Source of the DNA: a virus
IMG/VR virus record: IMGVR_UViG_3300042398_001156
Span: 1 to 64,000 of that record
DNA length: 64,000 bases
Reading direction: 5' to 3' (one strand)
A model generated the notes under the pieces. That model was not told the DNA's origin and did not search any database. It saw only the letters and a list, made by a program, of their open reading frames with translations. Of the stretch, positions 1 through 64,000 are shown one piece after another. How positions within the stretch are numbered: position 1 is the stretch's first letter; every line of letters begins with the position of its first letter. A program made the position numbers and the translations under genes.

Positions 1-64
1 TTTGGTTCCAGACGCCAGATAAAGCTGATCCTTTGTTTTTAAACGGCTTAGGTGCTTTCATCAT
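1..64 (-). CDS. Small protein, 3' end truncated by window edge (MMKAPKPFKNKGSALSGVWNQ...)
   Basis: ATG overlaps the TGA stop of the upstream gene (ATGA); frame open to position 1; not in the ORF track. Confidence 0.5.
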   Translation of the reverse strand, partial: MMKAPKPFKNKGSALSGVWNQ

Positions 65-234
65 TTGTATCCTCCACCTTTCTTTTTATATTCACGAGCT
101 AACAATTGTGCTTTACGTGCTGACCACTCACCAGGGTCACCACCCTTCGTACCACGTTTAATTTTATTAAATAAATTTTTACGCATGGTTGGCTTGGTGT
201 AATTACCAGCAGCGTTTACTTTTGATTTTACCAT
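61..234 (-). CDS. Small basic phage protein (DUF5872-like)
   Basis: YTKP..RK.LF..IK.G.KGG.PGEWSARKAQLLA.EYKK.GGGY pattern; likely start is the ATG at 234 overlapping the upstream stop rather than 252. Confidence 0.7.
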   Translation of the reverse strand: MVKSKVNAAGNYTKPTMRKNLFNKIKRGTKGGDPGEWSARKAQLLAREYKKKGGGYK

Positions 235-506
235 TTGACTTTGTCCGCCCAATACGCTGCAGACATTTTACCTTTAGCAATATTACTTGCGTGTCTTGCT
301 TTAAAGGCTTCTCGTCTTGCACGATAACTTGCAGACTCACCTTCTTTTTTAGGTGATCCACTTACACCTTGTTGACCGAATCGAATGGTCTTAACATCAT
401 CGCCAGACTTTGCCACAACCACGTGTGACTTGCTAGGATGGTTTGGTGTACGCTTAGGTTTGTTATAACCTGATACGCCAATACGATTAAGAATTGCTTT
501 TGACAT
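228..506 (-). CDS. Small basic phage protein (DUF5754-like)
   Basis: K.IRFGQQG...RR..FKARH...SAAYWA...KW pattern typical of this viral family; AGGAG RBS. Confidence 0.65.
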   Translation of the reverse strand: MSKAILNRIGVSGYNKPKRTPNHPSKSHVVVAKSGDDVKTIRFGQQGVSGSPKKEGESASYRARREAFKARHASNIAKGKMSAAYWADKVKW

Positions 507-507
507 G

Positions 508-801
508 TTATTCTCCTTTTAATAATATATCACGTTTATATTTTAATAACAAATTTCTAAACCAAACTGCTATGATAATGTTAAGAATCCAAAACGGTGT
601 AAAAGGCGCTAAAATAAAAGCGTATACTGCAGCAGCTGCAATATAACCGCGTTCATCTTGAAAAACAAATCCATATGCTAGTGGTAAAAACCACGGTAGT
701 GACGTAATAATGTTAGCAAAAATCCAACTGATCCAACCTTCTTTAGTAAGTAGGATTTCTTTGACTGCTTTTTTTGCTTTGGTTAAAAAATTATTCTTCA
801 T
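508..801 (-). CDS. Membrane protein (2-3 TM), possible holin-like
   Basis: Hydrophobic stretches flanked by basic termini; overlaps/abuts neighbours. Confidence 0.6.
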   Translation of the reverse strand: MKNNFLTKAKKAVKEILLTKEGWISWIFANIITSLPWFLPLAYGFVFQDERGYIAAAAVYAFILAPFTPFWILNIIIAVWFRNLLLKYKRDILLKGE

Positions 802-988
802 CAGCTATTTCTTCTTGAAGTGAATTTAATTCTTGACGCCAAGATCTTCGTAAAGAAATTAATTCTTTAAAGTCATAAGGCATTTCTTCTTCAAGTAATT
901 GTGCTTCATAACATTTAATAATTTTAAAATCAGTTTCAAAAAGAAATTGTTTTAAATCTCTAATTCTTGTTTCTAATTCTACGGTCAT
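791..988 (-). CDS. Putative tail fibre assembly chaperone
   Basis: TDFKIIKCYE...R..WR.E.N.L pattern, directly downstream of the tail fibre gene. Confidence 0.6.
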   Translation of the reverse strand: MTVELETRIRDLKQFLFETDFKIIKCYEAQLLEEEMPYDFKELISLRRSWRQELNSLQEEIADEE

Positions 989-989
989 A

Positions 990-3900
990 TTATGCTGCGA
1001 CCTCCTCTGCTCGGATTGAAATCATATCTACTGCACACGTACCACTTACAGCAGATGAACTAGAAATATAAAATGTTAATATTTTATTACTCGTGCCTGT
1101 GTAAAATAATGCTTTTAATCCCCAAGGTGTGGTTGTAATTGCTGACAAGGTTGCTGTTGCTGCAGTAAATCCACGAGCTGAATCACTTGTTGTAATAGCA
1201 CCGTTTGTATTTGAAACAGTATAAGCTGTTGCTGCGGAACCATTTAACCATTCAAAACGTCCGTTAATAGTAGGAGTTCCAGTCGTATTATCAACCGCAA
1301 TATTAATAACAGGCGCAGTGCTTCCTGATGTACTTGTTTTAGAGTACATACCAGTCACATCTAAATGGTAATATTTATTAGCTAGTAAAGTAATTGTTGT
1401 TACTGCTGTACGTGTAGTAACACCAGAAGTGCTGCTTGTCCCAGTTGCTTTATATTTAGTTATTGCTAAAGCAAACGAACTTGCTTGAATACCATCGACT
1501 GTATCTGCATCTAATCCAGATCCAGCACCGTCGTTACCAGCATCCCATATTGTATATTGGTCTGTATAATAACCTCTTTGTAAATTTTGAACTGAACCTC
1601 TTAAGTAAGGACCTGTAAAAGATTGAGCTGTATTAAATGTAATAGACCTACTTGTAGTTCCAGTATTTAAATCTATTGTCCCGCCTGCTAAAGATAGTTT
1701 TGCATCAAGAGATGTTTGAAGGTTAGTAACATCTGCAATTGCATGTGTATGTGAAGTAGCAGCAGCACCGACCATTGCTGCAGTAACACCACTGACAGTA
1801 CCAGTAAATGTAGGAGACGTAAACATGGTAGCTTTAGATTCATTTGTAACATTACCCAAACCTACATCAGTAGCAGTAGGTTTATTACCTGTATGATAAA
1901 TTGGATAATATGTATCGGTAATATAATCTCTAACAGCACTTAATTTATCATCATAGTCAGCAATACCCCAAGCACCGGAAGTATCATTACCACCACTAGA
2001 TGGATTAGCAATAAATCTTGGTGCATATATATCGCTGCTAAATGTTTTAACACCAGCAATTGTTTGATCACTTGTAAGTTTAACTACAGCATTATCATTT
2101 GCTTTTAATGCTAATGAGTTTGTAACTGTAGAGGCAAAGTTTGCATCGTCGCCTAATGCAGCCGCAAGTTCATCAAGTGTATCTAATGCACCTGGTGCTG
2201 AGTTAATTAAGTTAGCAACTGCTGTTGATACGAATGCGGTCGTAGCAATCTGTGTTGTATTTGTTCCAGCTGTAGCAGTAGGTGCAGTAGGTGTGCTTGT
2301 TAATGCAGCATTCGTAAACATTGTTACTTTAGATTCATTTGTTACGTTTCCTAAACCAACGTTACTTGCAGTTACAGATGACCAAGTTCCGTCGCCACGT
2401 AAGAACGTTGAATTACTTGGTGTACCTGATGCAGCGATGTCTGCAATTTGCACACCAAAGATATGCATTCTTGTTAAGATAATACCTTCAGTTGCATTAA
2501 CTTTCGTCACTGCGCCTACTTGTATCTTTGCATTGGTTCCAGTTGGTTCGGTTGCTGTCAAAGCACCTGCTGTTGATCCTGCACTTGCAAACCATAAGAT
2601 TGCGCCTTCCGTATAAGCATTCGTATTTACATTAGTTAATTCACCTTGTGTTAGAACATAACCAAAGTCATTCGTCGCAAGTGTTGCTTCTGCTAAACCA
2701 ACAAAGTAATCTGGGTTTGTATTGATTTCACTTGGCACTGCTGCTTTTATTAAGATATGGTCGCCTTGTACACCAGCAAATTGCACGGCTTGTCCTTTAG
2801 TAATCGCTGATTGTGCTTTACCATAAACGTATAAATACTTTAATTGTTCTTTGACTGCACTTGTTAATAAGAATGCTGAAGCGTGGTTGCCATCTAAAAG
2901 ATCAGCGTTTAAGTTTGTAACTGCTGTCGTCGAGGCAACTGTTAATGGAGCGGTACCTGTGGCTTGAGTGGAAATAAATCTGGTGGCTTTGGCGTTACCA
3001 ACAACTTCTAATTTTTCGCTAGGTGTAGTAGTTGCAATACCAACATTACCACCCGAACCTTGTAGAATAAGGTTTTTATAAGCAACCCCATCTTGAATAG
3101 CAAATATAGTTGCTGCGTCAAGTGCGTCATCAAAATCCATTGCTAATCGTTTAACTCCACCATCGCCAACTATATTAACTACTCCAACTATTCTTGCACC
3201 ACCAGCAACATCAAGTTTTGCAACAGGACTCGCTGTTCCAATACCAACATTAGCACCATTGATGGTCATTACATTTGTGCCATTTGCTTGTGTAAAGTTT
3301 AATCTATCAACCGTTTGTGGTCGAATAACCCCACCATTACCATCAGCGCCAAGTTGGATAGATGAACTTGCACCGCTAAATGTAGAAAGTATTCCATTAG
3401 AACCATTGACTTGTAATAGATGTGTGGGCGTGGTCGTGCCGATGCCGACGTTGCCGCTCGTGCCATTTACGTAGAACCTGTACACCGCGCTTTGGTTCCT
3501 GTAGTAGAACGTGTTGCCCTGGAGGTACACCCCGTCGTCTGACTTTATGTAGGTGTTGCCGTACTGGTCGTCCAAGTAAAACAAAGCCGTGCCCGCGGCG
3601 TTCGTAATACCTTTATCTACGTTATTAGCAAATAAAATATTATTGGTCATCGTCCCGCCGCTTAAAGGTAAGTAATTAGCAAACCGTGGATCACTACTAT
3701 TGATGACAGAAAAAGTAAATTCTTGATCGTCGCCGTTTCCTGCAACATTACTATATTTTGTAAAGACGATCATATCGCCGGCTTCTAAAGTAACTGGTGA
3801 TGTTGAGTCGCCTTCATCTCCTGGAGTTAATACGTGATATTGATATACTGGACCTAAAGTAGTTTGATCAGTCCAAGTTAAAGTTACTTCCGCTGCAGCT

Positions 3901-6461
3901 GTCCACATGTAACCATACATGTTTTCATAATCGCCACCTGATAAAGCTACTAATTGTGCAACTAAACCAGTAGAAGCTGCGCTTAATGAAACAGCACCGC
4001 TAATAGTACCTACTAAATAAAAACCACGACCTGCACCTGTAATAAAATCAGGTAAGTTCGCAACAGGAACTTTGCTAGTTGCATCAAGCGGAGCAACTCC
4101 GTTTGCTGCGTTACGTGCTGAAGTATTTATTTTTGCATCTAAACTTGTTTGTAAATTAGTTACATCTGCAATAGCATGTGTATGTGCATTAGGTGCAGCT
4201 GTAACTGTAATGTTAGCAGAACCATTAAAACTAACACCATTAATTGTTCTTGCTGTTTGTAATGTTGTAGCAGTAGCAACATTCTGAGAAGCAATGTTTG
4301 AAGAGTTAACAGCTTGAATTAATGTTATAGTAACTTTTTTAGATGCTACAGGTTCAGTAGCATTTGTTATTGAGGTTACTTTATTTGCTCTTAAACCAAC
4401 GGTTTCTGTTGCTGTAACTTTAACATCAAAAGAATTCCAATAAGTTAATCTTGGCCACCAAAATGCTACGTTGTTATTATAATTTAAAACTTTAATTGAT
4501 GTTATGGCAGAAGTCCCATAATTATAACCACCAGTATTGATAAACGTATCATTATAGTTATAACCTTCAGCAATAAAAAATATTGGATTTAATCCATAAC
4601 CTTTACCTATAACTTCAATAGTCCAAGAAGGTCCTGTAGATGCAGCAGCATCTAATGAGGTAACAACTAATGTTCCATCTGCAAAATCAGATTGAGAACC
4701 TAATGACATGATTTCACTTGTGTGTAAACTATCAACTCTATCTGCGTTAAGATTAGTAACTGCTGTATTAGAAGTAATAACAAATGGAGCAGTGCCTGTA
4801 GAAACTGGTATTTCTAATTGACCAGAAGTGTTAAAAGTTCCTCTTCTAGTTGTGTTTTGGACAATTTGTAGATTACCGCCTGAGTTAGTTGTTAAATCGT
4901 TTGGACTTTCATAGATTGCCCAAGCATTACCACCAGCCCACTGAATACCTTCACTTGGACCGGGATCAGTAATGACAATGTTATTAACACCAATAATAGA
5001 GTTATTACTTAAATCTAAAGCACCTATTACTCCTGCATTAGTCAAGTCTAAAGTACCAGAAATATTAACGTTACCTGTAAATGTTTTAGTTCCACTAATA
5101 GATTGGTCACCTGTTGTTTGAACTAAGCTACTACTATGTAAACCATCTACTAAGTCAGCGTCAAGTCCTGAAGCTGCACCATCATTACCTTCATTCCAAA
5201 TTTTACGCCAAGTAGATAAAGTTCCACCTACGTTTCTTCTAAGGTATAAATCATCTGTGTTAAACGCTGCAGCAATGTCTACGTAATAACCGGCAGCATT
5301 ACCGTGGTTCATTATTAAATGATGCCACCATTCATTTGTAGGGTTATTAGGAGCAGCTCCGTTTAAACCAGTACCACCAACACCACTTGTATCATTCCAT
5401 TGTAAACCGCTTAATCCGTAGGTAATAGTACCGCGTTCTGATAATACATCGTGTGTATGAACCGCTGCTGCAAAAGCGCTAGAGTGAAGTCCGTCAAGTA
5501 AGTCAGCGTTAAGATTAGTTACAGCAGTAGTAGACGTAACAGCTAACGGGGATGTGCCTGTAGCAATAGTAGATATTAAACGAGTCCCAGTTAAAGCAGC
5601 AGGGAAAGCAACGTTTGCATTTTCATCTGTAGAAAATACATTACGTTTACCAGCAGGATAACCACCCCATATTTGAAGTTTCTGAATAAAAATAGGTTGT
5701 GTTCCATAAGTAGGATCACCAGACCAAATTGGTTGAAAATCAATATGAACAATATCGTAATGTCCTGAAGAACTTCCGCCTGTTAAATAAGGAATGGTAC
5801 TAAAAGGTAAGTAAACGTGACCAGGCCATAAGTTAACAGTACTGCTGCTAGTAGCAAAATTTACAAAAGTTAAATCACTTCTACGACGTGCTTTAATTTT
5901 AACTGATGTTGCGTGAGAACTTGTGGTCATGTATAAATACAAAGCATTTAAAAATACATAGTTGCCATTATTAGTGATTTCAATACGATAGTATGGTGTT
6001 AAGTTAGGAATAGTTACACCACCGCCGTTATCACCACCTACTAACGTACGTTTTTGTCCGTCTGTTATAGTTGTAATTTCTGTCCAAGTTGTACCATCAG
6101 TAGAACTATAAAATTTTAATCTTGAAATATCATAAAACGCTGTTTGATTATAAAACTGTTCATCAAACAAAGCCATTTCTGTAACAGTAGGATTACCTAA
6201 GTTTCCTGTAGGAACTCCGTTAGCATTTTGATAATAACGATTAGCAAATAAATTATTATTAACTGTAAGCGCACCCGTCATCGTATCGCCAGTAATGTTT
6301 ACATAATTATCTACACCGGCAGGCACCGCCCACTGTCCATCTCCACGGAGAAAAGTAGTACCACTTGGAGTACCACTTGCAACAATTTGTGAAGTTGTTG
6401 TTTTAGGATACAACTCTTCAAAAGCTGTTCCGTTCCAACGTTTAAGAACTGTGTTCGGCAT
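990..6461 (-). CDS. Long tail fibre / receptor-binding protein (1823 aa)
   Basis: Thr/Gly/Ala-rich; fibre repeats (NLNADLLDG, GNDGA.SGLDAD, GNVGIGT..P, HTHAIADVTNLQ, APGALDTLDELAAALGDD, TQIATTAFV). Confidence 0.9.
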   Translation of the reverse strand: MPNTVLKRWNGTAFEELYPKTTTSQIVASGTPSGTTFLRGDGQWAVPAGVDNYVNITGDTMTGALTVNNNLFANRYYQNANGVPTGNLGNPTVTEMALFDEQFYNQTAFYDISRLKFYSSTDGTTWTEITTITDGQKRTLVGGDNGGGVTIPNLTPYYRIEITNNGNYVFLNALYLYMTTSSHATSVKIKARRRSDLTFVNFATSSSTVNLWPGHVYLPFSTIPYLTGGSSSGHYDIVHIDFQPIWSGDPTYGTQPIFIQKLQIWGGYPAGKRNVFSTDENANVAFPAALTGTRLISTIATGTSPLAVTSTTAVTNLNADLLDGLHSSAFAAAVHTHDVLSERGTITYGLSGLQWNDTSGVGGTGLNGAAPNNPTNEWWHHLIMNHGNAAGYYVDIAAAFNTDDLYLRRNVGGTLSTWRKIWNEGNDGAASGLDADLVDGLHSSSLVQTTGDQSISGTKTFTGNVNISGTLDLTNAGVIGALDLSNNSIIGVNNIVITDPGPSEGIQWAGGNAWAIYESPNDLTTNSGGNLQIVQNTTRRGTFNTSGQLEIPVSTGTAPFVITSNTAVTNLNADRVDSLHTSEIMSLGSQSDFADGTLVVTSLDAAASTGPSWTIEVIGKGYGLNPIFFIAEGYNYNDTFINTGGYNYGTSAITSIKVLNYNNNVAFWWPRLTYWNSFDVKVTATETVGLRANKVTSITNATEPVASKKVTITLIQAVNSSNIASQNVATATTLQTARTINGVSFNGSANITVTAAPNAHTHAIADVTNLQTSLDAKINTSARNAANGVAPLDATSKVPVANLPDFITGAGRGFYLVGTISGAVSLSAASTGLVAQLVALSGGDYENMYGYMWTAAAEVTLTWTDQTTLGPVYQYHVLTPGDEGDSTSPVTLEAGDMIVFTKYSNVAGNGDDQEFTFSVINSSDPRFANYLPLSGGTMTNNILFANNVDKGITNAAGTALFYLDDQYGNTYIKSDDGVYLQGNTFYYRNQSAVYRFYVNGTSGNVGIGTTTPTHLLQVNGSNGILSTFSGASSSIQLGADGNGGVIRPQTVDRLNFTQANGTNVMTINGANVGIGTASPVAKLDVAGGARIVGVVNIVGDGGVKRLAMDFDDALDAATIFAIQDGVAYKNLILQGSGGNVGIATTTPSEKLEVVGNAKATRFISTQATGTAPLTVASTTAVTNLNADLLDGNHASAFLLTSAVKEQLKYLYVYGKAQSAITKGQAVQFAGVQGDHILIKAAVPSEINTNPDYFVGLAEATLATNDFGYVLTQGELTNVNTNAYTEGAILWFASAGSTAGALTATEPTGTNAKIQVGAVTKVNATEGIILTRMHIFGVQIADIAASGTPSNSTFLRGDGTWSSVTASNVGLGNVTNESKVTMFTNAALTSTPTAPTATAGTNTTQIATTAFVSTAVANLINSAPGALDTLDELAAALGDDANFASTVTNSLALKANDNAVVKLTSDQTIAGVKTFSSDIYAPRFIANPSSGGNDTSGAWGIADYDDKLSAVRDYITDTYYPIYHTGNKPTATDVGLGNVTNESKATMFTSPTFTGTVSGVTAAMVGAAATSHTHAIADVTNLQTSLDAKLSLAGGTIDLNTGTTSRSITFNTAQSFTGPYLRGSVQNLQRGYYTDQYTIWDAGNDGAGSGLDADTVDGIQASSFALAITKYKATGTSSTSGVTTRTAVTTITLLANKYYHLDVTGMYSKTSTSGSTAPVINIAVDNTTGTPTINGRFEWLNGSAATAYTVSNTNGAITTSDSARGFTAATATLSAITTTPWGLKALFYTGTSNKILTFYISSSSAVSGTCAVDMISIRAEEVAA

Positions 6462-6477
6462 GGTAATAATACCAGCC

Positions 6478-7965
6478 TTATGTTATGTCATACCAAAGCG
6501 CGTTTGTAACAGTTGTAGTTGGAACTACAGTATTATTTTGAATATAAATAGGAGCAGCAAGTTCAATAATTGTACGAACGTTAGCTGCAGTTAGTTCTTC
6601 TGCATTACCAACACCTGCGCTTATTCTACCTAAGATTCTATTGGTTGCAGATATGTTTTGAAGTTTTGCATAAGTAACAGCGTCATCAGCAATACCTCCA
6701 GATTGTACTTGACCAAACGCTAAAGAAGTACTAGATACTCTAGTTAATACATGTCCGTCTGTTGCAGCAGTAACTTCAGCAAATACGCCAGCTGAGTTAA
6801 CTGATCGTCCAATAACTGATAAACCAGTAGCTGCTGAGCTTTGAATTTTAGCAAAAGTAACGGCAGCATCTGTAATACCTGCAGTTGCAATAGTTCCAAA
6901 TCCAAGAGTTGTCCCACTTCTTCTTAATACATCTCCATCAGTACCTGCAGCAACTTCAGCAAATGCGCCAGCTGAAGCAGCACTGCGTCCAATAACGGAT
7001 AAACCAGCAGCTACTGAGTTTTGAAATTTAGCAAAGGTAACAGCGTTATCAGCAATAGTCGTAGCGTTACTATTAGCACTCGCAGTCACATCACCGGTTA
7101 AAGCCGCTCTTTCAAAAGATGTACCGTTTAAAGTAATAGATGTACTACCTGTATATGTAGTATTAGTAGGAATAACCCACGTACCATCACCTCTTAAAAA
7201 GTGTAAGTTTTGTCCAGAAGAAGCACCAGGAACTAAACCTGAATACCCGGCTGTACTTGCACCAGCGCCGCCCATAAGTTCATAAGTGTTATTAATAACT
7301 GCAAAAGTAATGTTATATGGTGATGCAATAGAACCAACACCACTAACTTTACTAATAACAAACCAATCACCAATTTCTAAACCAACAGTTGTTACTGTAG
7401 TTCCAACTTCACGTTCTTCACCACTTGTGATGAATGTAGCAATTGAATAAGCAAAAGTTAAAGAAGCTGAGCCGTTTGCTGTAGGAGTAGCATTTATAGT
7501 GAAGTTAGTTCCGTTTTGGTCGATTGCTGTAATAGCAGAGTTACTTGGAATATTAGTTCCGCTAACAATCATACCGATGCGTAACTCGCTTGTATCTGCT
7601 GTTACTAAGATTCCACTAAGAGTAGTTAATGTGCAAGTTTTAGTATAGAGCGTTTCTATTGTTGCGGTTCCACTTGAAGTTAAATTTCCTGCAGTAGAAA
7701 CAACCCAGTAATAACCTAAGGAACTTCTGTACGCTACGTTAAGTGCGTCTTTAAGTGCATCTACTGCTCTTACTTTAGTAGCGCCAGGAGTACCGTTAGA
7801 AAAATAATATAAACTATCGAATACCGAATTTGGTAAATATGCTGGTCTGATCTTATCAAAAGAGTCAAATATACTTTCTGTATCACTTGCGTTTGTAATC
7901 AACTGAGCTTTTGTTTGGGGGAATTCTTTTACGAATTGCGACCCGTTCCAACGTTTAATAATCAT
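6478..7965 (-). CDS. Second tail fibre/spike-like protein (495 aa)
   Basis: Three I.D.AVT(F/Y)AK.Q....IGR repeats and FLRGDGTW; N-terminus similar to the 1823-aa fibre. Confidence 0.8.
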   Translation of the reverse strand: MIIKRWNGSQFVKEFPQTKAQLITNASDTESIFDSFDKIRPAYLPNSVFDSLYYFSNGTPGATKVRAVDALKDALNVAYRSSLGYYWVVSTAGNLTSSGTATIETLYTKTCTLTTLSGILVTADTSELRIGMIVSGTNIPSNSAITAIDQNGTNFTINATPTANGSASLTFAYSIATFITSGEEREVGTTVTTVGLEIGDWFVISKVSGVGSIASPYNITFAVINNTYELMGGAGASTAGYSGLVPGASSGQNLHFLRGDGTWVIPTNTTYTGSTSITLNGTSFERAALTGDVTASANSNATTIADNAVTFAKFQNSVAAGLSVIGRSAASAGAFAEVAAGTDGDVLRRSGTTLGFGTIATAGITDAAVTFAKIQSSAATGLSVIGRSVNSAGVFAEVTAATDGHVLTRVSSTSLAFGQVQSGGIADDAVTYAKLQNISATNRILGRISAGVGNAEELTAANVRTIIELAAPIYIQNNTVVPTTTVTNALWYDIT

Positions 7966-8420
7966 TTTTTATCTCCTCCATTAAACTCATTTATTTTTAC
8001 CGATAGATATTTTTCTATGGTTTGAGTATTTTTTACGAACACGCCAAGCATCTTCACTTGGTCTTGATAGGCAACAATATATTCATCAAACAATGTAGCA
8101 AGTTTATTTAAATCGGCTTTCATTGCTTCAATTTGTTTATTTTTTTCTTCAATGATTTTTATGTTTGCACCAAGTTCTGCTTGTAATTTTTCTTGGCGAT
8201 TTCTTACGCTGTGTTCATTAGCAGCAATTTCTTCACTACTTTTTTTAACAGATAAGATTTCTTTTCTAAGTGATACAACTTCTTCTTTTAATTGTGGAAG
8301 CAATGCATTTTCTGCTTCTAACAAAATAATTTTTTTAAAAAGTTCTTTTTCATTATTAACAAAGACGGAACTTTTTTCCATTGTTTCTTCTTTTAATTCA
8401 AGTTCTTTTTTAGTTGCCAT
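7962..8420 (-). CDS. Coiled-coil hypothetical protein
   Basis: E/K/L heptad-rich 152-aa ORF with GAGG RBS and its own promoter. Confidence 0.7.
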   Translation of the reverse strand: MATKKELELKEETMEKSSVFVNNEKELFKKIILLEAENALLPQLKEEVVSLRKEILSVKKSSEEIAANEHSVRNRQEKLQAELGANIKIIEEKNKQIEAMKADLNKLATLFDEYIVAYQDQVKMLGVFVKNTQTIEKYLSVKINEFNGGDKK

Positions 8421-8437
8421 AAATTCCTCACCTTTTT

Positions 8438-8448
8438 ATTGTATCACA
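8438..8448 (-). promoter_or_regulatory. Extended -10 promoter TGTGA-TACAAT
   Basis: TRTG-n-TAxAAT just upstream of the RBS of 7962..8420. Confidence 0.55.
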
Positions 8449-8451
8449 AAT

Positions 8452-8856
8452 TTAAAACTCAAACCAAATATCATTATTTTTATTATCGGTTGGTGTTGTA
8501 CTTGATACAACAACTTTATTAGCGGTCGTTGCTTTAAACTTTTCAATGTTTTCGTCGTAACGAATAAACTGTCCGTCTTGCAAGTTAGCAATATTAAATT
8601 GTTCAAGTATAGCTAAGAGTGTATTAATAACACCTTCATCTTCAAATTCATTAAGCCCAGTAGTAGCACTAGTATAAGTACCGAACAAAGCTTTATGTAA
8701 TTTTTCAAGATACTCGACGGTTACGTTAGCTTGAAGCTTAAGTGTATTAACAACTTGATTCCATTCTTGGATCGTTAAACTATTCGCGGCTTGTTTAACT
8801 TGTTCAACAATCCCGTTTCTAACTAATGTGGGTTTCTTTTCAAGAAAAACTGCCAT
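8452..8856 (-). CDS. Virion/tail-associated protein
   Basis: L.DGQ...YD....KF motif and C-terminal VVVSSTTP...DIWF motif typical of tail fibre adaptor segments. Confidence 0.55.
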   Translation of the reverse strand: MAVFLEKKPTLVRNGIVEQVKQAANSLTIQEWNQVVNTLKLQANVTVEYLEKLHKALFGTYTSATTGLNEFEDEGVINTLLAILEQFNIANLQDGQFIRYDENIEKFKATTANKVVVSSTTPTDNKNNDIWFEF

Positions 8857-8857
8857 G

Positions 8858-9325
8858 TTATTTGTTTACTACGCCTAACACGTAGCCTTTAGAAAGAAGG
8901 TACAGTTCTTTATACTTAATATGAAATGCATCAAACACACTAGCAACTGCCATACTTCCAAACAATACAATCACTGTTTCAAAGTATGATGTAAACGCTA
9001 CATCAATTGCATTTTCTATGACATACTTAAGTGTAAGACCTAGTGTAATTAACACAATAAACAATAATATCTTTGGGCTCGCTTTAACTAAACCTTTAAA
9101 TAGACTAGGTTCCCATGCGCTAACCCATTGTGGTATGTCTGACGCTAGTTTAATAATTCCTATGGTGCCTACAATAATCGTTGGCATGACAAGTCTACTG
9201 GAAACAGGCGCCTCAGTAAAACCTAACTTAATTGCAAAGTATGCAAAAGGTAAAAAATATCCTATTAAGAATCCAATCCAATAGTAAGTATTCTTTAAGT
9301 TTGCATAGTTAGGTGTGGTGCTCAT
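8858..9325 (-). CDS. Four-TM membrane protein (holin-like candidate)
   Basis: Four hydrophobic segments in 155 aa. Confidence 0.6.
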   Translation of the reverse strand: MSTTPNYANLKNTYYWIGFLIGYFLPFAYFAIKLGFTEAPVSSRLVMPTIIVGTIGIIKLASDIPQWVSAWEPSLFKGLVKASPKILLFIVLITLGLTLKYVIENAIDVAFTSYFETVIVLFGSMAVASVFDAFHIKYKELYLLSKGYVLGVVNK

Positions 9326-9825
9326 TACTTCGCTCCTACGTATTTACTTAATAAATCTCCCGCGGCTTTAACAACAGTCTCAACTGTTTGTGCAACCACT
9401 TCTTGGCTTACAACTGGTTTAGGTAATGCTGGTGTAACACCCGCACTTCCTTCAGAAACAACAGGCTTAACTGTCATTAACTTATTAAACTCTTCTTGCA
9501 AAGATAACTTATCTTCGATTGGAAGTTTAGATGCAATGACAATATAAGATAATGCCTTAAATGTAGTTAAGTTAACTTGTTCTAAGTAACGATCTTTAGC
9601 TTCTAATTCTTGGTGTCGCGATTCTAAAGCATTGTACTTTTGCGCAATGTCTTTGACTAACTGATTAGAGTTAGATAATTGACCTGTGCTTTGCGTACGT
9701 AATGCATTGAACTGCAAGATAGACTTAACTTGCACAACAATAAACGTTAGCAGTGTACCTACAGTCACACCACCTGCAATCGACACTCCCCAATACTCTT
9801 CTAAAAATTGAATAACTTGTTCCAT
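9325..9825 (-). CDS. N-terminal TM plus coiled-coil protein
   Basis: GVSIAGGVTVGTLLTFIVV anchor followed by a coiled coil; AGGAGG RBS. Confidence 0.6.
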   Translation of the reverse strand: MEQVIQFLEEYWGVSIAGGVTVGTLLTFIVVQVKSILQFNALRTQSTGQLSNSNQLVKDIAQKYNALESRHQELEAKDRYLEQVNLTTFKALSYIVIASKLPIEDKLSLQEEFNKLMTVKPVVSEGSAGVTPALPKPVVSQEVVAQTVETVVKAAGDLLSKYVGAK

Positions 9826-9841
9826 AAATTATTCCTCCTTT

Positions 9842-10777
9842 CTATTTAGGTTGGTTCTGACCAGTAACTTGGTTAGATACCGTTGACCATTGTGACGCTG
9901 TCCACTTTGTTGGGTCATTACCATACAACGAAGTCATTTGGCGTATAGTTTGTTGATATGGATCACCAGCATCAGATGCTGCCATACCTGTAGCAATTTG
10001 TCCGCGTGCATTTGCTTGGTTTAAAAAGTCTGTATAAGCTTGGTCTTGTGCAGTATTAATACCAACTTGAGCTTGCAGTCTTTGATCATTAAGCATCTGT
10101 GCATTTTGATTCAAAGTATTTACATTGGTCATTAACATTTGCATATCTTGATTTGCAATTTGTGACTCACTCATACCCGCTCTTAATCGTGCCATGCGTT
10201 CTGCACGAACTTGATCAGTAATTTGTTTAACAGTATTTGCTTGTTGCATTGCTGCTTGTTGGAAACCAACATCTGCCATCGTTGCCGCTTGTTGGGCTTG
10301 ATTAGTATAAGACTGTTCAAGCCTATTTAACATTTCTTTGCCGCCAGTTCCTGGAGCCAAAGAATATACATCTTGATAATATTCATTAAATGCAGATACT
10401 TTGCCATCTTCTCCTGTAGGAGCAGCTACTCCTGTTTCTATAAGAGTGCCTGTAGTTGTATCGTATTTATTACCTACTGTATCAAACCCTAACTTTGTAG
10501 CGTTTTGAGTAATGATTTGATTCATAGCAGCTTTTACGTTCTTAAAACGGTCAGATTCTATGCGGTTACCACCTGCATCTATTAAATTCAAAGCAACTAA
10601 TTCAGCATCAGTAAGAGGTCTACCTAATTCTACAATTTTTTCCAACAAGTCTTTTTTATTTTGTGCGTCTAAATTCCAGTTAGCATTTGTTCCAGCAACA
10701 TTTATATTATACTCTACACCATTAACTGTGCGAGTATTTCCAAACTGTTGAAGGTTTAATTTGAATTTTAACTTCAT
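9842..10777 (-). CDS. Putative ejection/DNA pilot (internal virion) protein with N-terminal Prp-type motif
   Basis: Q/N/A-rich helical C-terminal half; located after the nozzle; begins MKLKFKLNLQQFG. Confidence 0.55.
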   Translation of the reverse strand: MKLKFKLNLQQFGNTRTVNGVEYNINVAGTNANWNLDAQNKKDLLEKIVELGRPLTDAELVALNLIDAGGNRIESDRFKNVKAAMNQIITQNATKLGFDTVGNKYDTTTGTLIETGVAAPTGEDGKVSAFNEYYQDVYSLAPGTGGKEMLNRLEQSYTNQAQQAATMADVGFQQAAMQQANTVKQITDQVRAERMARLRAGMSESQIANQDMQMLMTNVNTLNQNAQMLNDQRLQAQVGINTAQDQAYTDFLNQANARGQIATGMAASDAGDPYQQTIRQMTSLYGNDPTKWTASQWSTVSNQVTGQNQPK

Positions 10778-11202
10778 ACTATTTCTCCTTTCTCTTCAAG
10801 TTCTTTAATGTGTTCATTATGTTTAATAATTAAATCACCTAAGTCTTTTTCTAAGGTTAATATTTTTAATTCAAGATCATGAATATACTTTTCAAAATCA
10901 GGGCGAACAGGCTTAGTACCCGTCAGCTGGTATTTATTATACGCTAATTCTCCTTGATATATGTGAATAATTTTTTGGTTATCATCAATTAACTTAACAG
11001 TAAAGTAAATAACTTTTTCTAAAATATTAGGTAGTTCAATGACAATATGGTTTCCTTTATATTGTTTTTCTTCAATAAACAAAACAGGATGTAAGTGTTC
11101 AGTATTAGGTTCAAACACATAGTGAATAGAAGTTTCCTTAATTAATTCAGGAACTTTCATAAGCATAACTTCTACTTTTTGATTGGCTAGTTTTAAAATC
11201 AT
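10774..11202 (-). CDS. Hypothetical protein (beta-rich N-terminus, coiled-coil C-terminus)
   Basis: ORF coupled to both neighbours by ATGA overlaps. Confidence 0.65.
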   Translation of the reverse strand: MILKLANQKVEVMLMKVPELIKETSIHYVFEPNTEHLHPVLFIEEKQYKGNHIVIELPNILEKVIYFTVKLIDDNQKIIHIYQGELAYNKYQLTGTKPVRPDFEKYIHDLELKILTLEKDLGDLIIKHNEHIKELEEKGEIV

Positions 11203-14200
11203 ACTCTTCTCTCCTTATAAATAATACCAAAGTTTTGAAGTTTATATAAACCTTTTGATATAAATTGAAGTTTAAGTCTAAATACTTTACCTAATCCTAG
11301 TATACTTGTTCGATGCGTAAGTAGTTTGCTAGATGAATAGTCTGAAAAATCCATTAACATATTATTGTTTTCAAAAAGATTATTAGTTAAAGAATACTTA
11401 ACAACATCGGTAGCTGTGTTCGAAATCATATTAACATCAACAAGTTCAATCAAATCTTTATTATCAGCTTTAGAAACTGTAACATAGTAAGAAATATTAT
11501 TTGAATCAATAACTTCTAGTTGTTGGTTATAAAAAGGTTTAGCAACAATTTCGTCAATCATTGTTTCAAGATTAAATAATACATTGTTTGCATTAAGATT
11601 TTTAAAAGTAACATGTAAGTCACGGAATCGTTTAAAAAGATGGTTGTTTAAATTCATATTCCCTGTATCAATTAAACAGTTAATGCCTTCTTTTTTAAAG
11701 TTATTTGTAAATGATAAGTCTACATGGTTGTCTCGTACGTTATATTCTACGAACGGTACTGTAAAAAATAACTTACTATTTGTCTGCGTAATTAATAAAT
11801 CACCGCTTTCAATAAAGCGTTTATCAAAAACATCAGTAAACGTTAACGTATCATATGCGTAATATCTATTATTTAAAACATCGTAGTTTAAAATATAAGT
11901 AATAACACCTGGCACATAATAAAATATTTTAATAAAGTTAATAGATACTAAAGCTTTAATTTTAATTTCATCCTTTTTAACACGCATAGAACTTACATAA
12001 GAAGCTAAACGTTCGTTCATGTATTGATCATAATGATCTAAAATATCGTTGGCAGCTTTATTTAAAAACTGAATACTAAAACGTGTTTCACTATCAATGG
12101 TATTACTTGGACGTATCATAAAAAGTTGCCCATCTTCTGAGTAAAATAAAACCATTTGATTAAAAATTTGTATAACGTCTGCGTACTTTTTATTAACAAG
12201 TAAGTTATATAAAACAATTTGTTTAAGCCATGCTACACCCGTAACGTTTTGTTCAATCTGATTTGTAGTTGTATTAAGTTGGGTTGTAATTGTTTCTACA
12301 CGGTAAACAGCGTAAAGATGTTGCGTTGTAAATACAAGAATAATAGTTTTATACTGTAATACTTTTACAATCTCTTCTGCAAATTCTACACGGTTGCGTT
12401 CTTTAAACCAGTAAAATTTACCTTCTTCTGAAATAAATAAAACATTTTTGTTCCATACAAGTAAACGACTATCTTCAAAGACAGTTAAACTATTGCTTGT
12501 TTGTATTTGCAACGGTTCATTAATAAGTACTTTATCTATATACGTAACACTAAATGCATCTTGTGCGTACACTAAATTAACTGTTTGTCTTAAAGAAGTG
12601 GCGTTCCATACAGCTTTTAATGTTTGACGTTCTTGATAATTTTTGCCACTGTATTCTGATTCTTGGTAAGGTCTCATGTAAAAAATAATATTAATACCTT
12701 TTTCAAAAAAACCTGCGCTTACAAGATTAGGTACATTAAGACTTACTGGTGTAAATCTGCCGACTAAACCAGTAGGGTTATTCCAACGATAATAAAAATT
12801 AGTTCTAAGATCACGGTATATTGTGTTATTAACAAAGTTAGCAGGAAATGCTGTACCACTTATAGCTTCCCATTCATTGCCACTTGGACTTTTTCTTTGT
12901 CGATAAAATGTACCTGTGCCTGCTTGTATCGTAGCATTTTCAGCTGCATTAGTAATAGTATAACGTGTCGGATTGGAATCATTTATTAATACAGCAGGTG
13001 TACCTGAAGCATACCATGGCGGCTGTGCGGTACCATAAACAGCGTTAGAAGTAAACGTACTAAAGCTAGATCCTACAGGTGTTTTAAGTGTAGTAAGATC
13101 TGTACCAATCTCCCATTTTAAAGTATCCCAGTTAAACTTATTAAAATTAAAGTCGTTAAAATAGAATGTGTTTTGTCTTACAAGATAATCTTGTGGAGTA
13201 TTAAAATAATTTAAAGAAGCAAATACAAATCTATAATATTCTGTTGTACCGCCGGGGTTATTAATAGCAAACAATTGACCAAGATACCCACTAGCAGCTG
13301 TCCATCGATAGTAACGATTATTTCTTTCATCTAAATATAAACTATTTAATTTAAATGTAGTCCCTTGATTGCTACTGTTAAGAGGTCCCCAAGTATTTGT
13401 TCCTGGTTTTACACTAGGGTTGTAACTAATAAGTTCAGACCACACTGCTTTTAATTCAGGTTGCGTTTGAATTATTTTTTGATACATTTTACCTGTACTT
13501 TGTACTTGAACAATTGTATTTAAAGGAATGTCATTAACTTCTATACCTGTTAACACTACAAGTGTTTGACCACCTTCTACTATAGTACTTTCTGTAGCAG
13601 CATAATAAGGTGCTTGTGTTCCAAATGCTGAATTAGAAGTAAATTCATTGATTGCATTTGTCTCAACATAAGTATCATTACCAGCATATGGAAGTAAATG
13701 AAAAACAACACCGTCTCTTGTTTTAAAAATATTAAGTCTTTTTATTTCTGCTATTAGTTCAGATCCTGTTAAAAGAAAATCGTATTCGTCTTCTTGTGTT
13801 TCTTTACTAAAAGTATGATACATCTTTTCAAAATCACTTATGTCATTATTAACACTAGATTGCATTAGCTTATCAAATGTTTCATACCTACCTGTACTCA
13901 CTTCTGTTTGTATATCGTACAAATAAAAAAAAGCATTGCTACTTAAACCATCAATTACTTCTATTAAAGTTTTATAATCTATAATGTTATTAATTGCGGA
14001 TTGCCAACTATTATTTCTATTTGTTATAGCAGTAAAACTTTCTTGTCCTGTACCTGTTTTATACGTACCATTACTATTACGTGAAGGAAATTCTTGTGTA
14101 ACTAACCCTTCACTTGAAACACTTTTACTACTAAACGTTCTATTTAAATTTTTTGAAACAACGTAAATTAAATAACGTGCACCCTTATAATGATTAGTTT

Positions 14201-15350
14201 GTTTATCAGCGTTTCCTAAACTTGTACTGTTACTTCTATCAGAATCTAATAAAACAGTACCTGGACCATTAGGTTGAGTATTATCAACGGATGGAGTGTA
14301 TCTAAGCCAAGGACTGGACATAATAGTATCCCCTACTTCATCACCTATTTCTTTACCAGTATTAAATATTTCAAAACGATAAGCCCATTTATCAGATATG
14401 TTAGGAGTGTTATTTAAATCCAAATACGCAGGGTTTAAAACAAAGTAAGGTTTAATATTGTAATTAACATTAGGAAGAATAAAGTTAGTAACATACTGAT
14501 CGTTGTCATCATAAGTATAAATAAAGTTTCCTAACGTGCTAACTACACCTCCTTCAACCGGACGTGTTTGTTCTGTATATAATGTTTGAAATACGTTAGG
14601 AATAATAGATTTAGACACAGCTAAATTACGTTCAGTAGGAGCAAGTGTTGGATGCTCAAACATGTAAGGCAATCCTTCAACAACTAAAGTATCTGCAGCA
14701 CCTTCACTTGTTTGGTTTTGACGGTAACGAAGTTGAAGAATAAAATTAAAAGGTGTCTGTCCATTAACACCTGTATTTAATGTGACCTTTACAAGAGCGC
14801 GACTAATACCATTTTCATCATAAATGTGTTCAATCTTAGTATCTTCAATAGGAGTAATTTTATTTATGAATTGTGTAATTGTATTAGCTAGTGTAGTAGT
14901 ATTTCTATAAGCAGCAACATAACTTACTTGTGGAATTAGCACTTGCGTAAATAAATAATTCCAATCATAGTTAGCTATTTTAGAAATAATAGGTAAGTAA
15001 TAGTTAGTTATCTTATCATTGTACCCAGATATTTCTGCAATATATGCAGTGTTGTTATTCAGATCAAAAAGAATATATTGCCCTATTGTATTGTCTTTAT
15101 AAATAATAGTTTTATTACTTAATGAAATATGTTTATTAAAGTCTGGGCTACCTTCAATAGTATTTTTTAATGTTGTTGTTAAATATCCTTCACGCGGTTC
15201 TACAGATTGACCTGTATCAGATACATCAAAGTTTACCATGTGTTTAAACAATCCTTCGTTTAAAGGATCGGTGGTTGCGACAATTCCTAGATATCTAGTG
15301 TTGTCGTAATACGATTTTTCAGGAAACCCCTGTACCGCTTTTCTAGCCAT
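11199..15350 (-). CDS. Tail nozzle/hub (stabilisation-like) protein with large insertions
   Basis: 1383 aa after the adaptor; N-terminal NFD....G.VEPR.GY; C-terminal beta-rich region with TG..NL....KRFR and G.GK.FRL, as in podoviral nozzle proteins. Confidence 0.65.
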   Translation of the reverse strand: MARKAVQGFPEKSYYDNTRYLGIVATTDPLNEGLFKHMVNFDVSDTGQSVEPREGYLTTTLKNTIEGSPDFNKHISLSNKTIIYKDNTIGQYILFDLNNNTAYIAEISGYNDKITNYYLPIISKIANYDWNYLFTQVLIPQVSYVAAYRNTTTLANTITQFINKITPIEDTKIEHIYDENGISRALVKVTLNTGVNGQTPFNFILQLRYRQNQTSEGAADTLVVEGLPYMFEHPTLAPTERNLAVSKSIIPNVFQTLYTEQTRPVEGGVVSTLGNFIYTYDDNDQYVTNFILPNVNYNIKPYFVLNPAYLDLNNTPNISDKWAYRFEIFNTGKEIGDEVGDTIMSSPWLRYTPSVDNTQPNGPGTVLLDSDRSNSTSLGNADKQTNHYKGARYLIYVVSKNLNRTFSSKSVSSEGLVTQEFPSRNSNGTYKTGTGQESFTAITNRNNSWQSAINNIIDYKTLIEVIDGLSSNAFFYLYDIQTEVSTGRYETFDKLMQSSVNNDISDFEKMYHTFSKETQEDEYDFLLTGSELIAEIKRLNIFKTRDGVVFHLLPYAGNDTYVETNAINEFTSNSAFGTQAPYYAATESTIVEGGQTLVVLTGIEVNDIPLNTIVQVQSTGKMYQKIIQTQPELKAVWSELISYNPSVKPGTNTWGPLNSSNQGTTFKLNSLYLDERNNRYYRWTAASGYLGQLFAINNPGGTTEYYRFVFASLNYFNTPQDYLVRQNTFYFNDFNFNKFNWDTLKWEIGTDLTTLKTPVGSSFSTFTSNAVYGTAQPPWYASGTPAVLINDSNPTRYTITNAAENATIQAGTGTFYRQRKSPSGNEWEAISGTAFPANFVNNTIYRDLRTNFYYRWNNPTGLVGRFTPVSLNVPNLVSAGFFEKGINIIFYMRPYQESEYSGKNYQERQTLKAVWNATSLRQTVNLVYAQDAFSVTYIDKVLINEPLQIQTSNSLTVFEDSRLLVWNKNVLFISEEGKFYWFKERNRVEFAEEIVKVLQYKTIILVFTTQHLYAVYRVETITTQLNTTTNQIEQNVTGVAWLKQIVLYNLLVNKKYADVIQIFNQMVLFYSEDGQLFMIRPSNTIDSETRFSIQFLNKAANDILDHYDQYMNERLASYVSSMRVKKDEIKIKALVSINFIKIFYYVPGVITYILNYDVLNNRYYAYDTLTFTDVFDKRFIESGDLLITQTNSKLFFTVPFVEYNVRDNHVDLSFTNNFKKEGINCLIDTGNMNLNNHLFKRFRDLHVTFKNLNANNVLFNLETMIDEIVAKPFYNQQLEVIDSNNISYYVTVSKADNKDLIELVDVNMISNTATDVVKYSLTNNLFENNNMLMDFSDYSSSKLLTHRTSILGLGKVFRLKLQFISKGLYKLQNFGIIYKERRV

Positions 15351-16680
15351 TATAACCCCATATTACTTGCACACTATAACTTGTAGTTGGATTGTTAGTA
15401 GAAACATTACCAGCATACCATGTAGGAGTAAACACGTTGTTTGCTGTACTACCTGCCCAACCTGCAGGCCTATTAACTTCTAAAACTCTTGTTTTAATAA
15501 CTAAACGTTTGCCTAGCACTACAGGAAATGCACCAGCTTCAATTGTTGTTACTGAGTCAGGTATAACAATTTCAAATAACGACGGTGTGTTTGCAAAAGC
15601 ATTAGCTCCTATAGTTGTTAAACCCTGGTTTAATAAAATTGTATGTCCTTTAAAACCATCAAAAGCATTTGCTTGAAGTTCTAAAATACTTTTAGGTAAA
15701 TAAATACCTTGTGTTAATAGATCAGGACTAGGTGCTGGTGGAGTGTTAATAAAATTAGTCTTGATTGTTTTAGCTTGAGTTCCACCAATATACTCCGGAA
15801 TAATTAAGTTAACAAGAACAAGACGTGCAGCTGTCGAAATAGTAACTAACCCTTGAACAGTAACTTCTAAAGTATTAATAAAGCTCCAAAAAGCATAGAA
15901 GTTAAGATCAGCACGCATCGGTACTTTTATTCCACCAGCTACTCCAAGTTGGTTAACTGTATAACCATTTGACGCAGTAACACCTGAAGCACGATGTTCT
16001 CTAGTCCAACCGTTAAAGGTATATATAAACTGTCCGTCTAAAGAAGCAAATACATTAAAACCTGCTGTTGGATATTTAATCGTAGCAATTTCATCATATA
16101 AATAAACTTTACTATCTATTGTAAAAGAATTACCTACGGGTATGTAAAGGTTGTTATTGTCAGGATAATAGTTAATTCTAAATCTAAATGTAGGAATATT
16201 TAAATTACGTTCATTATGTTGGATAATACCTTGTGCTGTATCTAAACCAAAAAACACACCTTGATCCGGATTTTGTCTGAATTCAACAGGAACACTATTA
16301 AATTCTTTTTGGAACATATCAAATAAACCTTCTTGCATCTCAAGTAAATACTTATTATAAATCGTAGTAAACTCTTCATCTCTTGCTAATATTTCCGAAG
16401 CAATGTATGGAATAATAACACTATGAAAGTATTCTTCTTTAATAATTTCGTACTCTGCAATCGTTTGGTCGACGCCATTTGCATCTTTTTCAGTTTGAGG
16501 AATACTATACGTATCTGTAGGATTTTTTAAATATAAAGTAAGTTTAGGATACCTGGTGCCTAAAAAACTATTAATCTTTGTAATAGCTTTGTCAGCATCG
16601 TACTTAACATCAAACCAAGTAAGGTTATACCTTAAGGTTAATTGGTTAAGACGGTCAAGCAGTTCTTGTTGTGTTAGCAT
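15343..16680 (-). CDS. Head-tail adaptor-like protein fused to InlB B-repeat-like and BspA-type LRR domains
   Basis: Helical N-terminal domain (DKAITKIN; EEYFHSVIIPYIASEIL); then Y.FNGW...DLNFYA.W; then LPKSI..L..NAF / L..GLTTIG.NAF / IPDSVTTI..GAF. Confidence 0.65.
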   Translation of the reverse strand: MLTQQELLDRLNQLTLRYNLTWFDVKYDADKAITKINSFLGTRYPKLTLYLKNPTDTYSIPQTEKDANGVDQTIAEYEIIKEEYFHSVIIPYIASEILARDEEFTTIYNKYLLEMQEGLFDMFQKEFNSVPVEFRQNPDQGVFFGLDTAQGIIQHNERNLNIPTFRFRINYYPDNNNLYIPVGNSFTIDSKVYLYDEIATIKYPTAGFNVFASLDGQFIYTFNGWTREHRASGVTASNGYTVNQLGVAGGIKVPMRADLNFYAFWSFINTLEVTVQGLVTISTAARLVLVNLIIPEYIGGTQAKTIKTNFINTPPAPSPDLLTQGIYLPKSILELQANAFDGFKGHTILLNQGLTTIGANAFANTPSLFEIVIPDSVTTIEAGAFPVVLGKRLVIKTRVLEVNRPAGWAGSTANNVFTPTWYAGNVSTNNPTTSYSVQVIWGYNG

Positions 16681-16702
16681 TTCAAAAGGTCCTCACATTT
16701 TG

Positions 16703-16713
16703 ATTATAGCACA
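16703..16713 (-). promoter_or_regulatory. Extended -10 promoter TGTGC-TATAAT
   Basis: Perfect TATAAT with TRTG, between the scaffold terminator and the adaptor gene. Confidence 0.65.
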
Positions 16714-16737
16714 AAAGTTTTTAAACAATAGTTCAAT

Positions 16738-16763
16738 TAATAAAAACACACCCGAAGGTGTGT
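16738..16763 (-). terminator. Intrinsic terminator after scaffold gene
   Basis: ACACACC-TTCG-GGTGTGT stem-loop followed by a T run on the minus strand. Confidence 0.8.
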
Positions 16764-16771
16764 CTTTAGTT

Positions 16772-17701
16772 TTACTTCTTACGATTACTTGCTTCAGTCA
16801 GTAAGTCTGATAACGATACGCCGTTGTTATTAATAGGTTTAGGTTGTGTGCTTTGTGCCGGATTTGCAACTGGTACTTTAGTTTGTCTCGCACGTTCTTC
16901 TTCCCATTTAGTTTTTGCTAGACCTACTGCGCTGTCAACTTGTTGTTTTAACAACTTATCACGGTACACAAGGATGTAAAGATCTTGCAAGTCTCCGCCT
17001 TGAGCTAACCATTGGTACGGGTTTTTCTTTACAGACATTGCATCTTTAAAGAAGTTGTTGACTTCGCTACCTTTAATATTCATGTTTTGTTGAAGATTCG
17101 TAAGGGCTCGATCCATTGTAATTTGAAGTCTTTGCTTTTGGATTTCAATCTTATCACGTTCAATACGATCAATTTCAGCTTGAACTTCAGGAGTAATGCC
17201 TTTAGCTTCAGCTTTAACTTTAGTATCAGAAGTATTCATAGCTGTAGCTAAAGCTTCATAGTCCATCTTACCTTCCTTCATAAATTCTTTAAGTTTGAAT
17301 TCATAAGACCCGGCAGTATAACGTTGAACTAATCCTTCAATCTTTTCTTTACCAGCTTTTTCAGCAGCATACTTATCCCGAATTTCTTTCATCGGGTTAA
17401 CTTTGCCGTCTTTCTTTTCGTCTGGTTTAGCGTCAGCAGGTTTAGTTTCAACCGGTTTAACATCAACAGGTTTAACTTCAGGAGTTACTTCTGCAGGTTT
17501 TGCAGGCGTTGGTTCAGCTAGTTTAGCTTGAACTAATTGATCGGCTGCTTTATCAACAGGAGTTGCCGCATCAACTTTAGGTTGTTCAACCGGAGCTGCT
17601 GCTACTGGAGCCGGAGCTGGAGTTGGAGTTGGAGTAGGTGCGTTACCTGCTCCTTGACTTAACGCTTCTTGTAAACTAATTTTATTCTTTTGGTCTGCCA
17701 T
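16772..17701 (-). CDS. Putative capsid scaffolding protein
   Basis: P/A/K low-complexity N-terminus, helical charged body, DL..LY...Y motif, downstream of portal. Confidence 0.65.
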   Translation of the reverse strand: MADQKNKISLQEALSQGAGNAPTPTPTPAPAPVAAAPVEQPKVDAATPVDKAADQLVQAKLAEPTPAKPAEVTPEVKPVDVKPVETKPADAKPDEKKDGKVNPMKEIRDKYAAEKAGKEKIEGLVQRYTAGSYEFKLKEFMKEGKMDYEALATAMNTSDTKVKAEAKGITPEVQAEIDRIERDKIEIQKQRLQITMDRALTNLQQNMNIKGSEVNNFFKDAMSVKKNPYQWLAQGGDLQDLYILVYRDKLLKQQVDSAVGLAKTKWEEERARQTKVPVANPAQSTQPKPINNNGVSLSDLLTEASNRKK

Positions 17702-17703
17702 AA

Positions 17704-17862
17704 TTACTTCTTACCTTCTTTCTTAACAAGTTCTTGTTCTTGTTTATTAATTTCGCCAACAATGCTTTCAATAAACTTAACAACTTGATCGTATGGTAGT
17801 CTAGATAAAGCACTTAAGATAACTTTAACTTCTTCTATCGTAAACTCTAATTTGTATTTCAT
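17704..17862 (-). CDS. Small conserved phage protein (52 aa, MKYKLEFTIEEVKVILSALSRLPYDQVVKFIESI...)
   Basis: Read from the sequence (below ORF-track cutoff); GGAGG RBS; EE...IL.AL..LPY..V...I pattern common in phages. Confidence 0.7.
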   Translation of the reverse strand: MKYKLEFTIEEVKVILSALSRLPYDQVVKFIESIVGEINKQEQELVKKEGKK

Positions 17863-17863
17863 T

Positions 17864-18217
17864 TTATTTACCTCCTTTAAATATTTTTAGTAATTCAATG
17901 AATACTTTTGTTTTAATAATCGACTTATCGATTTCGTCTTGAACATACTTTTCAATCTGATTGCTACCTGCGATTACTTGATTCTGACTTATAATGTTTT
18001 CAATTTCTTTAATCGTAGATAAATTAACATCAATGTTAGACGTATCAAGTTTATCAGGCTTAGGTATATGAATGTCTGGCACTTTTTTACCTAAAGATAC
18101 TTTAGATATATAAGACGCAGACACTCCATACTTTAGTGCAACATCTTTGTTTAGCATCCCTAACCCTACGTCAGCTAAGATTTGCATATCAATCTCAGCG
18201 CTAATTCGTTTTGGCAT
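17864..18217 (-). CDS. Helix-turn-helix DNA-binding protein
   Basis: GMLNKDVALKYGVSASYISKV HTH pattern. Confidence 0.7.
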   Translation of the reverse strand: MPKRISAEIDMQILADVGLGMLNKDVALKYGVSASYISKVSLGKKVPDIHIPKPDKLDTSNIDVNLSTIKEIENIISQNQVIAGSNQIEKYVQDEIDKSIIKTKVFIELLKIFKGGK

Positions 18218-19412
18218 TAGTTACTCCTTTCTTTATTTCAGCCAGATATAACAACCCAATTGATCGACGACTAATTAGGTTTGTCATTAACTGTGTATCC
18301 ATAAAGACATTACTATAGTCTATTGCTAAAGGTACTTGTAATAGTAAGGGTGCAATTTTAGACACAGCATTGATAATTATCCAAAAGGGATCTTGTTGGT
18401 AAGAAGATACTGCTGTGACTGTAATAAGAATTGCAAACAAGAATGTATTTACAACTGTCCAAAGAACTTTAGTTCCTGCATCACGTACAACTCGACGTTC
18501 GTTACTATTAATAAGAGAGTAACTATCTACACTTACACCTTCATTATCACTTCCGTTATAAACAAACATAGGACTTATGTATTTAAAATATTTAACATAA
18601 CCATCAATAACGTACTCAACAATGTAATCATCTTCTAGTAGTTGTAGCAGTCTTTCTTTTTTTCTTAAGTAACTCCATTCTTTCCATGAAAGTTTTCCTA
18701 AGTTTTTAAGAACAACAGATGCTTCGTCTTTATTAACTTTAAGTTTATCAAAGTATGGTTTAAGTTTTTTTCGTATATGATAGTTTGCTTTGCGTTCTAT
18801 CTTGTCAATTTTAAATTTAACATTAATTTTATGTTGTTGTATTTTACGGAAGCGATTAAAGATGTCATGTATCCACGGTTCAAACGTAACTGGGTCTAAA
18901 TGTTTTTCTGTCATCTCATCCACTTCTTTACTTAAGTCAACAAACTTTTTGTACTTTTCTTTTGATAATGTCACAAGATAGTTAAATAAACTATAAAATA
19001 ATATAATTGCGGAACCTAATGAAATTGTTGTTGTTATATACCAGAATGGATACTCAAAGAAAAACTTAGTGTTGACTTGAACTTTAAAGTTAACAGGAAT
19101 TTCTACTTCAAACGGATTTGTTCCAGGGTTTACAATAACGTAATTAGCAACGTATAAATTGATCGCTTGTTCTGAATACCACGTAATACGATAGTTAACG
19201 TTTTCTTCTTTCATTGTAAGATATTCACCATACGTTGTATCAACAGCTCCGACTGTATACTGTGCTTGACCTTCAATAACAGGAAGCACACCGTTAATGC
19301 CTAGAACAACAAGTAATGAAAGTAATAGAAAAATAACGCTACGTGACTTTTTATTTGTAAGTACGTTGCTTGTACGTTCTATTAAAGCTTCAATCTTTGT
19401 TTGTTCTGGCAT
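18201..19412 (-). CDS. Multi-pass membrane protein (403 aa)
   Basis: About four hydrophobic segments around a large basic soluble region. Confidence 0.7.
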   Translation of the reverse strand: MPEQTKIEALIERTSNVLTNKKSRSVIFLLLSLLVVLGINGVLPVIEGQAQYTVGAVDTTYGEYLTMKEENVNYRITWYSEQAINLYVANYVIVNPGTNPFEVEIPVNFKVQVNTKFFFEYPFWYITTTISLGSAIILFYSLFNYLVTLSKEKYKKFVDLSKEVDEMTEKHLDPVTFEPWIHDIFNRFRKIQQHKINVKFKIDKIERKANYHIRKKLKPYFDKLKVNKDEASVVLKNLGKLSWKEWSYLRKKERLLQLLEDDYIVEYVIDGYVKYFKYISPMFVYNGSDNEGVSVDSYSLINSNERRVVRDAGTKVLWTVVNTFLFAILITVTAVSSYQQDPFWIIINAVSKIAPLLLQVPLAIDYSNVFMDTQLMTNLISRRSIGLLYLAEIKKGVTNAKTN

Positions 19413-19413
19413 A

Positions 19414-19647
19414 TTAAATATCCGTTAAAGTAAACGTTGCTTTTTTAAGTAATGCGTATTGTTCATCACGTTCGGTAACTTCAACATAAGTAGCAGTAAT
19501 AGGTTCACGTACATCCGCTAACCAAACAGTTAAAGCGAATGCTTCCGGTGTTTGTAGCGTAGCAGGAATCGTTAACTTACCAAAAGCTACAATAGATCGA
19601 GTATCAACTGCGACATCTTTTAATTCGACAAATCTAATTTGTTCCAT
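19414..19647 (-). CDS. Hypothetical protein
   Basis: 77-aa ORF with GGAGG RBS, in operon. Confidence 0.7.
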   Translation of the reverse strand: MEQIRFVELKDVAVDTRSIVAFGKLTIPATLQTPEAFALTVWLADVREPITATYVEVTERDEQYALLKKATFTLTDI

Positions 19648-19660
19648 ATTTATTTACCTC

Positions 19661-20116
19661 CTAAATGTGGATTACATATTCTACACACTCACCAAAGCGT
19701 TTGACTTCTTTAGCATTAACTAGTCTTTCTAATCCTTTAGCATAACGAATGTTGTCTTTGTGCAATATTGCGCGTATAGGTCTCATATATTTTTTAAGCT
19801 GTTGGAACATTTCAATCAATAAACTTAATGATCCTGCGCGATAGCGTTTGTCTATATAAGTTTCTGTTATAAATAAACAGTCATCTCTTTCTAAATCTAG
19901 TGATACAAACCCAACTGTAATACCTTCGTTGTTAACTAACATTAAACACTGTCCTTTAATTAACTTATAATGTAACACGGTTAGTTTAGTAAAAAAGTGT
20001 TGGTTATCAAAGAACAGTAATTTTTTATCTTCTTCAGACATTTTTGTAAACATTTCTATTACTTTATATAAATCAGGGTGGCTGCTGTAATGTATCATCC
20101 GATGCTTGGATCCCAT
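19661..20116 (-). CDS. GNAT-fold acetyltransferase-like protein
   Basis: VGFVSL...LFITETYIDKRYR.G motif A-like; later N....K..ERL. Confidence 0.55.
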   Translation of the reverse strand: MGSKHRMIHYSSHPDLYKVIEMFTKMSEEDKKLLFFDNQHFFTKLTVLHYKLIKGQCLMLVNNEGITVGFVSLDLERDDCLFITETYIDKRYRAGSLSLLIEMFQQLKKYMRPIRAILHKDNIRYAKGLERLVNAKEVKRFGECVEYVIHI

Positions 20117-20391
20117 CCACCGTCACTATCTTCGTATGGATTTTGCGGTTCTTCAGTTACATCTTCATAGTCAGGTTCGTCTACGTCTACGTCTACGTCA
20201 GGAACTGGTACATCTATATACGTTTCAGTATCAATCACAGTATTTGTTTCTGATTTTAAAGTTGTTACAATTTTACTATGTTGACAATTTTTACAAAAGT
20301 AAATATCAATTAAACGATCTAACCCTTGAATCTTACTGGACAACAATGTTAATCGTGTGCTTTCACACTTGTCACATTTTAGTTCCATCAT
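20095..20391 (-). CDS. Zinc-ribbon protein with acidic tail
   Basis: CDKC-x23-CKNC then D/E/V/P-rich tail. Confidence 0.65.
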   Translation of the reverse strand: MMELKCDKCESTRLTLLSSKIQGLDRLIDIYFCKNCQHSKIVTTLKSETNTVIDTETYIDVPVPDVDVDVDEPDYEDVTEEPQNPYEDSDGGWDPSIG

Positions 20392-20857
20392 TCTTTACAG
20401 GTTCCTCCTCTTTAATTTCTTTAGCTAAATCTTCAATAAATCGTTTGTGATCAGCCGCTTCTTCAGCGTTCATTTCCATAACAGTGTTTTGTTGATGCAC
20501 AATAGCATCAGCAATAAACTGAACATCAGGAAATAATTCTGTAAGCATATCATTAAATACTTTAGCAATCGTATCGTGAAGCGACTTGCGAGTTTTATAC
20601 AAAGCATTATCTTTATCACCGTCTTTAAAGATGTATGCTTTTGCTTCTACTTCACTACTACTTGCCGGTCTCATCACAGGTAGATCAGCTAACACTGCAA
20701 CTAAACCTAAACGCACACCAGTTAAGATTGTACTAAGGTATGGTTTAATATCGGTCACTACACCTGGTTTTAACTTAGGTAAAATTTTACCTTCAATCGT
20801 TCCAGTAATAGGATTAGCTACGAAACTAAATTTAATCACTTTGTCATTCTTTGGCAC
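20372..20857 (-). CDS. Hypothetical protein
   Basis: GTG start with AGGAGG RBS and upstream promoter. Confidence 0.7.
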   Translation of the reverse strand: MPKNDKVIKFSFVANPITGTIEGKILPKLKPGVVTDIKPYLSTILTGVRLGLVAVLADLPVMRPASSSEVEAKAYIFKDGDKDNALYKTRKSLHDTIAKVFNDMLTELFPDVQFIADAIVHQQNTVMEMNAEEAADHKRFIEDLAKEIKEEEPVKNDGTKM

Positions 20858-20881
20858 AAGTATGCCTCCTTGTTTTCTATG

Positions 20882-20909
20882 AGTATATCATAACATATAA
20901 AAAACACAA
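20882..20909 (-). promoter_or_regulatory. sigmaA-like promoter TTGTGT-N16-TATACT with TATG -16 element
   Basis: Read on the minus strand upstream of 20857; overlaps an inverted repeat at 20903-20928. Confidence 0.55.
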
Positions 20910-20951
20910 GATGTGTATATCTTGTGTTCTTTGTGTAATATTTACAATTGT

Positions 20952-22688
20952 TTACTTAAAGCCTTGCCCCATTTGTGGGTCTTGTTGCATCGCATTCTTT
21001 TCTTCAATTAAGATTGTAATTGCTTGTTGAGCGGCTTGTTCTTCAGATAACCCTTGCGATAGTAACCGACTAAAGATTGAAGCAAAATTAGTAAGATCAG
21101 CCACCAATGTTTCAGCAGTACTATCTTGTTCATTCTTTTCAAGTCTTTGTAAAAACAAATCTTTTTGTGGAAAGTCTGAGTACTTAATAAGATCTTGTGG
21201 CGTAATAATCTGAGGCTTGATTTGATACTGTGCTTGCATTTCGTATAAAGCTTTAGCAGAATCAAACAAGTTTGCTTGGTTCATCGGCAGTAATGTAGAT
21301 GCTGCAATATTATAATCAAACTTCATACCACGTTCACGTAAGACATCAAATTTAATATTACGTTGTTCGATAACTTTATTAGTACCTGTTGCAGATAGTT
21401 TTGGAACGACATAAGTTTTATCACCGCCATACGCAAAGTAGTATTCTAATACAAGTTTAGTTAAGTCTTCACAGAATTCTTCAAGTAAAGTAATCCGTGA
21501 GTTATCCGTAAGCATGGTTACACGTGCTTGAAACGCTTGCGTCGCTCCGGTAGTTTGAATACTGTTTGTCATACGACCTTTATAGTATGGGTCAACACCC
21601 GTCACTTGAAAGATAGACTGTTCTAAACGTTGTTTAATATTACCTAAGTCCGGAATAACTGGAACGTCAACATAATAAACTAAATTACGCGGATCACCTT
21701 TGGTTTCAAACGAAGCACCAGGAGTACCACCGTAGTCTGCAAACGATCTCATGTTAATACGTCCATCTGTATTAACAAAGCGTACGCGATTAAGTACGCG
21801 ATATGGTTGCGTAGCTTCCATTGAGTCGAGCATGTTAAGGGCAACCACCGTATTAAGAATCTTTGTTAGCTTAGAGTTTCCATAAGGATTACCATCTGGA
21901 CGTTGAGGAGTGTAAACAACTACTGGAAAGCGTTTAAGTGGAATGTTTAAGTTTTCATAAATAATCGTATCTTCGTTTAACATAAAGACTTGATCGATCG
22001 TACCATTCTTATTACGCATAAAGCATTCAACCAAAGAGACTGTGCGGTTGTTAGTGATTGTATTATTTTCATAACCTGCAATACGATTGGTTGCAGTCTT
22101 ATCACTCATGACACCTTTATACTTTTCCATAAACTCTTTAACACCATCTTTAAAGTCAGGGTTATCAACTAAAGTGTCGATGTTAACGGCACGTTCAATA
22201 AAGATTGCTTCACCATCTTTATAAGAATCAACACTTGGATCAAAGTAAAGTTCTTGTGGCGACATTGCTTTTAGTTTAATGTGGCCTTTTGCACTGTCCC
22301 AGTCTACGCGCATAGCACCAACGTTATACAACTCAGCGTTTTCGCCAACGTGTAAGAATTTATTTTTCATTCCCCACTTGCTCCAGTTGTAAGCAATGAA
22401 TGCGTTAAGATCTTGCACTGTCTTTTCATCTTGAATATATCTAGGCGTTAACGTTCCAATAAACGAACCGCTATAAATAGAGTTCATAAAACCTTGGACA
22501 ACATATTCAAAGTAGTTCCAGTCAGGTGTAATACTATATTCTTTTAAGTTCTTTTTAAAGTAAGCCCAGAACTCGCCTTTATAAAGTGAACGAATTAAAC
22601 GCCACTCACGTAGCTGTCCTTGTTTAAACGAACGAAACTCATCAAACTTTTGTTTAACTTTAAAAATATCGTAGGTAAACTTAGGCAT
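20952..22688 (-). CDS. Portal protein
   Basis: 578 aa after the terminase; SPQELYFDP, FPVVVY...PDGNPYG.S and TG.....GR......TTGA patterns as in P22/podoviral portals. Confidence 0.85.
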   Translation of the reverse strand: MPKFTYDIFKVKQKFDEFRSFKQGQLREWRLIRSLYKGEFWAYFKKNLKEYSITPDWNYFEYVVQGFMNSIYSGSFIGTLTPRYIQDEKTVQDLNAFIAYNWSKWGMKNKFLHVGENAELYNVGAMRVDWDSAKGHIKLKAMSPQELYFDPSVDSYKDGEAIFIERAVNIDTLVDNPDFKDGVKEFMEKYKGVMSDKTATNRIAGYENNTITNNRTVSLVECFMRNKNGTIDQVFMLNEDTIIYENLNIPLKRFPVVVYTPQRPDGNPYGNSKLTKILNTVVALNMLDSMEATQPYRVLNRVRFVNTDGRINMRSFADYGGTPGASFETKGDPRNLVYYVDVPVIPDLGNIKQRLEQSIFQVTGVDPYYKGRMTNSIQTTGATQAFQARVTMLTDNSRITLLEEFCEDLTKLVLEYYFAYGGDKTYVVPKLSATGTNKVIEQRNIKFDVLRERGMKFDYNIAASTLLPMNQANLFDSAKALYEMQAQYQIKPQIITPQDLIKYSDFPQKDLFLQRLEKNEQDSTAETLVADLTNFASIFSRLLSQGLSEEQAAQQAITILIEEKNAMQQDPQMGQGFK

Positions 22689-23137
22689 TATTGTTTACCT
22701 TCTTTCTTTTTCGGTGGCTCAGGCATAACTGGACCATCCATAATTTCTTCAAAGGTTTTAGCAATCGCATCGTTTTGACGTTGTGTGCTTGCAATAATTG
22801 CTTCTTCAATTTGTCTTTGACGAATACGTTCTTTTTTTGCAGCTTCTTCTTTTTGTTGTTCAGTTAATTCTTCTTCAGCTTCTTCTGGGTTATCTCCCAT
22901 TGTATTATGTTTTGCAGCATCAATGATTGCTTGAATAGGCAAAGTAATATCTCCATCGTTATCAGGAGTTCTGCCTGCTTTATTAACTCCAGTTTTATTT
23001 CGGGATGTACGCGCCGAGCGGTTTGTTAAAATTTTCTTCGGATCCTTCATCATTTTCGTCATATACACTAGTTGCATATACTGGCCCACTGCTACCAGAA
23101 TAAGTAATATTACTGCCAAAGCTGTTAGAATTTCCAT
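22688..23137 (-). CDS. N-terminally anchored membrane protein
   Basis: Hydrophobic N-terminus then charged region; GGAG RBS; overlaps terminase 3' end by 143 nt. Confidence 0.6.
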   Translation of the reverse strand: MEILTALAVILLILVAVGQYMQLVYMTKMMKDPKKILTNRSARTSRNKTGVNKAGRTPDNDGDITLPIQAIIDAAKHNTMGDNPEEAEEELTEQQKEEAAKKERIRQRQIEEAIIASTQRQNDAIAKTFEEIMDGPVMPEPPKKKEGKQ

Positions 23138-24866
23138 CGTTTATGTTCTCCTTTAATGGATCATAATATTGAACTGTCTTTTTAATTATAGCATTCTTTT
23201 GTTTATCATGAACGAAAGCTTTTCCACTAGGCAAATATACACTAAGTTTTAATTCTTGTAAATTATGTGGTAGCTCAACAACAACAAACTCTAACGCAGT
23301 AACACCGTGGTCATTACCATCTTCAGGTTTGTCTGTCGGTGTTCCGTTTTTGTCAAGTTTAAATTTATAGTTAAGTGCTTCATCAATTAAAAACTCACAT
23401 GTAGAAAATACTTCCATTTGATTATGGTTAAGTAATGAATTCATTTTAATAATACGTGCATCATGTGATGCAAACGAAGGATCAAAATATAAACCTTCTG
23501 CTTCAAACATACTGCCAATAGTGACTAAGTTACTTTCACGCTTGCTATAACTACGTCCGTCAAATCTAGGTAGCATAAGTAAACCATCGAGATCTGTACC
23601 ATTGATTCTAGTTTCTTTACGATACTCTTTTGCCAGCGTTTTAATATCAGAGTTGTTGATACGTAGTTCGTCATACACATAAAGCTTCTTTGTTTCTGTA
23701 GAAAATGCTGTATAAATCACGTGAGTTGGGTCATTTATGCCGTAATCTACCCCAATTGCGTAGTATAATACGCGCTTTCCTGACTCGTCAAATGCTCTAG
23801 GAAGTGGGTGTGGAGGGACAATACTGATCCCAAAGTTAGGGAATACTAGGTTACTTGAGAAGTTAAAGCTACCTTTATAGTATTGTTGGATGTATGCTTT
23901 GGATTTTCCTCTAGTTTGTTCTTGTTCATACGTAGCAGGTAGGTAAGGGTTAGCACTTGTAGAGATAATCTGTGTATACTTTTGCGGATCTCGATCCTTG
24001 TTGTACTTATATCCTTCGTTATATGCATCTCCATAAAACTCTACAGTTTCTGAATCTAATAAAAACTTAGACTTTACCCAACCTGAGTCAGGGTTTGTTT
24101 CTAAGTTAATGTGTCTAGCATCGATTCGATACTTAGGTTTAAAGATTTGTTGGTTTGGATCCCATTGCATAACAGGTTGTCCGTTTGAATCTGTTTCAGG
24201 AATCATAGCATTGGTATTACGGATACGAGATTGCAACATGGTGAACGCAGCGAAGTTAACATCAGATGATTCTACAATTACCGCCATCGTTAAGTTAATC
24301 GACTTTAGTTTTGTTTCATCATCAAACGAACGAAACAATATTTCAGACCCATTGGTTAATTGCAGTTCATGCTTTTGATCGTTCTTACGTCGAATAAGTT
24401 TCATAGGAAAAATACTATAAAACTCTTTGACAAACGTAGCTTCTAACGCTGGGTATGTTCGTGCAGTTACTGCAACACGTGCTCCAGGTATTAACATAAT
24501 ATGTTTAATCACATCTTCGATGTTGGCACGAGACTTACCAGAACCATATCCACCTGCTGTCATCTTATAACGTTCACGTCTACGTAAGAACATTGCTTGA
24601 TATGCTGTTGGTTTAAAAGTATTAACCAATGTTCCACACTCTGGGCATTCTTTAAACGTACTGCTTTCACTACCGTTAACAGCTTTAGCTGCTACTAAAG
24701 GTTTGTTACAACGTGGGCAATGTTGAATATGACTAACATTAATATATTGTGGGGCTGCTTCTGCTAACGACGCTTGTGGTTTTATAGAAATACTTTTGGT
24801 AATGTCAAAAACTTCACCGGTATTTTTGTCAACTAAATGTTGTTCATCAAGAATTGACTTAGGCAT
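22995..24866 (-). CDS. terL: Terminase large subunit with N-terminal Zn ribbon
   Basis: Walker A GGYGSGKS, LETNP motif, NPYLP, nuclease GVDYG..D and DH near the C-terminus. Confidence 0.9.
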   Translation of the reverse strand: MPKSILDEQHLVDKNTGEVFDITKSISIKPQASLAEAAPQYINVSHIQHCPRCNKPLVAAKAVNGSESSTFKECPECGTLVNTFKPTAYQAMFLRRRERYKMTAGGYGSGKSRANIEDVIKHIMLIPGARVAVTARTYPALEATFVKEFYSIFPMKLIRRKNDQKHELQLTNGSEILFRSFDDETKLKSINLTMAVIVESSDVNFAAFTMLQSRIRNTNAMIPETDSNGQPVMQWDPNQQIFKPKYRIDARHINLETNPDSGWVKSKFLLDSETVEFYGDAYNEGYKYNKDRDPQKYTQIISTSANPYLPATYEQEQTRGKSKAYIQQYYKGSFNFSSNLVFPNFGISIVPPHPLPRAFDESGKRVLYYAIGVDYGINDPTHVIYTAFSTETKKLYVYDELRINNSDIKTLAKEYRKETRINGTDLDGLLMLPRFDGRSYSKRESNLVTIGSMFEAEGLYFDPSFASHDARIIKMNSLLNHNQMEVFSTCEFLIDEALNYKFKLDKNGTPTDKPEDGNDHGVTALEFVVVELPHNLQELKLSVYLPSGKAFVHDKQKNAIIKKTVQYYDPLKENINDGNSNSFGSNITYSGSSGPVYATSVYDENDEGSEENFNKPLGAYIPK

Positions 24867-24867
24867 A

Positions 24868-25302
24868 TTATAATCCTAGCTTTTTGTTTTCAGGAACAGG
24901 TGGTAAAAACTCAGTCTCGTCTGCAGTTAGTGGAGTTTGAATATAAATGTATTGCACAGGCGTCGCAAAGTTAGGACGATGATCGTCACGGTATTTAATT
25001 GCGGCGTTTAGTTTAGTAGCATCAGCCATCCCAACATGCACACCGTCTTTCATATACTTGTTAACAATAATCCCTGCTTGGGTATAAATAATTTTATCAA
25101 TGTAATCTTGCACTCGGCTGTCAGATAAAAACATTTGCCAATCGTGATAGTTAGTATTTTGGCCAATCAATGTAGCAAGTTCGTGTGGGTTTGATATAAA
25201 TAAATTATCGTATATATGTGAAACTGTTTCTGCAAAGTTCCATAAGTTAACAAGATGTAATAACTTAACTTCTGTTTTAGTAAACATTTCTAATGAAATC
25301 AT
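24868..25302 (-). CDS. Possible terminase small subunit
   Basis: Helical 144-aa ORF immediately upstream of terL; positional inference only. Confidence 0.4.
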   Translation of the reverse strand: MISLEMFTKTEVKLLHLVNLWNFAETVSHIYDNLFISNPHELATLIGQNTNYHDWQMFLSDSRVQDYIDKIIYTQAGIIVNKYMKDGVHVGMADATKLNAAIKYRDDHRPNFATPVQYIYIQTPLTADETEFLPPVPENKKLGL

Positions 25303-25910
25303 ACTTTACCTTTCAAGTGAGGTAGGTTAATAGCCATGCCTCTACGATTTGATTCCAAAATTAAAGGAACCTTTTGTTTATAGTATACACCTTTTGATTT
25401 GCTCATACGATATAGTATAAAATTTTCTATAGGATAAAACCTAGTCAAGTTAATAACTTCTTGTCTGGCTTTAGCAAGTGTTGTAAAATATAACTCTTGC
25501 ATACGCACACCTTGTTTTTGAACAAGCAAAGCACCGTTAAGAGTACCTTGTTTATAATTAACACCGGTAATTCCTTTTAGATTATTAAGACCATTGTGTT
25601 TTTCTAAATCGTTTAAATATTTTAAATTAACAAAAAGGTGTTGAAACGTTGATCTTAAAAACACCAACGTATATTTTTTAAATTCATTGATAAGCCAATC
25701 GTATCCATCTTTAGTTAAATAAAGTTTATAGTCATTATAAATACTAATGTCATTGTTATCTAAAGTAAAAGGCAACTTACTGTGTAGTGCATAAGCTTTA
25801 AGCACAACAGCAACGTTGCCTGATCTTAAGGGATATTTTTTAATCTGTTCAGGAGTTAAGATACCAATAGTAATACATTGGTCTATATATTTGTCGACTA
25901 ACTCTTTCAT
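25299..25910 (-). CDS. Hypothetical basic protein
   Basis: 203-aa ORF coupled to neighbours. Confidence 0.7.
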   Translation of the reverse strand: MKELVDKYIDQCITIGILTPEQIKKYPLRSGNVAVVLKAYALHSKLPFTLDNNDISIYNDYKLYLTKDGYDWLINEFKKYTLVFLRSTFQHLFVNLKYLNDLEKHNGLNNLKGITGVNYKQGTLNGALLVQKQGVRMQELYFTTLAKARQEVINLTRFYPIENFILYRMSKSKGVYYKQKVPLILESNRRGMAINLPHLKGKV

Positions 25911-26200
25911 TACATACCCGAGATAGCTTCGTCTAATGCAGCCATTTGAGCTGCGTCTTCTTCAGTATCTTCTTCTTGGATAGGTTCTGGTTCTGGAGCA
26001 GTAGTTGCGCCAGCAGAAATGGTCATACTTGATTCAGTTAATTCTGTAACAGTCATGCCCATAGAATTAACCATGTTCAAAACTTCAATCAATTGCATTT
26101 TATCCATTTCGCCTACTTCTACAGACAACATTCCTTGGTCTTCCATTTCTTCAAAACCAATGTTCATTCCTTGTAGAGCACTAATAATTTCTTCAAACAT
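25910..26200 (-). CDS. Highly acidic Met-rich protein
   Basis: 96 aa, GGAGG RBS, D/E-rich with a single Lys. Confidence 0.7.
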   Translation of the reverse strand: MFEEIISALQGMNIGFEEMEDQGMLSVEVGEMDKMQLIEVLNMVNSMGMTVTELTESSMTISAGATTAPEPEPIQEEDTEEDAAQMAALDEAISGM

Positions 26201-26201
26201 T

Positions 26202-26672
26202 TTATTTACCTCCTTTTTGTATCATATTATGCAGTATCGTCCGATAAGGTTCCGCCACCATTTCCATATCTTGCATATGAACATCATAGTGACCATTTTT
26301 AATGAGCTCAGCGTGGTACATAAACTTACCGAACGCGTCATCTGATTCTGGAATATACTGACGGGCAAACAATTCTATTTCTAATCCTAAGGTTTCATCA
26401 CCTTTAGATTGTTCTTCAGGATATGGCATTTCGATTTCTACTTCGATTGGCATTTCAATTCCCATTTCCATGGTTTCTGGGAATACATACAGGTATTGTT
26501 CGTCTACGCTATAGTCCACACCTTTTTCTTCAAGGTGGTCCATCATTGATAGCATTAACATTTGATCAACATCTGTTAAATCAACGACAATCTTTTCCGG
26601 CCATTGTTCATAAGGAACACTCATGTCATCGAGCATCATCATAAATTCAGTACATTTTGGATCCATGTGCAC
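26202..26672 (-). CDS. Acidic Met-rich protein, likely paralog of 25910..26200
   Basis: GTG start with GGAGG RBS; similar N-terminal pattern. Confidence 0.7.
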   Translation of the reverse strand: MHMDPKCTEFMMMLDDMSVPYEQWPEKIVVDLTDVDQMLMLSMMDHLEEKGVDYSVDEQYLYVFPETMEMGIEMPIEVEIEMPYPEEQSKGDETLGLEIELFARQYIPESDDAFGKFMYHAELIKNGHYDVHMQDMEMVAEPYRTILHNMIQKGGK

Positions 26673-26692
26673 AAGTTATCCTCCGCCTTTAA

Positions 26693-26703
26693 AGTATATC
26701 ACA
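26693..26703 (-). promoter_or_regulatory. Extended -10 promoter TGTGA-TATACT
   Basis: TRTG-n-TATACT upstream of the RBS of 26672. Confidence 0.55.
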
Positions 26704-27052
26704 AAAATTCTTTCAGTAAATTTGTTTCTACTTCTGTAATAACATTACCATACTTTATAAAAAATTCACAACGTTCTTTTAAAACGTTTAGCTCTTCGTC
26801 CGTTGCAATTAAAAAGTACCGGTTAGGACTTGACGCTTTAATATAGTCTCGCCACCACTCTTGTAGTGGAGTCAGGTCATAGTAACTGGTACCTTTGAAC
26901 TCGACGTAGATCGTACCGCCGTGTTTAGGCAATTGCAAAAACCTGTCGGGAAACCCTTTGGAGGTGACGACAGGTCCTTTAATAGCGACAATCTCTTTGG
27001 ACTGGCACCAGCGTACGAAAATACTTTCTAATCGTTTCTCAGTTGTGCTCAC
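26699..27052 (-). CDS. VRR-NUC domain nuclease (Holliday junction resolvase-like)
   Basis: EK.LE...GFPDR...YVEFK...LTPLQ.WW PD-(D/E)xK pattern. Confidence 0.85.
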   Translation of the reverse strand: MSTTEKRLESIFVRWCQSKEIVAIKGPVVTSKGFPDRFLQLPKHGGTIYVEFKGTSYYDLTPLQEWWRDYIKASSPNRYFLIATDEELNVLKERCEFFIKYGNVITEVETNLLKEFL

Positions 27053-27510
27053 TACTCTATGATACCATTTTTACGCAATGTATCAATGGTACCTTTGTAG
27101 AGATCACGTTGTTCTTCTAAGTGTAAATTTTCTAAACGTAAGTCTTTGATTTGTTTACTGGCGTTACTTATCACGTTAAACAATAAGTTAAACAAGTCTC
27201 GCGTGATAACATGTGCACGTTCACCTGCGCTGTTGATATATTGGTTACCATAGTTAGCTTTGGTGTTCTTTTCAACAATACAAAACCGACGCTTGTTACT
27301 ATTAGGCATCGATGTTTCGCATTCCAATAACTGTAAGCTGGTTGTATCTAACAAGATCCGTTCACTGCCTGGTTTAGAAACTACCATGCCCATACCACCG
27401 ACCACTTCTTTAGTAACTTGTTCAGGATTTTCAGTTGCAGTGTCTAACGTTGCGTTACGTTTTTCTTGCGTGACTTGTTGAATCTTTTTATTAATTGCTT
27501 CGAAGTCCAT
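27052..27510 (-). CDS. Hypothetical protein with C-terminal coiled coil
   Basis: 152-aa coupled ORF. Confidence 0.7.
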   Translation of the reverse strand: MDFEAINKKIQQVTQEKRNATLDTATENPEQVTKEVVGGMGMVVSKPGSERILLDTTSLQLLECETSMPNSNKRRFCIVEKNTKANYGNQYINSAGERAHVITRDLFNLLFNVISNASKQIKDLRLENLHLEEQRDLYKGTIDTLRKNGIIE

Positions 27511-27512
27511 GT

Positions 27513-27839
27513 TTATAACTTCTTTCCGTGTTTATACGGACGGGTAATATTGAACTGGTGTTTTTCTAAAACGGCAGCTTCCATGTCGATGCCAAAGTAT
27601 TCAGCCAAATCTAATACGCGGATAATGACGTCGGCAAGTTCAGCTGGGATACCTTCTGGTTTACCACCTTCGCTATAGTATGCTTCTTTTTCTTTACGAC
27701 CATTGCGGTATTCTTCTAAAGCTTCGGACAACTCTGAGTGAACCAGCGCAATAAGTTCAGGAATATCTCGGTGTTTTTCCCACCAGCCATGTTCTTTAGC
27801 GTTGTGATGAATCATTTCTTGTAGTTGTTTAAGATGCAT
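27513..27839 (-). CDS. mazG: MazG-like nucleotide pyrophosphohydrolase
   Basis: LVHSELSEALEE...ELADVIIRVLD...K...N..R.YKHGK. Confidence 0.9.
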   Translation of the reverse strand: MHLKQLQEMIHHNAKEHGWWEKHRDIPELIALVHSELSEALEEYRNGRKEKEAYYSEGGKPEGIPAELADVIIRVLDLAEYFGIDMEAAVLEKHQFNITRPYKHGKKL

Positions 27840-27841
27840 AA

Positions 27842-28045
27842 TTAATCCTTCTTTTCTACGTAACAGATTTCATAACCCATTAACGTGTGTTTTGTTTTTT
27901 TAAACTTACCATTAAGCGCCAGTGAGACCATCGGTCTCGACACGGCTATGTACGCAGCGACTTCGTCTTGTGTTTTAAAAATATGCCATTCATCTGTGTC
28001 TAGTTTACGCACACCGATTAAACCACGTCTATGCTTCTTGTTCAT
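27842..28045 (-). CDS. Small HTH (NUMOD1-like) protein
   Basis: F.TQ.EVA.YI.VSR..VS.AL.G pattern. Confidence 0.6.
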   Translation of the reverse strand: MNKKHRRGLIGVRKLDTDEWHIFKTQDEVAAYIAVSRPMVSLALNGKFKKTKHTLMGYEICYVEKKD

Positions 28046-28229
28046 CTTTAACTTCCTTAAGTTGATATTTTAGAAATGTCCAACCGTCTTCAGCAATTTG
28101 GGGAATACTAACGAGTAAATCCCCACCATCTAAAACTTGTAACACTGTGCCTATCATTCCTTTACGGATACCTTTGACAATATCTTTAAGGTGGATGTTA
28201 TGGACAACGACTTTACTTCCTTTTTGCAC
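28029..28229 (-). CDS. Small SH3/KOW-like hypothetical protein
   Basis: KG.KV.V...G.IGTV..V beta-barrel pattern; GTG start with AGGAG RBS. Confidence 0.55.
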   Translation of the reverse strand: MQKGSKVVVHNIHLKDIVKGIRKGMIGTVLQVLDGGDLLVSIPQIAEDGWTFLKYQLKEVKDEQEA

Positions 28230-28401
28230 GGGCTTTCTCCTTTGCTTTATCAGCGGCGATATCTCTTTCGACTTCTAAGTAACCAAGCTTATGCTCTAAC
28301 TGTAATCGGATCTTGTCATTACGTTCCATCTTAATACTTAGTTTTAAAAATGTAATTGCTTTATCGTACGTTTCGAATGTACGCCCTAAGATTCTAATCA
28401 T
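28213..28401 (-). CDS. Hypothetical protein
   Basis: AGGAGG RBS, coupled ORF. Confidence 0.6.
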   Translation of the reverse strand: MIRILGRTFETYDKAITFLKLSIKMERNDKIRLQLEHKLGYLEVERDIAADKAKEKARAKRK

Positions 28402-28786
28402 GTGCTCCTCCTTTCGTTACGGCTGGGTAAACCTGCAGCAAATCTTTTAACATCTCTGGTCGATCTGCATAGATCCGTTTACGCAGTAACTCTTTTGTTA
28501 ACTGGTACATCGGATTGTTTTCATTAAACATCACGTAGTAGTAGAACTCGGTGCCGTGTTTACAAACATACTTATCGTAATACAGATACTGCCCTGCAAC
28601 TTGGTAGAAGTCTCTGATCGTTAGTCTTCCATCTCTTTCAAACACATTGTGTTTATAAATCTGGTACAGTGTTGTCGCTTTAACCAAGGCTGTTTTACTT
28701 CTTATCGCATCTAACTCTTCTATGTTATGTTCAATCTTGTGGGCTTTGATATCAATAAACTTTGTAAAGAATTCTAGTGTTTTCAT
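28394..28786 (-). CDS. Hypothetical protein
   Basis: 130-aa coupled ORF. Confidence 0.65.
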   Translation of the reverse strand: MKTLEFFTKFIDIKAHKIEHNIEELDAIRSKTALVKATTLYQIYKHNVFERDGRLTIRDFYQVAGQYLYYDKYVCKHGTEFYYYVMFNENNPMYQLTKELLRKRIYADRPEMLKDLLQVYPAVTKGGAHD

Positions 28787-28962
28787 AAGTAGTCCGCCAT
28801 AATTGATTCTAAATCTTTAATTGCTATAATTTTAACTTCACCTGTTTTTGTAACTATCGTTATCTTACTATCGACAATTTTTACTTTTATACTTAGCTCT
28901 CGGTTGATATAGATTCCGTCAGGTTCTTTGACGAAACCCATATTCAGTAATTCAGTGTGCAT
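28783..28962 (-). CDS. Small hypothetical protein (59 aa, MHTELLNMGFVKEPDG...)
   Basis: Read from the sequence; fills the gap with TGATG and ATGA overlaps. Confidence 0.65.
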   Translation of the reverse strand: MHTELLNMGFVKEPDGIYINRELSIKVKIVDSKITIVTKTGEVKIIAIKDLESIMADYL

Positions 28963-30551
28963 CAGAGTAGCAACTTCTGGATTTCATTATCGAAGAAGGT
29001 GGTGCGTTTTACACCTTGTACATAATAAGAACCGTTCTTATGTATCATCGTTGCTTTGGCTAAGTGTCCTTCAATTAAATTTTGGAAACCGTTAGTACCT
29101 TTGTTACGAATTGCTTTGCGTCCATTGGCTTTACAGTATTGTTCGTACATCCGATAGAGATCACTGCGCAACATTTCATCTTTGTTATTTGTCGTAACGT
29201 TAATGCATTCTTGCCAGAACATCCCGATGATGTCTGAGTCTACTCGGTACTGTAAGAACTTTTGTTCGATGTTATGTGGCTTTGGTTCTTGTTTAATCTT
29301 AAGTCCCTTATGCTTAAAGTAATTGAGATATAACCAAGCTTGGATTTTAGGGTACTCTTCTGCCAACTTGTTTAAGAGGTTGGGGTCCTCTTTTACAATC
29401 TTAAAATCAAATGGGACTAAGATTAATCGTTTGAAAATAGGATCAAGTGCAGACCAGTCTCCAAAGTTAATCAACGAGTTAGCAATCACAAGCGGCGTTC
29501 CACAAACATTAACTTCATAGTTTCTGGAATACGCTGGACGAATGACAGTCATGATCTTATTGCCAAACTCATCGCGTCCACCTTCAGTAATTTCTTTAAT
29601 GTTCTGTGTAGATGCAACCATGCGTTCATCGATCTCATTAAAGATTAATAAACTTCTACCTTCGGTTGCAGCCAACGCGTCATCTTTTTTATACGAGCTT
29701 TGTGGTTGTGAGTTTAGATACTCAGCGTTCATACGGACAGCATGCGGTCCAAGAATATCTTGTAAGACTTTGATGACTGTACTCTTACCGTTACGACCTG
29801 ACTCACCGATAAAGTAAATCATCACTTGGTTGTAGTTGTATGGTGACATCAAGTACGCTAACACTTTATGAAAGTAAGCAACTCTATCTTTGTCGTTTAA
29901 CATATACTCACTGATCAACTGTAACCATAATGTCGGTTCATCGTCTGTCGTGTTAATCGGAACTGGACTAATGTGCATCAAGTGTAAGTCTTGGGTATCT
30001 TTAAAGGCAACTGGTTTTAGATTGAAGCTGACTTTGCTCATGTCGAGAATCGCACGGCGTCCATCCGTGGTTTCAAAGTAGCGTAAGTTTTCGGTTGCAT
30101 TCACAATGTCAGCACTCTTACGTATCGTAAAGATAATTGCTGTCTTGATCCGTGCAGCTAATGCGTTGAGTCTACCTGGAACAAAGAATGCTTTGGCGTA
30201 TCGGTAAAAGATTTCATCCTTTGCCGCTTCAGCTTCTTCAGCAACGACACTGAAAAAGTCTGTCAACATATTGCGTAGCTTGGTCTCGTCTTGTTCGAAG
30301 TGCCATAGACCATTGGTGTTGTCATAGACCAACATCTGTTCTTTGTCTTCGACATACTTGAAGTACGAACCTAACCACTCAAATGTTTTTTGTGGAATCG
30401 GAATCGCAGCATCACTTGTCAACTCAGCGACGAACCTTTTAATTTCTGGTTCGGACAAGTTCGAACGATCTTGAAACATTGTGAATACTTCTTTCACGTG
30501 CTTACGAAGATGCGCTTTGTAACTCGTCAAGTAGTTATTAAAAACTGCCAT
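28962..30551 (-). CDS. SF3 helicase of the D5/P4-primase C-terminal family, no recognisable primase domain
   Basis: GESGRNGKST Walker A, IFNEID Walker B, IK.ITEG, N sensor, KRL..VPF, C-terminal LY..Y..YC..NG winged helix. Confidence 0.85.
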   Translation of the reverse strand: MAVFNNYLTSYKAHLRKHVKEVFTMFQDRSNLSEPEIKRFVAELTSDAAIPIPQKTFEWLGSYFKYVEDKEQMLVYDNTNGLWHFEQDETKLRNMLTDFFSVVAEEAEAAKDEIFYRYAKAFFVPGRLNALAARIKTAIIFTIRKSADIVNATENLRYFETTDGRRAILDMSKVSFNLKPVAFKDTQDLHLMHISPVPINTTDDEPTLWLQLISEYMLNDKDRVAYFHKVLAYLMSPYNYNQVMIYFIGESGRNGKSTVIKVLQDILGPHAVRMNAEYLNSQPQSSYKKDDALAATEGRSLLIFNEIDERMVASTQNIKEITEGGRDEFGNKIMTVIRPAYSRNYEVNVCGTPLVIANSLINFGDWSALDPIFKRLILVPFDFKIVKEDPNLLNKLAEEYPKIQAWLYLNYFKHKGLKIKQEPKPHNIEQKFLQYRVDSDIIGMFWQECINVTTNNKDEMLRSDLYRMYEQYCKANGRKAIRNKGTNGFQNLIEGHLAKATMIHKNGSYYVQGVKRTTFFDNEIQKLLL

Positions 30552-30613
30552 GTCTGTATCTCCTATCTTGGAATTATCCCGCTTTCATCGGGCTTTTTCC
30601 TACTTCTGCTATG

Positions 30614-30642
30614 AGTATAGCATAGTAGAATTTATTTGTCAA
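30614..30642 (-). promoter_or_regulatory. Consensus sigmaA/sigma70 promoter TTGACA-N17-TATACT with TATG -16 element
   Basis: Exact TTGACA at 30642-30637, 17-nt spacer, TATACT at 30619-30614, upstream of the helicase operon. Confidence 0.85.
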
Positions 30643-30686
30643 CACATGCAACACAGAAAGTACACAGTCTGTGTAGTACATCTTGT

Positions 30687-30866
30687 TTACATTGTCAAGT
30701 AAAATATTAAACTTGCGAGTCCACCCACTGCTGCAGAAACTCCTAACACATAAAGCAGTCCTATAATAAATGGCAACCATCCAAACATGATCAGTTCATA
30801 TACTGGTGTACGTTGGACAAACAACATAAAGAATAAGGCGACACTAAATGCGACAATGAATACCAT
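30687..30866 (-). CDS. Small two-TM membrane protein (59 aa, MVFIVAFSVALFFMLF...)
   Basis: Read from the sequence; TAATG overlap with the upstream gene and AGGAG RBS. Confidence 0.65.
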   Translation of the reverse strand: MVFIVAFSVALFFMLFVQRTPVYELIMFGWLPFIIGLLYVLGVSAAVGGLASLIFYLTM

Positions 30867-31540
30867 TACTTTTTCTCCTTGCTGACGATGTCCGCTTCAT
30901 AGAGGAAGTCGTCTGTGTCTTCGGTGACCCAAGCATGCTCTTGTTCACAGCTATACTCCTGGGTATTAATCTTCCAAGGTTTGTCTTTGTACTCCTTGGT
31001 CACGAAGCTCGGTTCATACCAGCGTAAGATCCGGTTGTTGGGTTGCAGTGCGAACTGTCCTGTCTCCAACATGATGAAGTGATGGGACTTATGTTCTTGG
31101 GGATCTTCGGATAACGTGAAGTCCATCCCGTTGTTCTCGTTCGCTCCCCATTGGATCGTGTACAAGTAAGTCCCTTCTAACGTCGTCCGGTTTTTCATCC
31201 TGACATCGACACTAGCATTATACACATAGTTCAAGGTCACTAAGCTAAAGACTTTAGAGAAGCAGTCCCACAACTGTAGACTATGGAACGGGTAAGTCTC
31301 CCAGACCTTTTCGTCTTCAGGGATCTTCCACGCCAAGGCAGAGATCGGTAACTTGTCCCGCATCATGCCATACTCGGTCAAGACTTGGAACAGTGCCGCC
31401 GAACCTTCGTTGCATCTGATTGAGATCAGAATTGCCTTTGTGTACTTGCCTACGTATTCAGGCGCATCAGGCTTGTCAAAAAAGAACCCATCCCGTACGT
31501 ATACTTTCATTGGCGGCAAGCTTGCTTCGATGTATGCCAT
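30866..31540 (-). CDS. Conserved phage hypothetical protein (224 aa)
   Basis: KLPISA...LQLWDCFS...YL.TI.W...SEDPQEHKSHHFI.L..GQFALQPNNR pattern recalled from aquatic phages; AGGAG RBS; higher GC than the right arm. Confidence 0.75.
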   Translation of the reverse strand: MAYIEASLPPMKVYVRDGFFFDKPDAPEYVGKYTKAILISIRCNEGSAALFQVLTEYGMMRDKLPISALAWKIPEDEKVWETYPFHSLQLWDCFSKVFSLVTLNYVYNASVDVRMKNRTTLEGTYLYTIQWGANENNGMDFTLSEDPQEHKSHHFIMLETGQFALQPNNRILRWYEPSFVTKEYKDKPWKINTQEYSCEQEHAWVTEDTDDFLYEADIVSKEKK

Positions 31541-31557
31541 AGTGATCTCCTATCCGT

Positions 31558-31568
31558 AGTATAACACA
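31558..31568 (-). promoter_or_regulatory. Extended -10 promoter TGTGT-TATACT
   Basis: Just upstream of the RBS of 31540. Confidence 0.55.
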
Positions 31569-31678
31569 GGCAACACAGATATACACAACAACCTGCAGAA
31601 CCTGTGCACCTGCTTCTGTGATAGCTGCCGAACTCACGCACCTGCTTCTGGTAAGACAAGCGGTCGGTTTCTGGGTTT

Positions 31679-31689
31679 AGTATATCATA
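31679..31689 (-). promoter_or_regulatory. Extended -10 promoter TATGA-TATACT
   Basis: TRTG-n-TATACT; upstream TGGACA at a 19-nt spacing. Confidence 0.45.
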
Positions 31690-31882
31690 CCTTAGCCGAC
31701 ATCTGTCCAGGATCGACTATGGTTGCGACTTAACGTCCTACGAAGGGCTGGCGAATTAAGGTGCCATCTCTATGTGGTAGCGCATGTAGTATAAGTAGGC
31801 ACTTCCCTTGGAGTATCCTATAGAGTGTCTATTAGATATATATAATATAGGAGGTATAAGGACTGACTGATTGTTTAAAAGA

Positions 31883-31909
31883 TATACTACTTATACTACT
31901 TATACTACT
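31883..31909 (+). repeat. Tandem repeat (TATACTACT)x3
   Basis: Directly visible. Confidence 0.85.
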
Positions 31910-32455
31910 TTAGTCGTTGTAGACGGTATGTTTGCTCAAAGGCTTATACTACCTGTATACTACCATTGGAGAAAAGGGCGCTAATATATATTTATATATA
32001 TTATACCCCCTACAGCAATATTGCATTTAAGAACCACCCCCCCCTATACCCCTATAGGTCACCCCCCTCCCCCACATATACCATATGTACTACGACAATA
32101 GGTACACGTAAAAACGTCATGCCGCAAGGCATCTACCTCTTCTGCGCGTCAGAGCCCACATAACCCGCCAGGGCACAGCAAACTTCCAGTTTGCGATCCG
32201 TGCATCATCAGATGTTATTAAGGCTCCCTACGTGTTATCATCCTTGGATTCATAAGTTTTTTCCGAGTACCTCTAGTTGTCATTACATATATTATGTTTC
32301 TTACCCCCCCTAATCAATCATATCTAATCCACACCCAAGCACTTCGCTACCCGCTCAATCCGTTCTCCTCCTCCGGCCTCGCCCGGACTTGTTTTAAAAA
32401 GCACAGCACATCCTAGCCGTCAGCTACCCCCGCAAAACCAGAGGAGGGCATCATC

Positions 32456-32680
32456 ATGCCATTTTATATTCATGTTGGAGGGAAGGGTGAAACTACAAAA
32501 GTTTTCACTATTCAAGTTAAAGACCAAACTACTGGTCTTACTAATTCACTTACCTTGAGAGGTAATGTGAATTGGACAAGAGATGCAGGGAAAAATATCC
32601 TGCTCTCAATATCGAACGCAGTCGATCCTACTTTAGGGGCACCTGCGGGCTCCTATATTTTCGGCGAAAAGAAAAAGTAG
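32456..32680 (+). CDS. Hypothetical early protein
   Basis: GAGGAGG RBS; followed by a terminator. Confidence 0.7.
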   Translation: MPFYIHVGGKGETTKVFTIQVKDQTTGLTNSLTLRGNVNWTRDAGKNILLSISNAVDPTLGAPAGSYIFGEKKK

Positions 32681-32683
32681 TTT

Positions 32684-32714
32684 GAAGGGATCTTCGGATC
32701 CCTTCCCTTTTTTT
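32684..32714 (+). terminator. Intrinsic terminator
   Basis: GAAGGGATC-TTCG-GATCCCTTC, then CC and T7. Confidence 0.85.
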
Positions 32715-32896
32715 AAATCCCGAAGGGCTTTTAAATCCATTACATAGAATCTATACATAGATTCGTTTAATCACAATATGTGGGATGTTCCCACTTAGGT
32801 TTTAGTACTTTCCATATAAAAAAGTACATATATGAACTAATAAGGTAAATTCCTTTAATAGTTCACCAAAGCTTATTGCTCTAGGAGGGGCACAAC

Positions 32897-33043
32897 ATGC
32901 GTAAAAACGCAAAGACAAGTCGTTGGGTTTTAATACAAAATTTTGATTTAAAATCAAAGACATTCAGTACTACATTTGACAAACCTGTTTTATATGAAGT
33001 TAATACAGGTCGTATTGTTACTAAATGGCCTACAATTAAATAA
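32897..33043 (+). CDS. Small early protein (48 aa, MRKNAKTSRWVLIQNFD...)
   Basis: AGGAGG RBS; read from the sequence. Confidence 0.6.
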   Translation: MRKNAKTSRWVLIQNFDLKSKTFSTTFDKPVLYEVNTGRIVTKWPTIK

Positions 33044-33161
33044 TGCGGGATAGGCTGAACAACGTAAGTCCTATCTTGTGTCTATTAGCAGTTACCCTTC
33101 TGCTATAACAAAAAGGGAAACCAGGGTTGTGACCTACACAAAGCTTATCTAGGAGGATAAT

Positions 33162-33563
33162 ATGTCTAAAAAACTAAAAGAACTGTATATTGCTTTAAAC
33201 AATGCAATGAATTCTGGACGTATTGATGAAGAGTATCTTCAATACATTGATCGTCTTCAAGATGAAATACAAGCATTAGAAAATCAAACACAAGAACCTA
33301 TGCAACAATTATCAATACTATCTGTCTATCACGTTCCATCACTAGAAAAATTGTATATTAAAGTTGTTGATGTAGATGGTCCACGTTATGTTTTAGAACT
33401 TGTTGAATATAAAGAAGATGCTTCTGTGTTCAATCAAGATCAAGTCAAAGAATTACTTGAAGATTTTCGTTCACATAACAAAGACCAAGCTTACTTCTCT
33501 AATGAACTTCTTCATACTGAAATGAAAAAAGGTCTTGTTGAATTTCACAAGGAAATATTATGA
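33162..33563 (+). CDS. Hypothetical early protein
   Basis: AGGAGG RBS. Confidence 0.75.
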   Translation: MSKKLKELYIALNNAMNSGRIDEEYLQYIDRLQDEIQALENQTQEPMQQLSILSVYHVPSLEKLYIKVVDVDGPRYVLELVEYKEDASVFNQDQVKELLEDFRSHNKDQAYFSNELLHTEMKKGLVEFHKEIL

Positions 33564-33739
33564 CATTCGAAGAATTCTGTAAACAAGCTGAAGCATCTCC
33601 CTTCCACTGGGAGATCTTCGGCGAAATGAATGAACTTCTACATGAAGGTTATTCAGAACAACAAGCTTATACCCAAGCATTAGCTTACGGATATGACTTG
33701 GAACAAGAAGCATTACGCTTTGAAAAAAGTCTACAATAA
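33560..33739 (+). CDS. Small acidic protein (59 aa, MTFEEFCKQAEASPFHWEIFG...)
   Basis: ATGA overlap with the upstream gene; AAGGA RBS; read from the sequence. Confidence 0.6.
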   Translation: MTFEEFCKQAEASPFHWEIFGEMNELLHEGYSEQQAYTQALAYGYDLEQEALRFEKSLQ

Positions 33740-33800
33740 CATAGTAAACTACACAGACTTTACACACCTGTGTAGTTTGCGTTTAATGAAAGGAATAATT

Positions 33801-33971
33801 ATGGAACAGACAGTGTTACTTTCTCACAATGCTATGATTCGTATAGCACAAATTCAACATGAACTTTCTGCTATAGAACAAGGATATACCGATATGCTTA
33901 ATGGTAATGAAACTATTACAGATAGACTTCTTATTTTAAGTTATGAATTATTAGACATAATTAGTAAATGA
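33801..33971 (+). CDS. Small helical protein (56 aa)
   Basis: GAAAGGA RBS before ATG 33801, preferred over the track start at 33693. Confidence 0.6.
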   Translation: MEQTVLLSHNAMIRIAQIQHELSAIEQGYTDMLNGNETITDRLLILSYELLDIISK

Positions 33972-33984
33972 AAGGAACTTTTAA

Positions 33985-34161
33985 ATGAAAAAGTTAGAGA
34001 CTAAATACGCACATCGTAGAGAACCCGATTACGTTTTATTTGAAATCCTACAAGCATTGTTAGCTGCACGTGCAAAGATTCGTGCCAAAGATAACAAACG
34101 TTATGAAGAAAAACTTCAAACGATTATCGATGAACTCTACCAAGAGTTAAGAGGAATATAA
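33985..34161 (+). CDS. Small hypothetical protein (58 aa, MKKLETKYAHRREPDYVLFE...)
   Basis: GAAAGGA RBS; read from the sequence. Confidence 0.6.
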   Translation: MKKLETKYAHRREPDYVLFEILQALLAARAKIRAKDNKRYEEKLQTIIDELYQELRGI

Positions 34162-34162
34162 T

Positions 34163-34939
34163 ATGTTAAGAGGAAGAGACATCATTGTATACCTTGCTAT
34201 TAAATACCAAGGCGATTGGAACGCTATCTACCAAGCAATTAAAAACAAAGAGCTTGTAGATGAACCAACAGTGCATGAAACATTAGCTAAAGAACAAGCA
34301 AAGGTAGTCACCATCATAGATGAAGATTACCCTGAAAAACTAAAGAGGATTTATAAACCACCTTTTGTGCTTTTCTATTACGGCAAGTTAGATACATTAC
34401 AATACCGAAAATCATTAGGTATCTATGCAGAAAAACTTACCGAGTATAGTTTGTCAACAGCACAAAATATTCTTGGTCAAGTCAATGCAGATACTACCAT
34501 GATTATGATTAACAATGACCAAAGTCCACTATTCAGTCGTGCTGTTGATCATAATGTAACGATACTTAATTCAAGTATTAGAGCATTACAATCAGGAGAA
34601 AAACTTGTTATGAGTGAATACCCGTCTGAAACAACTGGTACAGCTGACCTTAAAAATTGGGCAGCAAGATTGATTGTTGGCTTATCTGATGTTGTATTCT
34701 TACCAGAAACAAAAGCTAAAGTTGCTAAGATTACTGCTGGGTACTCAGCCTACTTAAATAAACAAGTAGCAATTGTACCTCAACAAGCTAATAGTAAAAA
34801 CATTAGCAATCAACTCATTCAAGAAAACATAGCCAAAGTTGTCTTGCATGGCAAAGATATCTTAGCTATGTATAACGATGTCAAAGATTCATCAGCACCA
34901 CCTAACCCTGAACATCTTAAAGAGTCAGGTATAAACTAA
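34163..34939 (+). CDS. dprA: Divergent DprA/Smf-like protein
   Basis: Y.A.KY.GDW..IY.AI N-terminus; VTI.DEDYP..LK.IY.PPFVLFYYG; SEYP; RLIVGLS; SNQLI. Confidence 0.75.
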   Translation: MLRGRDIIVYLAIKYQGDWNAIYQAIKNKELVDEPTVHETLAKEQAKVVTIIDEDYPEKLKRIYKPPFVLFYYGKLDTLQYRKSLGIYAEKLTEYSLSTAQNILGQVNADTTMIMINNDQSPLFSRAVDHNVTILNSSIRALQSGEKLVMSEYPSETTGTADLKNWAARLIVGLSDVVFLPETKAKVAKITAGYSAYLNKQVAIVPQQANSKNISNQLIQENIAKVVLHGKDILAMYNDVKDSSAPPNPEHLKESGIN

Positions 34940-35042
34940 ATATATTGTGGTTGTGCATAAGCACCACGTAAAAGACTTAACGTACCCTTTCCCCCTAGAA
35001 ATAACGGTAAGTCTTTCCACACTTAAAAACAAAGGAGCCCTT

Positions 35043-35279
35043 ATGGGTAGAAAACAAATAGACAAATGGTTTACAGTCGAAGGACGTTTCGATATTACTT
35101 TGCGAATCATGGCTAAAGATAAAGCTGAAGCCATTGCATGGGCAAAAGAAAAGTTTAACGGTAGCTTATTTCAAATCAGCACTGCTGAAATGTTACCACC
35201 TGCTGGACCACAACTTATCATGATGGCTACAAAGAAAATTAAAAAGCCACGCCGTGACAAACATACATCTTGGGTATAA
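35043..35279 (+). CDS. Hypothetical protein
   Basis: AAGGAG RBS before ATG 35043 (track start 34947). Confidence 0.6.
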   Translation: MGRKQIDKWFTVEGRFDITLRIMAKDKAEAIAWAKEKFNGSLFQISTAEMLPPAGPQLIMMATKKIKKPRRDKHTSWV

Positions 35280-35282
35280 GCT

Positions 35283-35735
35283 ATGGGCTTAGATCAAATA
35301 CTTATCTCAAGTAAACGTGGTACCGTTATTGATTGGCGTAAAGCTAATCAAATACATGGTTGGTTTGACCACCAATTAGGTGGAGTTAAAAACGTTACAA
35401 AGTACCCGGTCAAAGTCACGCAATTAGAATTCTTATTAGAAGATTGTATTCGTGTTAAAGAACATCTTATTGCAGGTGGTATGAAAGGTTTCGAAAAAGT
35501 AACAGAACGTGGTACCAAAGATGGACAACCATTCGAGAAAAAAGAAATGGTTCCTATGTTTGTTAACGTTAGTTTAGCACAAGAACTGTTACCACCTACC
35601 CCAGGATTCTTCTTCGGAGGTTATGACTTCGATGAATGGTATCTTAAACAAATAAATGAAACAATTGAAAAACTAATGCAAGTCTTATCAACAAAACAAA
35701 AAGGCGAACGATTTTACTACGAAGCTTGGTGGTAA
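35283..35735 (+). CDS. Conserved phage protein (MGLD...WRKANQIHGWF...YYEAWW type)
   Basis: Recognisable motif set including GFFFG..D.DEWY. Confidence 0.75.
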   Translation: MGLDQILISSKRGTVIDWRKANQIHGWFDHQLGGVKNVTKYPVKVTQLEFLLEDCIRVKEHLIAGGMKGFEKVTERGTKDGQPFEKKEMVPMFVNVSLAQELLPPTPGFFFGGYDFDEWYLKQINETIEKLMQVLSTKQKGERFYYEAWW

Positions 35736-35878
35736 TTAATTCTTACCCCATTTAGATATAACTAAGTGGGGTATCTTCACAAAGAACTTTGGGCTGTAGC
35801 ATAGGATGAGAGCTAGTCTCAATACCCTCGTAAGTCTAATCCCCCAACGATCCGGTGCAAGTCCGGTAGGAGAAACAT

Positions 35879-36040
35879 ATGGAAAAAATATTTCAATTCA
35901 ATTACTTAAAAAAGTTTTTACAAAAATATCGTTCATCAAAACGTGCCGATCCAATGATGATTAAAGTCTTCGATAGTATTCTATCTGATATTGAAACAGA
36001 CATTATAAGTGAAGACTTGAAAAGGAGAAACCTTAAATGA
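35879..36040 (+). CDS. Small hypothetical protein (53 aa)
   Basis: AGGAG RBS; read from the sequence. Confidence 0.55.
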   Translation: MEKIFQFNYLKKFLQKYRSSKRADPMMIKVFDSILSDIETDIISEDLKRRNLK

Positions 36041-36213
36041 AATGTCATGAATGTAACAGTTCAAAGATAATGTTAGACGATCGTCCTCAACTTATTGATG
36101 GTTCATTAGTATTCAATTACATTTGTAGTAATTGTTTACATTCAGGTGAACATCAAAAACAAGTAAGTAAAATTAAAATAACTTACGAAAATAAAAGGAG
36201 TAAGAAAAAATGA
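36037..36213 (+). CDS. Small Zn-ribbon protein (58 aa, MKCHECNSSKIML...YICSNCLHS)
   Basis: AAGGAG RBS, ATGA overlaps at both ends, CxxC-x23-CxxC. Confidence 0.7.
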   Translation: MKCHECNSSKIMLDDRPQLIDGSLVFNYICSNCLHSGEHQKQVSKIKITYENKRSKKK

Positions 36214-36425
36214 AACAAGATTACACCTATCTTATAGGTAAACTTATTGTCATCGTCTACATGGACGGTGAACCACATTACAATGGACGACAAGGTGTTG
36301 TCAATTACGTTGATGACATGGGTCAACTTCATGGTACATGGGGTGGACTTGCTGTTAATCCACAAGTAGATAAGTATGTTATCTTACAACAACAAGAACA
36401 AGAAAGAGGACCAGCACATGACTAA
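36210..36425 (+). CDS. DUF4314-like protein
   Basis: G.V..VDD.GQLH..W..LA...D pattern. Confidence 0.7.
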   Translation: MKQDYTYLIGKLIVIVYMDGEPHYNGRQGVVNYVDDMGQLHGTWGGLAVNPQVDKYVILQQQEQERGPAHD

Positions 36426-36570
36426 ATTAAACTTACAAAAACTTGTAGCTTACTTAGTAGATGAACTAAGAAATCTTGGTATGGACCCCAAGGACTTAAC
36501 CTATATTCTTAGACTACATGGTATGTCTGATGAAGACATTTTGGAATATTATGGCATCTCAAGTAACTAG
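36418..36570 (+). CDS. Small hypothetical protein
   Basis: GAGGA RBS before ATG 36418. Confidence 0.6.
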   Translation: MTKLNLQKLVAYLVDELRNLGMDPKDLTYILRLHGMSDEDILEYYGISSN

Positions 36571-36766
36571 TGAACGTATACGTGCAGTCTATAATAGACT
36601 ACATAAACTTATGGTCAATGATTTATTAACCATGAATTTTGACGATCATGTTCTATACACACAGCAACTTAATAAGTTAGCTGAACTTATGAATGTTTTA
36701 ATATTATTAGTCGAACGCTTTAGTAAAGAAGAAATGTTAGACAAAAGTATCGGCATGTCCGAATAA
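36551..36766 (+). CDS. Small helical hypothetical protein
   Basis: Overlapping ORF; start uncertain (36518 or 36551). Confidence 0.55.
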   Translation: MASQVTSERIRAVYNRLHKLMVNDLLTMNFDDHVLYTQQLNKLAELMNVLILLVERFSKEEMLDKSIGMSE

Positions 36767-36781
36767 AGAAAGGTATATCAA

Positions 36782-37681
36782 ATGACAACAGCAGAAATAG
36801 TACAACGTATGCGTGATGACCTTTCAAAAGGTCTAACTAAAGTTGTATCTAACGATGGCTATCGATACTATACGGATACATTAACTCAACAAATTATTGT
36901 ACCGATTACTACCCCAGATGAAACTGCCTTGCTCTATGAAAAGCTAATGATTAATACAATCAGTGCTAAACAAGATGCAAGCAAAGATTTATTCTCAACA
37001 CTACCAAGAGCATCCATGTTCGTAGGTCAACCAGATACTGGTAAGACTTATCGAGCAGAAGAAATCGCTAAACAATGTGGTATCGAACCACTGTTTAAAA
37101 TGTGTAGAGATAATCTTAACCTCGAAACTTTATTCGAAGACTTTAAATTACTGGATGGTAAACCTACATTCGAAGAATCACTTGCTATTAAAATGATGAG
37201 CGATCCACAGAAGCGTAGATACATTATCATCTTAGATGAATTCAATACCCTGTTAACCGGTGTAATGAAAACATTCCAACCTATCCTTGATGATACGTCA
37301 ACCACATTTGAGTATCGAGGTAAGGTCTATCATAAAAATTTTAACTGCAAATTTATTGTTACCTTAAACGATAAAGATAAAGGTATCAGTATTGTTCCCG
37401 ATGCAATCTTATCACGCGTTGAACTCACGTTCTTTGAACCAGTTCCAACCAGTACAATTGCTAAGTGGACAACTGTAAATGTTGAATGGATTAATAATCT
37501 ATTTAATATTTATAAAGTGTTAGGTCTTACTAACATCTTTGGTACACGCCAAGTAAAAATATTATATGGCAAACATATCGATCGTATTCGTAATCATCTC
37601 TATGGCATTTGCAAAATGACAAAGACAGATGATAAGCTACTCGACACATTGCAAGTACAACAACTTGTAAATAAATTATAG
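36782..37681 (+). CDS. MoxR/AAA_5-type ATPase
   Basis: GQPDTGKT Walker A, IILDEFN Walker B, VTLN sensor, PDAILSR arginine finger. Confidence 0.85.
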   Translation: MTTAEIVQRMRDDLSKGLTKVVSNDGYRYYTDTLTQQIIVPITTPDETALLYEKLMINTISAKQDASKDLFSTLPRASMFVGQPDTGKTYRAEEIAKQCGIEPLFKMCRDNLNLETLFEDFKLLDGKPTFEESLAIKMMSDPQKRRYIIILDEFNTLLTGVMKTFQPILDDTSTTFEYRGKVYHKNFNCKFIVTLNDKDKGISIVPDAILSRVELTFFEPVPTSTIAKWTTVNVEWINNLFNIYKVLGLTNIFGTRQVKILYGKHIDRIRNHLYGICKMTKTDDKLLDTLQVQQLVNKL

Positions 37682-37693
37682 AAAGGAATAGTC

Positions 37694-37948
37694 ATGGACT
37701 TTGAATTATTTTATCCCATCACTCAAGAAGAATACGAAAGTATTCAACGCGACCAATGTAACGGTGTTATTAAATACACAATTAAAAAGCCATTAGAACG
37801 ATCAGATCTTAAAGATCTAAATAAAATCATGGCTGTCTGTGGTGTCAACGATACCTATAGACACATTGGATACATAGACTTATGGGATGTATGGCAATCC
37901 GAAGACAAGTTATACTTAAGACACAGAGTCCTTGACTCAACCGATTAA
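37694..37948 (+). CDS. Hypothetical protein
   Basis: GAAAGGA RBS. Confidence 0.65.
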   Translation: MDFELFYPITQEEYESIQRDQCNGVIKYTIKKPLERSDLKDLNKIMAVCGVNDTYRHIGYIDLWDVWQSEDKLYLRHRVLDSTD

Positions 37949-37949
37949 C

Positions 37950-39554
37950 ATGGAAGAAAATAAAAAACCAGTTGATCCTATCAAGCAAGCATATGCAAAT
38001 GTGCTTCAGTTTATTACAAACAATTTTTATACAAGTGATGGTAAAGAAATTAAAGTCATCATTAACAATGAAGACACAGATAATATGTACGATGGTAATA
38101 AGATTGTCCTAAGTGAATCACTTATGGATGCTTACGGTACATTAAATTTACCAAGGTTCCTAATTTATTATCATGAATTAGGACACCATTTGTATTCCAA
38201 AGGTTTATTTGTAATGTTAGAAACATGGCGCAAGATAAATACTGGTCCATTAAAATGGATTGAACACTATCACCATCTAATTAATTGGATTGAAGATTTT
38301 TATATCGAAAAGAAATTAAAGAAAGATCATAGTTATCTTACTGATGTCATCGACTGTATTCGCAAACTTAAACCAGAGTATGACATCACACAGCTACCGT
38401 ATGCATTCAATTATTATTATGTATACGAAGCCCCGACTCCTACCTTAACTTATGCTGATCAATTAATATTTAAAGGATACATTGATAAGCTCATGTCCTT
38501 TAGAGACACAAACAAAACCAGATTTGGTATGGGTATACTAACAACACTCAGTATTAAACCAAGTAATGAAACACAATTTGCTACAACAATCATTGAGTTT
38601 TATAACTGGTGCATAAGTAAAAAGATATTTGATAACACAAATAATCCACCACCTCCACCACTTAAAAATCCTAATCAACATATCAATCCTTTAGATAACA
38701 AAGGTCAGATACAACAATTCTTAGATAAACTTGATAAGCAAATAGGACCTGACAACCATTTAAATAATGGAGGAACAAGTACTGACCACAGTAAAACTGT
38801 AGGTGAGTTCGATTTTTACAAAGAAGAATCGCATATTAAACAACCTACTGATTTAATTAAAGGAGAACTTGTTCAAGAAAAAACTTTGATTAATAAAGAA
38901 CTATTGGATATGTCACAACGTATTCAAACAGACCATCATACATTAGATGGATTGTTTACAGCACAATACAAAGATTCTATTACTATACAACCAAAGGTTA
39001 ATGTTCTTAACTTCTTTAATCCACATCGCTTAGCCGATCAGAATTTGTTCTTAGAAAAAGGACATACCTATATGAACGTTGCAATTTATCGCGACATATC
39101 TGGTAGTACTGAAGGTTCTATCCACGAAATCATGAGTGATGTATGTGAACAACTATACAAAGATATACCTGTCGACATCACTTATTATTTATATGCAAGT
39201 GGTGACGTCAGTATTATCCAAGTACCTTATATCAAATGGTCTGATAGTAATAACACACCAAAACAATATGAAGAAGATCCACTCTATAAACAATTAAGTG
39301 GCGGTACAAACAGTGACGCAATTGCCGATGTCATTACCCAACAACTATCTGATAAATGGTTAAACATTATCGTAACCGATGGTGATCTAAACTCATTGAT
39401 GGCTAGACAAAACATTCACGCTTTGCTAAAGAATGTATTTGTCGTCTCTGTATCCAGTGAACTAGATAACAATTTAAAAGGTATTTCTATCCGAAATAAA
39501 AACGATGTAACAAGTATTAATAGTATGTTACAGTCAGTTAATTTGTCTGGTTAA
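37950..39554 (+). CDS. Metallopeptidase-like (HExxH) plus VWA domain protein, MoxR partner
   Basis: YYHELGH...N.IED..IE; C-terminal MIDAS DISGS...GGT...VTDG. Confidence 0.85.
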   Translation: MEENKKPVDPIKQAYANVLQFITNNFYTSDGKEIKVIINNEDTDNMYDGNKIVLSESLMDAYGTLNLPRFLIYYHELGHHLYSKGLFVMLETWRKINTGPLKWIEHYHHLINWIEDFYIEKKLKKDHSYLTDVIDCIRKLKPEYDITQLPYAFNYYYVYEAPTPTLTYADQLIFKGYIDKLMSFRDTNKTRFGMGILTTLSIKPSNETQFATTIIEFYNWCISKKIFDNTNNPPPPPLKNPNQHINPLDNKGQIQQFLDKLDKQIGPDNHLNNGGTSTDHSKTVGEFDFYKEESHIKQPTDLIKGELVQEKTLINKELLDMSQRIQTDHHTLDGLFTAQYKDSITIQPKVNVLNFFNPHRLADQNLFLEKGHTYMNVAIYRDISGSTEGSIHEIMSDVCEQLYKDIPVDITYYLYASGDVSIIQVPYIKWSDSNNTPKQYEEDPLYKQLSGGTNSDAIADVITQQLSDKWLNIIVTDGDLNSLMARQNIHALLKNVFVVSVSSELDNNLKGISIRNKNDVTSINSMLQSVNLSG

Positions 39555-39583
39555 CACCAGAGAAAAGGAGTATAATTATATAG

Positions 39584-40522
39584 ATGAATATCTATCAACT
39601 CGTCTTCGGTGTTGACTCTGGACAAGTCAACTGTGCCTTTCATGATGACTCCAGACCTAGTGCTGGCATAAGTCATGAAGGGCAATACAACTGTCTAACT
39701 TGTGGAGCAAAAGCCCACAATGAAATTGGATTTATATCTAAGTACTTTGGCGTCAGTCAAAGATATGCAGCAACAATCCAATCGTCTCTGATCAAAGCAG
39801 AAGAGTATAAGTATAACAAGAATCCAATTAGTGAAGAACAAAACAACTACCTTAAAGGCATAGGCCTTAGTGATGCAATCATAAAAGATAATTTCTTTAT
39901 GGCATCCACAGGTAAGTTAATGTACGAACACAAATGGAATGGAGTTAGAGTAGGTACAACTTGGTTTAACAATCCAGGTTTATCTAATCACAATGCTACT
40001 GCTGCTAAGTACAAGTATGGTCCAGGTGTATTCTCAGGAATGCTAACACCTTATGATGTTGTTCAAGCTAACAACACAATCATTATTTGTGAAGGCGAAA
40101 AGGATATGCTAACAGCACGATCCCAAGGTATTACCAATGCAGTTGCTAAGCTTGGTGGTGCTAAGTCTTATATCATCGGAGGTAAAAATCTAGAGAACAA
40201 AAATGTTGTCTTGGTTTATGACTGTGATGAAGCAGGTAGAGCTGGTGCAAAACAAGATGCGCAAATACTTACGGAACGTTTTAAGTGCAAAGTTAAAGTC
40301 ATTGACTTAGGTTTAGGCGACGCCGAAGACCTCAATGATTTCTTTGTCAAACATAAAAAGACACCGCAAGATTTGTATAATCTATTTAAGACCACGCCTA
40401 TTTACATAGCCGAACCAGAAACGGCGTTATCGAAACTACATAAGCTTGTATCTAAACTCACACCCGATGAGATCGATCAACTCGTAGTTATACTGAAAGA
40501 AAAACAAGGAGAAAAACAATGA
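39584..40522 (+). CDS. dnaG: DnaG-type primase (Zn finger + TOPRIM)
   Basis: CAFHDDSRPS...CLTCG; ICEGEKD; YDCDEAG; DLND. Confidence 0.9.
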   Translation: MNIYQLVFGVDSGQVNCAFHDDSRPSAGISHEGQYNCLTCGAKAHNEIGFISKYFGVSQRYAATIQSSLIKAEEYKYNKNPISEEQNNYLKGIGLSDAIIKDNFFMASTGKLMYEHKWNGVRVGTTWFNNPGLSNHNATAAKYKYGPGVFSGMLTPYDVVQANNTIIICEGEKDMLTARSQGITNAVAKLGGAKSYIIGGKNLENKNVVLVYDCDEAGRAGAKQDAQILTERFKCKVKVIDLGLGDAEDLNDFFVKHKKTPQDLYNLFKTTPIYIAEPETALSKLHKLVSKLTPDEIDQLVVILKEKQGEKQ

Positions 40523-40971
40523 ACAAACCTTCATTAAAAGACATTCTAATTAAGGACGCAAACACTGCCAAGACCCAAGGTGGTATTGTCAACGAAGTGT
40601 TGGCACCTGGAAGTTATGTTGCTAAAGTGTTAGGCTTCACCGAAGAAGAAGCTTATCAATTCGTCACTGTTGAAATCAACAAGAAGAAATTTAATTTCTT
40701 TTACAACTACCACTTACGTGGCACAACTGATTTAGATGGTACGTTAATCAACTGGATCAAAGCGTTAGCTACAATCCCAGTTAAAGATACTACATCACTA
40801 TTAGAAATTGCTAACAGTGCAATCGGTTCCAGTTATAAAGTTACTATCTATAACTACGTATCAAAAACTGGTAAGAACGCTGGCAAAACTCAACACGGTA
40901 TTTCTTTCAAAGATAAACCAGTGTTAGAAACCACAACGATTCAAACAGAACAAGTTGAATTACCATTCTAA
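40519..40971 (+). CDS. Putative single-stranded DNA-binding protein (DUF669-like)
   Basis: LAPG.Y.AKV OB-like start and C-terminal ELPF tail; located in the replication module. Confidence 0.55.
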   Translation: MNKPSLKDILIKDANTAKTQGGIVNEVLAPGSYVAKVLGFTEEEAYQFVTVEINKKKFNFFYNYHLRGTTDLDGTLINWIKALATIPVKDTTSLLEIANSAIGSSYKVTIYNYVSKTGKNAGKTQHGISFKDKPVLETTTIQTEQVELPF

Positions 40972-41030
40972 ATAATACAAAACCTTGCGGTGTATAGGTA
41001 AACCGCTTTCTTAAAGAAAGGAAAGACATT

Positions 41031-42353
41031 ATGAAACACGCCTATCTGTTATATACAGGGTATGGTAAAACTAAAATGTGTTTAGATAAAATAATGGCTG
41101 CTCCTACCAAACCAAGAACGTTACTTATAAGTACAAAAAACGTGATTGAATCTTCATGGATAGGCGAAATAAATAAGTGGTACAAAGATAAAATATCTTA
41201 CGGATATATTACAGGTAAACTTAAAGAAGAAGATCGTATACAAGTTGTTAATCAACAGTTCGATATCTTCGGAATGAATACCGAAATGATTGACTGGTAC
41301 ATCAGTCATACCACCGATGTTAAACGTAAGTCTTATGGCAAACAAGGTGTTAAATTACACTACGACGAACAACAATTGATTGATCGTTTCGATCTATTAA
41401 TCATTGACGAAGTAAGTTTGTTTAAGAACTATCGTTCACAAAGGTTTAAACTTATTAAGAAGTGGGCACATCAAATCAAAAACGTTATGATTCTGTCTGC
41501 CACACCAACACCTAAAAATATAGAAGACATATGGGCACCCATCTATTTACTAGACGGTGGTCAACGCTTAGGATATACCATCACAGAGTTTAGAACTAAC
41601 TATGCTATACCTGTACCATTAATGAATGGGCAGAATCGTTATCAATATTCTATTGAAGCGACCAATCATATTCTAAACCTTATCAAAGATGTATCAACCA
41701 GTATACCTGAGCCAGACCAACCATTGTTTCCAGAGCCTATTGTCAAGAAACTTATTATTAAACCAGACCCAATCACTGAACAACTGTTAAAACAATTTAA
41801 ACAAGACTTCATTATCAAACTTGATAACGGAAATAATCTTATTGCTTTTAGTAAGACTCAGTTGATTAATAAGATTAACCAGATAGCTAGTGGTAATGTG
41901 TATAACCAAGATCAAGTTGTTCATCTTAATGAACTAAAGATCCGAGTATTAATGCAACGCATTAGTACAATTACTACGCCAATATTAATTACATATACAT
42001 ATGTATTTGATAAAGAACAATTACTTAAGATACCTGGCACACGATTGTTATCTAACAAAGAAGATTTCGAAGATTGGAATGCCAACAAAATAAAAATTGG
42101 TATCCTTAGTCCATTCAGTGCAGCACACGGACTTAACCTACAGTACAGTGATTGCAAAGATATATTCTGGTTCAGTCCAATATGGGACACAGAAAAATGG
42201 ATACAAACAAACGCACGTATATGTAGACGTGGTCAAACAAGAGAAGTAACTGTCAATGTTTTATTACTTAAAGATAGTTATGACGAATACGCATTTGAAT
42301 TGTGCCAAGAAAAATTCAAAGCACAGTATAGTAACTTAGTAAAACTAAGATGA
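41031..42353 (+). CDS. SNF2-family SF2 helicase
   Basis: TGYGKT, IIDE, LSATP, HGLNLQ, QTNARICRRGQ. Confidence 0.9.
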   Translation: MKHAYLLYTGYGKTKMCLDKIMAAPTKPRTLLISTKNVIESSWIGEINKWYKDKISYGYITGKLKEEDRIQVVNQQFDIFGMNTEMIDWYISHTTDVKRKSYGKQGVKLHYDEQQLIDRFDLLIIDEVSLFKNYRSQRFKLIKKWAHQIKNVMILSATPTPKNIEDIWAPIYLLDGGQRLGYTITEFRTNYAIPVPLMNGQNRYQYSIEATNHILNLIKDVSTSIPEPDQPLFPEPIVKKLIIKPDPITEQLLKQFKQDFIIKLDNGNNLIAFSKTQLINKINQIASGNVYNQDQVVHLNELKIRVLMQRISTITTPILITYTYVFDKEQLLKIPGTRLLSNKEDFEDWNANKIKIGILSPFSAAHGLNLQYSDCKDIFWFSPIWDTEKWIQTNARICRRGQTREVTVNVLLLKDSYDEYAFELCQEKFKAQYSNLVKLR

Positions 42354-42365
42354 AAGGGGACCTGT

Positions 42366-44354
42366 ATGGTCAAATATCTTATCTATGATACTGAAACCTC
42401 AGGTCTCAATATCATTTCCGACAAGCCGTTTATGTTTCAATATGGATTGGTTGATCACAACTTAGAACTATTAGAAACCAAATGGTTTCACGTGAAAGAT
42501 ACTGCAAGTCGTGATATGTTTGTACAACATTTGAATAGTATTCAAACGATTGTCGGACATAACATTAAGTTTGACGTGCACATGGCCATCAATCATGGTA
42601 TCGATTCAAAGTTATTTAGTAATAAAAACTTCATTGATACCGCTGTATTAGCCAGACTAGTACTAGACCATGACATTCAAACAGACAAAACATTTTCTGT
42701 TGCGTTAAAAACACTAGGTGTTCGATACTTAGGTATTGATTCTAACCAAGAAGAACGTTCATTGAAAATGGAACTTAGCCGACTTGTGTCTGAACACAAA
42801 CAAAAGATGAAAGATTATTTTACAGCCAATAACTTATGGGATACAAAACAATCTGCTACTAATCAAACCAAAACACTTAACCATATATATAGCGATTGGA
42901 ATAAAGTATTTCATTTGTATCCACAATACACAGCAATAAGAAAACAATTCTTACAAGCTAATCCAGAACCAACCTATGAACAATGTTCTAACGTTGTGAC
43001 TTATGGTCTTACTGATATTAGATTGACCCATGGTTTACTTAAACTATGGTTCCCTAAAGTGGTACAACTTCAACAAGTTGAAACACTTAAACGTATTAGT
43101 AATGCAACCTATCCACTTGTTGTGATGGAACGTCAAGGTCTTACTGTCGACGTTAAACAAGTACTTAAAGATAGAGCTAAAATCGTAGATGAATTATCTA
43201 AGACAAAGATTGTTGATACAAGAACGAACACTGAGTTATCCATTGGTCAACACGCTAAGCTTAAAGACTTATACGAATATGAATCCGGTGAACAATTAGA
43301 AAGCTCTGATAAAGAAACACGTAGTGAGATCGAAGATGTATCTCCAGCTGCTAAAGCAGCAAATTACATAGCTAAATTAGATAAGTATCTTAATACCTAT
43401 GTTCGTTCTATATTAGATAAGCTTACAATATTCAACGGTGAGTACCGTGTCTTTACCCAATACAACTTAGCCGGTACTATTACAGGTCGTTTATCTTCTG
43501 ACTTCCAACAGTTCCCTAAAGAACCAATTACATTAGCCGATGGAACAGAAGTTAATATTCGTAGTTGGTTTGTAGTCCCAAGCAAAGACAAGTACATGTT
43601 CTACTTTGACTACAGTCAAATGGAACTACGCTTGCAATGTGAATGGACTAACATTGTAAATGGTGAGCCAGACATTAACATGGTCCGCGCTTTTACACCA
43701 TACAAATGTATACAACGAGATGGTAAATACTATCTTGAAGAAGACCAAACTAAAGAGTGGAAGCCCACTGACTTACATGGCTTGACTACAAAGAACGCAT
43801 TCCCAGGCATCGATGAAACACATGCTGACTGGAAGAAATACCGACAACTCGGTAAGCGTACGAACTTCGCAGTTAACTATGGCGCTGCTGCACCTAAGAT
43901 TCAACAAGCATTAAAGGTAGACTTTCCTACTGCACAAGCATTAGTACAAGGTTATCGTAAAGCTTTTGCTGGTGTTGTCGCCTTTGGTAAGTGGATTAGT
44001 AACCGTGTTTATATCACGGACAATATCCCTAACCTATTACTGCGTCGATACTTTAGCCGCAACAAACATCAACTACAAAACTGGTTGGTGCAAGGTAGTG
44101 GCGCAGACATTCTATTACTAAAGCTCAGAGAGATCTATGAGTATATTAAATCTAAACCACACTGGAAGTTTATGATTACAGTGCATGATGAATTAGGATT
44201 TGTATGTTCTGATATCCCTGAAGCCCAGCTTAAAGAAGAAGTAAAATATATACAAAACTTAATGACACATAGCATGACTGCTGTTGATATCATTAGTGAT
44301 GTAGAATACACCAAGACCAAATGGTCAGAAAAGGATGAGTGGCATGGAGTTTAA
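42366..44354 (+). CDS. polA: Family A DNA polymerase with 3'-5' exonuclease
   Basis: YDTETSGL, GHNIKFD, Y...D; TGRLSS; motif A DYSQMELR; motif B R..GK..NF...YG; motif C VHDE. Confidence 0.95.
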   Translation: MVKYLIYDTETSGLNIISDKPFMFQYGLVDHNLELLETKWFHVKDTASRDMFVQHLNSIQTIVGHNIKFDVHMAINHGIDSKLFSNKNFIDTAVLARLVLDHDIQTDKTFSVALKTLGVRYLGIDSNQEERSLKMELSRLVSEHKQKMKDYFTANNLWDTKQSATNQTKTLNHIYSDWNKVFHLYPQYTAIRKQFLQANPEPTYEQCSNVVTYGLTDIRLTHGLLKLWFPKVVQLQQVETLKRISNATYPLVVMERQGLTVDVKQVLKDRAKIVDELSKTKIVDTRTNTELSIGQHAKLKDLYEYESGEQLESSDKETRSEIEDVSPAAKAANYIAKLDKYLNTYVRSILDKLTIFNGEYRVFTQYNLAGTITGRLSSDFQQFPKEPITLADGTEVNIRSWFVVPSKDKYMFYFDYSQMELRLQCEWTNIVNGEPDINMVRAFTPYKCIQRDGKYYLEEDQTKEWKPTDLHGLTTKNAFPGIDETHADWKKYRQLGKRTNFAVNYGAAAPKIQQALKVDFPTAQALVQGYRKAFAGVVAFGKWISNRVYITDNIPNLLLRRYFSRNKHQLQNWLVQGSGADILLLKLREIYEYIKSKPHWKFMITVHDELGFVCSDIPEAQLKEEVKYIQNLMTHSMTAVDIISDVEYTKTKWSEKDEWHGV

Positions 44355-45255
44355 TGACAAGACACATAAGTATTCACACGAAGGTATTGAATACATAAGC
44401 GTAACCCAGCTTATTAAAAAGTATGGACTATCCGTAAACTATGAAGGAATACCTGCCGACATATTAGAGAAAGCCGCAGCTAAAGGTAAAGCTATTCACA
44501 AACATTTAGAGTTATATATTAACGGAGACAAAAGTATGTTAGGAACAATCAATGAAGTTGATATGTTTGACAACTACATCAAGACCCGTGGTATAGAACC
44601 TATGACAGTTAAGTCAGAACAAATTGTTTATGACACAACCTACAAGATTGCCGGTACCGTTGACTTACAATATGTCGATGGACCTGACAATATTATTGCC
44701 GACTTTAAAACTACATCTAGTCTACACATAGATGCAGTCGCATGGCAACTTAGTATTTATAACTATATGTTATGTAAAGGTGACGTGATGAGTTACTACT
44801 TTAATAAACTTAAAGTATTCCATTACACTGGAACTAAACTATATGTTAAAGATGTATACCTTGTAGACTTTGATCAAGTCAAAGCTTTATTAGAAACAAA
44901 CCAACGAGGTGATGCTACATTTAATTATGTTAAACCTAACACCGTTGTTGCTGGTTCTGATGAACAATTAATTGGTCAAATACTAAACGAACTTGATACA
45001 CACAAAGGTGTGATATCTAAATTAGAAAGTGAGCTTGATGTGTTGTTAGATAAAGTTAGAGAAAAAATGGCAGCACAAAAAGACTACAGTTTTTATAACG
45101 ATCAATACACAATTAACTATGTACACCCACAAAACCGAAAGACACTCGATGCTACTAAAGTTAAACAACATCTTCTTAATAATGGTCAGAACATAGATGA
45201 CTTTATGAAAGAAACCTTAACCAAGGATAGTGTCAAAGCCGTTTTAAGAAAGTAA
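44335..45255 (+). CDS. PD-(D/E)xK exonuclease (Cas4/RecB-like)
   Basis: SVTQ, G.AIH..LE, E, IAGTVD, IADFKT, WQLSIY. Confidence 0.85.
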   Translation: MSGMEFNDKTHKYSHEGIEYISVTQLIKKYGLSVNYEGIPADILEKAAAKGKAIHKHLELYINGDKSMLGTINEVDMFDNYIKTRGIEPMTVKSEQIVYDTTYKIAGTVDLQYVDGPDNIIADFKTTSSLHIDAVAWQLSIYNYMLCKGDVMSYYFNKLKVFHYTGTKLYVKDVYLVDFDQVKALLETNQRGDATFNYVKPNTVVAGSDEQLIGQILNELDTHKGVISKLESELDVLLDKVREKMAAQKDYSFYNDQYTINYVHPQNRKTLDATKVKQHLLNNGQNIDDFMKETLTKDSVKAVLRK

Positions 45256-45261
45256 TAAAAC

Positions 45262-45286
45262 AGGGGGACTAACCCTCCCCCTTTTA
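45262..45286 (+). terminator. Intrinsic terminator
   Basis: AGGGGGA-N7-TCCCCCT followed by a T run. Confidence 0.6.
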
Positions 45287-45309
45287 TTAAGGCATAAGGA
45301 GGAAAAACA

Positions 45310-46221
45310 ATGCCAATAGTTTTGCAGTCAGCCGTCAAAATTCTTAAGCCCATTAAGGTAATGTCTTACGGACCAACCTATAGTGGCAAAACTCTCAGCT
45401 CTTTGTATCTAGCTGTGGGTGCAGTCATGAACATACGTAAATGTACTGAAGCTGAAGCATACAAACACATAGTCTTGATCGACACTGAGTTTGGTCGAGG
45501 CGCACTCTACAATAAGATTGGTTTATATAACTATCTTAAGATTGATCCGCCATACTTTACTGAAAAGTTAGTGACCATGCTAGCCGAACTCAATACGATG
45601 GAACAAGTTGATGTTATTATCATCGACTCCATTACCCACTTCTGGGTTAAAGAAGGTGGCATCTTAGATCAAAAAGCAATGAAGGATAAGCTAGGTGGTA
45701 ACTCATATACTAACTGGCAAGACTTTACAACTAAGTTCAATAAGATGATTGACTCTATCTTATCTTCACCTAAACATATCTTTGTCACAGCTCGTGCAAA
45801 GACAGACACTGCATTAGTGACTGGTGAAAATGGTAAGGCAACACCAAAGTCTTATGGCTTAAAGCCTGAACTTCGTGACAATGTTGAATACGATTTTGAT
45901 ATTGTATTTAACATCGACAAGATTAGCCACAACTTAATCGTTGACAAAGGTATACCTGGTTTAAAACCTGTGTATGAAATGGCTACACCAAAGACAGGTC
46001 AAGAAATCTTTGACTTGTTTACAGCCGATGCTACTTTACCCACACGTAGTAAAGCTGAAATTGCAACAAGTCTTAGACAAATTGCAAAGACCAACGATAT
46101 GATCCCGTTTGTTCAATTAGAACTACGTGGTCGTAAGCTCGAAGACTTAAACGAAGATGAGCTGAAAGCAATCGAAGCTATACTTCTTAATAACATCAAG
46201 AAGATGCAAGTTAAAAACTAG
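45310..46221 (+). CDS. Sak4-like (AAA_24) recombination ATPase
   Basis: GPTYSGKT, IDTE.G, IIDSITH.W..EGG.L, EYDFD. Confidence 0.85.
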   Translation: MPIVLQSAVKILKPIKVMSYGPTYSGKTLSSLYLAVGAVMNIRKCTEAEAYKHIVLIDTEFGRGALYNKIGLYNYLKIDPPYFTEKLVTMLAELNTMEQVDVIIIDSITHFWVKEGGILDQKAMKDKLGGNSYTNWQDFTTKFNKMIDSILSSPKHIFVTARAKTDTALVTGENGKATPKSYGLKPELRDNVEYDFDIVFNIDKISHNLIVDKGIPGLKPVYEMATPKTGQEIFDLFTADATLPTRSKAEIATSLRQIAKTNDMIPFVQLELRGRKLEDLNEDELKAIEAILLNNIKKMQVKN

Positions 46222-46252
46222 GTAAAATTGCGCTGGCATACCGCTTGGTAGT

Positions 46253-46576
46253 ATGCCTTTTAACTTTGAAAGGAGTACAGTGAATGTAAAAGAATTTTTA
46301 TCAGTAATTGATTTAACAAATATAAATCAATTTAAAATTAATAATGAAGTGCTTAGTTTAACTTATATCCAAACAGTATTATCACAGTATGATATAGATA
46401 CTGTAGAAATTAATACAAACTTCATGCCGTTAACTACAAAAGATATACATACTATTATACTATCAGACAACATAGATGATGCTGTTCAATATTTAAATAC
46501 TGAAACACATCTTCCTAATAGTCCTAGTTATATTAGTATTTCTATCAATATAAAATTAAAAGAAAGGAGAAAATAA
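46253..46576 (+). CDS. Hypothetical AT-rich protein
   Basis: ORF; a downstream GTG after AAGGAG may be the true start. Confidence 0.55.
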   Translation: MPFNFERSTVNVKEFLSVIDLTNINQFKINNEVLSLTYIQTVLSQYDIDTVEINTNFMPLTTKDIHTIILSDNIDDAVQYLNTETHLPNSPSYISISINIKLKERRK

Positions 46577-46577
46577 A

Positions 46578-46844
46578 ATGTTTAAATTTGAATACAACGG
46601 AGTTATTTATCAAGCAAAGTCTATTGAAAAACTTCAACAAATTCTACAAAAAGCAGGTTTAAAAATTGATATGGAAACTTTATTACTTAATGAACAACAA
46701 GAAATTTTAAATGAAGTATTAAATGAACAATCAGAAATTGCTAATGAACAATCAGAAATTGCTAATGACGAACTTCAAGATATTATTAACGAAGAATATG
46801 CTGAACAATTAGCAGATAAAAAAGTTAATAACAAACTAAATTAA
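46578..46844 (+). CDS. Acidic hypothetical protein with NEQSEIA tandem duplication
   Basis: AAGGAG RBS; 21-nt direct repeat AATGAACAATCAGAAATTGCT x2. Confidence 0.7.
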   Translation: MFKFEYNGVIYQAKSIEKLQQILQKAGLKIDMETLLLNEQQEILNEVLNEQSEIANEQSEIANDELQDIINEEYAEQLADKKVNNKLN

Positions 46845-46874
46845 TGTTATCGTCTAGCCCACGTTACGGGCTTT

Positions 46875-46985
46875 CTAACTAAACTTTTTATTGGGGTAGT
46901 CGGGTAAGACAATCTATAAACCTTATGGGCTAAAGATTGTAACGTGGGTTCAACTCCCACCTACTCCACCAAAAAGTTTAGTTAG
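46875..46985. repeat. 15-bp perfect inverted repeat enclosing the tRNA-like RNA
   Basis: CTAACTAAACTTTTT (46875-46889) / AAAAAGTTTAGTTAG (46971-46985). Confidence 0.85.
46893..46971 (+). ncRNA. tRNA-like RNA with alanine identity (G3:U70, A73, CCA), resembling a tmRNA tRNA-like domain without mRNA domain
   Basis: Acceptor GGGGTAG/CTACTCC-A-CCA; T arm GTGGG-TTCAACT-CCCAC; stemless D loop ending in GAC; ACAATCT/AGATTGT helix with an 18-nt non-anticodon loop. Confidence 0.7.
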
Positions 46986-47043
46986 GTTAACTTGTTTTGT
47001 ACCAACAAGTTAATACATCCACCCCCTCTTTCTAAATGGTACT

Positions 47044-47090
47044 AAATAATACCAAGCATATAAGCTGATTACTTATATGCTGGTTTATTT
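47044..47090. terminator. Probable bidirectional terminator between convergent arms
   Basis: ACCA(A)GCATATAAG-N7-CTTATATGCTGGT stem with A/T-rich flanks. Confidence 0.65.
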
Positions 47091-50000
47091 ATTTTAATAT
47101 CATAGCTTGTGATTGCCTGTATCGTACGTACTGTCTCCATTGAATGTTCTTAACTAAACGATATGGGTTAGTAGTAGGTCTACGCATACGTCCAAACTTA
47201 TTAAACCAATCTCTGTATATGTTTTCATATTTAGCCCAACGGCCATTACGTCCGTAACGATATCTACGCGGTGTATACTTTTCATAATTTTGAACAGTAT
47301 AAACTAAAGGTATTGTAGTTACAGGAGTATAAGGTTGTCTAGAAACAAATGGTTTAAGTTTAGATTGTTGTAAATTTTCTCTCATAGGTAATGCATTAAG
47401 TACTCTAGTTATTGGTCCTGCAATAGCAAGCTGTCTAATGCTTTGCATAACATCTCTTGTTTCTAAAAATTTAGCAATACCTTTTAATAAAGGCCTTTGT
47501 CTTCCCACTAAAGCTGCACTAGGATCACTTAAAATATTTTGAACATCATATAAACCTAATCCAATACGCAACCCAAAATTTTTACTAACACGTATCCAAC
47601 CACTTTGCATTTCTAATAATTCAAATTCACTATACTGTCCTTCTTCATCTGCGTATTGACCATAAACACCATCGATAACGTCGCTTAATAAAACAACAAT
47701 ACGTGGGTCCGTAATACGATCAATCCAGTTCTTAATAGAACGAACAGGGAATGATAAGTATGGAATGTCAGCAAGTAATTGCATTTCTAAAGGACTACGT
47801 AAGCCATAATTAAAGAAACGTTTAAGAGAATTATTAACAGATTCTTGGAAATTGTAACCACGTAACTGTCTATCAAGTAAGTAACCTGCAATACGACCTA
47901 CGTTTTCTGTATCAGTATTTAAGTCTTCATAAAAAAACTTATAACCAGCTTTTGTAATTCTTAATAATTTACCAAACAAAGTTTTATTAGAAGTACCAGT
48001 ACGCTGTTCTTCTATCTCGTTATACACTTCTTTAAATGATCGTGTAGAAAAATCATTAGCATCTAAAGCTACGCGTTGACTTACAAGATCTCTTAAGTAA
48101 GCAAAACTTTCTTGACGATACGTATCAATCTGTGCATTCGTTTGCATAAAGGCACTGATTTCAAATAAGATATTTTTTAAGTCATTATAATCAGCATTAT
48201 AAATAGGGTTACCATCTACATCTTTATACTTAGTATATTTTTTCAAACGTTTTTCAATACGTGCCCTATAAATATTACCTTTATCTTCTCCAAATTTTAA
48301 GTTGTCATATAAAGTAAAGTATTCTGCAAAGCGTATATCTAATAAAAAGTTAACAGAATCACGTATGCTTGTACGATTTAATATAGCTAACACACCATCT
48401 TTATTTTTTAATTGGTAAGTAGTATCATTTGATACTTTACTTAAATCTTCAATAGACTTAACACCAACAACGTCTTCTAATAAAAATTTTAATACACTGT
48501 CTAAATCTTTTTGGTATACTAAAGCATTATTTTCTAAACGATATTTAATTCTATTTTTTAACTCATCTTGTTTTAATGATTGAGCACCTTCAACGTAACC
48601 ATTAATTCTATATCTAATATTTAAAAAGTTTTGTATAACATCTAATACTTGTTCTTTAGTTATTGCAGTTTTATTTAATAGTAATTTATTTAATTTATCA
48701 TATGATGATTTTACTTCTAATAAAGTAAGAATACGTTCTTCAGATATATCTTGATACATATTATACACATCAAAAGTTAAACCCATAATACGTATAATTT
48801 CTTTATTGTTTTTTAATGTGCCATATATATCAAAGTCTTTATAAATTTCACTGTATAACTGTAACCAAGTATCTAACATGTTACGCATAATAAAACCATA
48901 ATTAAAACGCATTAATAACTTTTCAAGATATTGTAACTGTCCTAACCAAGTTGATAATGGACCTGTAAATTTAAATGGTTTATAAGCAGTTTCATAAGAA
49001 GACATTAAGTTATCAATAGTAACAAGACCTATGTTAAGTACTTCACCTTGCGCTAGTTTATCTTCAAGCAATTTTAAAAGTCCTTTTAATTCTTTCCAAT
49101 TTTTAATGTTTATTTCTTTTAATGTAGGTGATATATCAGATCCTAAATCAATACCATTTAAATCAACGGATGTATATTCTTTACCTTTAAATATAATTTT
49201 ATTAATAGGTGTTTCAAAAGTATAAGACTTTTTAATAGGAGCATTTAATTCTTTAACATAATCAATAATTTCTTGGAAAGATTTAAATTTAATATCTTTA
49301 GAATGTTTACGTCTTCCCAAAAACTTATCCCATCTTGATTTATTTTCCCAAGTAGGATCATCTTTAACAAATAAATCACCAACTTTTTTAGCGAGTCCTT
49401 CAGTATTATAAGCATCTTTTTGTACAACTAAACGAATAAAGTCTCTATTAGATACTAAGTATTCATAGAATTCTTTTACATCATATACACGTTTAGTTGT
49501 TTTATTACCATTGCCATCTAGTAAAACAATATCTTTTTTAAAAATAGAAGCAGCGCTAATTAAAGGATAGATAAGTTTATCCATATTCATTATGTTAGTA
49601 TTTTTAAAACGATTGATATCAGTACTAGTTAATGTAGGTGTGTCACCAAAATATCTTGGAACACCATCTTTAATCATTTCAATTGTTTCACCTTCAGGTG
49701 TGTGTAATAAAAAGATACCGCTTGTAAAATTACGAGCAAATGATTTGCTTAATGCACCCATTTGAATTTCTCGTTTCTTTTCTAATAATTCTTTTAAACG
49801 ATTCTTAAAATACTTTAACGAATCTTTTAAATCTAATTTTTCTATTTGCTCAATAGATAAAATAATATCTTCTTGTTCTTTTTTTGATGTAACAAGTTTA
49901 CCCGCAAGTTGTTTTAATTTGCTTTGGTTAATATACAATTCATCGTTGTTTTCTTTTAAAGATATTTGCGCTGTGCGTATTTCTCTTACTAAATTTTCAA

Positions 50001-53000
50001 TTTTATAAAATGCTAATTCGTTACTAACGAGTCTACTTATTTGGTCGTTAACACTTTCTTTAGAACGGTTGTTATAAGATTTTTCCTTTTCATTTTTTAA
50101 TGATTTAAATTCTTTAAATGAATCTGTTATTTGTTCTATTAATTCTTCAATAGTAATAGGATCTTTTAGTACATCTAAATTTTCATCTTTTAAAAACTGA
50201 CTAACAGATTCAGTTTCTAAATCAGAAGCTTTCGAAATACTTGCAAGTGCTTCATTGTAATCATTCCCATAAGGATTACTTAATTTACTTGCAATAATAT
50301 GTAAGTTATCTTTTGTTGCACGTGTGCTTGTACTATTCTTAACTGTATTAATACGTTGAGATGTTTGCCCTTCTTCTCCAATTGTAACGTACTCTACATC
50401 AACTTCTTTAGATCCTAAAAAGAAATCTTTAGCGTGTTGATATTTAGATGGTAATAACTCTCTTATGTATATACGTTGTTTATAACCCAAAGATTCTATA
50501 ATAGTTTTATAAAGAAAATAACTGTCAGCTAATAAACGAATTTCTTTCATATCTAATTTAGCATTACTATCTGAAGTAACTGCATATCTTGCTTCTATTT
50601 CTTTAAAGGTTCCGTAAGCCATATTAAAGATACGGAATAAACGGAAGCCAACAATACGTAAAGAAACTAATCTTCCTAAAAAATTATTAACTGAATCTTG
50701 TTGGCCATTAATTGTAATAGTTTTATCTAAAGCTTTTTCTAAATCTTTTTCTTGATTAAATATTTTTGAAACTTCAACAATTATATTTAAGTACTGATTA
50801 TAAACTGAGTCTGGTACGTAAATGTCACCGAACATTTCTTTTTTAGAGTATTCATTTATTAATAAATTTGCGGCGTTTAATGCGCTTGCTTCTGATCTAT
50901 AGCTACCTTGTAATTGTGTACTTTTAATTTCAATACGTTTTTCTTTTAAAGCTTTTAACTCTTTATCTTCTATTAATAATTCTTCCATTTCAAAAGTATC
51001 TTTATCCATACCAATAGCAATTGCATTATCGTGGTCATCATCAACACCAAGTGTAATGTCTCTTATACCTACTTTGTTAGCACTTGCTAATACACGGTTT
51101 TTAAACGCACGTAAATATTCACTTACAAGCATACGAATAGGTCCATGTTTAGCAATACCAATAATGTTATTAGCTTCTATAGATTGAGTACCTATAGTAC
51201 CACGATCAACAATAGATTGATTTAAATAATTAGAGGCGTGTCTTTGTATTACGTTTTCTAATTTTTCTTTAGTTTTCTTTTTAGCTTTAGGATTTATAGC
51301 TTTTTTAAATTCACGAATAGCATCTTCGTTTCTTGAAAAATAAAATACATATAAGTATTGTTCATCTACTTCGTCAAATTTATCTACAACAATACCGTTC
51401 TTTTGATAGCCTTTATACTTTTTAATAAACTCTAAATAGTGTGGGTTTAATGAAGTTGCATTTTTATAGAACGTATCAAAGTGTCTTACTACAGCATCAA
51501 CTTTATTAGGACCACTCATTACTTCCGCAAATGAAGTTAATTCTTTAACAACTAAAGCAGCAGCATATAATTTTTTATATAAGAAAACAAGTACATCTTC
51601 TGCATCTTGTTTAAAATAATCTTTATGTTTAACTGCATCTACTGCATCTATATAAATTTTTGTTTCTGGGTTATACGCAACTTCTTTAAACCAACCGTTG
51701 TAAACTTGATCAGTAAAATTAGGTAACATTTGTTTAGCAAAATTATTAGCGTCTTTGTTAATTTTTTCTTTAAGATCTTCAAAACTTAATCCTGCTTCTT
51801 GATCTTTTAAAGCAGTTGAATATATTGTGTTTCTAAATGTACCCAATACTTTTTCAAATGTTAACGTTAATGAATCTACAGAAACAATATTTCTTAAAGG
51901 ATCTTTAAAACTATTCCAAACATTACCTGTTTGATCTCTATTAATATTTGGGAATATGCTTAACGTAGATTTAGAAGTTTGAATTTTTCTTACACCACCG
52001 AATATAAGAATACCGACTTTAGATCCTTGGAAACGTGTAACCGTTTCATTACGTCCAACACTGTATAATTTTCTAAAGAATACTTTTTTTATTATTTCAG
52101 CGTTAGCTTTTTCTTTTCGGTTTCTAATAATTTCATCTACGCCCGTTTTAATAATATATTCTTTATCTTTAACTGATAAATGTTTTTCTAAAACTTCACC
52201 ATTAACAACATTAAAATCTTTACGGCTAACATATTGTGTTAAATCATATTTTTTAGCATCAATAATTTTTTGGAATAAATAAGAACGTGCAGCAATATTG
52301 AAATATCTTTTATCTTCTAATGCTTTTTTAACTGCAGCTGGATCTTTGTAGTCTTTTAATTCAAAGTCAGGCGCTGTGTTTAAGTTAAAAAGTTTTCTTA
52401 TTGCAACGTTTAAAAATTCTTTTTGTTCAGTTTCAGTCCAGTCTAAAGTTTCTGGTATAACAAGATTGTTAATATCTTTTTGAATACCTTCGTATAAAGA
52501 ACCATATAATTCTGACCATTTATATGTTGTTCGTATTTTTTCAAAAACGGATTTACCTACAGAAGTATATTCATAACCAATGTTTTGAATACGTTTATTG
52601 GTTTTAACATCAGGTATTAATTCTTTACGTATTTTTTCTAAGTAGCCTTCTACATATCTTCTTTCTTTTTTAATTGGGTCCCAAGTAAAGTACCCTTCAT
52701 CGTAATAAGATTCTTTAGTGGCATCATCTCGATCAAAACGTCCATCAATAAATTGTTGTTGGCTTAAAGCAATCATACCAATAGTATCACCATCGTTATC
52801 AGCACCCATCATTTTGTACATATATGGGTTAGCTTCAATAGCTGCGTGGTCGTGGTAACCTATAATTTTTAAAGTAGGTGTAGAGTTAGCATCTTGGATA
52901 GGCCACCGTGCTGTTAGTACCCAACCAAATTTACGCCCTAACTTATTCTTATAAAAGCTAATAGTATTGTTTTTATTAACAGTGTATAAAATATTTTCAA

Positions 53001-56000
53001 CACCGTTAATACTGTCATTAGTCATGCCTTGTTTATGTAAATGAATAATAAATGCTTCTAGTTCTTCTTTGTTTTTTAAACTTATTTCGTAATTTAATCC
53101 TGTATCTTTGACATTAATACCACTAAAATTTTGTTTCTTTGCAGTGTAATTAAAAGCGTTAATAAGTTTTAACCAGGTGGTTTCGTCAAGTTTTTCTAGT
53201 TGTAACCAGTCTTTCTTTTTACTTAAAGTTTCCCAAGAGTCTCTAGAAGTTCGTAAATTACCTAAACTTAAATCAATGTTGGCAAGTAATTGTTGTCTAA
53301 CACCAGGGTGTTTACGATATAAATATGTATAGATAGCACCTGAGTCAGATGTTAAAAATTCTTGAGCACGATTCCGTGAAGCTAAATTAATTTCTTTTAA
53401 TTTAATATCAAACCATGATTTATCTTTTGCGTTGCTTTCAAGACGCATGTTAAAGAACATCATGTACTCTTGTGCGTTATCAATTAAAGGTGTTTCTGAT
53501 CTTGCTTTAATATTATCTACGGTTTTTTTAATATCGTAATTGCCATTACTTAATTTAATAGCATAAGCTTCAAGGAACTTTTCAATGCCATAGCTTTGAA
53601 TTTCTGAGTAAATACTTATTTCTTTTCTAAAGTCTTGATCTAATAAAACTTTAAAGTCTACACCTTTCATACCTAAAATTGCAACAAAAGAAGGCGTTAC
53701 AGGTACACCGCCTTCAACGTTACCTTTTATATCACGATTAAATATTGCTAACTCAGGGTTACTGTTAAGCCTTGCGTTTACAGACATCTTTTCTGCGGTG
53801 TGATCAGCATCAGCAATCACATAGATTTCACCGCGTTGTATGTCTAAACCTTTAAAGTTATCAATTACAACATCACCTTTGTCTGTAACACGTTCTATAG
53901 TAATGTCTTCTGTAATAACATCATAAGTAAGATCACTAAATATTTTTACTTTATTGACAGAGTCTTCGCCAAATAAATCTAATAGAATATTATAATAATC
54001 TTCACCAGAATCAAGGATAATTTTTCCTTCTTTAATAACAAATAAATCTTTTAATTCTTTGTCTTTAGACGCAAGTATACGTAAGGCACGTTCAGTTAAA
54101 CCATATTTTTTAATAAACGCTTTATTTAAAATAGCAGATGTTTTATTAGGATTATCTAATAATTCTTTACCACGTTTTTGTAACTCAGAATTAACTAAAT
54201 ATTTTCTAATACTATTCATCGTTTGTTCTAGTACAGCACCCCCAGCACCACGTTGTTGTACCGAAGATTTATTAGCAATAATACTAACACCAAACTTTTC
54301 ACGTATCCCATCTTCAAAACGAATAGCACCTTTAAATCCCCACATGCCTAACCAAATTTTCCAGCCTTCATTAGCACCTAAAATTTTAGCTACTTTTCTA
54401 TCTATAATAAGTGCGTCTTCATAAGCCGCAGGCATATCCATAAAGCCTATTTCTAAATTCATACCTATCTTGTGAAATATGTTTCGTTTATAAAATTCAA
54501 ATTGTTTTTCTGTCAATTGATTAGGAGTAAACGTATTAATAAGTGTGCCATTTTCTGCTCTTCGTTCTAATAAATCAGTTAATAAATCACCCGTAGCAGG
54601 GTTATCTTTAATAGCTTGTTCAAAATATAATTCTAAAAGCTCTTCAAATTTTACAGATCTATTTAACTTGTCTTCAAAACTGTAGATGTTATTAATTAAA
54701 CCATACGGTGTATACTCTAAATATTGTTTATTGTAAGGTAAAATAATACGAGCAGGATTTGTGTTAAGTGTATGTGGCATATCTACGTTAGTAGGTAAAT
54801 ATATAGGTACAGATTTACCGGAACTTCCTTCTGCAGATTTTTCTAAATCAAGCAAGACTCCAATCTTGCTGGCACCCTCACTGGTCCAATCTATAACCAT
54901 GTTTGCACTATAAGTAGAAGGTACTAATAACAAGTATTTACTTGGGTCATTGCTTACAAATCTAGAAAGTGTACGATCTGCTAATCCTTGGTAAATTGTT
55001 TTAGTGTTATTTATTTTTTCTTTTTTACGTGCATAGTTATGAACATCTAAAAATCTAAAGAATCTATTTTTTAGTACTTGAGTCATGTTAATAACTTCTA
55101 AAACAGTATCAGGTATAGCATCATCAAAGACTTCGTCTTTTAAAAACTTTTCTGTAAGAACCTTACCACCTCTAACACCTTCATCATTTAATTCAAATAA
55201 GCCAAGCTTTCTGTATTTTTCATAATGTGATAACACACGTTTAATACTTTCAAAGCTGTGGTCTACACCATCTTCTAAATACACAATATTTTGTGGTAGT
55301 TTAGTATGACCAAGTTTTACTTGACCCTTAGCATCTTTGTAATTAAAGAAACGTTTTAACCAATCGTTAATATCTTCATCTTCTTTAGGTCCTTGTAGTT
55401 TAATTGTTTTAACTTCTAATGTTTTACCAGCTTCAATATAAGTGTAATTAAATTCAAAGGATACTTTACCACCTTTTAAACTAAACTTATAACTATTAAC
55501 AACGCCATTAAAATTATCAAATAAATTAACGATAAAAAAGTTTTCTGTAGGTCTTCTTATTAAAGCAACATCTTCTTTAATAACCAGTGCTTTACGATCT
55601 ACACCTTCATGTACATCTTTATACACACGGGTTACGTTAGGAATGTTTAATTGTTGAATAAACTCTAACCCTTCTTTTTGATTAGCTAAATTTTCTAATG
55701 AATCTAAACGTTCTTCTTTTGCTAGGTTTTCAATGTTTACTTTACCGCCATTTAAAATAGTATAAATGTGATCAAATTCCATTTCTTTTTTAATTGCATC
55801 AAGTTTCTTAACTCTGCTTAAAACTTCTACAAACTTATTAGTAACTGCTTCTGTGTTAACTTCTAAATCAGTTTGTTTTCTGTCAAATTTTAAACGGTTT
55901 AATAAATCAATATTGTTATTAACGTAATCTAATTCATCTTTAATAGCTAATGCAACAAGTGTACGCATGTTTAAAGTATCTATTTTTCCAACAAGATTAT

Positions 56001-59000
56001 CTTTTTCTTTTAATAAACTAAGTAATTTTGTCACACCTTTATTTTTACTAAACAATTCTACTAAGTTAGCAAATCGTTTGTCTTGAATAATATTTGTGTT
56101 TTCTTTTAATTTTAATATATTAAAAAATTTATTTAAGATATTAATTAAATCAGCATCATCAATTTTTAAATCAGGAATTTTTTTAAAGTCAGCACCTAGT
56201 ACTTCAGGTCCAATGTTATTCCAAGTCTCTACTAATTCTTGAAGCTTAACAATTGCTAAAGCTTTAAACTCTTCAGTCTTTTGATTTATTATATCTTCTA
56301 TTTTTTTATCAAACGTAGAACTTGCTGCAACTTTACCGTTGTTTAAAAGAGTAATCATAGTAGTAAGTTCTTGACTACGTTTATTATAAGCGTCTAATAT
56401 TTTATTTTTTTCTGCAGCATCCTTGATGCTTATAATAGTAGAATCAATAAATGTAGCTAAAAGTTTTTTAACTTCAGTAGATTCAATATCTATTTTTCCA
56501 TTAGGACTTTCTTCAATTATGCTCATTAACTTTTCTAAAGCTTGCACACTGTTGTTTAATTCTAATTGTAAGTTATCTAATTCTATTTTTAATAGACTAT
56601 AGTTTGTTATATTCGTAGAACTATAACCATATTTATCTTCATTAAGTTTTTCTTTTAGAACTTTATTAATTCTATACGTTGTATTTTTTGTAATCTCTTG
56701 TAACTTTTTAGAGGTTTTTCTAAGAATTTCAAAAAGAGTTTCTTTTTTAACAACACCATCTTCTACTTTCTTTGTTAAATCTTCAATTGTTTTTTCTACT
56801 TCTTTATATTCTTTTAATGTTTTTGCTTGGTCAGTAGCTAACTCTGTTAGTTTTTCTTTATGAGACTTTCTACCAGAAGTTTCAATAAAAGCAATAAATC
56901 TAAGTACTTGTTGTACTTGTAAATCAATTGAAGTATTTGCTTCGTTATAATTAAAGTCTGTTACTTGATCATCAGCGATGTTTAATTCTTCTTTAACAGC
57001 ATCTGTAATTAACTGTCTTACGCTTGTTAATTTAGGATCACCAGCAATACTATCTACACCTTGTTGTATCTGTGCAGTAAATTCTTCTTCCATTATTTTT
57101 AATAACTCATCTGTGTAAGCTAAAATTTTAGCATCTTCTCGTATGTTATGTCTTAACATCCAACCTTCATTAAAATATTTAAATATAGCATTTCTAATAT
57201 CTAAACGTTTAATAGGATCTTTTTCATTAATGTAGTCAAGTACTAAACTTTTTATAGTATTATATTGTGATTTTTCTCCTGTAAATAAACTTACTTTACG
57301 ACCTTGATTTGTTACTATACTTAAACGACTTTCAACATTTTTAATAACATCTTGTATTAAAATGTTTTCTATTTCACGATCAAACTTACCTATAGCTGTT
57401 AAGTCAGCTTTGTTTAAAGGTATACCTTTTTTTAATTTTTGATTAATTCTAGTTATTTCTTTTTTATTAGCAGCAATTAAACGTGCAGCATCTCCACGTG
57501 TAACAGCGTCGTTAACACTAGCGTACTCCATGCGTTCTCTTATAGCTTTAGGATCGTTATCTCTTATTAATTGGTAATATAAGTTTACTTTTAAAGTACT
57601 AGCAAGACGTTGAATAAATTGATTGTAGTTAGGAAAGTCAAAATCTTCACCGTTATGTGCAATAATAGGTACATTTTTAGGCGCTGCGTTTACTTCGTTT
57701 ATAAAAAGACGGGTAACTTCTATGTCATTACGCTGACCTATTACATACTTAATAGTAGTATCTATACGTTTATCTAATTCATCTTTTATTGTTTTATTTA
57801 AAAGATTATAGTACTCATCTTGATCTGTATTTCTCCAAACTTTTTTAGTTTTAGTTGGGTCAGCATTAACCCAAGCTTTAAAGCCTTCCATTTCTTTTAC
57901 ATACATACGTCTTTGTTGTTCATAAAACCGTGTTAATTCAGGAGACAATTTAGTTTCTACTTTACCGTTTACAAGTTCTTCTGTTTTACCTTCAATAAAT
58001 ATTTGATTTGTCATAAATTGATTTAACACATCAAAAGATAATTTACCTTTAACGTTTTTAAATTTTAATATAGTTAATTGATATGGAATTTTATTACCGT
58101 TACTATCTGTTACAGTTTCCATGTCTAAAATAATAAACTCTTCAGGTAAGTTTTGACCTGCTTTTTTCATCTGGGCCATATAATTAAAAGCAGTAATAAC
58201 ACCATCTGTTATACCATTATGTAGCCCTATATTTTTTTCACCGTCAGTATTAGTATCTTTAATTAGTTGTACTAATTTATCATAACCACCTATGTAATAT
58301 TGACCGGCATCTTTAATAATTTTTTCAATAACCTCAACACTAGTCTGTTCAACATTAATTTTATTTAAGTTTCTATACGTATCTAAATTACTATTACCAT
58401 AAGGCTTTTCTTCTTTTCTAGCACTTATAAGGTTATCATAACGATTCTGTATACCCTTCTTATCGCTTTCAGCTTTTTCTAATAACTCATTTAATTTAGC
58501 AATACGTGCAGGTACTTCTGTAGAGTAATCTTTTAATGCTTCTTTTTCTTTTTTTAAAGCAACAATTTTATCTGTTAGTTCTTTTCTTTGCGCAATTAAA
58601 TCATCGTGTTCTTTTTTATATAAAGTAGTATCATTTGATAATATGTAAGACGCAAGATACTCATCTGATATTTCTTTATTTGTTTCAGCACTTACTTTTT
58701 TTGCAACACGTTTTAACACAGTAGTAGGATCTTGATTACCTTCTGTTTTTAAAACATTAATGACATTATTACTATTTTTAATATTAACTTTATTTTTTGT
58801 TATACGACTTTTTAATTCTATTAACGCTTTTATAGTCTGTTCTAAATCATAATTCTTTTGATTAGTAATTAAATTATTTATAGTTATTTCAAATTCACCT
58901 TTAAGTTCTTTTAATTGGTCTTTACTATATTTATCTTTAGTAGTTTCTACAACAGTAGATTTATTAATTGCGTCTTCTACTTTTTTAAGTTCATCTAATA

Positions 59001-62000
59001 TATATTCTTTTTGTTTAAATGAATTAATATCCATGTTGTCAAAAGGATATGATTTTAATTCTAATAATCTTTCTAATACTAATAAAACTTCTCTTGGTAT
59101 TTCTATAGTTGTAACGTTACTTCCTGTACCAACAACTTCAAAACCTTCTTGTATAGAAGGTTGAGCTACGCCTCTGTTTGCTTTTTTTCTTTTTTCTAAT
59201 TCTTTTTCGTCCGATTTAAAATCAGATTGTTTTACAAAATAAAGTTTTTCTGAGCTAACATAAGTTATTGGTATTTGTAAAGATGTTGACCAGCTACCAG
59301 TTGGTTCATCTCCACCACGTACATATAATCTTTCTGTACTACTATTAACTATGTTTTTTATTTTTGTTATAAACGTATTTAATTGATTTCTTACATAAGG
59401 ATTTTCAATTAAAAATTTAAGTATATCATCGTTTAATAAATTTCTTTTTTTCCAATCAATCTTACTGTATTCTTCTTCTTCTTTATTTAATGCTTCTCTA
59501 AACTTATCAAATAGTGGATGACTTTTTCCAAAGGCATCAAACTCTGCTTGGGTTTTGTCAGTGTTTGGTATTTCACGGCCACTATCTACCCAGTCTTTTT
59601 TTATTTGTTGATAAAAACTTTCTCTTAAATCTGAAGCTTCTTCTAATTTTTCAAACATTAAAACAATTTCTTTTTCGTAAGAAGTTATTTTACTTTCTAT
59701 TTCTTTTAAACCTTCTTCTTTTCCAAGTTTTTCTTTAACTTGTAAAACATTTAAGCTACTTTTTATTTTAAAAGAACTTAAATAATTGCTGTCTTCTTTA
59801 TTAATAGTAGCAATTAATTGTTTAGTTAGCGTTAATAATCCTTGAAGTGTAAATTTCTTTAAGTAAATAAGTTTGTTTAATTCTGTTTTGTAACGTTCTT
59901 TTGTTATATCTTTTTTATTAATTCCTAACTTATGTAAATCATAATTAATTTTAAGTTGCGCGTATGTTGCCCACAAAAATTTACGATATGAAAGCTCATT
60001 AGCTCTATCATGTTTTTTAAATGTAAATGTTTCTTTTTTATTTTTAACATCTTGTATAGCTTTATCAATAACAGTTTCATAATTATCAAAATCTTCCAGT
60101 CCAAAAGTATTAAAGTATTCATCTTGTGCTTGTGCTAAATAATTTTCTGCTTTATTTAAGTATTCACTTTGTGATTTTAAAAGAATATCCGTACTTTTTT
60201 TATCTAGTGTAAGTGAATCTTTTAAATCTTTTTGTTCTTTTGCAGCAATTTCTTTAGCAGCACCTTTAAAACTTCCATAGTAAGCTCTTTGAATTTTATT
60301 AACATGATATCTAGCGATAGCTAACTGTCTTCCTTTACGACTTAAACCATCTTCTGTATCACTAATAATTTTATCACCGTCTGTAAAATATTTATTAATG
60401 TTATCAATTCTATTTTCATTATTTTTAATAATGGATTCATAACCTTTTCTATAAGTACCCCAGGTCTTTTTTGAAACTTTAGAATCTTTTGGATCAACTC
60501 CATTAATTAAAGTTTTTTGAAGTGTATTAATTGTATTAATTTTATCTTCTGCATTTTTAATAAAGTTATTATAATCTTCGACTGTTTGTATATTAATACC
60601 TAATTCAATTAATGATTTAACATTATTTTCAAAAGTATCTTTTTTATATGTATTTCTAATTTTTGCAAATGCTTTATATTCTTTTGTAGATAACCACGTT
60701 TTTGCTTCAATTAAATCATCTCTTATTTTATCGTACAGTTCAAAAAACTTAACAGACTTTTTATTTTTAAATTTGTTTATTTTATCTTGGTTTTCTTTTT
60801 GAGCCTTTGTTAATAATTTTTCATTGAACTCTTCGTATTCTTTAATAAGCGAAGGTGTATTTTCATACACAGCAATTAAAATTTTTTCTTTTCTGTCTTT
60901 TGCTTCTTTATCAATAGTAGTTATTTCATTATTTAAAATAACTTGAGATGATTCTAAAATGTTTATTTGTGTTAATAATTCTAATTCTTTTTTATTTATA
61001 GCAGCAAGATCTGTATTACTAAAATTAAACATAGATTTTAAACTATCTAATCTATTTGTTAATGTTACAGCTTCTTCTTTTAATTTATTGACAGTATTAG
61101 TAATTAATTCCCAGCTTACAATTGTAGGTAATTTTTTAAAATCATAATCTTTATCTCCAGCTACACCTTCTTCTATAGTATCCCATAACAGTCTTTCCCC
61201 TTTATCAAGATTTAATTGACTGCTTAAAATTTTTGTAAGGTCATTAATATTTTGAATACGTTTAGTTACTTCACTTCTTTCCTTAGGAGTCATTGCTTCT
61301 AAAACAGCTTTAGGAAAAATAATATTAATAGCTTTTCTAATTGATCCTGCTGTTTCAATTTGATTAGCAAGGCTAGTTAACTTTGAAATATTATAACGTT
61401 GCTGTGCGTCTGATATAGTTTTTATTTGATCTTCAAGATAACGCAATCTAGTTTGTGCTTGTGCTTTTGTTTTATTGTCAAACTTATTGATAAGAATATA
61501 ACCCATAACTGCTTGTACAAACTCTGGGGTTACATCAAGTAAATGACGACGAGAATTAAAATAATTAACTATGTCTTCTACTTGTTGGTTTATACGTTTT
61601 AATTGTTCTGGATCATTTATAGAATCAACATATTTTTTAAAATCATTTTTATAAATAGTAATAAATTCTTTACGTTGAGATATATTATTAATAGCAATAG
61701 CTATTTCTAAAAAACGAACAAAGTTAATATCTTCTACTTCTGGTTTAATTAACTTTAATAGATTTGTATATCGTTGCATTAATGCCGTGTAATCAATATT
61801 TCTAGAAGGAACTTCATCAATATTTTTAGCGTACTGTTCACTTGTGTAATGAAAACTAATATCTCCTAAAGCTTGTTCAATTATTTTAGCAACAGTTGCA
61901 TTATAGTTTGGATTTGAATTAGGTATAAATATAACTTTAAAAGTATCACGCATTTGTTGTAATATAATTTTGCTAATATTATTAGGTGTAGTTAAAATAT

Positions 62001-64000
62001 ATTTACGTTCAGGTGTAACATTTGTATCAGGCACATCTTCATTTTTTAAAACAATAGTATCTAATCTATTGTTTATATCTTCTACATATGTACCTGCGTT
62101 AATTAAATAACTGACAGAATTATAAATATCTCTTAAGATACTATTTTCAAATACATCTTTTTTTGGATTTGTTTCAAACGTTCCCGTAGCTTCTAAAGCT
62201 TTAACACGTTTAATGTTTTTACGTATTTCTTTATCTCTAAATCTATCAACAGCGTCACTCCAAGACCATTTAGCGCCTTCAAATTTTTGATTAATATAAA
62301 TAGATTTAATCATATTTAATAATGAAACAAAGACAAAAGCATTATCATTAGAACTAAATTTATTTATTAGTACTATCATTAAGTCATCAACAGTTTTGTA
62401 CACTTCAAATAATCTTACAATTTCTTCATAGTCAGTAAATCCTATTTCAGCAAAAAATTGTCTAATTTTATTAACGCGTGTTATTTCATCGTGTTCAATT
62501 TCTTTACCATAAGCATGTGTGTATCCTAATATAAATTTTTTAAAATATGACATAAAATCTTTACTATCATTTAGTAAAGGTATTTTCATTAAACTATATA
62601 ACTCGTAAGGACTTTCAAATTTATCTTCTGATTTTTTACTTCTAAAGCTAGCCATTACTTTATAAACATTATCATCAATAGGAAGATTTAAATCACCTGT
62701 AATAGTTCTAAATTTCTCAACTTCTATATTATAACTTTTTAGGTACTCTTCAAAAATTTCAACGGTAGTAACTTGATTTTTTCTTTCACGATAAAAAATT
62801 AAATTAATAAACATTTCAGTTATATTACGTATTTGTGGGTCTTGAATATTATCTAAGTATTCATTAACGCTTGCATATTTTACTTGAGGTATAGTGGTGT
62901 TTTGGTCTATTACAGCTACTTTATTAGTAGCACCAAACATCGTATCTTCTAATTTATCTATGATACTTTCGATTGTTTTATTAATATCTAAATTATTAAA
63001 AGATAATCCTGGAACAAGTGCAATTAACTGCACTATAATTTCAGACATACTTGTAACTATTTTTCCGCCTTCTGCGTTAGGGTCGTCTAATGTGTATGTT
63101 CTAAATTCTTCTTTAGGTTTTTTATACCAAGCTGCCACATCTTCTTTATTTTTTTTAATTAAATCAGCTAGTATTGAATTGATAGTATCTTTAGTATTGG
63201 GGTCTGCTGCTAAAGCTTTTTCATACAACATAAAAGCTTCACCACCTAAACGAACAGTAGGGGTTTTTCTTGCGTTTGTACTAATCTTTGTTAAGTAAGT
63301 ACTTATAGTTTGCTTCAATAACATTTCTTGTAAACGTAATACTTCATCCTTATTTATACTATCTAAGTTATTATTAAGTTTTAAATCAATAAACATCTTT
63401 CCAAAGTTATATAACTTTTCATAAGAAGAAGATATATTTTGAAATTCATCTTCAGGCAAAGCTTTAATACCCGCTACAAATTGTTCTAAAGTAATGCCTG
63501 GTTGACCTAGATACGTGGCAAATGATCCGGCTACGGATATTAATAGTCTTTTAATATCTAAAAAGTCTTCATCTTTTAATGTATTAAAAACTGTATCTTG
63601 ATCAATATTAAAAAACGATAAAGCGTTTATTAAATCTTCGTTTTTAAAATCTCCGTATTCAAAAATATTTTTATTATTCTTAATAACATAAAGTAAGTTA
63701 GACCAGTTTAAATTAATAGAAGTGCCTTTAATTCTTGCGTTACTTTCTTTAACTTTTTCTTTATAAAATTTACGTGTTTTTCTAACGCTTCTAGCTATTT
63801 GTGTTTCTAAAGTAACACCATCGGTTTGTTTAAGATTAAACATTTCTTTTAATCTTTGTATACCATAAAGTCTTTCTTCTACACGGTTAACAGTATTAAA
63901 CATTGTTAGATTTTCATTATACTTATTATTATCATTAATAAAGTTTGTATTAGCTTCTCTTAAAATTTTTATTCTAGCCGATATTTCTTGTGCTGTAATA
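47089..64000 (-). CDS. Giant polyvalent virion protein containing a single-chain two-barrel (multisubunit-type) DNA-dependent RNA polymerase and DEDD exonuclease-like motifs; 5' end beyond window
   Basis: beta-like G.N...M....YEDA, GWK...GFKG, N..S...R...G..LE, G..Y.....H..EKM; beta'-like RWP and GADNDGD; frame has no stop from 63903 to 64000. Confidence 0.85.
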   Translation of the reverse strand, partial: ITAQEISARIKILREANTNFINDNNKYNENLTMFNTVNRVEERLYGIQRLKEMFNLKQTDGVTLETQIARSVRKTRKFYKEKVKESNARIKGTSINLNWSNLLYVIKNNKNIFEYGDFKNEDLINALSFFNIDQDTVFNTLKDEDFLDIKRLLISVAGSFATYLGQPGITLEQFVAGIKALPEDEFQNISSSYEKLYNFGKMFIDLKLNNNLDSINKDEVLRLQEMLLKQTISTYLTKISTNARKTPTVRLGGEAFMLYEKALAADPNTKDTINSILADLIKKNKEDVAAWYKKPKEEFRTYTLDDPNAEGGKIVTSMSEIIVQLIALVPGLSFNNLDINKTIESIIDKLEDTMFGATNKVAVIDQNTTIPQVKYASVNEYLDNIQDPQIRNITEMFINLIFYRERKNQVTTVEIFEEYLKSYNIEVEKFRTITGDLNLPIDDNVYKVMASFRSKKSEDKFESPYELYSLMKIPLLNDSKDFMSYFKKFILGYTHAYGKEIEHDEITRVNKIRQFFAEIGFTDYEEIVRLFEVYKTVDDLMIVLINKFSSNDNAFVFVSLLNMIKSIYINQKFEGAKWSWSDAVDRFRDKEIRKNIKRVKALEATGTFETNPKKDVFENSILRDIYNSVSYLINAGTYVEDINNRLDTIVLKNEDVPDTNVTPERKYILTTPNNISKIILQQMRDTFKVIFIPNSNPNYNATVAKIIEQALGDISFHYTSEQYAKNIDEVPSRNIDYTALMQRYTNLLKLIKPEVEDINFVRFLEIAIAINNISQRKEFITIYKNDFKKYVDSINDPEQLKRINQQVEDIVNYFNSRRHLLDVTPEFVQAVMGYILINKFDNKTKAQAQTRLRYLEDQIKTISDAQQRYNISKLTSLANQIETAGSIRKAINIIFPKAVLEAMTPKERSEVTKRIQNINDLTKILSSQLNLDKGERLLWDTIEEGVAGDKDYDFKKLPTIVSWELITNTVNKLKEEAVTLTNRLDSLKSMFNFSNTDLAAINKKELELLTQINILESSQVILNNEITTIDKEAKDRKEKILIAVYENTPSLIKEYEEFNEKLLTKAQKENQDKINKFKNKKSVKFFELYDKIRDDLIEAKTWLSTKEYKAFAKIRNTYKKDTFENNVKSLIELGINIQTVEDYNNFIKNAEDKINTINTLQKTLINGVDPKDSKVSKKTWGTYRKGYESIIKNNENRIDNINKYFTDGDKIISDTEDGLSRKGRQLAIARYHVNKIQRAYYGSFKGAAKEIAAKEQKDLKDSLTLDKKSTDILLKSQSEYLNKAENYLAQAQDEYFNTFGLEDFDNYETVIDKAIQDVKNKKETFTFKKHDRANELSYRKFLWATYAQLKINYDLHKLGINKKDITKERYKTELNKLIYLKKFTLQGLLTLTKQLIATINKEDSNYLSSFKIKSSLNVLQVKEKLGKEEGLKEIESKITSYEKEIVLMFEKLEEASDLRESFYQQIKKDWVDSGREIPNTDKTQAEFDAFGKSHPLFDKFREALNKEEEEYSKIDWKKRNLLNDDILKFLIENPYVRNQLNTFITKIKNIVNSSTERLYVRGGDEPTGSWSTSLQIPITYVSSEKLYFVKQSDFKSDEKELEKRKKANRGVAQPSIQEGFEVVGTGSNVTTIEIPREVLLVLERLLELKSYPFDNMDINSFKQKEYILDELKKVEDAINKSTVVETTKDKYSKDQLKELKGEFEITINNLITNQKNYDLEQTIKALIELKSRITKNKVNIKNSNNVINVLKTEGNQDPTTVLKRVAKKVSAETNKEISDEYLASYILSNDTTLYKKEHDDLIAQRKELTDKIVALKKEKEALKDYSTEVPARIAKLNELLEKAESDKKGIQNRYDNLISARKEEKPYGNSNLDTYRNLNKINVEQTSVEVIEKIIKDAGQYYIGGYDKLVQLIKDTNTDGEKNIGLHNGITDGVITAFNYMAQMKKAGQNLPEEFIILDMETVTDSNGNKIPYQLTILKFKNVKGKLSFDVLNQFMTNQIFIEGKTEELVNGKVETKLSPELTRFYEQQRRMYVKEMEGFKAWVNADPTKTKKVWRNTDQDEYYNLLNKTIKDELDKRIDTTIKYVIGQRNDIEVTRLFINEVNAAPKNVPIIAHNGEDFDFPNYNQFIQRLASTLKVNLYYQLIRDNDPKAIRERMEYASVNDAVTRGDAARLIAANKKEITRINQKLKKGIPLNKADLTAIGKFDREIENILIQDVIKNVESRLSIVTNQGRKVSLFTGEKSQYNTIKSLVLDYINEKDPIKRLDIRNAIFKYFNEGWMLRHNIREDAKILAYTDELLKIMEEEFTAQIQQGVDSIAGDPKLTSVRQLITDAVKEELNIADDQVTDFNYNEANTSIDLQVQQVLRFIAFIETSGRKSHKEKLTELATDQAKTLKEYKEVEKTIEDLTKKVEDGVVKKETLFEILRKTSKKLQEITKNTTYRINKVLKEKLNEDKYGYSSTNITNYSLLKIELDNLQLELNNSVQALEKLMSIIEESPNGKIDIESTEVKKLLATFIDSTIISIKDAAEKNKILDAYNKRSQELTTMITLLNNGKVAASSTFDKKIEDIINQKTEEFKALAIVKLQELVETWNNIGPEVLGADFKKIPDLKIDDADLINILNKFFNILKLKENTNIIQDKRFANLVELFSKNKGVTKLLSLLKEKDNLVGKIDTLNMRTLVALAIKDELDYVNNNIDLLNRLKFDRKQTDLEVNTEAVTNKFVEVLSRVKKLDAIKKEMEFDHIYTILNGGKVNIENLAKEERLDSLENLANQKEGLEFIQQLNIPNVTRVYKDVHEGVDRKALVIKEDVALIRRPTENFFIVNLFDNFNGVVNSYKFSLKGGKVSFEFNYTYIEAGKTLEVKTIKLQGPKEDEDINDWLKRFFNYKDAKGQVKLGHTKLPQNIVYLEDGVDHSFESIKRVLSHYEKYRKLGLFELNDEGVRGGKVLTEKFLKDEVFDDAIPDTVLEVINMTQVLKNRFFRFLDVHNYARKKEKINNTKTIYQGLADRTLSRFVSNDPSKYLLLVPSTYSANMVIDWTSEGASKIGVLLDLEKSAEGSSGKSVPIYLPTNVDMPHTLNTNPARIILPYNKQYLEYTPYGLINNIYSFEDKLNRSVKFEELLELYFEQAIKDNPATGDLLTDLLERRAENGTLINTFTPNQLTEKQFEFYKRNIFHKIGMNLEIGFMDMPAAYEDALIIDRKVAKILGANEGWKIWLGMWGFKGAIRFEDGIREKFGVSIIANKSSVQQRGAGGAVLEQTMNSIRKYLVNSELQKRGKELLDNPNKTSAILNKAFIKKYGLTERALRILASKDKELKDLFVIKEGKIILDSGEDYYNILLDLFGEDSVNKVKIFSDLTYDVITEDITIERVTDKGDVVIDNFKGLDIQRGEIYVIADADHTAEKMSVNARLNSNPELAIFNRDIKGNVEGGVPVTPSFVAILGMKGVDFKVLLDQDFRKEISIYSEIQSYGIEKFLEAYAIKLSNGNYDIKKTVDNIKARSETPLIDNAQEYMMFFNMRLESNAKDKSWFDIKLKEINLASRNRAQEFLTSDSGAIYTYLYRKHPGVRQQLLANIDLSLGNLRTSRDSWETLSKKKDWLQLEKLDETTWLKLINAFNYTAKKQNFSGINVKDTGLNYEISLKNKEELEAFIIHLHKQGMTNDSINGVENILYTVNKNNTISFYKNKLGRKFGWVLTARWPIQDANSTPTLKIIGYHDHAAIEANPYMYKMMGADNDGDTIGMIALSQQQFIDGRFDRDDATKESYYDEGYFTWDPIKKERRYVEGYLEKIRKELIPDVKTNKRIQNIGYEYTSVGKSVFEKIRTTYKWSELYGSLYEGIQKDINNLVIPETLDWTETEQKEFLNVAIRKLFNLNTAPDFELKDYKDPAAVKKALEDKRYFNIAARSYLFQKIIDAKKYDLTQYVSRKDFNVVNGEVLEKHLSVKDKEYIIKTGVDEIIRNRKEKANAEIIKKVFFRKLYSVGRNETVTRFQGSKVGILIFGGVRKIQTSKSTLSIFPNINRDQTGNVWNSFKDPLRNIVSVDSLTLTFEKVLGTFRNTIYSTALKDQEAGLSFEDLKEKINKDANNFAKQMLPNFTDQVYNGWFKEVAYNPETKIYIDAVDAVKHKDYFKQDAEDVLVFLYKKLYAAALVVKELTSFAEVMSGPNKVDAVVRHFDTFYKNATSLNPHYLEFIKKYKGYQKNGIVVDKFDEVDEQYLYVFYFSRNEDAIREFKKAINPKAKKKTKEKLENVIQRHASNYLNQSIVDRGTIGTQSIEANNIIGIAKHGPIRMLVSEYLRAFKNRVLASANKVGIRDITLGVDDDHDNAIAIGMDKDTFEMEELLIEDKELKALKEKRIEIKSTQLQGSYRSEASALNAANLLINEYSKKEMFGDIYVPDSVYNQYLNIIVEVSKIFNQEKDLEKALDKTITINGQQDSVNNFLGRLVSLRIVGFRLFRIFNMAYGTFKEIEARYAVTSDSNAKLDMKEIRLLADSYFLYKTIIESLGYKQRIYIRELLPSKYQHAKDFFLGSKEVDVEYVTIGEEGQTSQRINTVKNSTSTRATKDNLHIIASKLSNPYGNDYNEALASISKASDLETESVSQFLKDENLDVLKDPITIEELIEQITDSFKEFKSLKNEKEKSYNNRSKESVNDQISRLVSNELAFYKIENLVREIRTAQISLKENNDELYINQSKLKQLAGKLVTSKKEQEDIILSIEQIEKLDLKDSLKYFKNRLKELLEKKREIQMGALSKSFARNFTSGIFLLHTPEGETIEMIKDGVPRYFGDTPTLTSTDINRFKNTNIMNMDKLIYPLISAASIFKKDIVLLDGNGNKTTKRVYDVKEFYEYLVSNRDFIRLVVQKDAYNTEGLAKKVGDLFVKDDPTWENKSRWDKFLGRRKHSKDIKFKSFQEIIDYVKELNAPIKKSYTFETPINKIIFKGKEYTSVDLNGIDLGSDISPTLKEINIKNWKELKGLLKLLEDKLAQGEVLNIGLVTIDNLMSSYETAYKPFKFTGPLSTWLGQLQYLEKLLMRFNYGFIMRNMLDTWLQLYSEIYKDFDIYGTLKNNKEIIRIMGLTFDVYNMYQDISEERILTLLEVKSSYDKLNKLLLNKTAITKEQVLDVIQNFLNIRYRINGYVEGAQSLKQDELKNRIKYRLENNALVYQKDLDSVLKFLLEDVVGVKSIEDLSKVSNDTTYQLKNKDGVLAILNRTSIRDSVNFLLDIRFAEYFTLYDNLKFGEDKGNIYRARIEKRLKKYTKYKDVDGNPIYNADYNDLKNILFEISAFMQTNAQIDTYRQESFAYLRDLVSQRVALDANDFSTRSFKEVYNEIEEQRTGTSNKTLFGKLLRITKAGYKFFYEDLNTDTENVGRIAGYLLDRQLRGYNFQESVNNSLKRFFNYGLRSPLEMQLLADIPYLSFPVRSIKNWIDRITDPRIVVLLSDVIDGVYGQYADEEGQYSEFELLEMQSGWIRVSKNFGLRIGLGLYDVQNILSDPSAALVGRQRPLLKGIAKFLETRDVMQSIRQLAIAGPITRVLNALPMRENLQQSKLKPFVSRQPYTPVTTIPLVYTVQNYEKYTPRRYRYGRNGRWAKYENIYRDWFNKFGRMRRPTTNPYRLVKNIQWRQYVRYRQSQAMILK

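What the first reader, a model, noticed from the sequence alone, without database searches (positions are those of the whole stretch)
46875..46985. A mini-tmRNA-like RNA: alanine-identity tRNA mimic with no anticodon and no tag ORF, held in a 15-bp inverted repeat
Seen: 79 nt with a 7-bp acceptor stem containing G3:U70, A73 and encoded CCA, a canonical T arm (TTCAACT loop), a stemless D loop ending GAC, a 3-nt variable linker, and a 7-bp helix capped by an 18-nt loop in place of an anticodon arm. A perfect 15-bp inverted repeat flanks it, and a second hairpin follows at 46987-47013. Established: G3:U70 is the AlaRS determinant; a stemless D loop, short variable loop and helix 2 define the SmpB-binding tRNA-like domain of tmRNA; tag-less tmRNAs occur in some mitochondria. 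Inference: it could be an SmpB/AlaRS decoy that blocks trans-translation, rescue ribosomes without tagging phage proteins, or act as a decoy for anticodon nucleases. The inverted repeat may form a processing stem.
Basis: partly seen in the sequence, partly recalled or inferred. Interest (0 to 1): 0.8.

Follow-up and report, generated by a model that had tools for sequence, protein, structure and literature searches.

The report
Phage tag-less mini-tmRNA gene
An uncultured freshwater phage carries a real, strongly conserved 79-base gene that keeps only the alanine-accepting, tRNA-like end of the bacterial ribosome-rescue RNA (tmRNA). One such phage RNA (mycobacteriophage DS6A) is already published, so this is a new member of a known kind, and it probably interferes with or short-cuts the host's rescue-and-tag system.

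Summary
Window 46893-46971(+) folds as described: a 7-bp acceptor stem with G3:U70, A73 and encoded CCA; a stemless D loop ending in GAC; a 7-bp helix 2 with an 18-nt cap; and a T arm. A perfect 15-bp inverted repeat flanks it.

ARAGORN calls nothing. Rfam tmRNA scores 38.5 bits (cut-off 47) with the whole coding and pseudoknot body deleted. A covariance model built from 11 unrelated phage copies scores the window at 58.6 bits. It scores the published 'TLD-only' tmRNA of mycobacteriophage DS6A at 60.6 bits, so the two belong to one class.

Pattern scans found 52 distinct such minis in viral contigs:
- Helix 2 covaries strongly.
- G3:U70 and A73 are present in 31 of 31 copies found without requiring them.
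- In bacterial genomes the same pattern gave full acceptor pairing only at the chance rate.

No integrase or SmpB gene lies in this contig. Within this lineage the core is invariant, and the two flanking hairpins and the inverted-repeat stem all show compensatory changes, which fits a processed precursor.

The function, competition with host tmRNA for SmpB, AlaRS and EF-Tu, is inferred from published work on DS6A. No RNA data exist for this phage.

This scan has already reported the class on other DNA (at least 17 genomes), including this element's 85-nt sister.

The parts
46856..46872 (+). Upstream hairpin (5-bp GC-rich stem, 7-nt loop, then TTTC). It lies 11 nt after the stop codon of the last replication-module ORF. 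It is probably a weak terminator or a processing element of the precursor.
   Evidence: The sequence is and the fold. The hairpin is conserved in relatives whose neighbouring coding sequence has diverged. Its closing pair changes A:U to G:U to G:C across the lineage.
46875..46889 (+). 5' arm of the 15-bp inverted repeat (precursor stem)
   Evidence: It is perfectly complementary to 46971-46985 and forms in the fold. One position covaries, U:A to C:G, in 7 of 9 aligned lineage members. The repeat is found only in this lineage among 40 distinct minis.
46893..46971 (+). Mini-tmRNA gene (tRNA-like domain only), 79 nt. It comprises the acceptor stem with G3:U70, a D loop ending in GAC, helix 2 with an 18-nt cap, an AAC linker, the T arm, A73 and CCA.
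   Evidence: Scores: Rfam tmRNA 38.5 bits with 326 model positions deleted; Rfam tRNA 31.4 bits; ARAGORN finds nothing; class model R1 58.6 bits. Identical copies occur in L052 and L053.
46909..46940 (+). Helix 2 (7 bp) with an 18-nt cap. The cap holds an AAACC motif and a small inner hairpin (CC-UUAU-GG).
   Evidence: Helix 2, anchored at the C of GAC, is kept across 40 distinct minis with 38 different strand sequences. Five of its 6 modelled pairs show changes on both sides. An AAAGCC/AAACC motif recurs after helix 2 in many minis; a similar GAAGC/GAAAC motif was seen by eye in the 5' parts of full-length bacterial tmRNAs (not quantified). In sister contigs the whole distal part is replaced by another hairpin (type B, 85 nt) while pairing is kept.
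46971..46985 (+). 3' arm of the inverted repeat. Its first base is A76 of the CCA end.
46987..47013 (+). Downstream hairpin (10-bp stem, 7-nt loop) with no U tract. It is part of the conserved cassette.
   Evidence: The fold is. The stem is conserved while the loop varies freely. One pair changes G:C to A:U, with a G:U intermediate.
47055..47081 (.). Bidirectional terminator-like hairpin shared with the convergent giant gene. It is the likely end of the primary transcript that carries the mini.
   Evidence: It is called as terminator-like on both strands. The giant ORF ends at 47089.

Best explanation
This is a phage gene for a 'TLD-only' (tag-less) tmRNA. It is homologous to the tRNA-like domain of bacterial ssrA, and the pseudoknots and the tag-coding region have been replaced by a short capped helix 2.

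Inferred pathway:
1. It is transcribed at the end of the replication module as part of a structured precursor: hairpin 1, then a 15-bp stem enclosing the mini, then hairpin 2.
2. It is cut out by host enzymes, with RNase P at G1 and probably a double-strand-specific cut in the inverted-repeat stem followed by 3' trimming to the encoded CCA.
3. It is charged with alanine by host AlaRS through G3:U70 and A73.
4. It is bound by host SmpB and EF-Tu.
5. It then competes with host tmRNA. It ties up SmpB and may enter stalled ribosomes, but it brings neither a degradation tag nor a stop codon. Normal trans-translation, meaning the tagging of stalled products that include phage proteins, is therefore reduced.

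What is shown here: the identity and class membership of the RNA, its conservation, and the conserved flanking helices. What is inferred: expression, processing, charging, SmpB binding and the effect on the host.
For: Identity:
- The Rfam tmRNA model aligns both ends and deletes 326 internal positions (38.5 bits).
- Model R1, built from 11 minis of other phages, scores the window at 58.6 bits. Ordinary tRNA genes in the same loci, which lie among the lower-scoring matches, scored about 24-31 bits.
- R1 scores the published DS6A TLD-only tmRNA (JN698994 28478-28560) at 60.6 bits.
- The D-loop consensus (GGnTTCGAC) and the GGAC linker match full-length bacterial tmRNAs. A similar AAAGCC/AAACC-type motif after helix 2 was also seen by eye in those tmRNAs (not quantified).

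The class is real:
- There are 40 distinct minis with 7 of 7 acceptor pairs in viral contigs.
- The uninterrupted helix-2 run averages 5.6 pairs, against 2.3 in cross-sequence controls.
- On 41 members, 96% of cells are paired against about 55% when the partner is slid, and 5 of 6 helix-2 pairs change on both sides.
- The same pattern in bacterial genomes gave 7 of 7 acceptor pairing in only 7 of the first 120 hits. I calculated the chance rate at about 5%.

Selection for charging: in a scan that did not require the acceptor sequence or CCA, 31 of 31 minis with a helix 2 had G3:U70 and A73, while acceptor pairs 5 and 6 vary.

Dependence on the host: no SmpB gene in this contig or in 49 other mini-bearing virus records.

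Lineage conservation: the TLD core is invariant in 13 contigs whose neighbouring coding sequence and hairpin loops have diverged, and hairpin 1, the inverted-repeat stem and hairpin 2 show compensatory changes.

tRNA-like maturation is plausible: 8 of 59 mini loci have tRNA genes within 500 nt, nearly all on the mini's strand, and one sits inside a 21-tRNA array.

Literature:
- A DS6A-like TLD strongly inhibits E. coli tmRNA, 'perhaps by titrating SmpB' (PMC4131195 and PMC11915505, both citing Mao et al. 2009).
- Peptidyl transfer to a TLD-only tmRNA occurs in vitro (PMC3895274, citing Shimizu and Ueda 2006).
- G19 of the GAC motif is needed for SmpB binding (PMC8363625).
Against: - No RNA-level evidence was available for expression, processing, alanylation or SmpB binding of this molecule.
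- The score is below Rfam's tmRNA cut-off (38.5 against 47).
- The D loop reads TAAGAC where most tmRNAs and minis read TTCGAC. The bases equivalent to E. coli U17 and C18, which are part of the SmpB Trp122 pocket, are both A. The linker is one base longer (TAAC instead of GAC). Host SmpB binding is therefore assumed, not shown.
- GAC, the T arm and, in the first scan, G3:U70 and CCA were required by my search patterns, so their constancy in those sets is not independent evidence.
- Strict conservation of the alanine identity elements is not needed for simple SmpB titration. Inhibition was reported 'whether or not chargeable', so titration alone may not be the whole mechanism.
- The host is unknown.
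Confidence: 0.6

Rival explanations
1. Tag-less ribosome rescuer. Ala-mini with SmpB and EF-Tu enters stalled ribosomes and takes over the nascent chain. The chain is then released untagged, either by drop-off and peptidyl-tRNA hydrolase or by an ArfB-type factor. Ribosomes are freed without phage proteins being marked for proteolysis.
For: - G3:U70 and A73 are kept in 31 of 31 minis found without requiring them. That argues that charging itself is selected, which pure SmpB titration would not need.
- Peptidyl transfer to a TLD-only tmRNA occurs in vitro (PMC3895274).
- Helix 2 plus its cap is no longer than the long variable arm of a class II tRNA, so transit through the ribosome is sterically conceivable (my inference).
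- Tag-less mitochondrial tmRNAs co-occur with SmpB and are thought to help with incomplete mRNAs (PMC11915505).
Against: - There is no resume codon and no stop codon, so the ribosome would hold peptidyl-mini with an empty A site. That is again a substrate for host tmRNA.
- No release factor or ArfB-like gene was looked for or seen next to the gene.
- The only experimental report on a sister molecule is of inhibition.
Confidence: 0.22
2. Decoy or trigger-blocker for host defence proteins that recognise tmRNA or tRNA-like RNA, for example SmpB-like domains of CoCoNuT-type systems, or RNases acting on tmRNA. On this reading it does not act on trans-translation.
For: - Defence systems with SmpB-like OB folds predicted to bind tmRNA exist (PMC11090510).
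- Phages exploit tRNA and tmRNA fragments against type III CRISPR accessory nucleases (PMC11662646).
- The minis occur mostly in phages without an integrase.
Against: - This is purely circumstantial: no defence or anti-defence gene is linked to the mini here.
- Conservation of the AlaRS identity elements is not explained.
- An anticodon-nuclease decoy is excluded in practice, because there is no anticodon loop.
Confidence: 0.08
3. An aberrant or intron-bearing tRNA-Ala, or a decaying pseudo-tRNA.
For: The Rfam tRNA model reaches 31.4 bits, just above its cut-off of 29. The element has the alanine identity elements and a canonical T arm.
Against: - ARAGORN finds no tRNA here or in any of 40 minis.
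- There is no D stem, no 5-bp stem with a 7-nt anticodon loop, and no anticodon.
- The tmRNA model scores higher than the tRNA model.
- The D-loop and linker motifs are those of tmRNA.
- Ordinary tRNA genes in the same loci, which lie among the lower-scoring R1 matches, scored about 24-31 bits against 58.6 here.
- The core is invariant across diverged contigs, which rules out decay.
Confidence: 0.03
4. A leftover of integration into the host ssrA gene: an attP core or a captured 3' fragment of ssrA.
For: Phages and genomic islands often integrate at the 3' end of ssrA and carry that segment (PMC11915505 and PMC9004378). The 3' half resembles tmRNA 3' ends.
Against: - A complete complementary 5' acceptor strand, a D loop and a helix-2 5' strand are present, and an attP core would not need them.
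- No tyrosine or serine recombinase lies in the 75.9-kb contig, and only 3 of 49 mini-bearing records have a tyrosine integrase.
- The 28-nt 3' end has no exact copy in 185,579 species genomes.
Confidence: 0.02

Closest known systems
TLD-only ('standard, no CDS') tmRNA of Mycobacterium phage DS6A (tmRNA Website tmID 11587; Mao et al. 2009, as cited in PMC4131195 and PMC11915505)
   Same: Both are phage-encoded and about 80 nt. Both have an acceptor stem with G3:U70 and A73, a stemless D loop ending in GAC, helix 2 closed by a short cap, a T arm, and no tag frame or pseudoknots. They score alike with the class model R1 (60.6 against 58.6 bits). Neither is annotated or found by ARAGORN.
   Different: - DS6A is a temperate, high-GC mycobacteriophage with an integrase. 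This phage is low-GC, from fresh water, and has no integrase in 75.9 kb.
- DS6A ends in CUA rather than CCA.
- This copy has a TAAGAC D loop and a TAAC linker.
- This copy sits inside a lineage-specific cassette of a 15-bp stem and two hairpins.
Standard one-piece bacterial tmRNA (ssrA, Rfam RF00023)
   Same: The 5' and 3' ends align to the model. They share the acceptor stem with G3:U70, A73 and CCA, the GG...GAC D loop, a helix 2 that starts at the C of GAC, the T arm GGGUUCAACUCCC, and possibly the AAACC-type motif after helix 2 (seen by eye).
   Different: About 326 model positions are absent: pseudoknots PK1-PK4, the resume codon, the tag reading frame, the stop codon and helix 5. It cannot direct tagging or termination. 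It scores 38.5 bits against a cut-off of 47.
Tag-less mitochondrial tmRNA of jakobids and others (Rfam RF02544; Jacob et al. 2004, as cited in PMC11915505)
   Same: It is reduced to the tRNA-like domain, has no tag frame, and is presumed to depend on SmpB.
   Different: The mitochondrial genes are usually circularly permuted and organellar, and work with a co-evolved imported SmpB. Here the gene is colinear, viral, and would act on a host that has its own complete tmRNA. It was not scored separately against RF02544.
tRNA-Ala
   Same: G3:U70, A73, CCA and a canonical T arm. It just passes the Rfam tRNA cut-off.
   Different: There is no D stem, no anticodon arm and no anticodon. ARAGORN is negative.
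Engineered TLD fragments used in biochemistry and crystallography (Shimizu and Ueda 2006, cited in PMC3895274; the truncated tmRNA-SmpB-EF-Tu ribosome crystal, cited in PMC8363625)
   Same: Same design: acceptor and T arm, D loop, and a short capped helix 2. Such fragments bind SmpB and EF-Tu and accept the peptide on the ribosome.
   Different: Those are laboratory constructs. This is a natural, conserved phage gene.

Membership tests
TLD-only (CDS-less) phage tmRNA, DS6A type | Complete tRNA-like domain: 7-bp acceptor stem with G3:U70, A73, T arm, and a stemless D loop ending in GAC | tested here: met
   Sequence and fold. R1 scores it at 58.6 bits, in the same range as DS6A at 60.6 bits.
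TLD-only (CDS-less) phage tmRNA, DS6A type | Helix 2 closed by a short cap, with no pseudoknots and no tag reading frame | tested here: met
   A 7-bp helix with an 18-nt loop. The Rfam tmRNA alignment deletes 326 internal positions. The only in-loop stop (UAA) is not conserved across the class.
TLD-only (CDS-less) phage tmRNA, DS6A type | Encoded in a phage genome | tested here: met
   It lies in an IMG/VR virus record of 75.9 kb. Neighbouring genes are primase, helicase, DNA polymerase, exonuclease and a Sak4-like protein.
TLD-only (CDS-less) phage tmRNA, DS6A type | Inhibits host tmRNA or binds SmpB (the functional property reported for the DS6A-like molecule) | not testable with these tools
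   Known only from the literature. No RNA run holds this DNA.
Standard tmRNA (RF00023) | Score at or above the curated cut-off of 47 bits | tested here: not met
   38.5 bits
Standard tmRNA (RF00023) | mRNA-like domain with a resume codon, a tag frame and a stop codon, plus pseudoknots | tested here: not met
   Only 18 nt lie between the helix-2 strands, and ARAGORN finds no tmRNA.
Standard tmRNA (RF00023) | tRNA-like domain with alanine identity elements and the SmpB-contact motif GAC (G19) | tested here: met
   G19 is required for SmpB binding according to PMC8363625.
tRNA (RF00005), tRNA-Ala | Cloverleaf with a D stem and a 5-bp anticodon stem carrying a 7-nt loop and an anticodon | tested here: not met
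   ARAGORN finds none. The fold shows no D stem and an 18-nt cap. The Rfam tRNA score of 31.4 bits, just above the cut-off of 29, rests on the acceptor and T arm.
Two-piece (permuted) tmRNA | Acceptor piece and coding piece encoded in permuted order | tested here: not met
   The permuted tmRNA model gives only 12.3 bits against a cut-off of 47. The gene is colinear, with 5' and 3' acceptor strands in normal order.
Mitochondrial tag-less tmRNA (RF02544) | Match to the organellar model and an organellar setting | not tested
   Overlapping matches within the same Rfam clan were suppressed. The setting is viral, not organellar.
attP or ssrA 3' fragment of an integrating element | Only the 3' part of ssrA is present, next to an integrase | tested here: not met
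   The full 5' half is present. No integrase lies in the contig. The 3' 28-mer has no exact copy in 185,579 species genomes.

The most novel reading that the evidence does not exclude
Mini-tmRNAs are a widespread, essentially unannotated phage RNA class, not a DS6A oddity.

Their strictly conserved alanine identity would mean that they act on the ribosome as charged SmpB-dependent tRNA mimics. They would then either plug or rescue stalled ribosomes without tagging, for instance ribosomes stalled by host RNA-cleaving defences.

In this lineage the RNA would be made as a 'caged' precursor. Its CCA end is locked in a 15-bp stem and freed by a double-strand RNase, so that its activity is timed during infection.
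Probability: 0.3. Interest if true: 0.65.

Novelty: new member of a known kind. Interest (0 to 1): 0.45.

Why it matters
Trans-translation is the main bacterial ribosome-rescue and quality-control pathway. How phages deal with it is poorly known.

A small, easily synthesised natural RNA that binds SmpB, AlaRS and EF-Tu but carries no tag is a ready-made probe or inhibitor of that pathway. Its recurrence in many unrelated phages suggests a general phage strategy.

Practically, these genes are missed by ARAGORN and fall below Rfam's tmRNA cut-off, so phage annotations, including the DS6A GenBank record, omit them. The class model built here shows that they can be detected specifically.

For this window, the added value is the conserved precursor cassette and the natural 'swap' of the distal helix 2. 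Together they mark which parts of the molecule are under constraint.

Tried and rejected
- blastn of 2 kb around the element against 50,697 phage records gave no match.
- The exact 28-nt 3' end was absent from genome contigs, so no host could be named from it.
- Host by DNA polymerase similarity gave only about 28% identity to Paenibacillus and Bacillus phages. This is not informative enough.
- Sequencing runs: 24 DNA holders from lake or freshwater metagenomes, and no RNA holder listed. I therefore laid no reads.
- Mao et al. 2009 is not held, so I cite it only through PMC4131195 and PMC11915505.
- MAFFT alignments of all minis (A1, A2) misaligned the 5' acceptor and shifted the helix-2 register. 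I used anchored parsing in Python and a model-fitted alignment (A6) instead.
- A one- or two-codon tag in the loop (GGC-UAA or AUG-GGC-UAA at 46924-46933) was considered and rejected. The loop is too short to reach the decoding centre from helix 2, and no stop or frame is conserved across the class or in the type-B sister.
- A flanking inverted repeat as a class feature was rejected. It occurs only in this lineage.
- A metagenome search for a full-length tmRNA sharing this 5' 18-mer, which would have shown a recent deletion, returned only minis and one chance hit.
- Literature searches for mini-, truncated- or tagless-tmRNA in phages returned nothing beyond DS6A.

Full report
**1. Observation**

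- Acceptor stem: 46893-46899 pairs 7 of 7 with 46961-46967, and the third pair is G:U.
- A73 is 46968 and CCA is 46969-46971.
- An 11-nt loop with no stem (46900-46910) ends in GAC.
- 46909-46915 pairs with 46934-46940 (7 bp) around an 18-nt loop.
- AAC links to a 5-bp T stem with loop TTCAACT.
- CTAACTAAACTTTTT (46875-46889) is the exact reverse complement of 46971-46985. The 3' arm of the repeat therefore begins with the A of CCA.

The minimum-free-energy fold of the 79 nt is this structure (-26.8 kcal/mol, z -2.76). Folding 46840-47030 adds the 15-bp stem and two outer hairpins, 46856-46872 and 46987-47013 (z -6.43, none of 200 shuffles as stable).

**2. What standard tools say**

- ARAGORN finds no tRNA or tmRNA in the window or in the remaining 11.9 kb of the contig.
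- At gathering thresholds, Rfam reports only a marginal tRNA hit (31.4 bits, cut-off 29).
- In a local search the tmRNA model wins (38.5 bits, cut-off 47). It aligns model positions 1-374 end to end with 326 internal positions deleted. In other words, both halves of the tRNA-like domain (TLD) are present and the body is missing.
- The same search 'rings' below the cut-off in archaeal control genomes, so this hit alone would not separate a TLD from a tRNA.

**3. A class, not a singleton**

A pattern that required only GGGG, GAC, the T arm and CTCCACCA within about 110 nt hit 61 viral contigs.
- Forty-five loci, holding 40 distinct sequences of 73-103 nt, have a fully paired acceptor stem.
- None of them is called by ARAGORN.
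- In nearly all of them, a helix starts at the C of GAC and ends just before a GAC, AAC or TAAC linker.

That helix was not part of the search pattern.
- Its uninterrupted length averages 5.6 pairs, against 2.3 when the 5' strand of one sequence is paired with the 3' strand of another.
- It reaches 6 or more pairs in 55% of sequences, against 2.8% in the control.
- It uses 38 different strand sequences.

The same pattern in one-genome-per-species bacterial contigs gave 7 of 7 acceptor pairing in only 7 of the first 120 hits. I calculated the chance rate at about 5%, and those hits look like 3' parts of full-length ssrA. The architecture is therefore specific to viral sequence.

**4. Class model and the published precedent**

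I built model R1 from 11 minis of other phages (alignment A4).
- The window scores 58.6 bits (E about 1e-10). The lowest-scoring matches in the same loci, about 24-31 bits, include ordinary tRNA genes.
- On the 41-member alignment A6, 96% of cells are paired, against 52-61% when partners are slid. Five of 6 helix-2 pairs, two acceptor pairs and one T-stem pair show changes on both sides. This alignment is fitted to the model, and several columns were fixed by my pattern.

The literature already holds one such molecule.
- Hudson, Lau and Williams list 'Mycobacterium phage DS6A (TLD only)'. [quoted passage not shown] 2009).
- The 2025 tmRNA database paper repeats this. It counts only 9 'standard, no CDS' sequences and 79 phage sequences in all (PMC11915505).
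- R1 finds the DS6A gene at JN698994 28478-28560, unannotated between gp33 and gp34, at 60.6 bits.

The window's element and DS6A's therefore belong to one class.

**5. Derived from tmRNA, not from tRNA-Ala**

I extracted full-length bacterial tmRNAs with ARAGORN for comparison. Besides the acceptor and T arm, these share with the minis the D-loop consensus GGnTTCGAC, a helix 2 that begins at the C of GAC, and the GGAC linker. By eye, they also show a GAAGC/GAAAC motif a few bases after helix 2a.

The window has AAACC at 46918-46922 in the matching place. Its D loop is the less common TAAGAC variant, which is shared by about a quarter of the minis. Its linker is TAAC.

**6. Are the alanine determinants selected?**

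The first scan required G3:U70, so I repeated it with a pattern that fixed only TTCGAC and the T arm. Of the 31 hits with a paired acceptor and a helix 2 of 4 or more pairs, all 31 have G3:U70 and A73. Twelve new ones lack an encoded CCA. Every candidate without G3:U70 also lacked helix 2, so it was not a mini.

A wobble pair is thus kept everywhere while neighbouring acceptor pairs change. This argues for selection on charging by AlaRS. A caveat from an earlier finding of this scan, which I did not test, is that some minis are recent deletions of full-length phage tmRNAs. In that case part of the constancy could be inheritance.

**7. Context**

The contig is an IMG/VR virus record of 75.9 kb, about 71% complete. 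It recurs in lake and freshwater metagenomes.
- The gene lies at the end of a plus-strand replication module of primase, helicase, family A DNA polymerase, exonuclease, a Sak4-like protein and two small ORFs.
- It is convergent with a giant minus-strand ORF that ends at 47089, and the two share a bidirectional terminator at 47055-47081.
- No tyrosine or serine recombinase and no SmpB gene lie in the contig.
- Among 49 other mini-bearing virus records, 3 have a tyrosine integrase and none has SmpB. Many of these records are fragments.
- Eight of 59 mini loci have tRNA genes within 500 nt, nearly all on the mini's strand, and one sits inside a 21-tRNA array. This fits tRNA-like maturation.
- In this phage the mini is the only tRNA-like gene.

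An attP or ssrA-fragment origin is not tenable. The whole 5' half is present, there is no integrase, and the 3' 28-mer has no exact copy in 185,579 species genomes.

**8. The lineage and its cassette**

Three viral and ten metagenome contigs carry the same TLD core. The upstream coding sequence is barely alignable among them, yet hairpin 1, the inverted repeat, the mini and the stem of hairpin 2 are almost invariant.

Compensatory changes occur in all three flanking helices:
- Hairpin 1: A:U to G:U to G:C.
- Inverted-repeat stem: U:A to C:G.
- Hairpin 2: G:C to G:U to A:U, with a freely varying loop.

The distal part of helix 2 exists in two unrelated versions. Type A has 79 nt and is the version found in this window. 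Type B has 85 nt, with a different 5-bp stem and an inner 5-bp hairpin. Both sit on an otherwise identical core.

This shows that the acceptor stem, D loop, proximal helix 2, linker and T arm are constrained, while the cap is free. The inverted repeat is absent from the other 39 distinct minis, so it is a lineage-specific solution. The most plausible role is a precursor stem that is cut on both sides. Its 3' arm sequesters A76, so the RNA cannot be charged until it is processed. This last point is inference.

**9. Mechanism**

Shown here: homology to the tmRNA TLD, class membership with DS6A, strong structural conservation, conserved alanine determinants, and the absence of a phage SmpB.

From the literature:
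- TLD fragments bind SmpB and EF-Tu and accept the peptide on the ribosome (PMC3895274, PMC8363625).
- A DS6A-like TLD inhibits E. coli tmRNA.

Inferred: the mini is processed, alanylated and bound by host SmpB and EF-Tu. It competes with host tmRNA, which lowers the tagging of stalled products.

Two points keep the tag-less-rescue variant alive. Charging seems to be selected although titration would not need it. The short helix 2 would let the molecule pass through the ribosome like a class II tRNA. Against that variant, there is no stop codon, so release would need another factor.

**10. Verdict**

The reading 'mini-tmRNA' is supported, and the functional options are open but narrowed.

The element is a new member of a known kind. 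This scan has already reported the class on other DNA, in at least 17 genomes, including this element's 85-nt sister and its inverted repeat. What is specific here is the conserved precursor cassette and the natural cap swap.

Noticed in passing
window 47089-63999 (minus strand): A giant ORF of at least 5,636 aa runs off the window's end. Earlier first-reader notes on this genome describe RNA-polymerase-like and exonuclease-like motifs in it. It converges on the mini-tmRNA cassette.
   Followed up: no
window 47014-47035: A pyrimidine-rich block (ATACATCC-ACCCCCTCTTTC) directly after hairpin 2 is largely conserved in relatives whose sequence further downstream differs. Its role is unknown.
   Followed up: no
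L294 (JN698994) 28478-28560: The published DS6A TLD-only tmRNA is not annotated in the GenBank record, where all 97 features are CDS. The same phage encodes an RtcB-like RNA ligase (gp76), and tmRNA is reported to be a frequent RtcB substrate (PMC11090510).
   Followed up: partly
L197:2458-2538 (+): A mini-tmRNA without an encoded CCA sits in the middle of a same-strand array of 21 tRNA genes, directly between tRNA-Arg and tRNA-Lys.
   Followed up: partly
L012:7121-7223 and L029:2013-2115: A 103-nt long form has a paired acceptor stem, but two extra hairpins take the place of the short cap. It scores only 39.9 bits with R1.
   Followed up: no
L017, L296-L300, L304-L306: Sister contigs carry an 85-nt version in which the distal helix 2 and cap are replaced wholesale by an unrelated stem and inner hairpin, on an identical TLD core. 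The inverted-repeat variants (U:A or C:G) do not track the cap type: L052 has the type-A cap with the C:G repeat. This suggests recombination within the cassette.
   Followed up: partly
L022 and L047: These two viral loci carry many tRNA-like matches to R1 at 24-40 bits (large tRNA arrays) next to a tmRNA-like 3' end.
   Followed up: no

Follow-up and report, generated by a model that had tools for sequence, protein, structure and literature searches.

A giant phage protein with a predicted single-chain, two-barrel RNA polymerase module and a proposed role as ejected virion cargo

The window analyzed here comprises the first 64,000 nucleotides of a 75,916-bp IMG/VR record of an uncultured lake phage (IMGVR_UViG_3300042398_001156), and contains on its minus strand the greater part of a giant open reading frame (47089..64000, with residues 1 to 2,801 falling past the window end). 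Because the frame is unclosed at the window end and runs on to an ATG at 72402, the full ORF of the record (47089..72402, minus strand; stop codon 47089-47091) encodes 8,437 aa, and the size of more than 5,600 aa given in the first-pass annotation has to be corrected. The gene occupies 33% of the record, and no obvious Shine-Dalgarno sequence precedes its start codon. The protein aligns collinearly with 15 full-length relatives (7,377–7,964 aa) and belongs to a small set of giant (7.4–8.1 kaa) metagenomic proteins, about 26 cluster representatives of which were the only sequence relatives found in an exhaustive phmmer search. Conserved hydrophobic hairpins lie at its N-terminus, with transmembrane-like, Gly/Ala-rich segments at residues 389–495, and long helical stretches occur in the chain. 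None of its 8,437 residues is a cysteine, and each of the 15 relatives has 0–5; this depletion resembles the structural ORFs of the phage (7 Cys in 6,409 residues) and is unlike the ORFs for replication and TerL (27 in 3,715).

In four genomes, the major capsid gene is followed immediately, on the same strand, by the giant gene. The capsid protein is 64–72% identical across these genomes, the polymerase region described below just 26–50%. A terminator-like hairpin separates the capsid block from the giant ORF, which is the last gene of its operon and has no adjoining tail-tube or chaperone genes. For both TerL and the capsid protein, the nearest relatives are those of the Paenibacillus podophages API480/SV21, with identities of about 31% (TerL E 1e-66), and crAss records are absent from the best TerL and capsid matches listed, which supports the earlier assignment of the phage to a non-crAss lineage. 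PolA, a primase and a helicase are encoded by the phage itself. The record yielded no sigma factor and no match to the T7-like RNA polymerase family (Pfam PF00940), the latter search being silent in the control genomes as well. The record is estimated to be 71% complete, and the missing DNA could therefore hold another polymerase.

The polymerase region is numbered here by residues (r) of the minus-strand translation of window positions 51100-54699. All the RNA polymerase motifs reported in the first-pass annotation were recovered from this translation in the claimed order. The series begins with GMNLEIGF...AAYED, whose acidic pair E94-D95 is at 54420-54415, and continues with the GWKIWLGMWGFKG motif, which supplies K114 (54358-54360) and K123 (54331-54333), the IIANKSSVQQRG motif, which carries R150 (54250-54252), and GEIYVIADADH. 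The E. coli β counterparts of E94/D95, K114 and K123 are E813/D814, K1065 and K1073, so that the lysine pair is spaced K-x8-K here and K-x7-K in β. The long insertion that was said to be missing between the acidic pair and the lysines is indeed missing: 19 residues are found here, compared with 251 in E. coli β (E813 to K1065), and the β flap/wall segment is absent from this interval.

The β′-type motifs follow in the same chain. VRQQLLAN (r467-474; 53278..53301, minus strand) may correspond to the β′ motif RFRQNLLGKR, located at β′ 337 in E. coli, as suggested by the motif order and by a strand at r466-473 of the structural model. VLTARWP contributes R598-W-P600 (52900..52908, minus strand), the counterpart of β′ NRAPTLH, and 36 residues separate this RxP from the first Asp of DNDGD, as against 35 in E. 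coli β′. DNDGD itself (r634-638), the metal-binding DxDxD motif of the second double-psi β-barrel (DPBB-A), lies exactly at 52800-52786, as the translation and the alignments agree, and (G/A)DNDGD is present in 16 of 16 aligned full-length proteins. Across 21 aligned members of the family (23–51% identity to the query), K114, G121, K123, G124, S146 and R150 are invariant within the polymerase region, and at least 90% conservation is observed for E94, D95, W116, R468, Q470, R598, P600, Q602, D634-N-D-G-D638, R889, K894, G896, R904, K905 and K1184. The acidic pair, both lysines, RQQLL, RxP and DNDGD are thus invariant or nearly so across the family. The motif order and most spacings agree with those of E. 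coli β and β′, and, judged from the sequence, the motifs exceed chance.

Modelled with AlphaFold2 (pLDDT 83.1, pTM 0.79), the region has a β-like barrel ahead of a β′-like barrel with DNDGD, bearing out the fused β/β′ core that had been proposed, and its predicted two-DPBB fold matches RNA polymerases. The module covers r55-1200 (51100..54537, minus strand; protein residues ~5956-7101) according to AlphaFold2, Foldseek and VIA, and probably reaches further toward the C-terminus than was modelled. A Foldseek search against the PDB gave 89 matches at E<=1e-3, the best 50 of which are all largest RNA polymerase subunits (Rpb1/A190/A′), with 6hko_A at the top (E 4.8e-6, prob 1.00). The predicted fold is a DPBB fold and not the T7-like right hand of N4-type enzymes.

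The two halves were also compared with 48,161 chains in a VIA structure search. The β-like DPBB-B (r55-357; 53629..54537, minus strand), carrying the acidic pair, K114, K123 and R150, matches the DPBB part of second-largest RNA polymerase subunits with Z 10.6-12.9: RPB2 of ASFV (8q3b_B; Z 12.9, rmsd 3.1, 209 aa), the AR9 nvRNAP (7s00_C; Z 12.1, 23% identity), Pol I A135 (4c2m_B; Z 11.8), phiKZ (7ogp_C; Z 11.5) and bacterial β (6j9e_C; Z 10.6). The β′-like part (r374-912; 51964..53580, minus strand) consists of a clamp-like connector, DPBB-A and the predicted bridge helix. Over r374-1200, the model matches the largest subunits β′/Rpb1 with Z 10.7-12.7, extending through this helix and probably into the trigger loop; the matches include human Pol I A190 (7ob9_A; Z 12.7), Sulfolobus A′ (2pmz_A; Z 12.2, r374-912 against 213-828) and E. 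coli β′ (6alg_J; Z 12.6, r380-1182 against 38-932). The segment r465-666 matches generic DPBB domains (VAT-N, Cdc48-N) as well as β′/Rpb1 at Z 12-13. In a second VIA comparison, 694 of 986 chains reached Z>=8, the best 50 of these being all of the β′/Rpb1 type.

Two single-chain enzymes superimpose on both barrels at once, in single rigid-body alignments that span r57-1200: P23-45 gp96 (8h2n_A; Z 9.5, rmsd 4.3, 259 aa) and QDE-1 (7y7p_A; Z 9.2, rmsd 6.2 Å, 353 aa). These alignments indirectly suggest that DNDGD would be positioned beside the acidic pair and the two lysines. DSSP analysis of the model reveals a long helix of 46 residues (r864-909; 51973..52110, minus strand) bearing GGVRK (r901-905), which is the predicted bridge helix; R889, K894, G896, G901, R904 and K905 are conserved within it, and the A′ and A190 alignments stop at r911-912, the end of their own bridge helices. 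Further on, AKHG (r1183-1186; 51142..51153, minus strand), within IIGIAKHG (r1179-1186) and including K1184, is a candidate trigger-loop motif. The alignment of E. coli β′ to the model extends to β′ residue 932 at r1182, near AKHG, and IIGIAKHG would occupy the place of the β′ trigger loop.

The fold assignment depends on a single predicted model, which was built from 21 sequences, because sequence methods give no link to RNA polymerases. For the polymerase region, Pfam returned no family at E<=1, PHROGs no match, phmmer and hmmsearch against the PDB no match, and tblastn against 50,697 phage records nothing. A profile comparison by hhalign with rpoB and rpoC of E. coli was likewise negative. 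Neither β lobes nor a protrusion are recognisable upstream of the module, and since the giant protein has no Cys, it has no Zn sites. On the model, a single-chain two-barrel RNA polymerase fold is predicted for the region with good confidence, and catalytic activity of the module appears likely.

The best structural matches of both halves (Z 10.6-13.2) come from the β/β′ (Rpb2/Rpb1) core of multisubunit polymerases, including those of AR9 (7S00) and phiKZ (7OGP), with which the module shares the acidic pair, the Arg of PSRM, RxRQxLL, RxP, DxDGD and the G-RK of the predicted bridge helix. By contrast, the halves are fused here within a single chain of 8,437 aa and lack sequence similarity to the multisubunit enzymes, the flap/wall and Zn-binding Cys are absent, and no α or ω partners were found. 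The module is also analogous to P23-45 gp96 (PDB 8H2M/8H2N), a virion two-barrel RNA polymerase joined to a tape measure protein of 5,002 aa (PMC10770324): both are single-chain polymerases with the B barrel preceding the A barrel, embedded in a giant protein, and gp96 is a virion protein that presumably enters alongside the DNA. The gp96 polymerase, however, is N-terminal in a siphovirus tail tape measure, whereas the one described here is internal and C-proximal, encoded after a capsid gene in a podovirus-like phage, and the two proteins have no sequence similarity. In phi14:2, a crAss-like phage, gp66 (PDB 6VR4) is a large protein packaged in the virion that combines two DPBBs within a single chain and transcribes early genes. 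Its catalytic motif is DFDID instead of DNDGD and it is structurally closest to QDE-1, while the giant protein, about four times as long and accompanied by head genes that are not crAss-like, scores higher with cellular-type subunits. Matches in BFVD are viral RNA polymerase large subunits and, weakly, the phi14:2 'structural protein' gp66 (E 3.6e-3, prob 0.33); 6VR4 is absent among the VIA matches listed. Enzymes of the SPbeta YonO and QDE-1 type likewise combine two barrels and a DxDGD-type motif in a single chain, but are non-virion and much smaller; QDE-1 matches with higher rmsd and lower Z than cellular-type subunits, and no YonO structure is among the matches listed. Both gp66 and gp96 are virion two-barrel RNA polymerases within very large proteins (PMC10770324; bioRxiv 10.1101/2020.03.07.982082).

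A further enzyme-like segment precedes the polymerase by about 1,100 aa (57613..58185, minus strand), so that the giant protein holds at least two such modules in one chain. This segment appears to be of DEDD/DnaQ-like exonuclease type, as indicated by invariant motif residues in 16 sequences: D60, E62 and T63 in ExoI (DMET, s60-63; 58114-58125) and H216, G218, F221 and D222 in ExoII (HNGxxFD, s216-222; 57637-57657). A conserved ExoIII motif (H-x4-D or Y-x3-D) is absent from the alignment. The segment has no Pfam match, its Foldseek rows are weak (DnaQ, RNase T and 3'hExo, E 0.3-0.65), and its VIA list is filled by helical bundles.

This analysis establishes the reading frame, the family to which it belongs and its conservation, together with the predicted fold and the gene order; these observations suggest how the protein may act. 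The giant protein (~0.95 MDa) would be made late, alongside the capsid protein, and would probably be packaged in the head of the podovirus-like phage and ejected into the host together with the DNA. Packaging and ejection, judged by gene order, composition and analogy, have a somewhat better than even chance, even though a cargo of ~1 MDa is large beside the 3,500-aa enzyme of N4. The hydrophobic Gly/Ala-rich hairpins at the N-terminus, like the long helices, may serve in membrane insertion and passage. Residues ~5956-7101 would act as a single-chain two-barrel DNA-dependent RNA polymerase in which the β-like barrel provides the acidic loop and two lysines and the β′-like barrel the three DNDGD aspartates that would hold Mg2+, followed by a bridge helix and a probable trigger loop. 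N4 gp50, phi14:2 gp66 and P23-45 gp96 carry out early-gene transcription independently of the host polymerase; inside the cell, the polymerase domain of the giant protein would likewise transcribe early genes, with the DEDD-like segment in some accessory role. Taken as a whole, a late-made, head-packaged and ejected giant protein with an active two-barrel RNA polymerase is the reading that we moderately favor.

An active polymerase might instead remain in the cell, unpackaged, perhaps as part of a large scaffold for transcription and replication, and transcribe middle or late genes. Non-virion single-chain two-barrel enzymes exist (P23-45 gp64, YonO; PMC10770324), and the DEDD-like segment and helical regions could do intracellular nucleic-acid work. 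We consider such a role unlikely, as a polymerase co-transcribed after the capsid gene comes too late unless it is saved for the next infection, the extreme size, hydrophobic hairpins and Cys depletion fit the structural proteins of the phage, and the known giant phage RNA polymerase proteins, where tested, are all virion proteins. If the protein is a virion component, it could be a tail-associated tape-measure-type protein with a fused polymerase, as in gp96, rather than head-internal cargo. The appearance of gp96 among the matches spanning both barrels, a TMP_N Pfam row below cut-off (E 0.013), and the hydrophobic segments and long helices agree with this arrangement. The polymerase is not N-terminal, however, the gene stands at the operon end after the capsid gene with no tail-tube or chaperone neighbours, and TerL and the capsid protein are closest to podophages. 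Tape-measure proteins span roughly 0.15 nm of tail per residue, and 8,437 residues would thus imply a tail of more than 1 micrometre. Taken together, these points make a tape measure quite improbable.

The template and product of the module are not fixed by its fold, and the VIA list includes QDE-1, PolD DP2 (Z 7.9) and plant RDR2 (Z 6.2), in keeping with an RNA-dependent RNA polymerase, a primase-like enzyme, a PolD-like DNA polymerase or an inactive structural relic. Any of these is very improbable, since DNA-dependent RNA polymerase subunits score best for both halves (Z 12-13), the phage already has PolA, primase and helicase, and a relic is at odds with the strict conservation of the catalytic residues and with the dN/dS of 0.13 against an 85%-identical relative. 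Pfam searches of three family members left unconfirmed the LPD38 lead that an ESM Atlas feature search gave for the C-terminal 737 aa (score 0.94, 152 shared features); phage polyvalent proteins combine several effector domains in one packaged polypeptide and have LPD/MuF-type domains as their signature (Iyer et al. 2017, PMC5512222).

The minus-strand open reading frame that carries the polymerase motifs ends with a stop codon at position 47089 and is still open at the end of the window; in the full IMG/VR record (75,916 bp, linear, 71% complete by CheckV estimate) it begins at an ATG at record position 72402. The first-pass annotation put the size of the protein at more than 5,600 aa, a value that has to be raised to 8,437 aa; its 25,314 nt make up 33% of the record. 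When 1.84 billion cluster representatives were searched exhaustively with HMMER, using the 1,200-aa polymerase region as query, only 26 proteins matched, 11 of them giants of 7,377–7,828 aa and the remainder fragments; known polymerases were absent from these matches, and a word-indexed search had the same outcome. Three IMG/VR relatives of 75.8–81.8 kb contain open frames of 8,056, 7,606 and 8,058 aa, and the family set also takes in seven metagenome loci. A further 41-kb record (G004), which matched a DNA pattern for PVQDYNAV, is unrelated and contains no protein match.

Sixteen full-length giant proteins can be aligned collinearly over their whole length. Conservation is highest at residues 1–100, 400–700, 4700–5000, 5800–6600 and 7800–8437, and nowhere is the protein better conserved than in its C-terminal 640 residues. 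The polymerase region displays a dN/dS of 0.13 against a relative with 85% identity, showing that the open reading frame is a real gene on which purifying selection is strong. Its base composition is markedly AT-richer than that of the remaining phage (GC 26–30% in window 48000–64000 vs 32–40% in 1–47000), and its negative GC skew is also stronger. All four records, namely the query and the three relatives, fall within 75.8–81.8 kb, yet their CheckV completeness is given as 71–82%. This likeness in size suggests that they may be nearly full genomes, from a lineage poorly represented among the completeness references.

The polymerase region covers residues ~5956–7101 of the protein; residues are numbered here in the translation of window 51100–54699 (minus strand), to which 5901 is added for whole-protein numbers. 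The first-pass annotation had read a fused beta/beta'-type active site, of a probable virion RNA polymerase, at 51100–54470. Translation confirms the observation, as the quoted motifs are all present in the order described, with DNDGD at exactly 52800–52786; the interpretation is partly supported. Motif comparison with the E. coli beta and beta' genes, taken from a RefSeq record, pairs beta E813/D814 with E94/D95, K1065 with K114, K1073 with K123, and R1106 of the PSRM motif with R150. In beta', RFRQNLLGKR at 337 corresponds to VRQQLLAN at r467, NRAPTLH at 424 to ARWP (R598–P600), NADFDGD at 458 to GADNDGD, and GARKG at 778, on the bridge helix, to GGVRK at r901. The spacing from RxP to the Asp motif is 36 residues, compared with 35 in E. 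coli. The chief departure from the E. coli enzyme is the distance from the ED motif to the lysine, 19 residues instead of 251; the flap/wall insertion of bacterial RpoB is missing, as had been noted from the sequence. Across 21 sequences with 23–51% identity to the query, K114, G121, K123, G124, S146 and R150 are invariant, and E94, D95, W116, G290, Y293, D297, R468, Q470, R598, P600, Q602, the D634-N-D-G-D638 motif, R889, K894, G896, G901, R904, K905 and K1184 are at least 90% conserved. The motif blocks line up across the 16 full-length giant proteins.

This similarity lies below the reach of sequence searches. Neither Pfam nor PHROGs returned anything above threshold in four 1,500-aa chunks of the part of the protein encoded in the window, nor did Pfam in the 2,801 N-terminal residues. 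No RNA polymerase was found among PDB sequences by phmmer with the polymerase region or by hmmsearch with a four-sequence profile, both of which gave chance rows only, and tblastn of the polymerase region gave no matches in 50,697 GenBank phage records. Alignment of the profile by hhalign with E. coli RpoB and RpoC as single sequences gave a probability below 1%. Structure prediction, one of the checks proposed in the first-pass annotation, yielded double-psi beta-barrel (DPBB) matches to subunits of both the Rpb2 and Rpb1 types.

AlphaFold2, given the alignment of 21 sequences, modelled the polymerase region with good confidence (mean pLDDT 83.1, pTM 0.79). Foldseek found 89 PDB matches at E≤1e-3, the top 50 of which are largest subunits of multisubunit RNA polymerases (best match 6hko_A, E 4.8e-6, probability 1.00). 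A VIA search of 48,161 chains, independent of Foldseek, divides the model cleanly into a part resembling second-largest subunits (r55–357) and a part resembling largest subunits (r374–1200). The former matches the DPBB part of ASFV RPB2 (8q3b_B; Z 12.9, rmsd 3.1, 209 aa), the AR9 nvRNAP (7s00_C; Z 12.1, 23% identity), Pol I A135 (Z 11.8), the phiKZ nvRNAP (Z 11.5) and bacterial beta (Z 10.6). The latter matches A190 (Z 12.7), Rpb1 and archaeal A' (both Z 12.2), vaccinia Rpo147 (Z 11.9) and Mtb beta' (Z 10.7). Single superpositions extend across both barrels with the single-chain enzymes P23-45 gp96 (Z 9.5, 259 aa) and QDE-1 (Z 9.2, 353 aa), which is indirect evidence that the predicted barrels are placed as in an active polymerase. 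Lower rows contain PolD DP2 (Z 7.9) and generic DPBB domains, and in a viral structure library giant-virus RNA polymerase subunits match, together with phi14:2 gp66, weakly.

In a second VIA comparison, 694 of 986 chains reached Z≥8, the top 50 of these being all of the beta'/Rpb1 type, and E. coli beta' residues 38–932 align to r380–1182. A 46-residue helix (r864–909) is predicted to be the bridge helix because its end coincides with the end of the bridge helix in A' and in A190. The IIGIAKHG motif, which contains the conserved K1184, would fall at the start of the beta' trigger loop. The region is likely an active RNA polymerase. Its core is stripped down, without flap, Zn sites or cysteine. 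Structural scores are higher against cellular-type beta/beta' than against either gp66 or QDE-1, and the core looks closer in structure to the cellular enzymes than to the QDE-1/gp66 type.

A DEDD-type motif pair, DMET (ExoI) and HNGxxFD (ExoII), is invariant in 16 sequences and precedes the polymerase by ~1,100 residues, in a putative DnaQ-like segment at window 57613–58185 (minus strand); no conserved ExoIII motif follows in these sequences. A second AlphaFold2 model, of this segment and the region upstream of the polymerase, has a pLDDT of 65, rising to ~75–85 over the DEDD segment. Foldseek gave no matches to this model at E≤1e-3; only weak rows came up, for DnaQ, RNase T and 3'hExo, and the VIA list is taken up by helical bundles; neither an exonuclease fold nor beta-lobe-like domains are established from it. 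Searches of the ESM Atlas returned scores of at most 0.84 for the N-terminal 671 aa. For the C-terminal 737 aa they gave viral hypothetical clusters alone, apart from a lead to LPD38 that is not borne out by Pfam.

Outside the giant gene, the record is that of a tailed phage, with a large terminase, a portal/adaptor and a long tail fibre, and with replication-type genes for PolA (as annotated earlier), a helicase, a primase and a Sak4-like protein. The terminase is nearest to those of the Paenibacillus larvae podophages API480 and SV21 (31% identity, E 1e-66), as is the capsid protein, not to Crassvirales, in agreement with the earlier view of a non-crAss phage. API480 is the cultured phage most closely related in its head genes; it has no giant gene, and its largest gene encodes 1,631 aa. 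The major capsid gene (record 72884–74872, 662 aa) is on the same strand as the giant gene, which lies directly downstream, with a 113-aa ORF and a terminator-like hairpin between them. The giant gene is the last of the capsid operon and is convergent with the replication genes; the capsid-then-giant order recurs in the three relatives. Capsid proteins are 64–72% identical among the relatives, polymerase regions only 26–50%. The hairpin, of 10 bp with a T-run, lies within record 72402–72452 (10403–10453 of L002, the record segment extending past the window end). It is followed by an extended -10-like element, TGTTATAAT. Because this element lies only ~11 nt before the ATG, with no obvious Shine-Dalgarno sequence at the start, the giant mRNA may have a very short leader.

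We consider it more probable than not that the giant protein is delivered by the virion. Its position beside the capsid gene in a late operon, kept in four genomes, argues for this, and a polymerase produced late would be of use chiefly when retained until the next infection. At residues 389–495 (L002 about 8919–9239), after an Ala/Lys/Thr-rich helical stretch, come three conserved TM-like segments, hydrophobic and rich in Gly and Ala, which resemble the membrane-inserting segments of ejection or tape-measure proteins. Cysteine is absent from all 8,437 residues and numbers 0–5 in 15 relatives of 7.4–8.0 kaa; in this depletion the protein resembles the structural ORFs of its own phage (7 cysteines in 6,409 residues), unlike the replication ORFs and TerL (27 in 3,715). 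Precedents for virion polymerases are N4 gp50, phi14:2 gp66 and P23-45 gp96 (PMC10770324; bioRxiv 10.1101/2020.03.07.982082; PMC13434306). Against delivery stands the mass of ~1 MDa, a very large cargo; the protein would be a test case for packaging and ejection at this size. As to transcription, sigma70_r2 was not found in the record, nor was PF00940, for which control genomes are silent too, and a search for repeated promoter-like motifs of possible use to a phage polymerase gave only AT-rich chance matches and tail-fibre repeats.

A single ~1 MDa protein could even replace all internal core/ejection proteins together with the virion polymerase. N-terminal hairpins would insert into the membrane, helical regions would span the envelope, and the genome would be transcribed and so partly pulled in by a cellular-type beta/beta' fusion independent of the crAss/YonO/QDE-1 lineage, with a DEDD-type nuclease cooperating. 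We regard this full scheme as rather unlikely; if true, it would represent an independent capture and miniaturisation of a cellular polymerase core, and no known phage would devote a larger share of its genome, here about one-third, to one protein. Virion-delivered two-barrel polymerases occur in crAss-like phages and P23-45, and bear on viral escape from host dependence and on early RNA polymerase evolution. A single-chain two-barrel polymerase in a very large, probably injected phage protein is already known (PMC10770324; bioRxiv 10.1101/2020.03.07.982082). What is new is a polymerase family invisible to sequence and annotation libraries, from a phage with head genes like those of Bacillota podophages. 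New, too, are the higher scores of its core with cellular-type subunits, the loss of flap and Zn sites, and the internal location in an 8.4-kaa chain that takes up one-third of the genome in a podovirus-like, non-crAss lake phage. If active, the polymerase would offer a compact, self-contained cellular-type core suited to structural and mechanistic study.

Near-identical DNA is present in freshwater and lake-water metagenome runs from 2016 and 2023–2024, in many studies, and this recurrence marks the phage as a persistent member of lake communities; RNA datasets are absent among the runs listed as holding its DNA. A comparison of the capsid protein with species genomes retrieved no relatives and gave no host clue, and ARAGORN found no tRNA or tmRNA in window 1–64000, so that a 'miniature tmRNA' proposed from a first reading at 46875–46985 receives no support from this program. 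The tail fibre gene (window 990–6461, 1,823 aa) contains several internal direct repeats of 57–88 nt with 60–81% identity, which indicates a putative repeated-domain architecture. In the tail region, a 445-aa ORF (window 15343–16680) with a leucine-rich repeat of the BspA type (Pfam LRR_5, E 2.3e-9) is a possible receptor-binding protein.

Follow-up and report, generated by a model that had tools for sequence, protein, structure and literature searches.

The locus described here raises the question of whether a giant viral protein with RNA polymerase (RNAP)-like motifs also contains a 3′–5′ exonuclease of the DnaQ family, and, if it does, where the third motif of that nuclease lies. An earlier note on the window (the whole stretch of DNA analysed, 64,000 nucleotides) had proposed DEDD/DnaQ-like motifs within the RNAP-bearing polypeptide, and both motifs are indeed present, in frame, in a single open reading frame (ORF) on the minus strand. 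Our reading departs from that note on ExoIII, which it took to be either missing or displaced 550–680 aa downstream; a better candidate lies immediately ahead of ExoI, in an invariant H-x4-D helix. We consider it probable that residues ~1835–2110, or 4668–4943 in the numbering of the full protein (8,437 aa), make up a predicted, circularly permuted DEDDh (DnaQ-H) 3′–5′ exonuclease domain.

The giant ORF runs for ~8,437 codons on the minus strand of IMGVR_UViG_3300042398_001156, a 75.9-kb virus record. Its window portion is free of stops over 47089–63903 (5,604 aa), and the frame reaches an ATG at record position 72402, beyond the end of the window; residues are numbered here from the first methionine of the window ORF (M1 = 63903), and adding 2833 gives the full-protein number. 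It is the last gene of the late strand, with the major capsid gene just upstream in the same direction, and this position suggests that the giant protein is packaged in the virion. The phage lineage is without a relative among deposited phage genomes, 50,697 of which were searched by tblastn with the exonuclease and RNAP regions and returned no significant match. Nothing significant was found by Pfam and PHROGs in the 2,833-aa N-terminal part of the ORF beyond the window. The features discussed below are as follows.

47089..64000, minus strand: in-window part of the giant ORF (stop at 47089–47091)
58150..58401, minus strand: permuted piece, residues 1835–1918, preceding ExoI and aligning to DnaQ profile positions 123–182
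58192..58224, minus strand: ExoIII-like motif LHNGITDGVIT, on a helix, with H-x4-D spacing as in DEDDh enzymes
58114..58137, minus strand: ExoI motif FIILDMET, on strand beta1, window-ORF residues 1923–1930
57724..58011, minus strand: insert of ~95 aa between beta3 and helix A, a beta-hairpin and two long helices in the AF2 topology
57637..57666, minus strand: ExoII motif IIAHNGEDFD, at the beta4–helix B junction, residues 2080–2089
57574..57636, minus strand: rest of the ExoII helix and end of the exonuclease core, ending in a conserved N-L-Y-Y
57034..57573, minus strand: family-specific helical region after the core, residues 2111–2290
52786..52887, minus strand: beta′-like double-psi barrel segment NSTPTLK...GADNDGD of the putative RNAP, in the same ORF

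The catalytic-type residues of ExoI are D1927 (58125–58123) and E1929 (58119–58117), and that of ExoII is D2089 (57639–57637). The ExoI range given earlier, 58125–58114, covers DMET only, the full FIILDMET occupying 58137–58114. Among 2,000 shuffles of the protein, the pattern hhhDxE[TS] followed within 40–250 aa by hhx[HY]Nx(2-4)FD occurred 0 times, so the pairing of the two motifs is not a matter of chance. The motifs hold up in homologues, too: D1927, E1929, H2083, G2085, F2088, and D2089 are invariant in 9–11 relatives of 24–57% identity. Within DMET, which falls on the strand formed by residues 42–52 of the AF2 model, the D is kept in 9/9 sequences and the E and T in 11/11; in AHNGxxFD the H, G, F, and D are kept in 11/11, and the N is swapped for G or F in two of the 11. 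Overall, 17 of 216 well-covered columns are invariant at identities down to 24%, including the DEDDh pentad H1895, D1900, D1927, E1929, and D2089, in alignments that are shallow (8–12 sequences). ExoII aligns to the ExoII of DnaQ and, non-significantly, to those of Pfu PolB and TREX1. The ~95-aa insert differs in length among homologues (alignment gaps), and the helical region 2111–2290 is kept in them and has no catalytic-type invariant residues. This helical tail also shows a weak Foldseek likeness to T7 gp15/gp16 (probability 0.35).

Sequence searches recovered little beyond the family itself. No Pfam, PHROG, NCBI-style, or PDB sequence profile was significant on the exonuclease region, even with E-values scaled to one genome, and Pfam and PHROGs gave nothing significant on four pieces of the ORF or on all 11 family members. 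PF00929, PF01612, PF03104, and PF10108 had no match in the giant ORF; PF01612 does match the phage’s own PolA. When Pfam RNase_T, PolB exo1/exo2, Rpb2_6, and Rpb1_2 were run on the genome alone, the giant ORF was again without a match, and RNase_T touched only the PolA N-terminus (E 0.27). Searches of PDB sequences with phmmer and a family profile gave as best matches the ExoII regions of Pfu PolB (E 0.13) and TREX1 (E ~0.8), both non-significant. An exhaustive phmmer search of 1.84 billion representatives returned only 11 short fragments, to which word-indexed searches added solely P0003, and neither IMG/VR nor the JGI metagenomes yielded a match in locus scans based on the exonuclease alignment or protein. 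A scan of genome contigs returned only an ordinary alphaproteobacterial DnaQ, through its ExoII word; its 89.7% hhalign match is circular as evidence, and it was used as a reference sequence only. For the exonuclease part, the protein atlas offered a weak lead, RNase_H_2 being present in 10% of a rank-19 cluster.

Structure prediction was more informative. The AF2 model of residues 1881–2290 (410 aa) has a mean pLDDT of 71.6, with 84–92 over the sheet and the pre-strand helix. In a wide VIA search its alpha/beta matches, all on model residues 40–224, consisted solely of E. coli ExoI (Z 7.0, 112 residues aligned at rmsd 3.6), PolC exo (Z 6.6, 105 residues aligned at rmsd 3.2 with 20% identity), and, each at Z 6.3, Cas2-DEDDh and the exo-like domain of Pol alpha; Z of 5–7 is middling by the tool’s calibration, and Z below 8 can mean a mere common arrangement. 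In a second VIA look, DEDD enzymes made up 49 of the 50 rows (Z 5.1–6.6), their motifs coinciding with those of the model at 18–21% identity. The DnaQ fold envisaged in the earlier note is supported in part: among alpha/beta folds the AF2 model matches only DEDD exonucleases, TREX1/2 included, but the match extends from strand 1 no further than the ExoII helix and so covers about 60% of a DnaQ domain; within it, strands 1–4 and helices A and B match DEDD structures (Z 5.2–7.0). Foldseek on the 410-aa model found nothing at E ≤ 0.001 (best E 0.026), its weak list being rich in DEDDh enzymes, and a 920-aa AF2 model was poor (mean pLDDT 55), searches with it being swamped by helical bundles. The fifth, beta5-like strand lies outside both AF2 models, which start at 1881, and is placed tentatively from interface residues (NSNL.T with 161 and 163); support for the permuted active site therefore comes from a two-chain ESMFold2 model.

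The third motif was sought on both sides of the core. No conserved H-x4-D or Y-x3-D was found in the 300 aa after ExoII. The H-x4-D of MLRHNIRED, ~165 aa after ExoII, lacks its H in P0006, P0011, and P0012; the invariant N-L-Y-Y is 18 residues along the ExoII helix and too far from the site; and a conserved E-x-x-[YF] near residue 2270 was considered and dropped. Upstream of the core, 27 residues before ExoI, the ExoIII-like motif supplies H1895 (58221–58219) and D1900 (58206–58204), and the H, N, and D of LHNxhhD are invariant in 8/8 sequences covering the motif. The order along the chain is therefore ExoIII–ExoI–ExoII. Because this is not the canonical order (ExoI–ExoII–ExoIII), the domain is filed as a variant and not as an ordinary DEDDh member.

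The position of the invariant H-x4-D helix, just ahead of ExoI, points to a circular permutation, and the profile of the surrounding piece bears on the same reading. The piece comprises a beta5-like strand (NSNLDTY), two helices (VEVIEKIIKDAG and GGYDKLVQLI), and the ExoIII-like helix, and by hhalign it is the counterpart of the last third of a canonical DnaQ domain, yet placed before ExoI. Against a reference profile of 29 bona fide PF00929 domains, the native order gave a second, non-collinear match of the pre-ExoI piece to DnaQ 123–182, H on H and D on D. Moving the piece behind ExoII, with boundaries picked after the motif was seen, gave a global hhalign probability of 79.7% (E 1.7e-6, 173 columns, DnaQ 9–185 of 195), compared with 33.6% (E 7.8e-5) for the native order and 4.1% for the reversed piece; the local hhalign probability was 46%. 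The de-permuted arrangement scored 34.6; the core by itself scored 26.6, and 60 column shuffles gave 12.2 ± 8.4 with a maximum of 25.6.

Docking gave a similar picture. In a two-chain ESMFold2 fold the permuted piece docked on the core with a score of 0.76, a mark attained by 58/80 solved complexes and 2/110 mismatched pairs, and the best of three controls scored 0.00; such a pass may stem from the model’s memory of solved DnaQ folds, the very likeness under test. The runs share at least 69% of contacts, with partner pLDDT of at least 77. The predicted interface, known from lists of interface residues and not from coordinates, includes H1895, D1900, the NSNL.T strand, D1927, E1929, and I-AHNG, with the helix antiparallel to strand 1. 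The de-permuted profile match, the docking, and the interface shared by H1895/D1900 and D1927/E1929 together support a circular permutation, in which the ExoIII helix is predicted to reach the active site, placing H1895 and D1900 near D1927 and E1929.

All five catalytic-type residues are invariant down to 24% identity, and inactivated exonuclease domains typically lose acidic residues. Both points weigh against a module that derives from DnaQ but is catalytically dead, acting as a structural or 3′-end-binding element with the upstream H-x4-D as a packing helix only. Such a module would fit a structural match confined to the first 60% of the domain, the inactive Pol alpha exo-like domain among the matches (Z 6.3), the lack of any significant exonuclease profile, and the large inserts and long helical tail; we nevertheless judge it unlikely, as the upstream piece is also collinear with DnaQ beta5–ExoIII and predicted to lie on strand 1 beside D1927/E1929. 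A DEDD domain of canonical order could instead be split by very long inserts, with HEGVD (2765–2769) as ExoIII after IDTL (2641) and SLENLA (2735), 550–680 aa past ExoII. These elements do occur in canonical order, and the H and D of HEGVD are retained as HRGLD in a 45%-identical relative, within a well-conserved block (VYKD.H.G.D..AL). However, the spacing is H-x3-D, not H-x4-D, IDTL and SLENLA become IDKF and GLQRVA in L004, and the low-confidence HEGVD region (pLDDT below 50 in the 920-aa AF2 model) lies apart from the core and is not packed on it. The exhaustive search matched the HEGVD part in close relatives only, and the upstream H-x4-D already accounts for ExoIII, so that we give the split arrangement very little credence. 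That the motifs arose by chance or convergence, on an alpha/beta fold not homologous to DnaQ, would suit the non-significant database E-values (Foldseek best E 0.026) and VIA Z values below 8, which may reflect just a common arrangement, but it is highly improbable given the 0/2,000 shuffles with both motifs in order, the 49/50 DEDD rows with coincident motifs at 18–21% identity, and the de-permuted global match (E 1.7e-6) with its shuffle controls.

The exonuclease motifs had been placed ~1,100 aa N-terminal to the RNAP motifs, and the first RNAP-like motif (~54465) does lie ~1,060 aa after ExoII. The ADNDGD motif is at 52803–52786, 1,613 aa after ExoII. By hhalign, the GADNDGD segment aligned to proteobacterial RpoC NRAPTLH...NADFDGD at 33% identity over 43 columns (E 0.02, compared with 0.28 for a reversed control). 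Its language-model neighbours, which serve as a lead only, were without exception phage proteins with fused Rpb2_6+Rpb1_2 (score 0.85). PF00623 and PF00562 had no match in the giant ORF, and the RNAP identity of the protein is putative, at the level of motifs. Co-occurrence of the exonuclease and ADNDGD motif in homologues, raised earlier as a check, is seen in the 45–57% identical relative L004/G001, where LHNAVVDNIVT, VVLDMET, IVAHNGKRFDF, and GADNDGD lie in one 8,056-codon frame. In the fragment P0003 (83% identical), a single protein includes the stretch from ExoII to ADNDGD. Three genomes share a conserved GADNDGD, the motif being identical in L004 and P0003. The exonuclease–polymerase fusion is seen only in the window genome, P0003, and L004/G001, because all distant homologues are short contig fragments.

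In the proposed arrangement, the segment that ends the fold would come first (strand 5, two helices, and the H-x4-D ExoIII helix), followed by the core: strands 1–3 with the ExoI D-x-E, the ~95-aa insert, helix A, strand 4, and helix B with the ExoII N-x2-F-D. H1895, D1900, D1927, E1929, and D2089 would then make up one two-metal active site removing nucleotides from a 3′ end, although the catalytic activity of the module is putative. On this reading, the domain is a constant and conserved component of a giant protein of the late operon, with beta/beta′-like RNAP motifs ~1,100–1,600 aa downstream, and the exonuclease would enter the cell with the polymerase if the protein is virion-packaged. 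Its likeliest job, suggested tentatively, may be to trim the 3′ ends of incoming DNA, exposing single-stranded template for the polymerase; RNA 3′-end trimming and counter-defence are alternatives. More speculatively, and rather improbably in our own estimate, the giant protein could be a self-contained ‘inject, resect, transcribe’ machine, in which the permuted DEDDh domain would chew the 3′ strand of the leading genome end after ejection, and early transcription of the resulting ssDNA template, the kind favoured by single-chain virion polymerases, would proceed without host helicase, gyrase, or SSB.

Several known systems share parts of this design. Like the DEDDh exonucleases (Pol III epsilon/PolC exo, E. 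coli ExoI, RNase T, oligoribonuclease, TREX1/2), the module has a D-x-E on strand 1, an N-x2-F-D at the start of helix B, and an H-x4-D helix; its predicted sheet and helices superpose on theirs (Z 5.2–7.0), and the profile match is end to end once the order is restored. In contrast to them, its beta5-to-ExoIII segment precedes ExoI instead of following ExoII, a ~95-aa insert separates beta3 from helix A, Pfam does not recognise it, and it sits at residue ~4,700 of 8,437 aa. Cas2-DEDDh of the Cas1:Cas2-DEDDh integrases (PDB 8fyc, 8h18; structural match Z 6.3 and 5.5), which trims DNA 3′ ends, is also a DEDDh domain fused to another nucleic-acid machine, but it has the canonical motif order, is a small protein, and acts in CRISPR adaptation. 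Coronavirus nsp14 ExoN, which pairs a DEDDh-type exonuclease with a viral enzyme of RNA synthesis (nsp12), is a precedent for RNA 3′-end proofreading; unlike here, the two are separate proteins, the polymerase is RNA-dependent and of another fold, and the motif order is canonical. Phage virion RNAPs (N4, crAss-like, P23-45) must start transcription on DNA just inside the cell, and N4 vRNAP works best on single-stranded templates. The giant protein resembles the virion RNAPs (crAss-like phi14:2 gp66, Thermus phage P23-45 gp96, N4 vRNAP) in being a very large late-gene product with a DxDGD-type polymerase motif; it differs in being longer, in having no detectable sequence similarity to any deposited phage, and in that its packaging is putative. 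P23-45 gp96 is a 5,002-aa tape measure–RNAP fusion (PMC10770324), and phi14:2 gp66 transcribes ssDNA far better than dsDNA (bioRxiv 10.1101/2020.03.07.982082); neither of these two papers mentions a nuclease. A limited full-text literature search, as well as the 2014 RNase H-like superfamily survey and the Maelstrom domain paper, yielded no description of a permuted DnaQ fold, and no exonuclease within a virion RNA polymerase, with the third motif ahead of the first, was found described in the literature searched.

An exonuclease that is conserved, retains every catalytic-type residue, and shares a polypeptide with the putative polymerase is a testable candidate for template preparation, RNA 3′-end editing, or immediate counter-defence. 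If true, circular permutation of the DnaQ fold would add a new topology to a much-studied nuclease family. The permutation would account for profile searches missing the domain, and further permuted copies may hide in metagenomic giant proteins.

Both DnaQ-like motifs described in the earlier note, FIILDMET and IIAHNGEDFD, are real; they lie on the minus strand, in the same frame of a giant ORF that also carries ADNDGD, a putative RNA polymerase motif (residues are numbered from M1 at 63903; full-protein numbers are higher by 2833).

47089-63903, minus strand: in-window part of the giant ORF, 5,604 aa, frame open at the window end
58137-58114, minus strand: ExoI motif FIILDMET, with D1927 and E1929
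57666-57637, minus strand: ExoII motif IIAHNGEDFD, with D2089
52803-52786, minus strand: ADNDGD, residues 3701-3706 of the same giant ORF

In the 75,916-b record, the frame reaches an ATG at 72402 (record 64001-72402, or L002:1-8499, minus strand), making a protein of ~8,437 aa and occupying about a third of the virus record. Neither Pfam nor PHROGs has a match to its N-terminal 2,833 aa. ExoI and ExoII motifs in order within 250 aa were seen in 0 of 2,000 shuffles.

Sequence relatives are few. The exonuclease region matched nothing significantly in Pfam, PHROGs, or PDB sequences, and tblastn of the exonuclease and polymerase regions against deposited phages (INPHARED) gave no match. Searching 1.84 billion representatives exhaustively with HMMER yielded only 11 short metagenomic fragments (24-51% identity), and a word-indexed search returned a 3,747-aa protein fragment with 83% identity (P0003). 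Scanning IMG/VR with the polymerase part identified a second phage of 75,790 b (L004/G001), whose giant ORF of 8,056 codons shares 57% identity at its N-terminal end and 45% across the exonuclease region. Because a single frame of this phage holds VVLDMET, IVAHNGKRFDF, and GADNDGD, exonuclease and polymerase motifs are also found together in an independent genome. The alignment of 12 sequences has 216 well-covered columns, 17 of them invariant.

AF2 modelled residues 1881-2800 poorly (mean pLDDT 55), with confidence over the first 130 residues; residues 1881-2290 gave a mean pLDDT of 71.6, rising to 84-92 for a helix and a three-stranded meander with DMET on strand 1. The meander leads into an insert made of a hairpin and two helices; then come helix A, a short strand with IIAHN at its end, and a long helix starting at FD. 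In a Foldseek-independent structure search of 48,161 chains, the first match was the E. coli enzyme ExoI (Z 7.0, rmsd 3.6 Å, 112 aligned), followed by the PolC exonuclease domain (Z 6.6, rmsd 3.2 Å, 105 aligned, 20% identity) and by the Pol alpha exo-like domain and Cas2-DEDDh (Z 6.3), the remaining rows being all helix-only; a second look placed DEDD enzymes in 49 of 50 rows (Z 5.1-6.6), all of these Z values being middling on the tool's own calibration. The fold argument rests on the uniformity of the matches and the coincidence of the motifs in the alignments. All matches span model residues 34-225 and the first 120-145 target residues, a stretch reaching from strand 1 to the ExoII helix. 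After the core lies a family-conserved helical region (57034-57573, minus strand) with the elements LG.h.D...LFT..DS and E-x-x-[YF], and with a weak, non-significant Foldseek likeness (probability 0.35) to the T7 gp15/gp16 ejectosome helices.

As for the third motif, ExoIII, no conserved H-x4-D or Y-x3-D occurs in the 300 residues after ExoII. The suggestion that the far-downstream IDTL, SLENLA, and HEGVD form the remainder of the domain is not supported, as L004 has IDKF and GLQRVA, and HEGVD is H-x3-D; in the 1881-2800 model this stretch has pLDDT below 50 and is unattached to the core. Directly before strand 1 lies the helix LHNGITDGVIT, and the pattern L/I-H-N-x-h-h-D is present in all eight sequences covering it, with H1895, N1896, D1900, and N1907 invariant. 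The H1895-D1900 spacing is that of a DEDDh ExoIII, and one bona fide DnaQ has HGALIDSEIL at this motif. Farther upstream lie GGYDKLVQLI and VEVIEKIIKDAG, which are similar to YTLDALAKWY and MDTLVIARN of DnaQ.

The family alignment was compared with a DnaQ profile (29 PF00929 domains from 41 proteobacterial genomes). In native order, the first local match covered ExoII (E 2.5e-3) and the second put the pre-ExoI piece on DnaQ 123-182, H on H and D on D, a match that lacks significance by itself (E 0.17-0.21). Placing the piece behind ExoII gave 86 collinear columns locally (E 2.1e-4) and 173 globally, over DnaQ 9-185 of 195 (probability 79.7%, E 1.7e-6), versus 33.6% (E 7.8e-5) for native order and 4.1% (E 3e-3) for a reversed piece. 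The global score with the moved piece was 34.6; the core by itself scored 26.6, and 60 column-shuffled pieces scored 12.2 ± 8.4, with a maximum of 25.6.

As both AF2 models begin at residue 1881, they lack the beta5-like strand; a complex was therefore predicted with the piece (1827-1918) and the core (1919-2118) entered as separate chains, each accompanied by its alignment. It scored 0.76 (best control 0.00); among solved complexes 58 of 80 attained that mark, and among mismatched pairs 2 of 110. Runs shared at least 69% of contacts, with partner pLDDT of at least 77. The predicted interface comprises NSNL.T, L-H1895, and D1900-G-V of the piece, and F, I, D1927, and E1929 of strand 1, strands 2 and 3, helix A, and I-AHNG of the core. 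In the least-error pairs the helix runs antiparallel to strand 1, with D1900 facing D1927 and H1895 facing E1929. This docking may reflect solved DnaQ folds that the predictor has memorised; it speaks to likeness, not function.

Most simply, the region can be read as a DEDDh domain in circularly permuted form, with all five putative catalytic residues, an insert of ~95 aa, and a helical tail specific to the family. The earlier interpretation stands in part, with ExoIII relocated to the upstream H-x4-D instead of the downstream words. That all five residues are invariant at 24% identity favours a functional active site over a relic. No account of a permuted DnaQ fold turned up in a limited full-text search.

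The putative polymerase region has no match to Pfam Rpb1_2 or Rpb2_6 and none among PDB sequences. Its NSTPTLK...GADNDGD aligns to RpoC NRAPTLH...NADFDGD (E 0.02; reversed control 0.28). Among language-model neighbours, each of the ten nearest clusters carrying a Pfam family consists of phage proteins in which Rpb2_6 and Rpb1_2 are fused (score 0.85), which serves as a lead only. P0003 holds ~170 extra aa here, between the equivalents of residues ~3790 and ~3800, starting SSVNVVPTKNK and ending KEIRPVLDW, which the window protein lacks.

On the late strand the giant gene comes last, directly after a 129-codon (128-aa) ORF and the major capsid gene; terminase, portal or adaptor, and tail fibre share its strand, and replication genes lie on the opposite one.

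Record 72887-74896 (L002:8987-10993), minus strand, outside the window: major head protein, 669 aa (phrog_1357, E 1e-15)
42366-44351, plus strand: family A DNA polymerase (PolA), with its own canonical 3′-5′ exonuclease (PF01612, E 3e-6)
41031-42350: SNF2-like helicase, flanking PolA
45310-46218: AAA_24 ATPase, flanking PolA
39584-40519: Toprim primase, flanking PolA
34163-34936: DprA-like protein, flanking PolA

Since PolA has an ordinary PF01612 exonuclease, the predicted exonuclease of the giant protein is a second nuclease, not the replicative proofreader. Terminase, portal-like, and capsid proteins have weak PHROG matches (E 1e-8 to 1e-16), GC content is 33.5%, and the phage seems to represent a lineage not yet described.

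N4 vRNAP requires single-stranded hairpin promoters. Transcription by gp66 of a crAss-like phage is good on single-stranded or denatured DNA and poor on double-stranded DNA (bioRxiv 10.1101/2020.03.07.982082); no mention of a nuclease was found in the papers searched on gp66 and gp96. A 3′-5′ exonuclease delivered on the polymerase chain could resect the 3′ strand of the entering DNA end, and this resection could expose template for the polymerase. Alternatively, the putative activity could trim or proofread RNA 3′ ends, as in nsp14 ExoN, or, upon entry, degrade nucleic acids of the host or signalling oligonucleotides. Template exposure by 3′-strand resection ranks first among these roles, as a tentative and rather doubtful proposal for what the domain may do.
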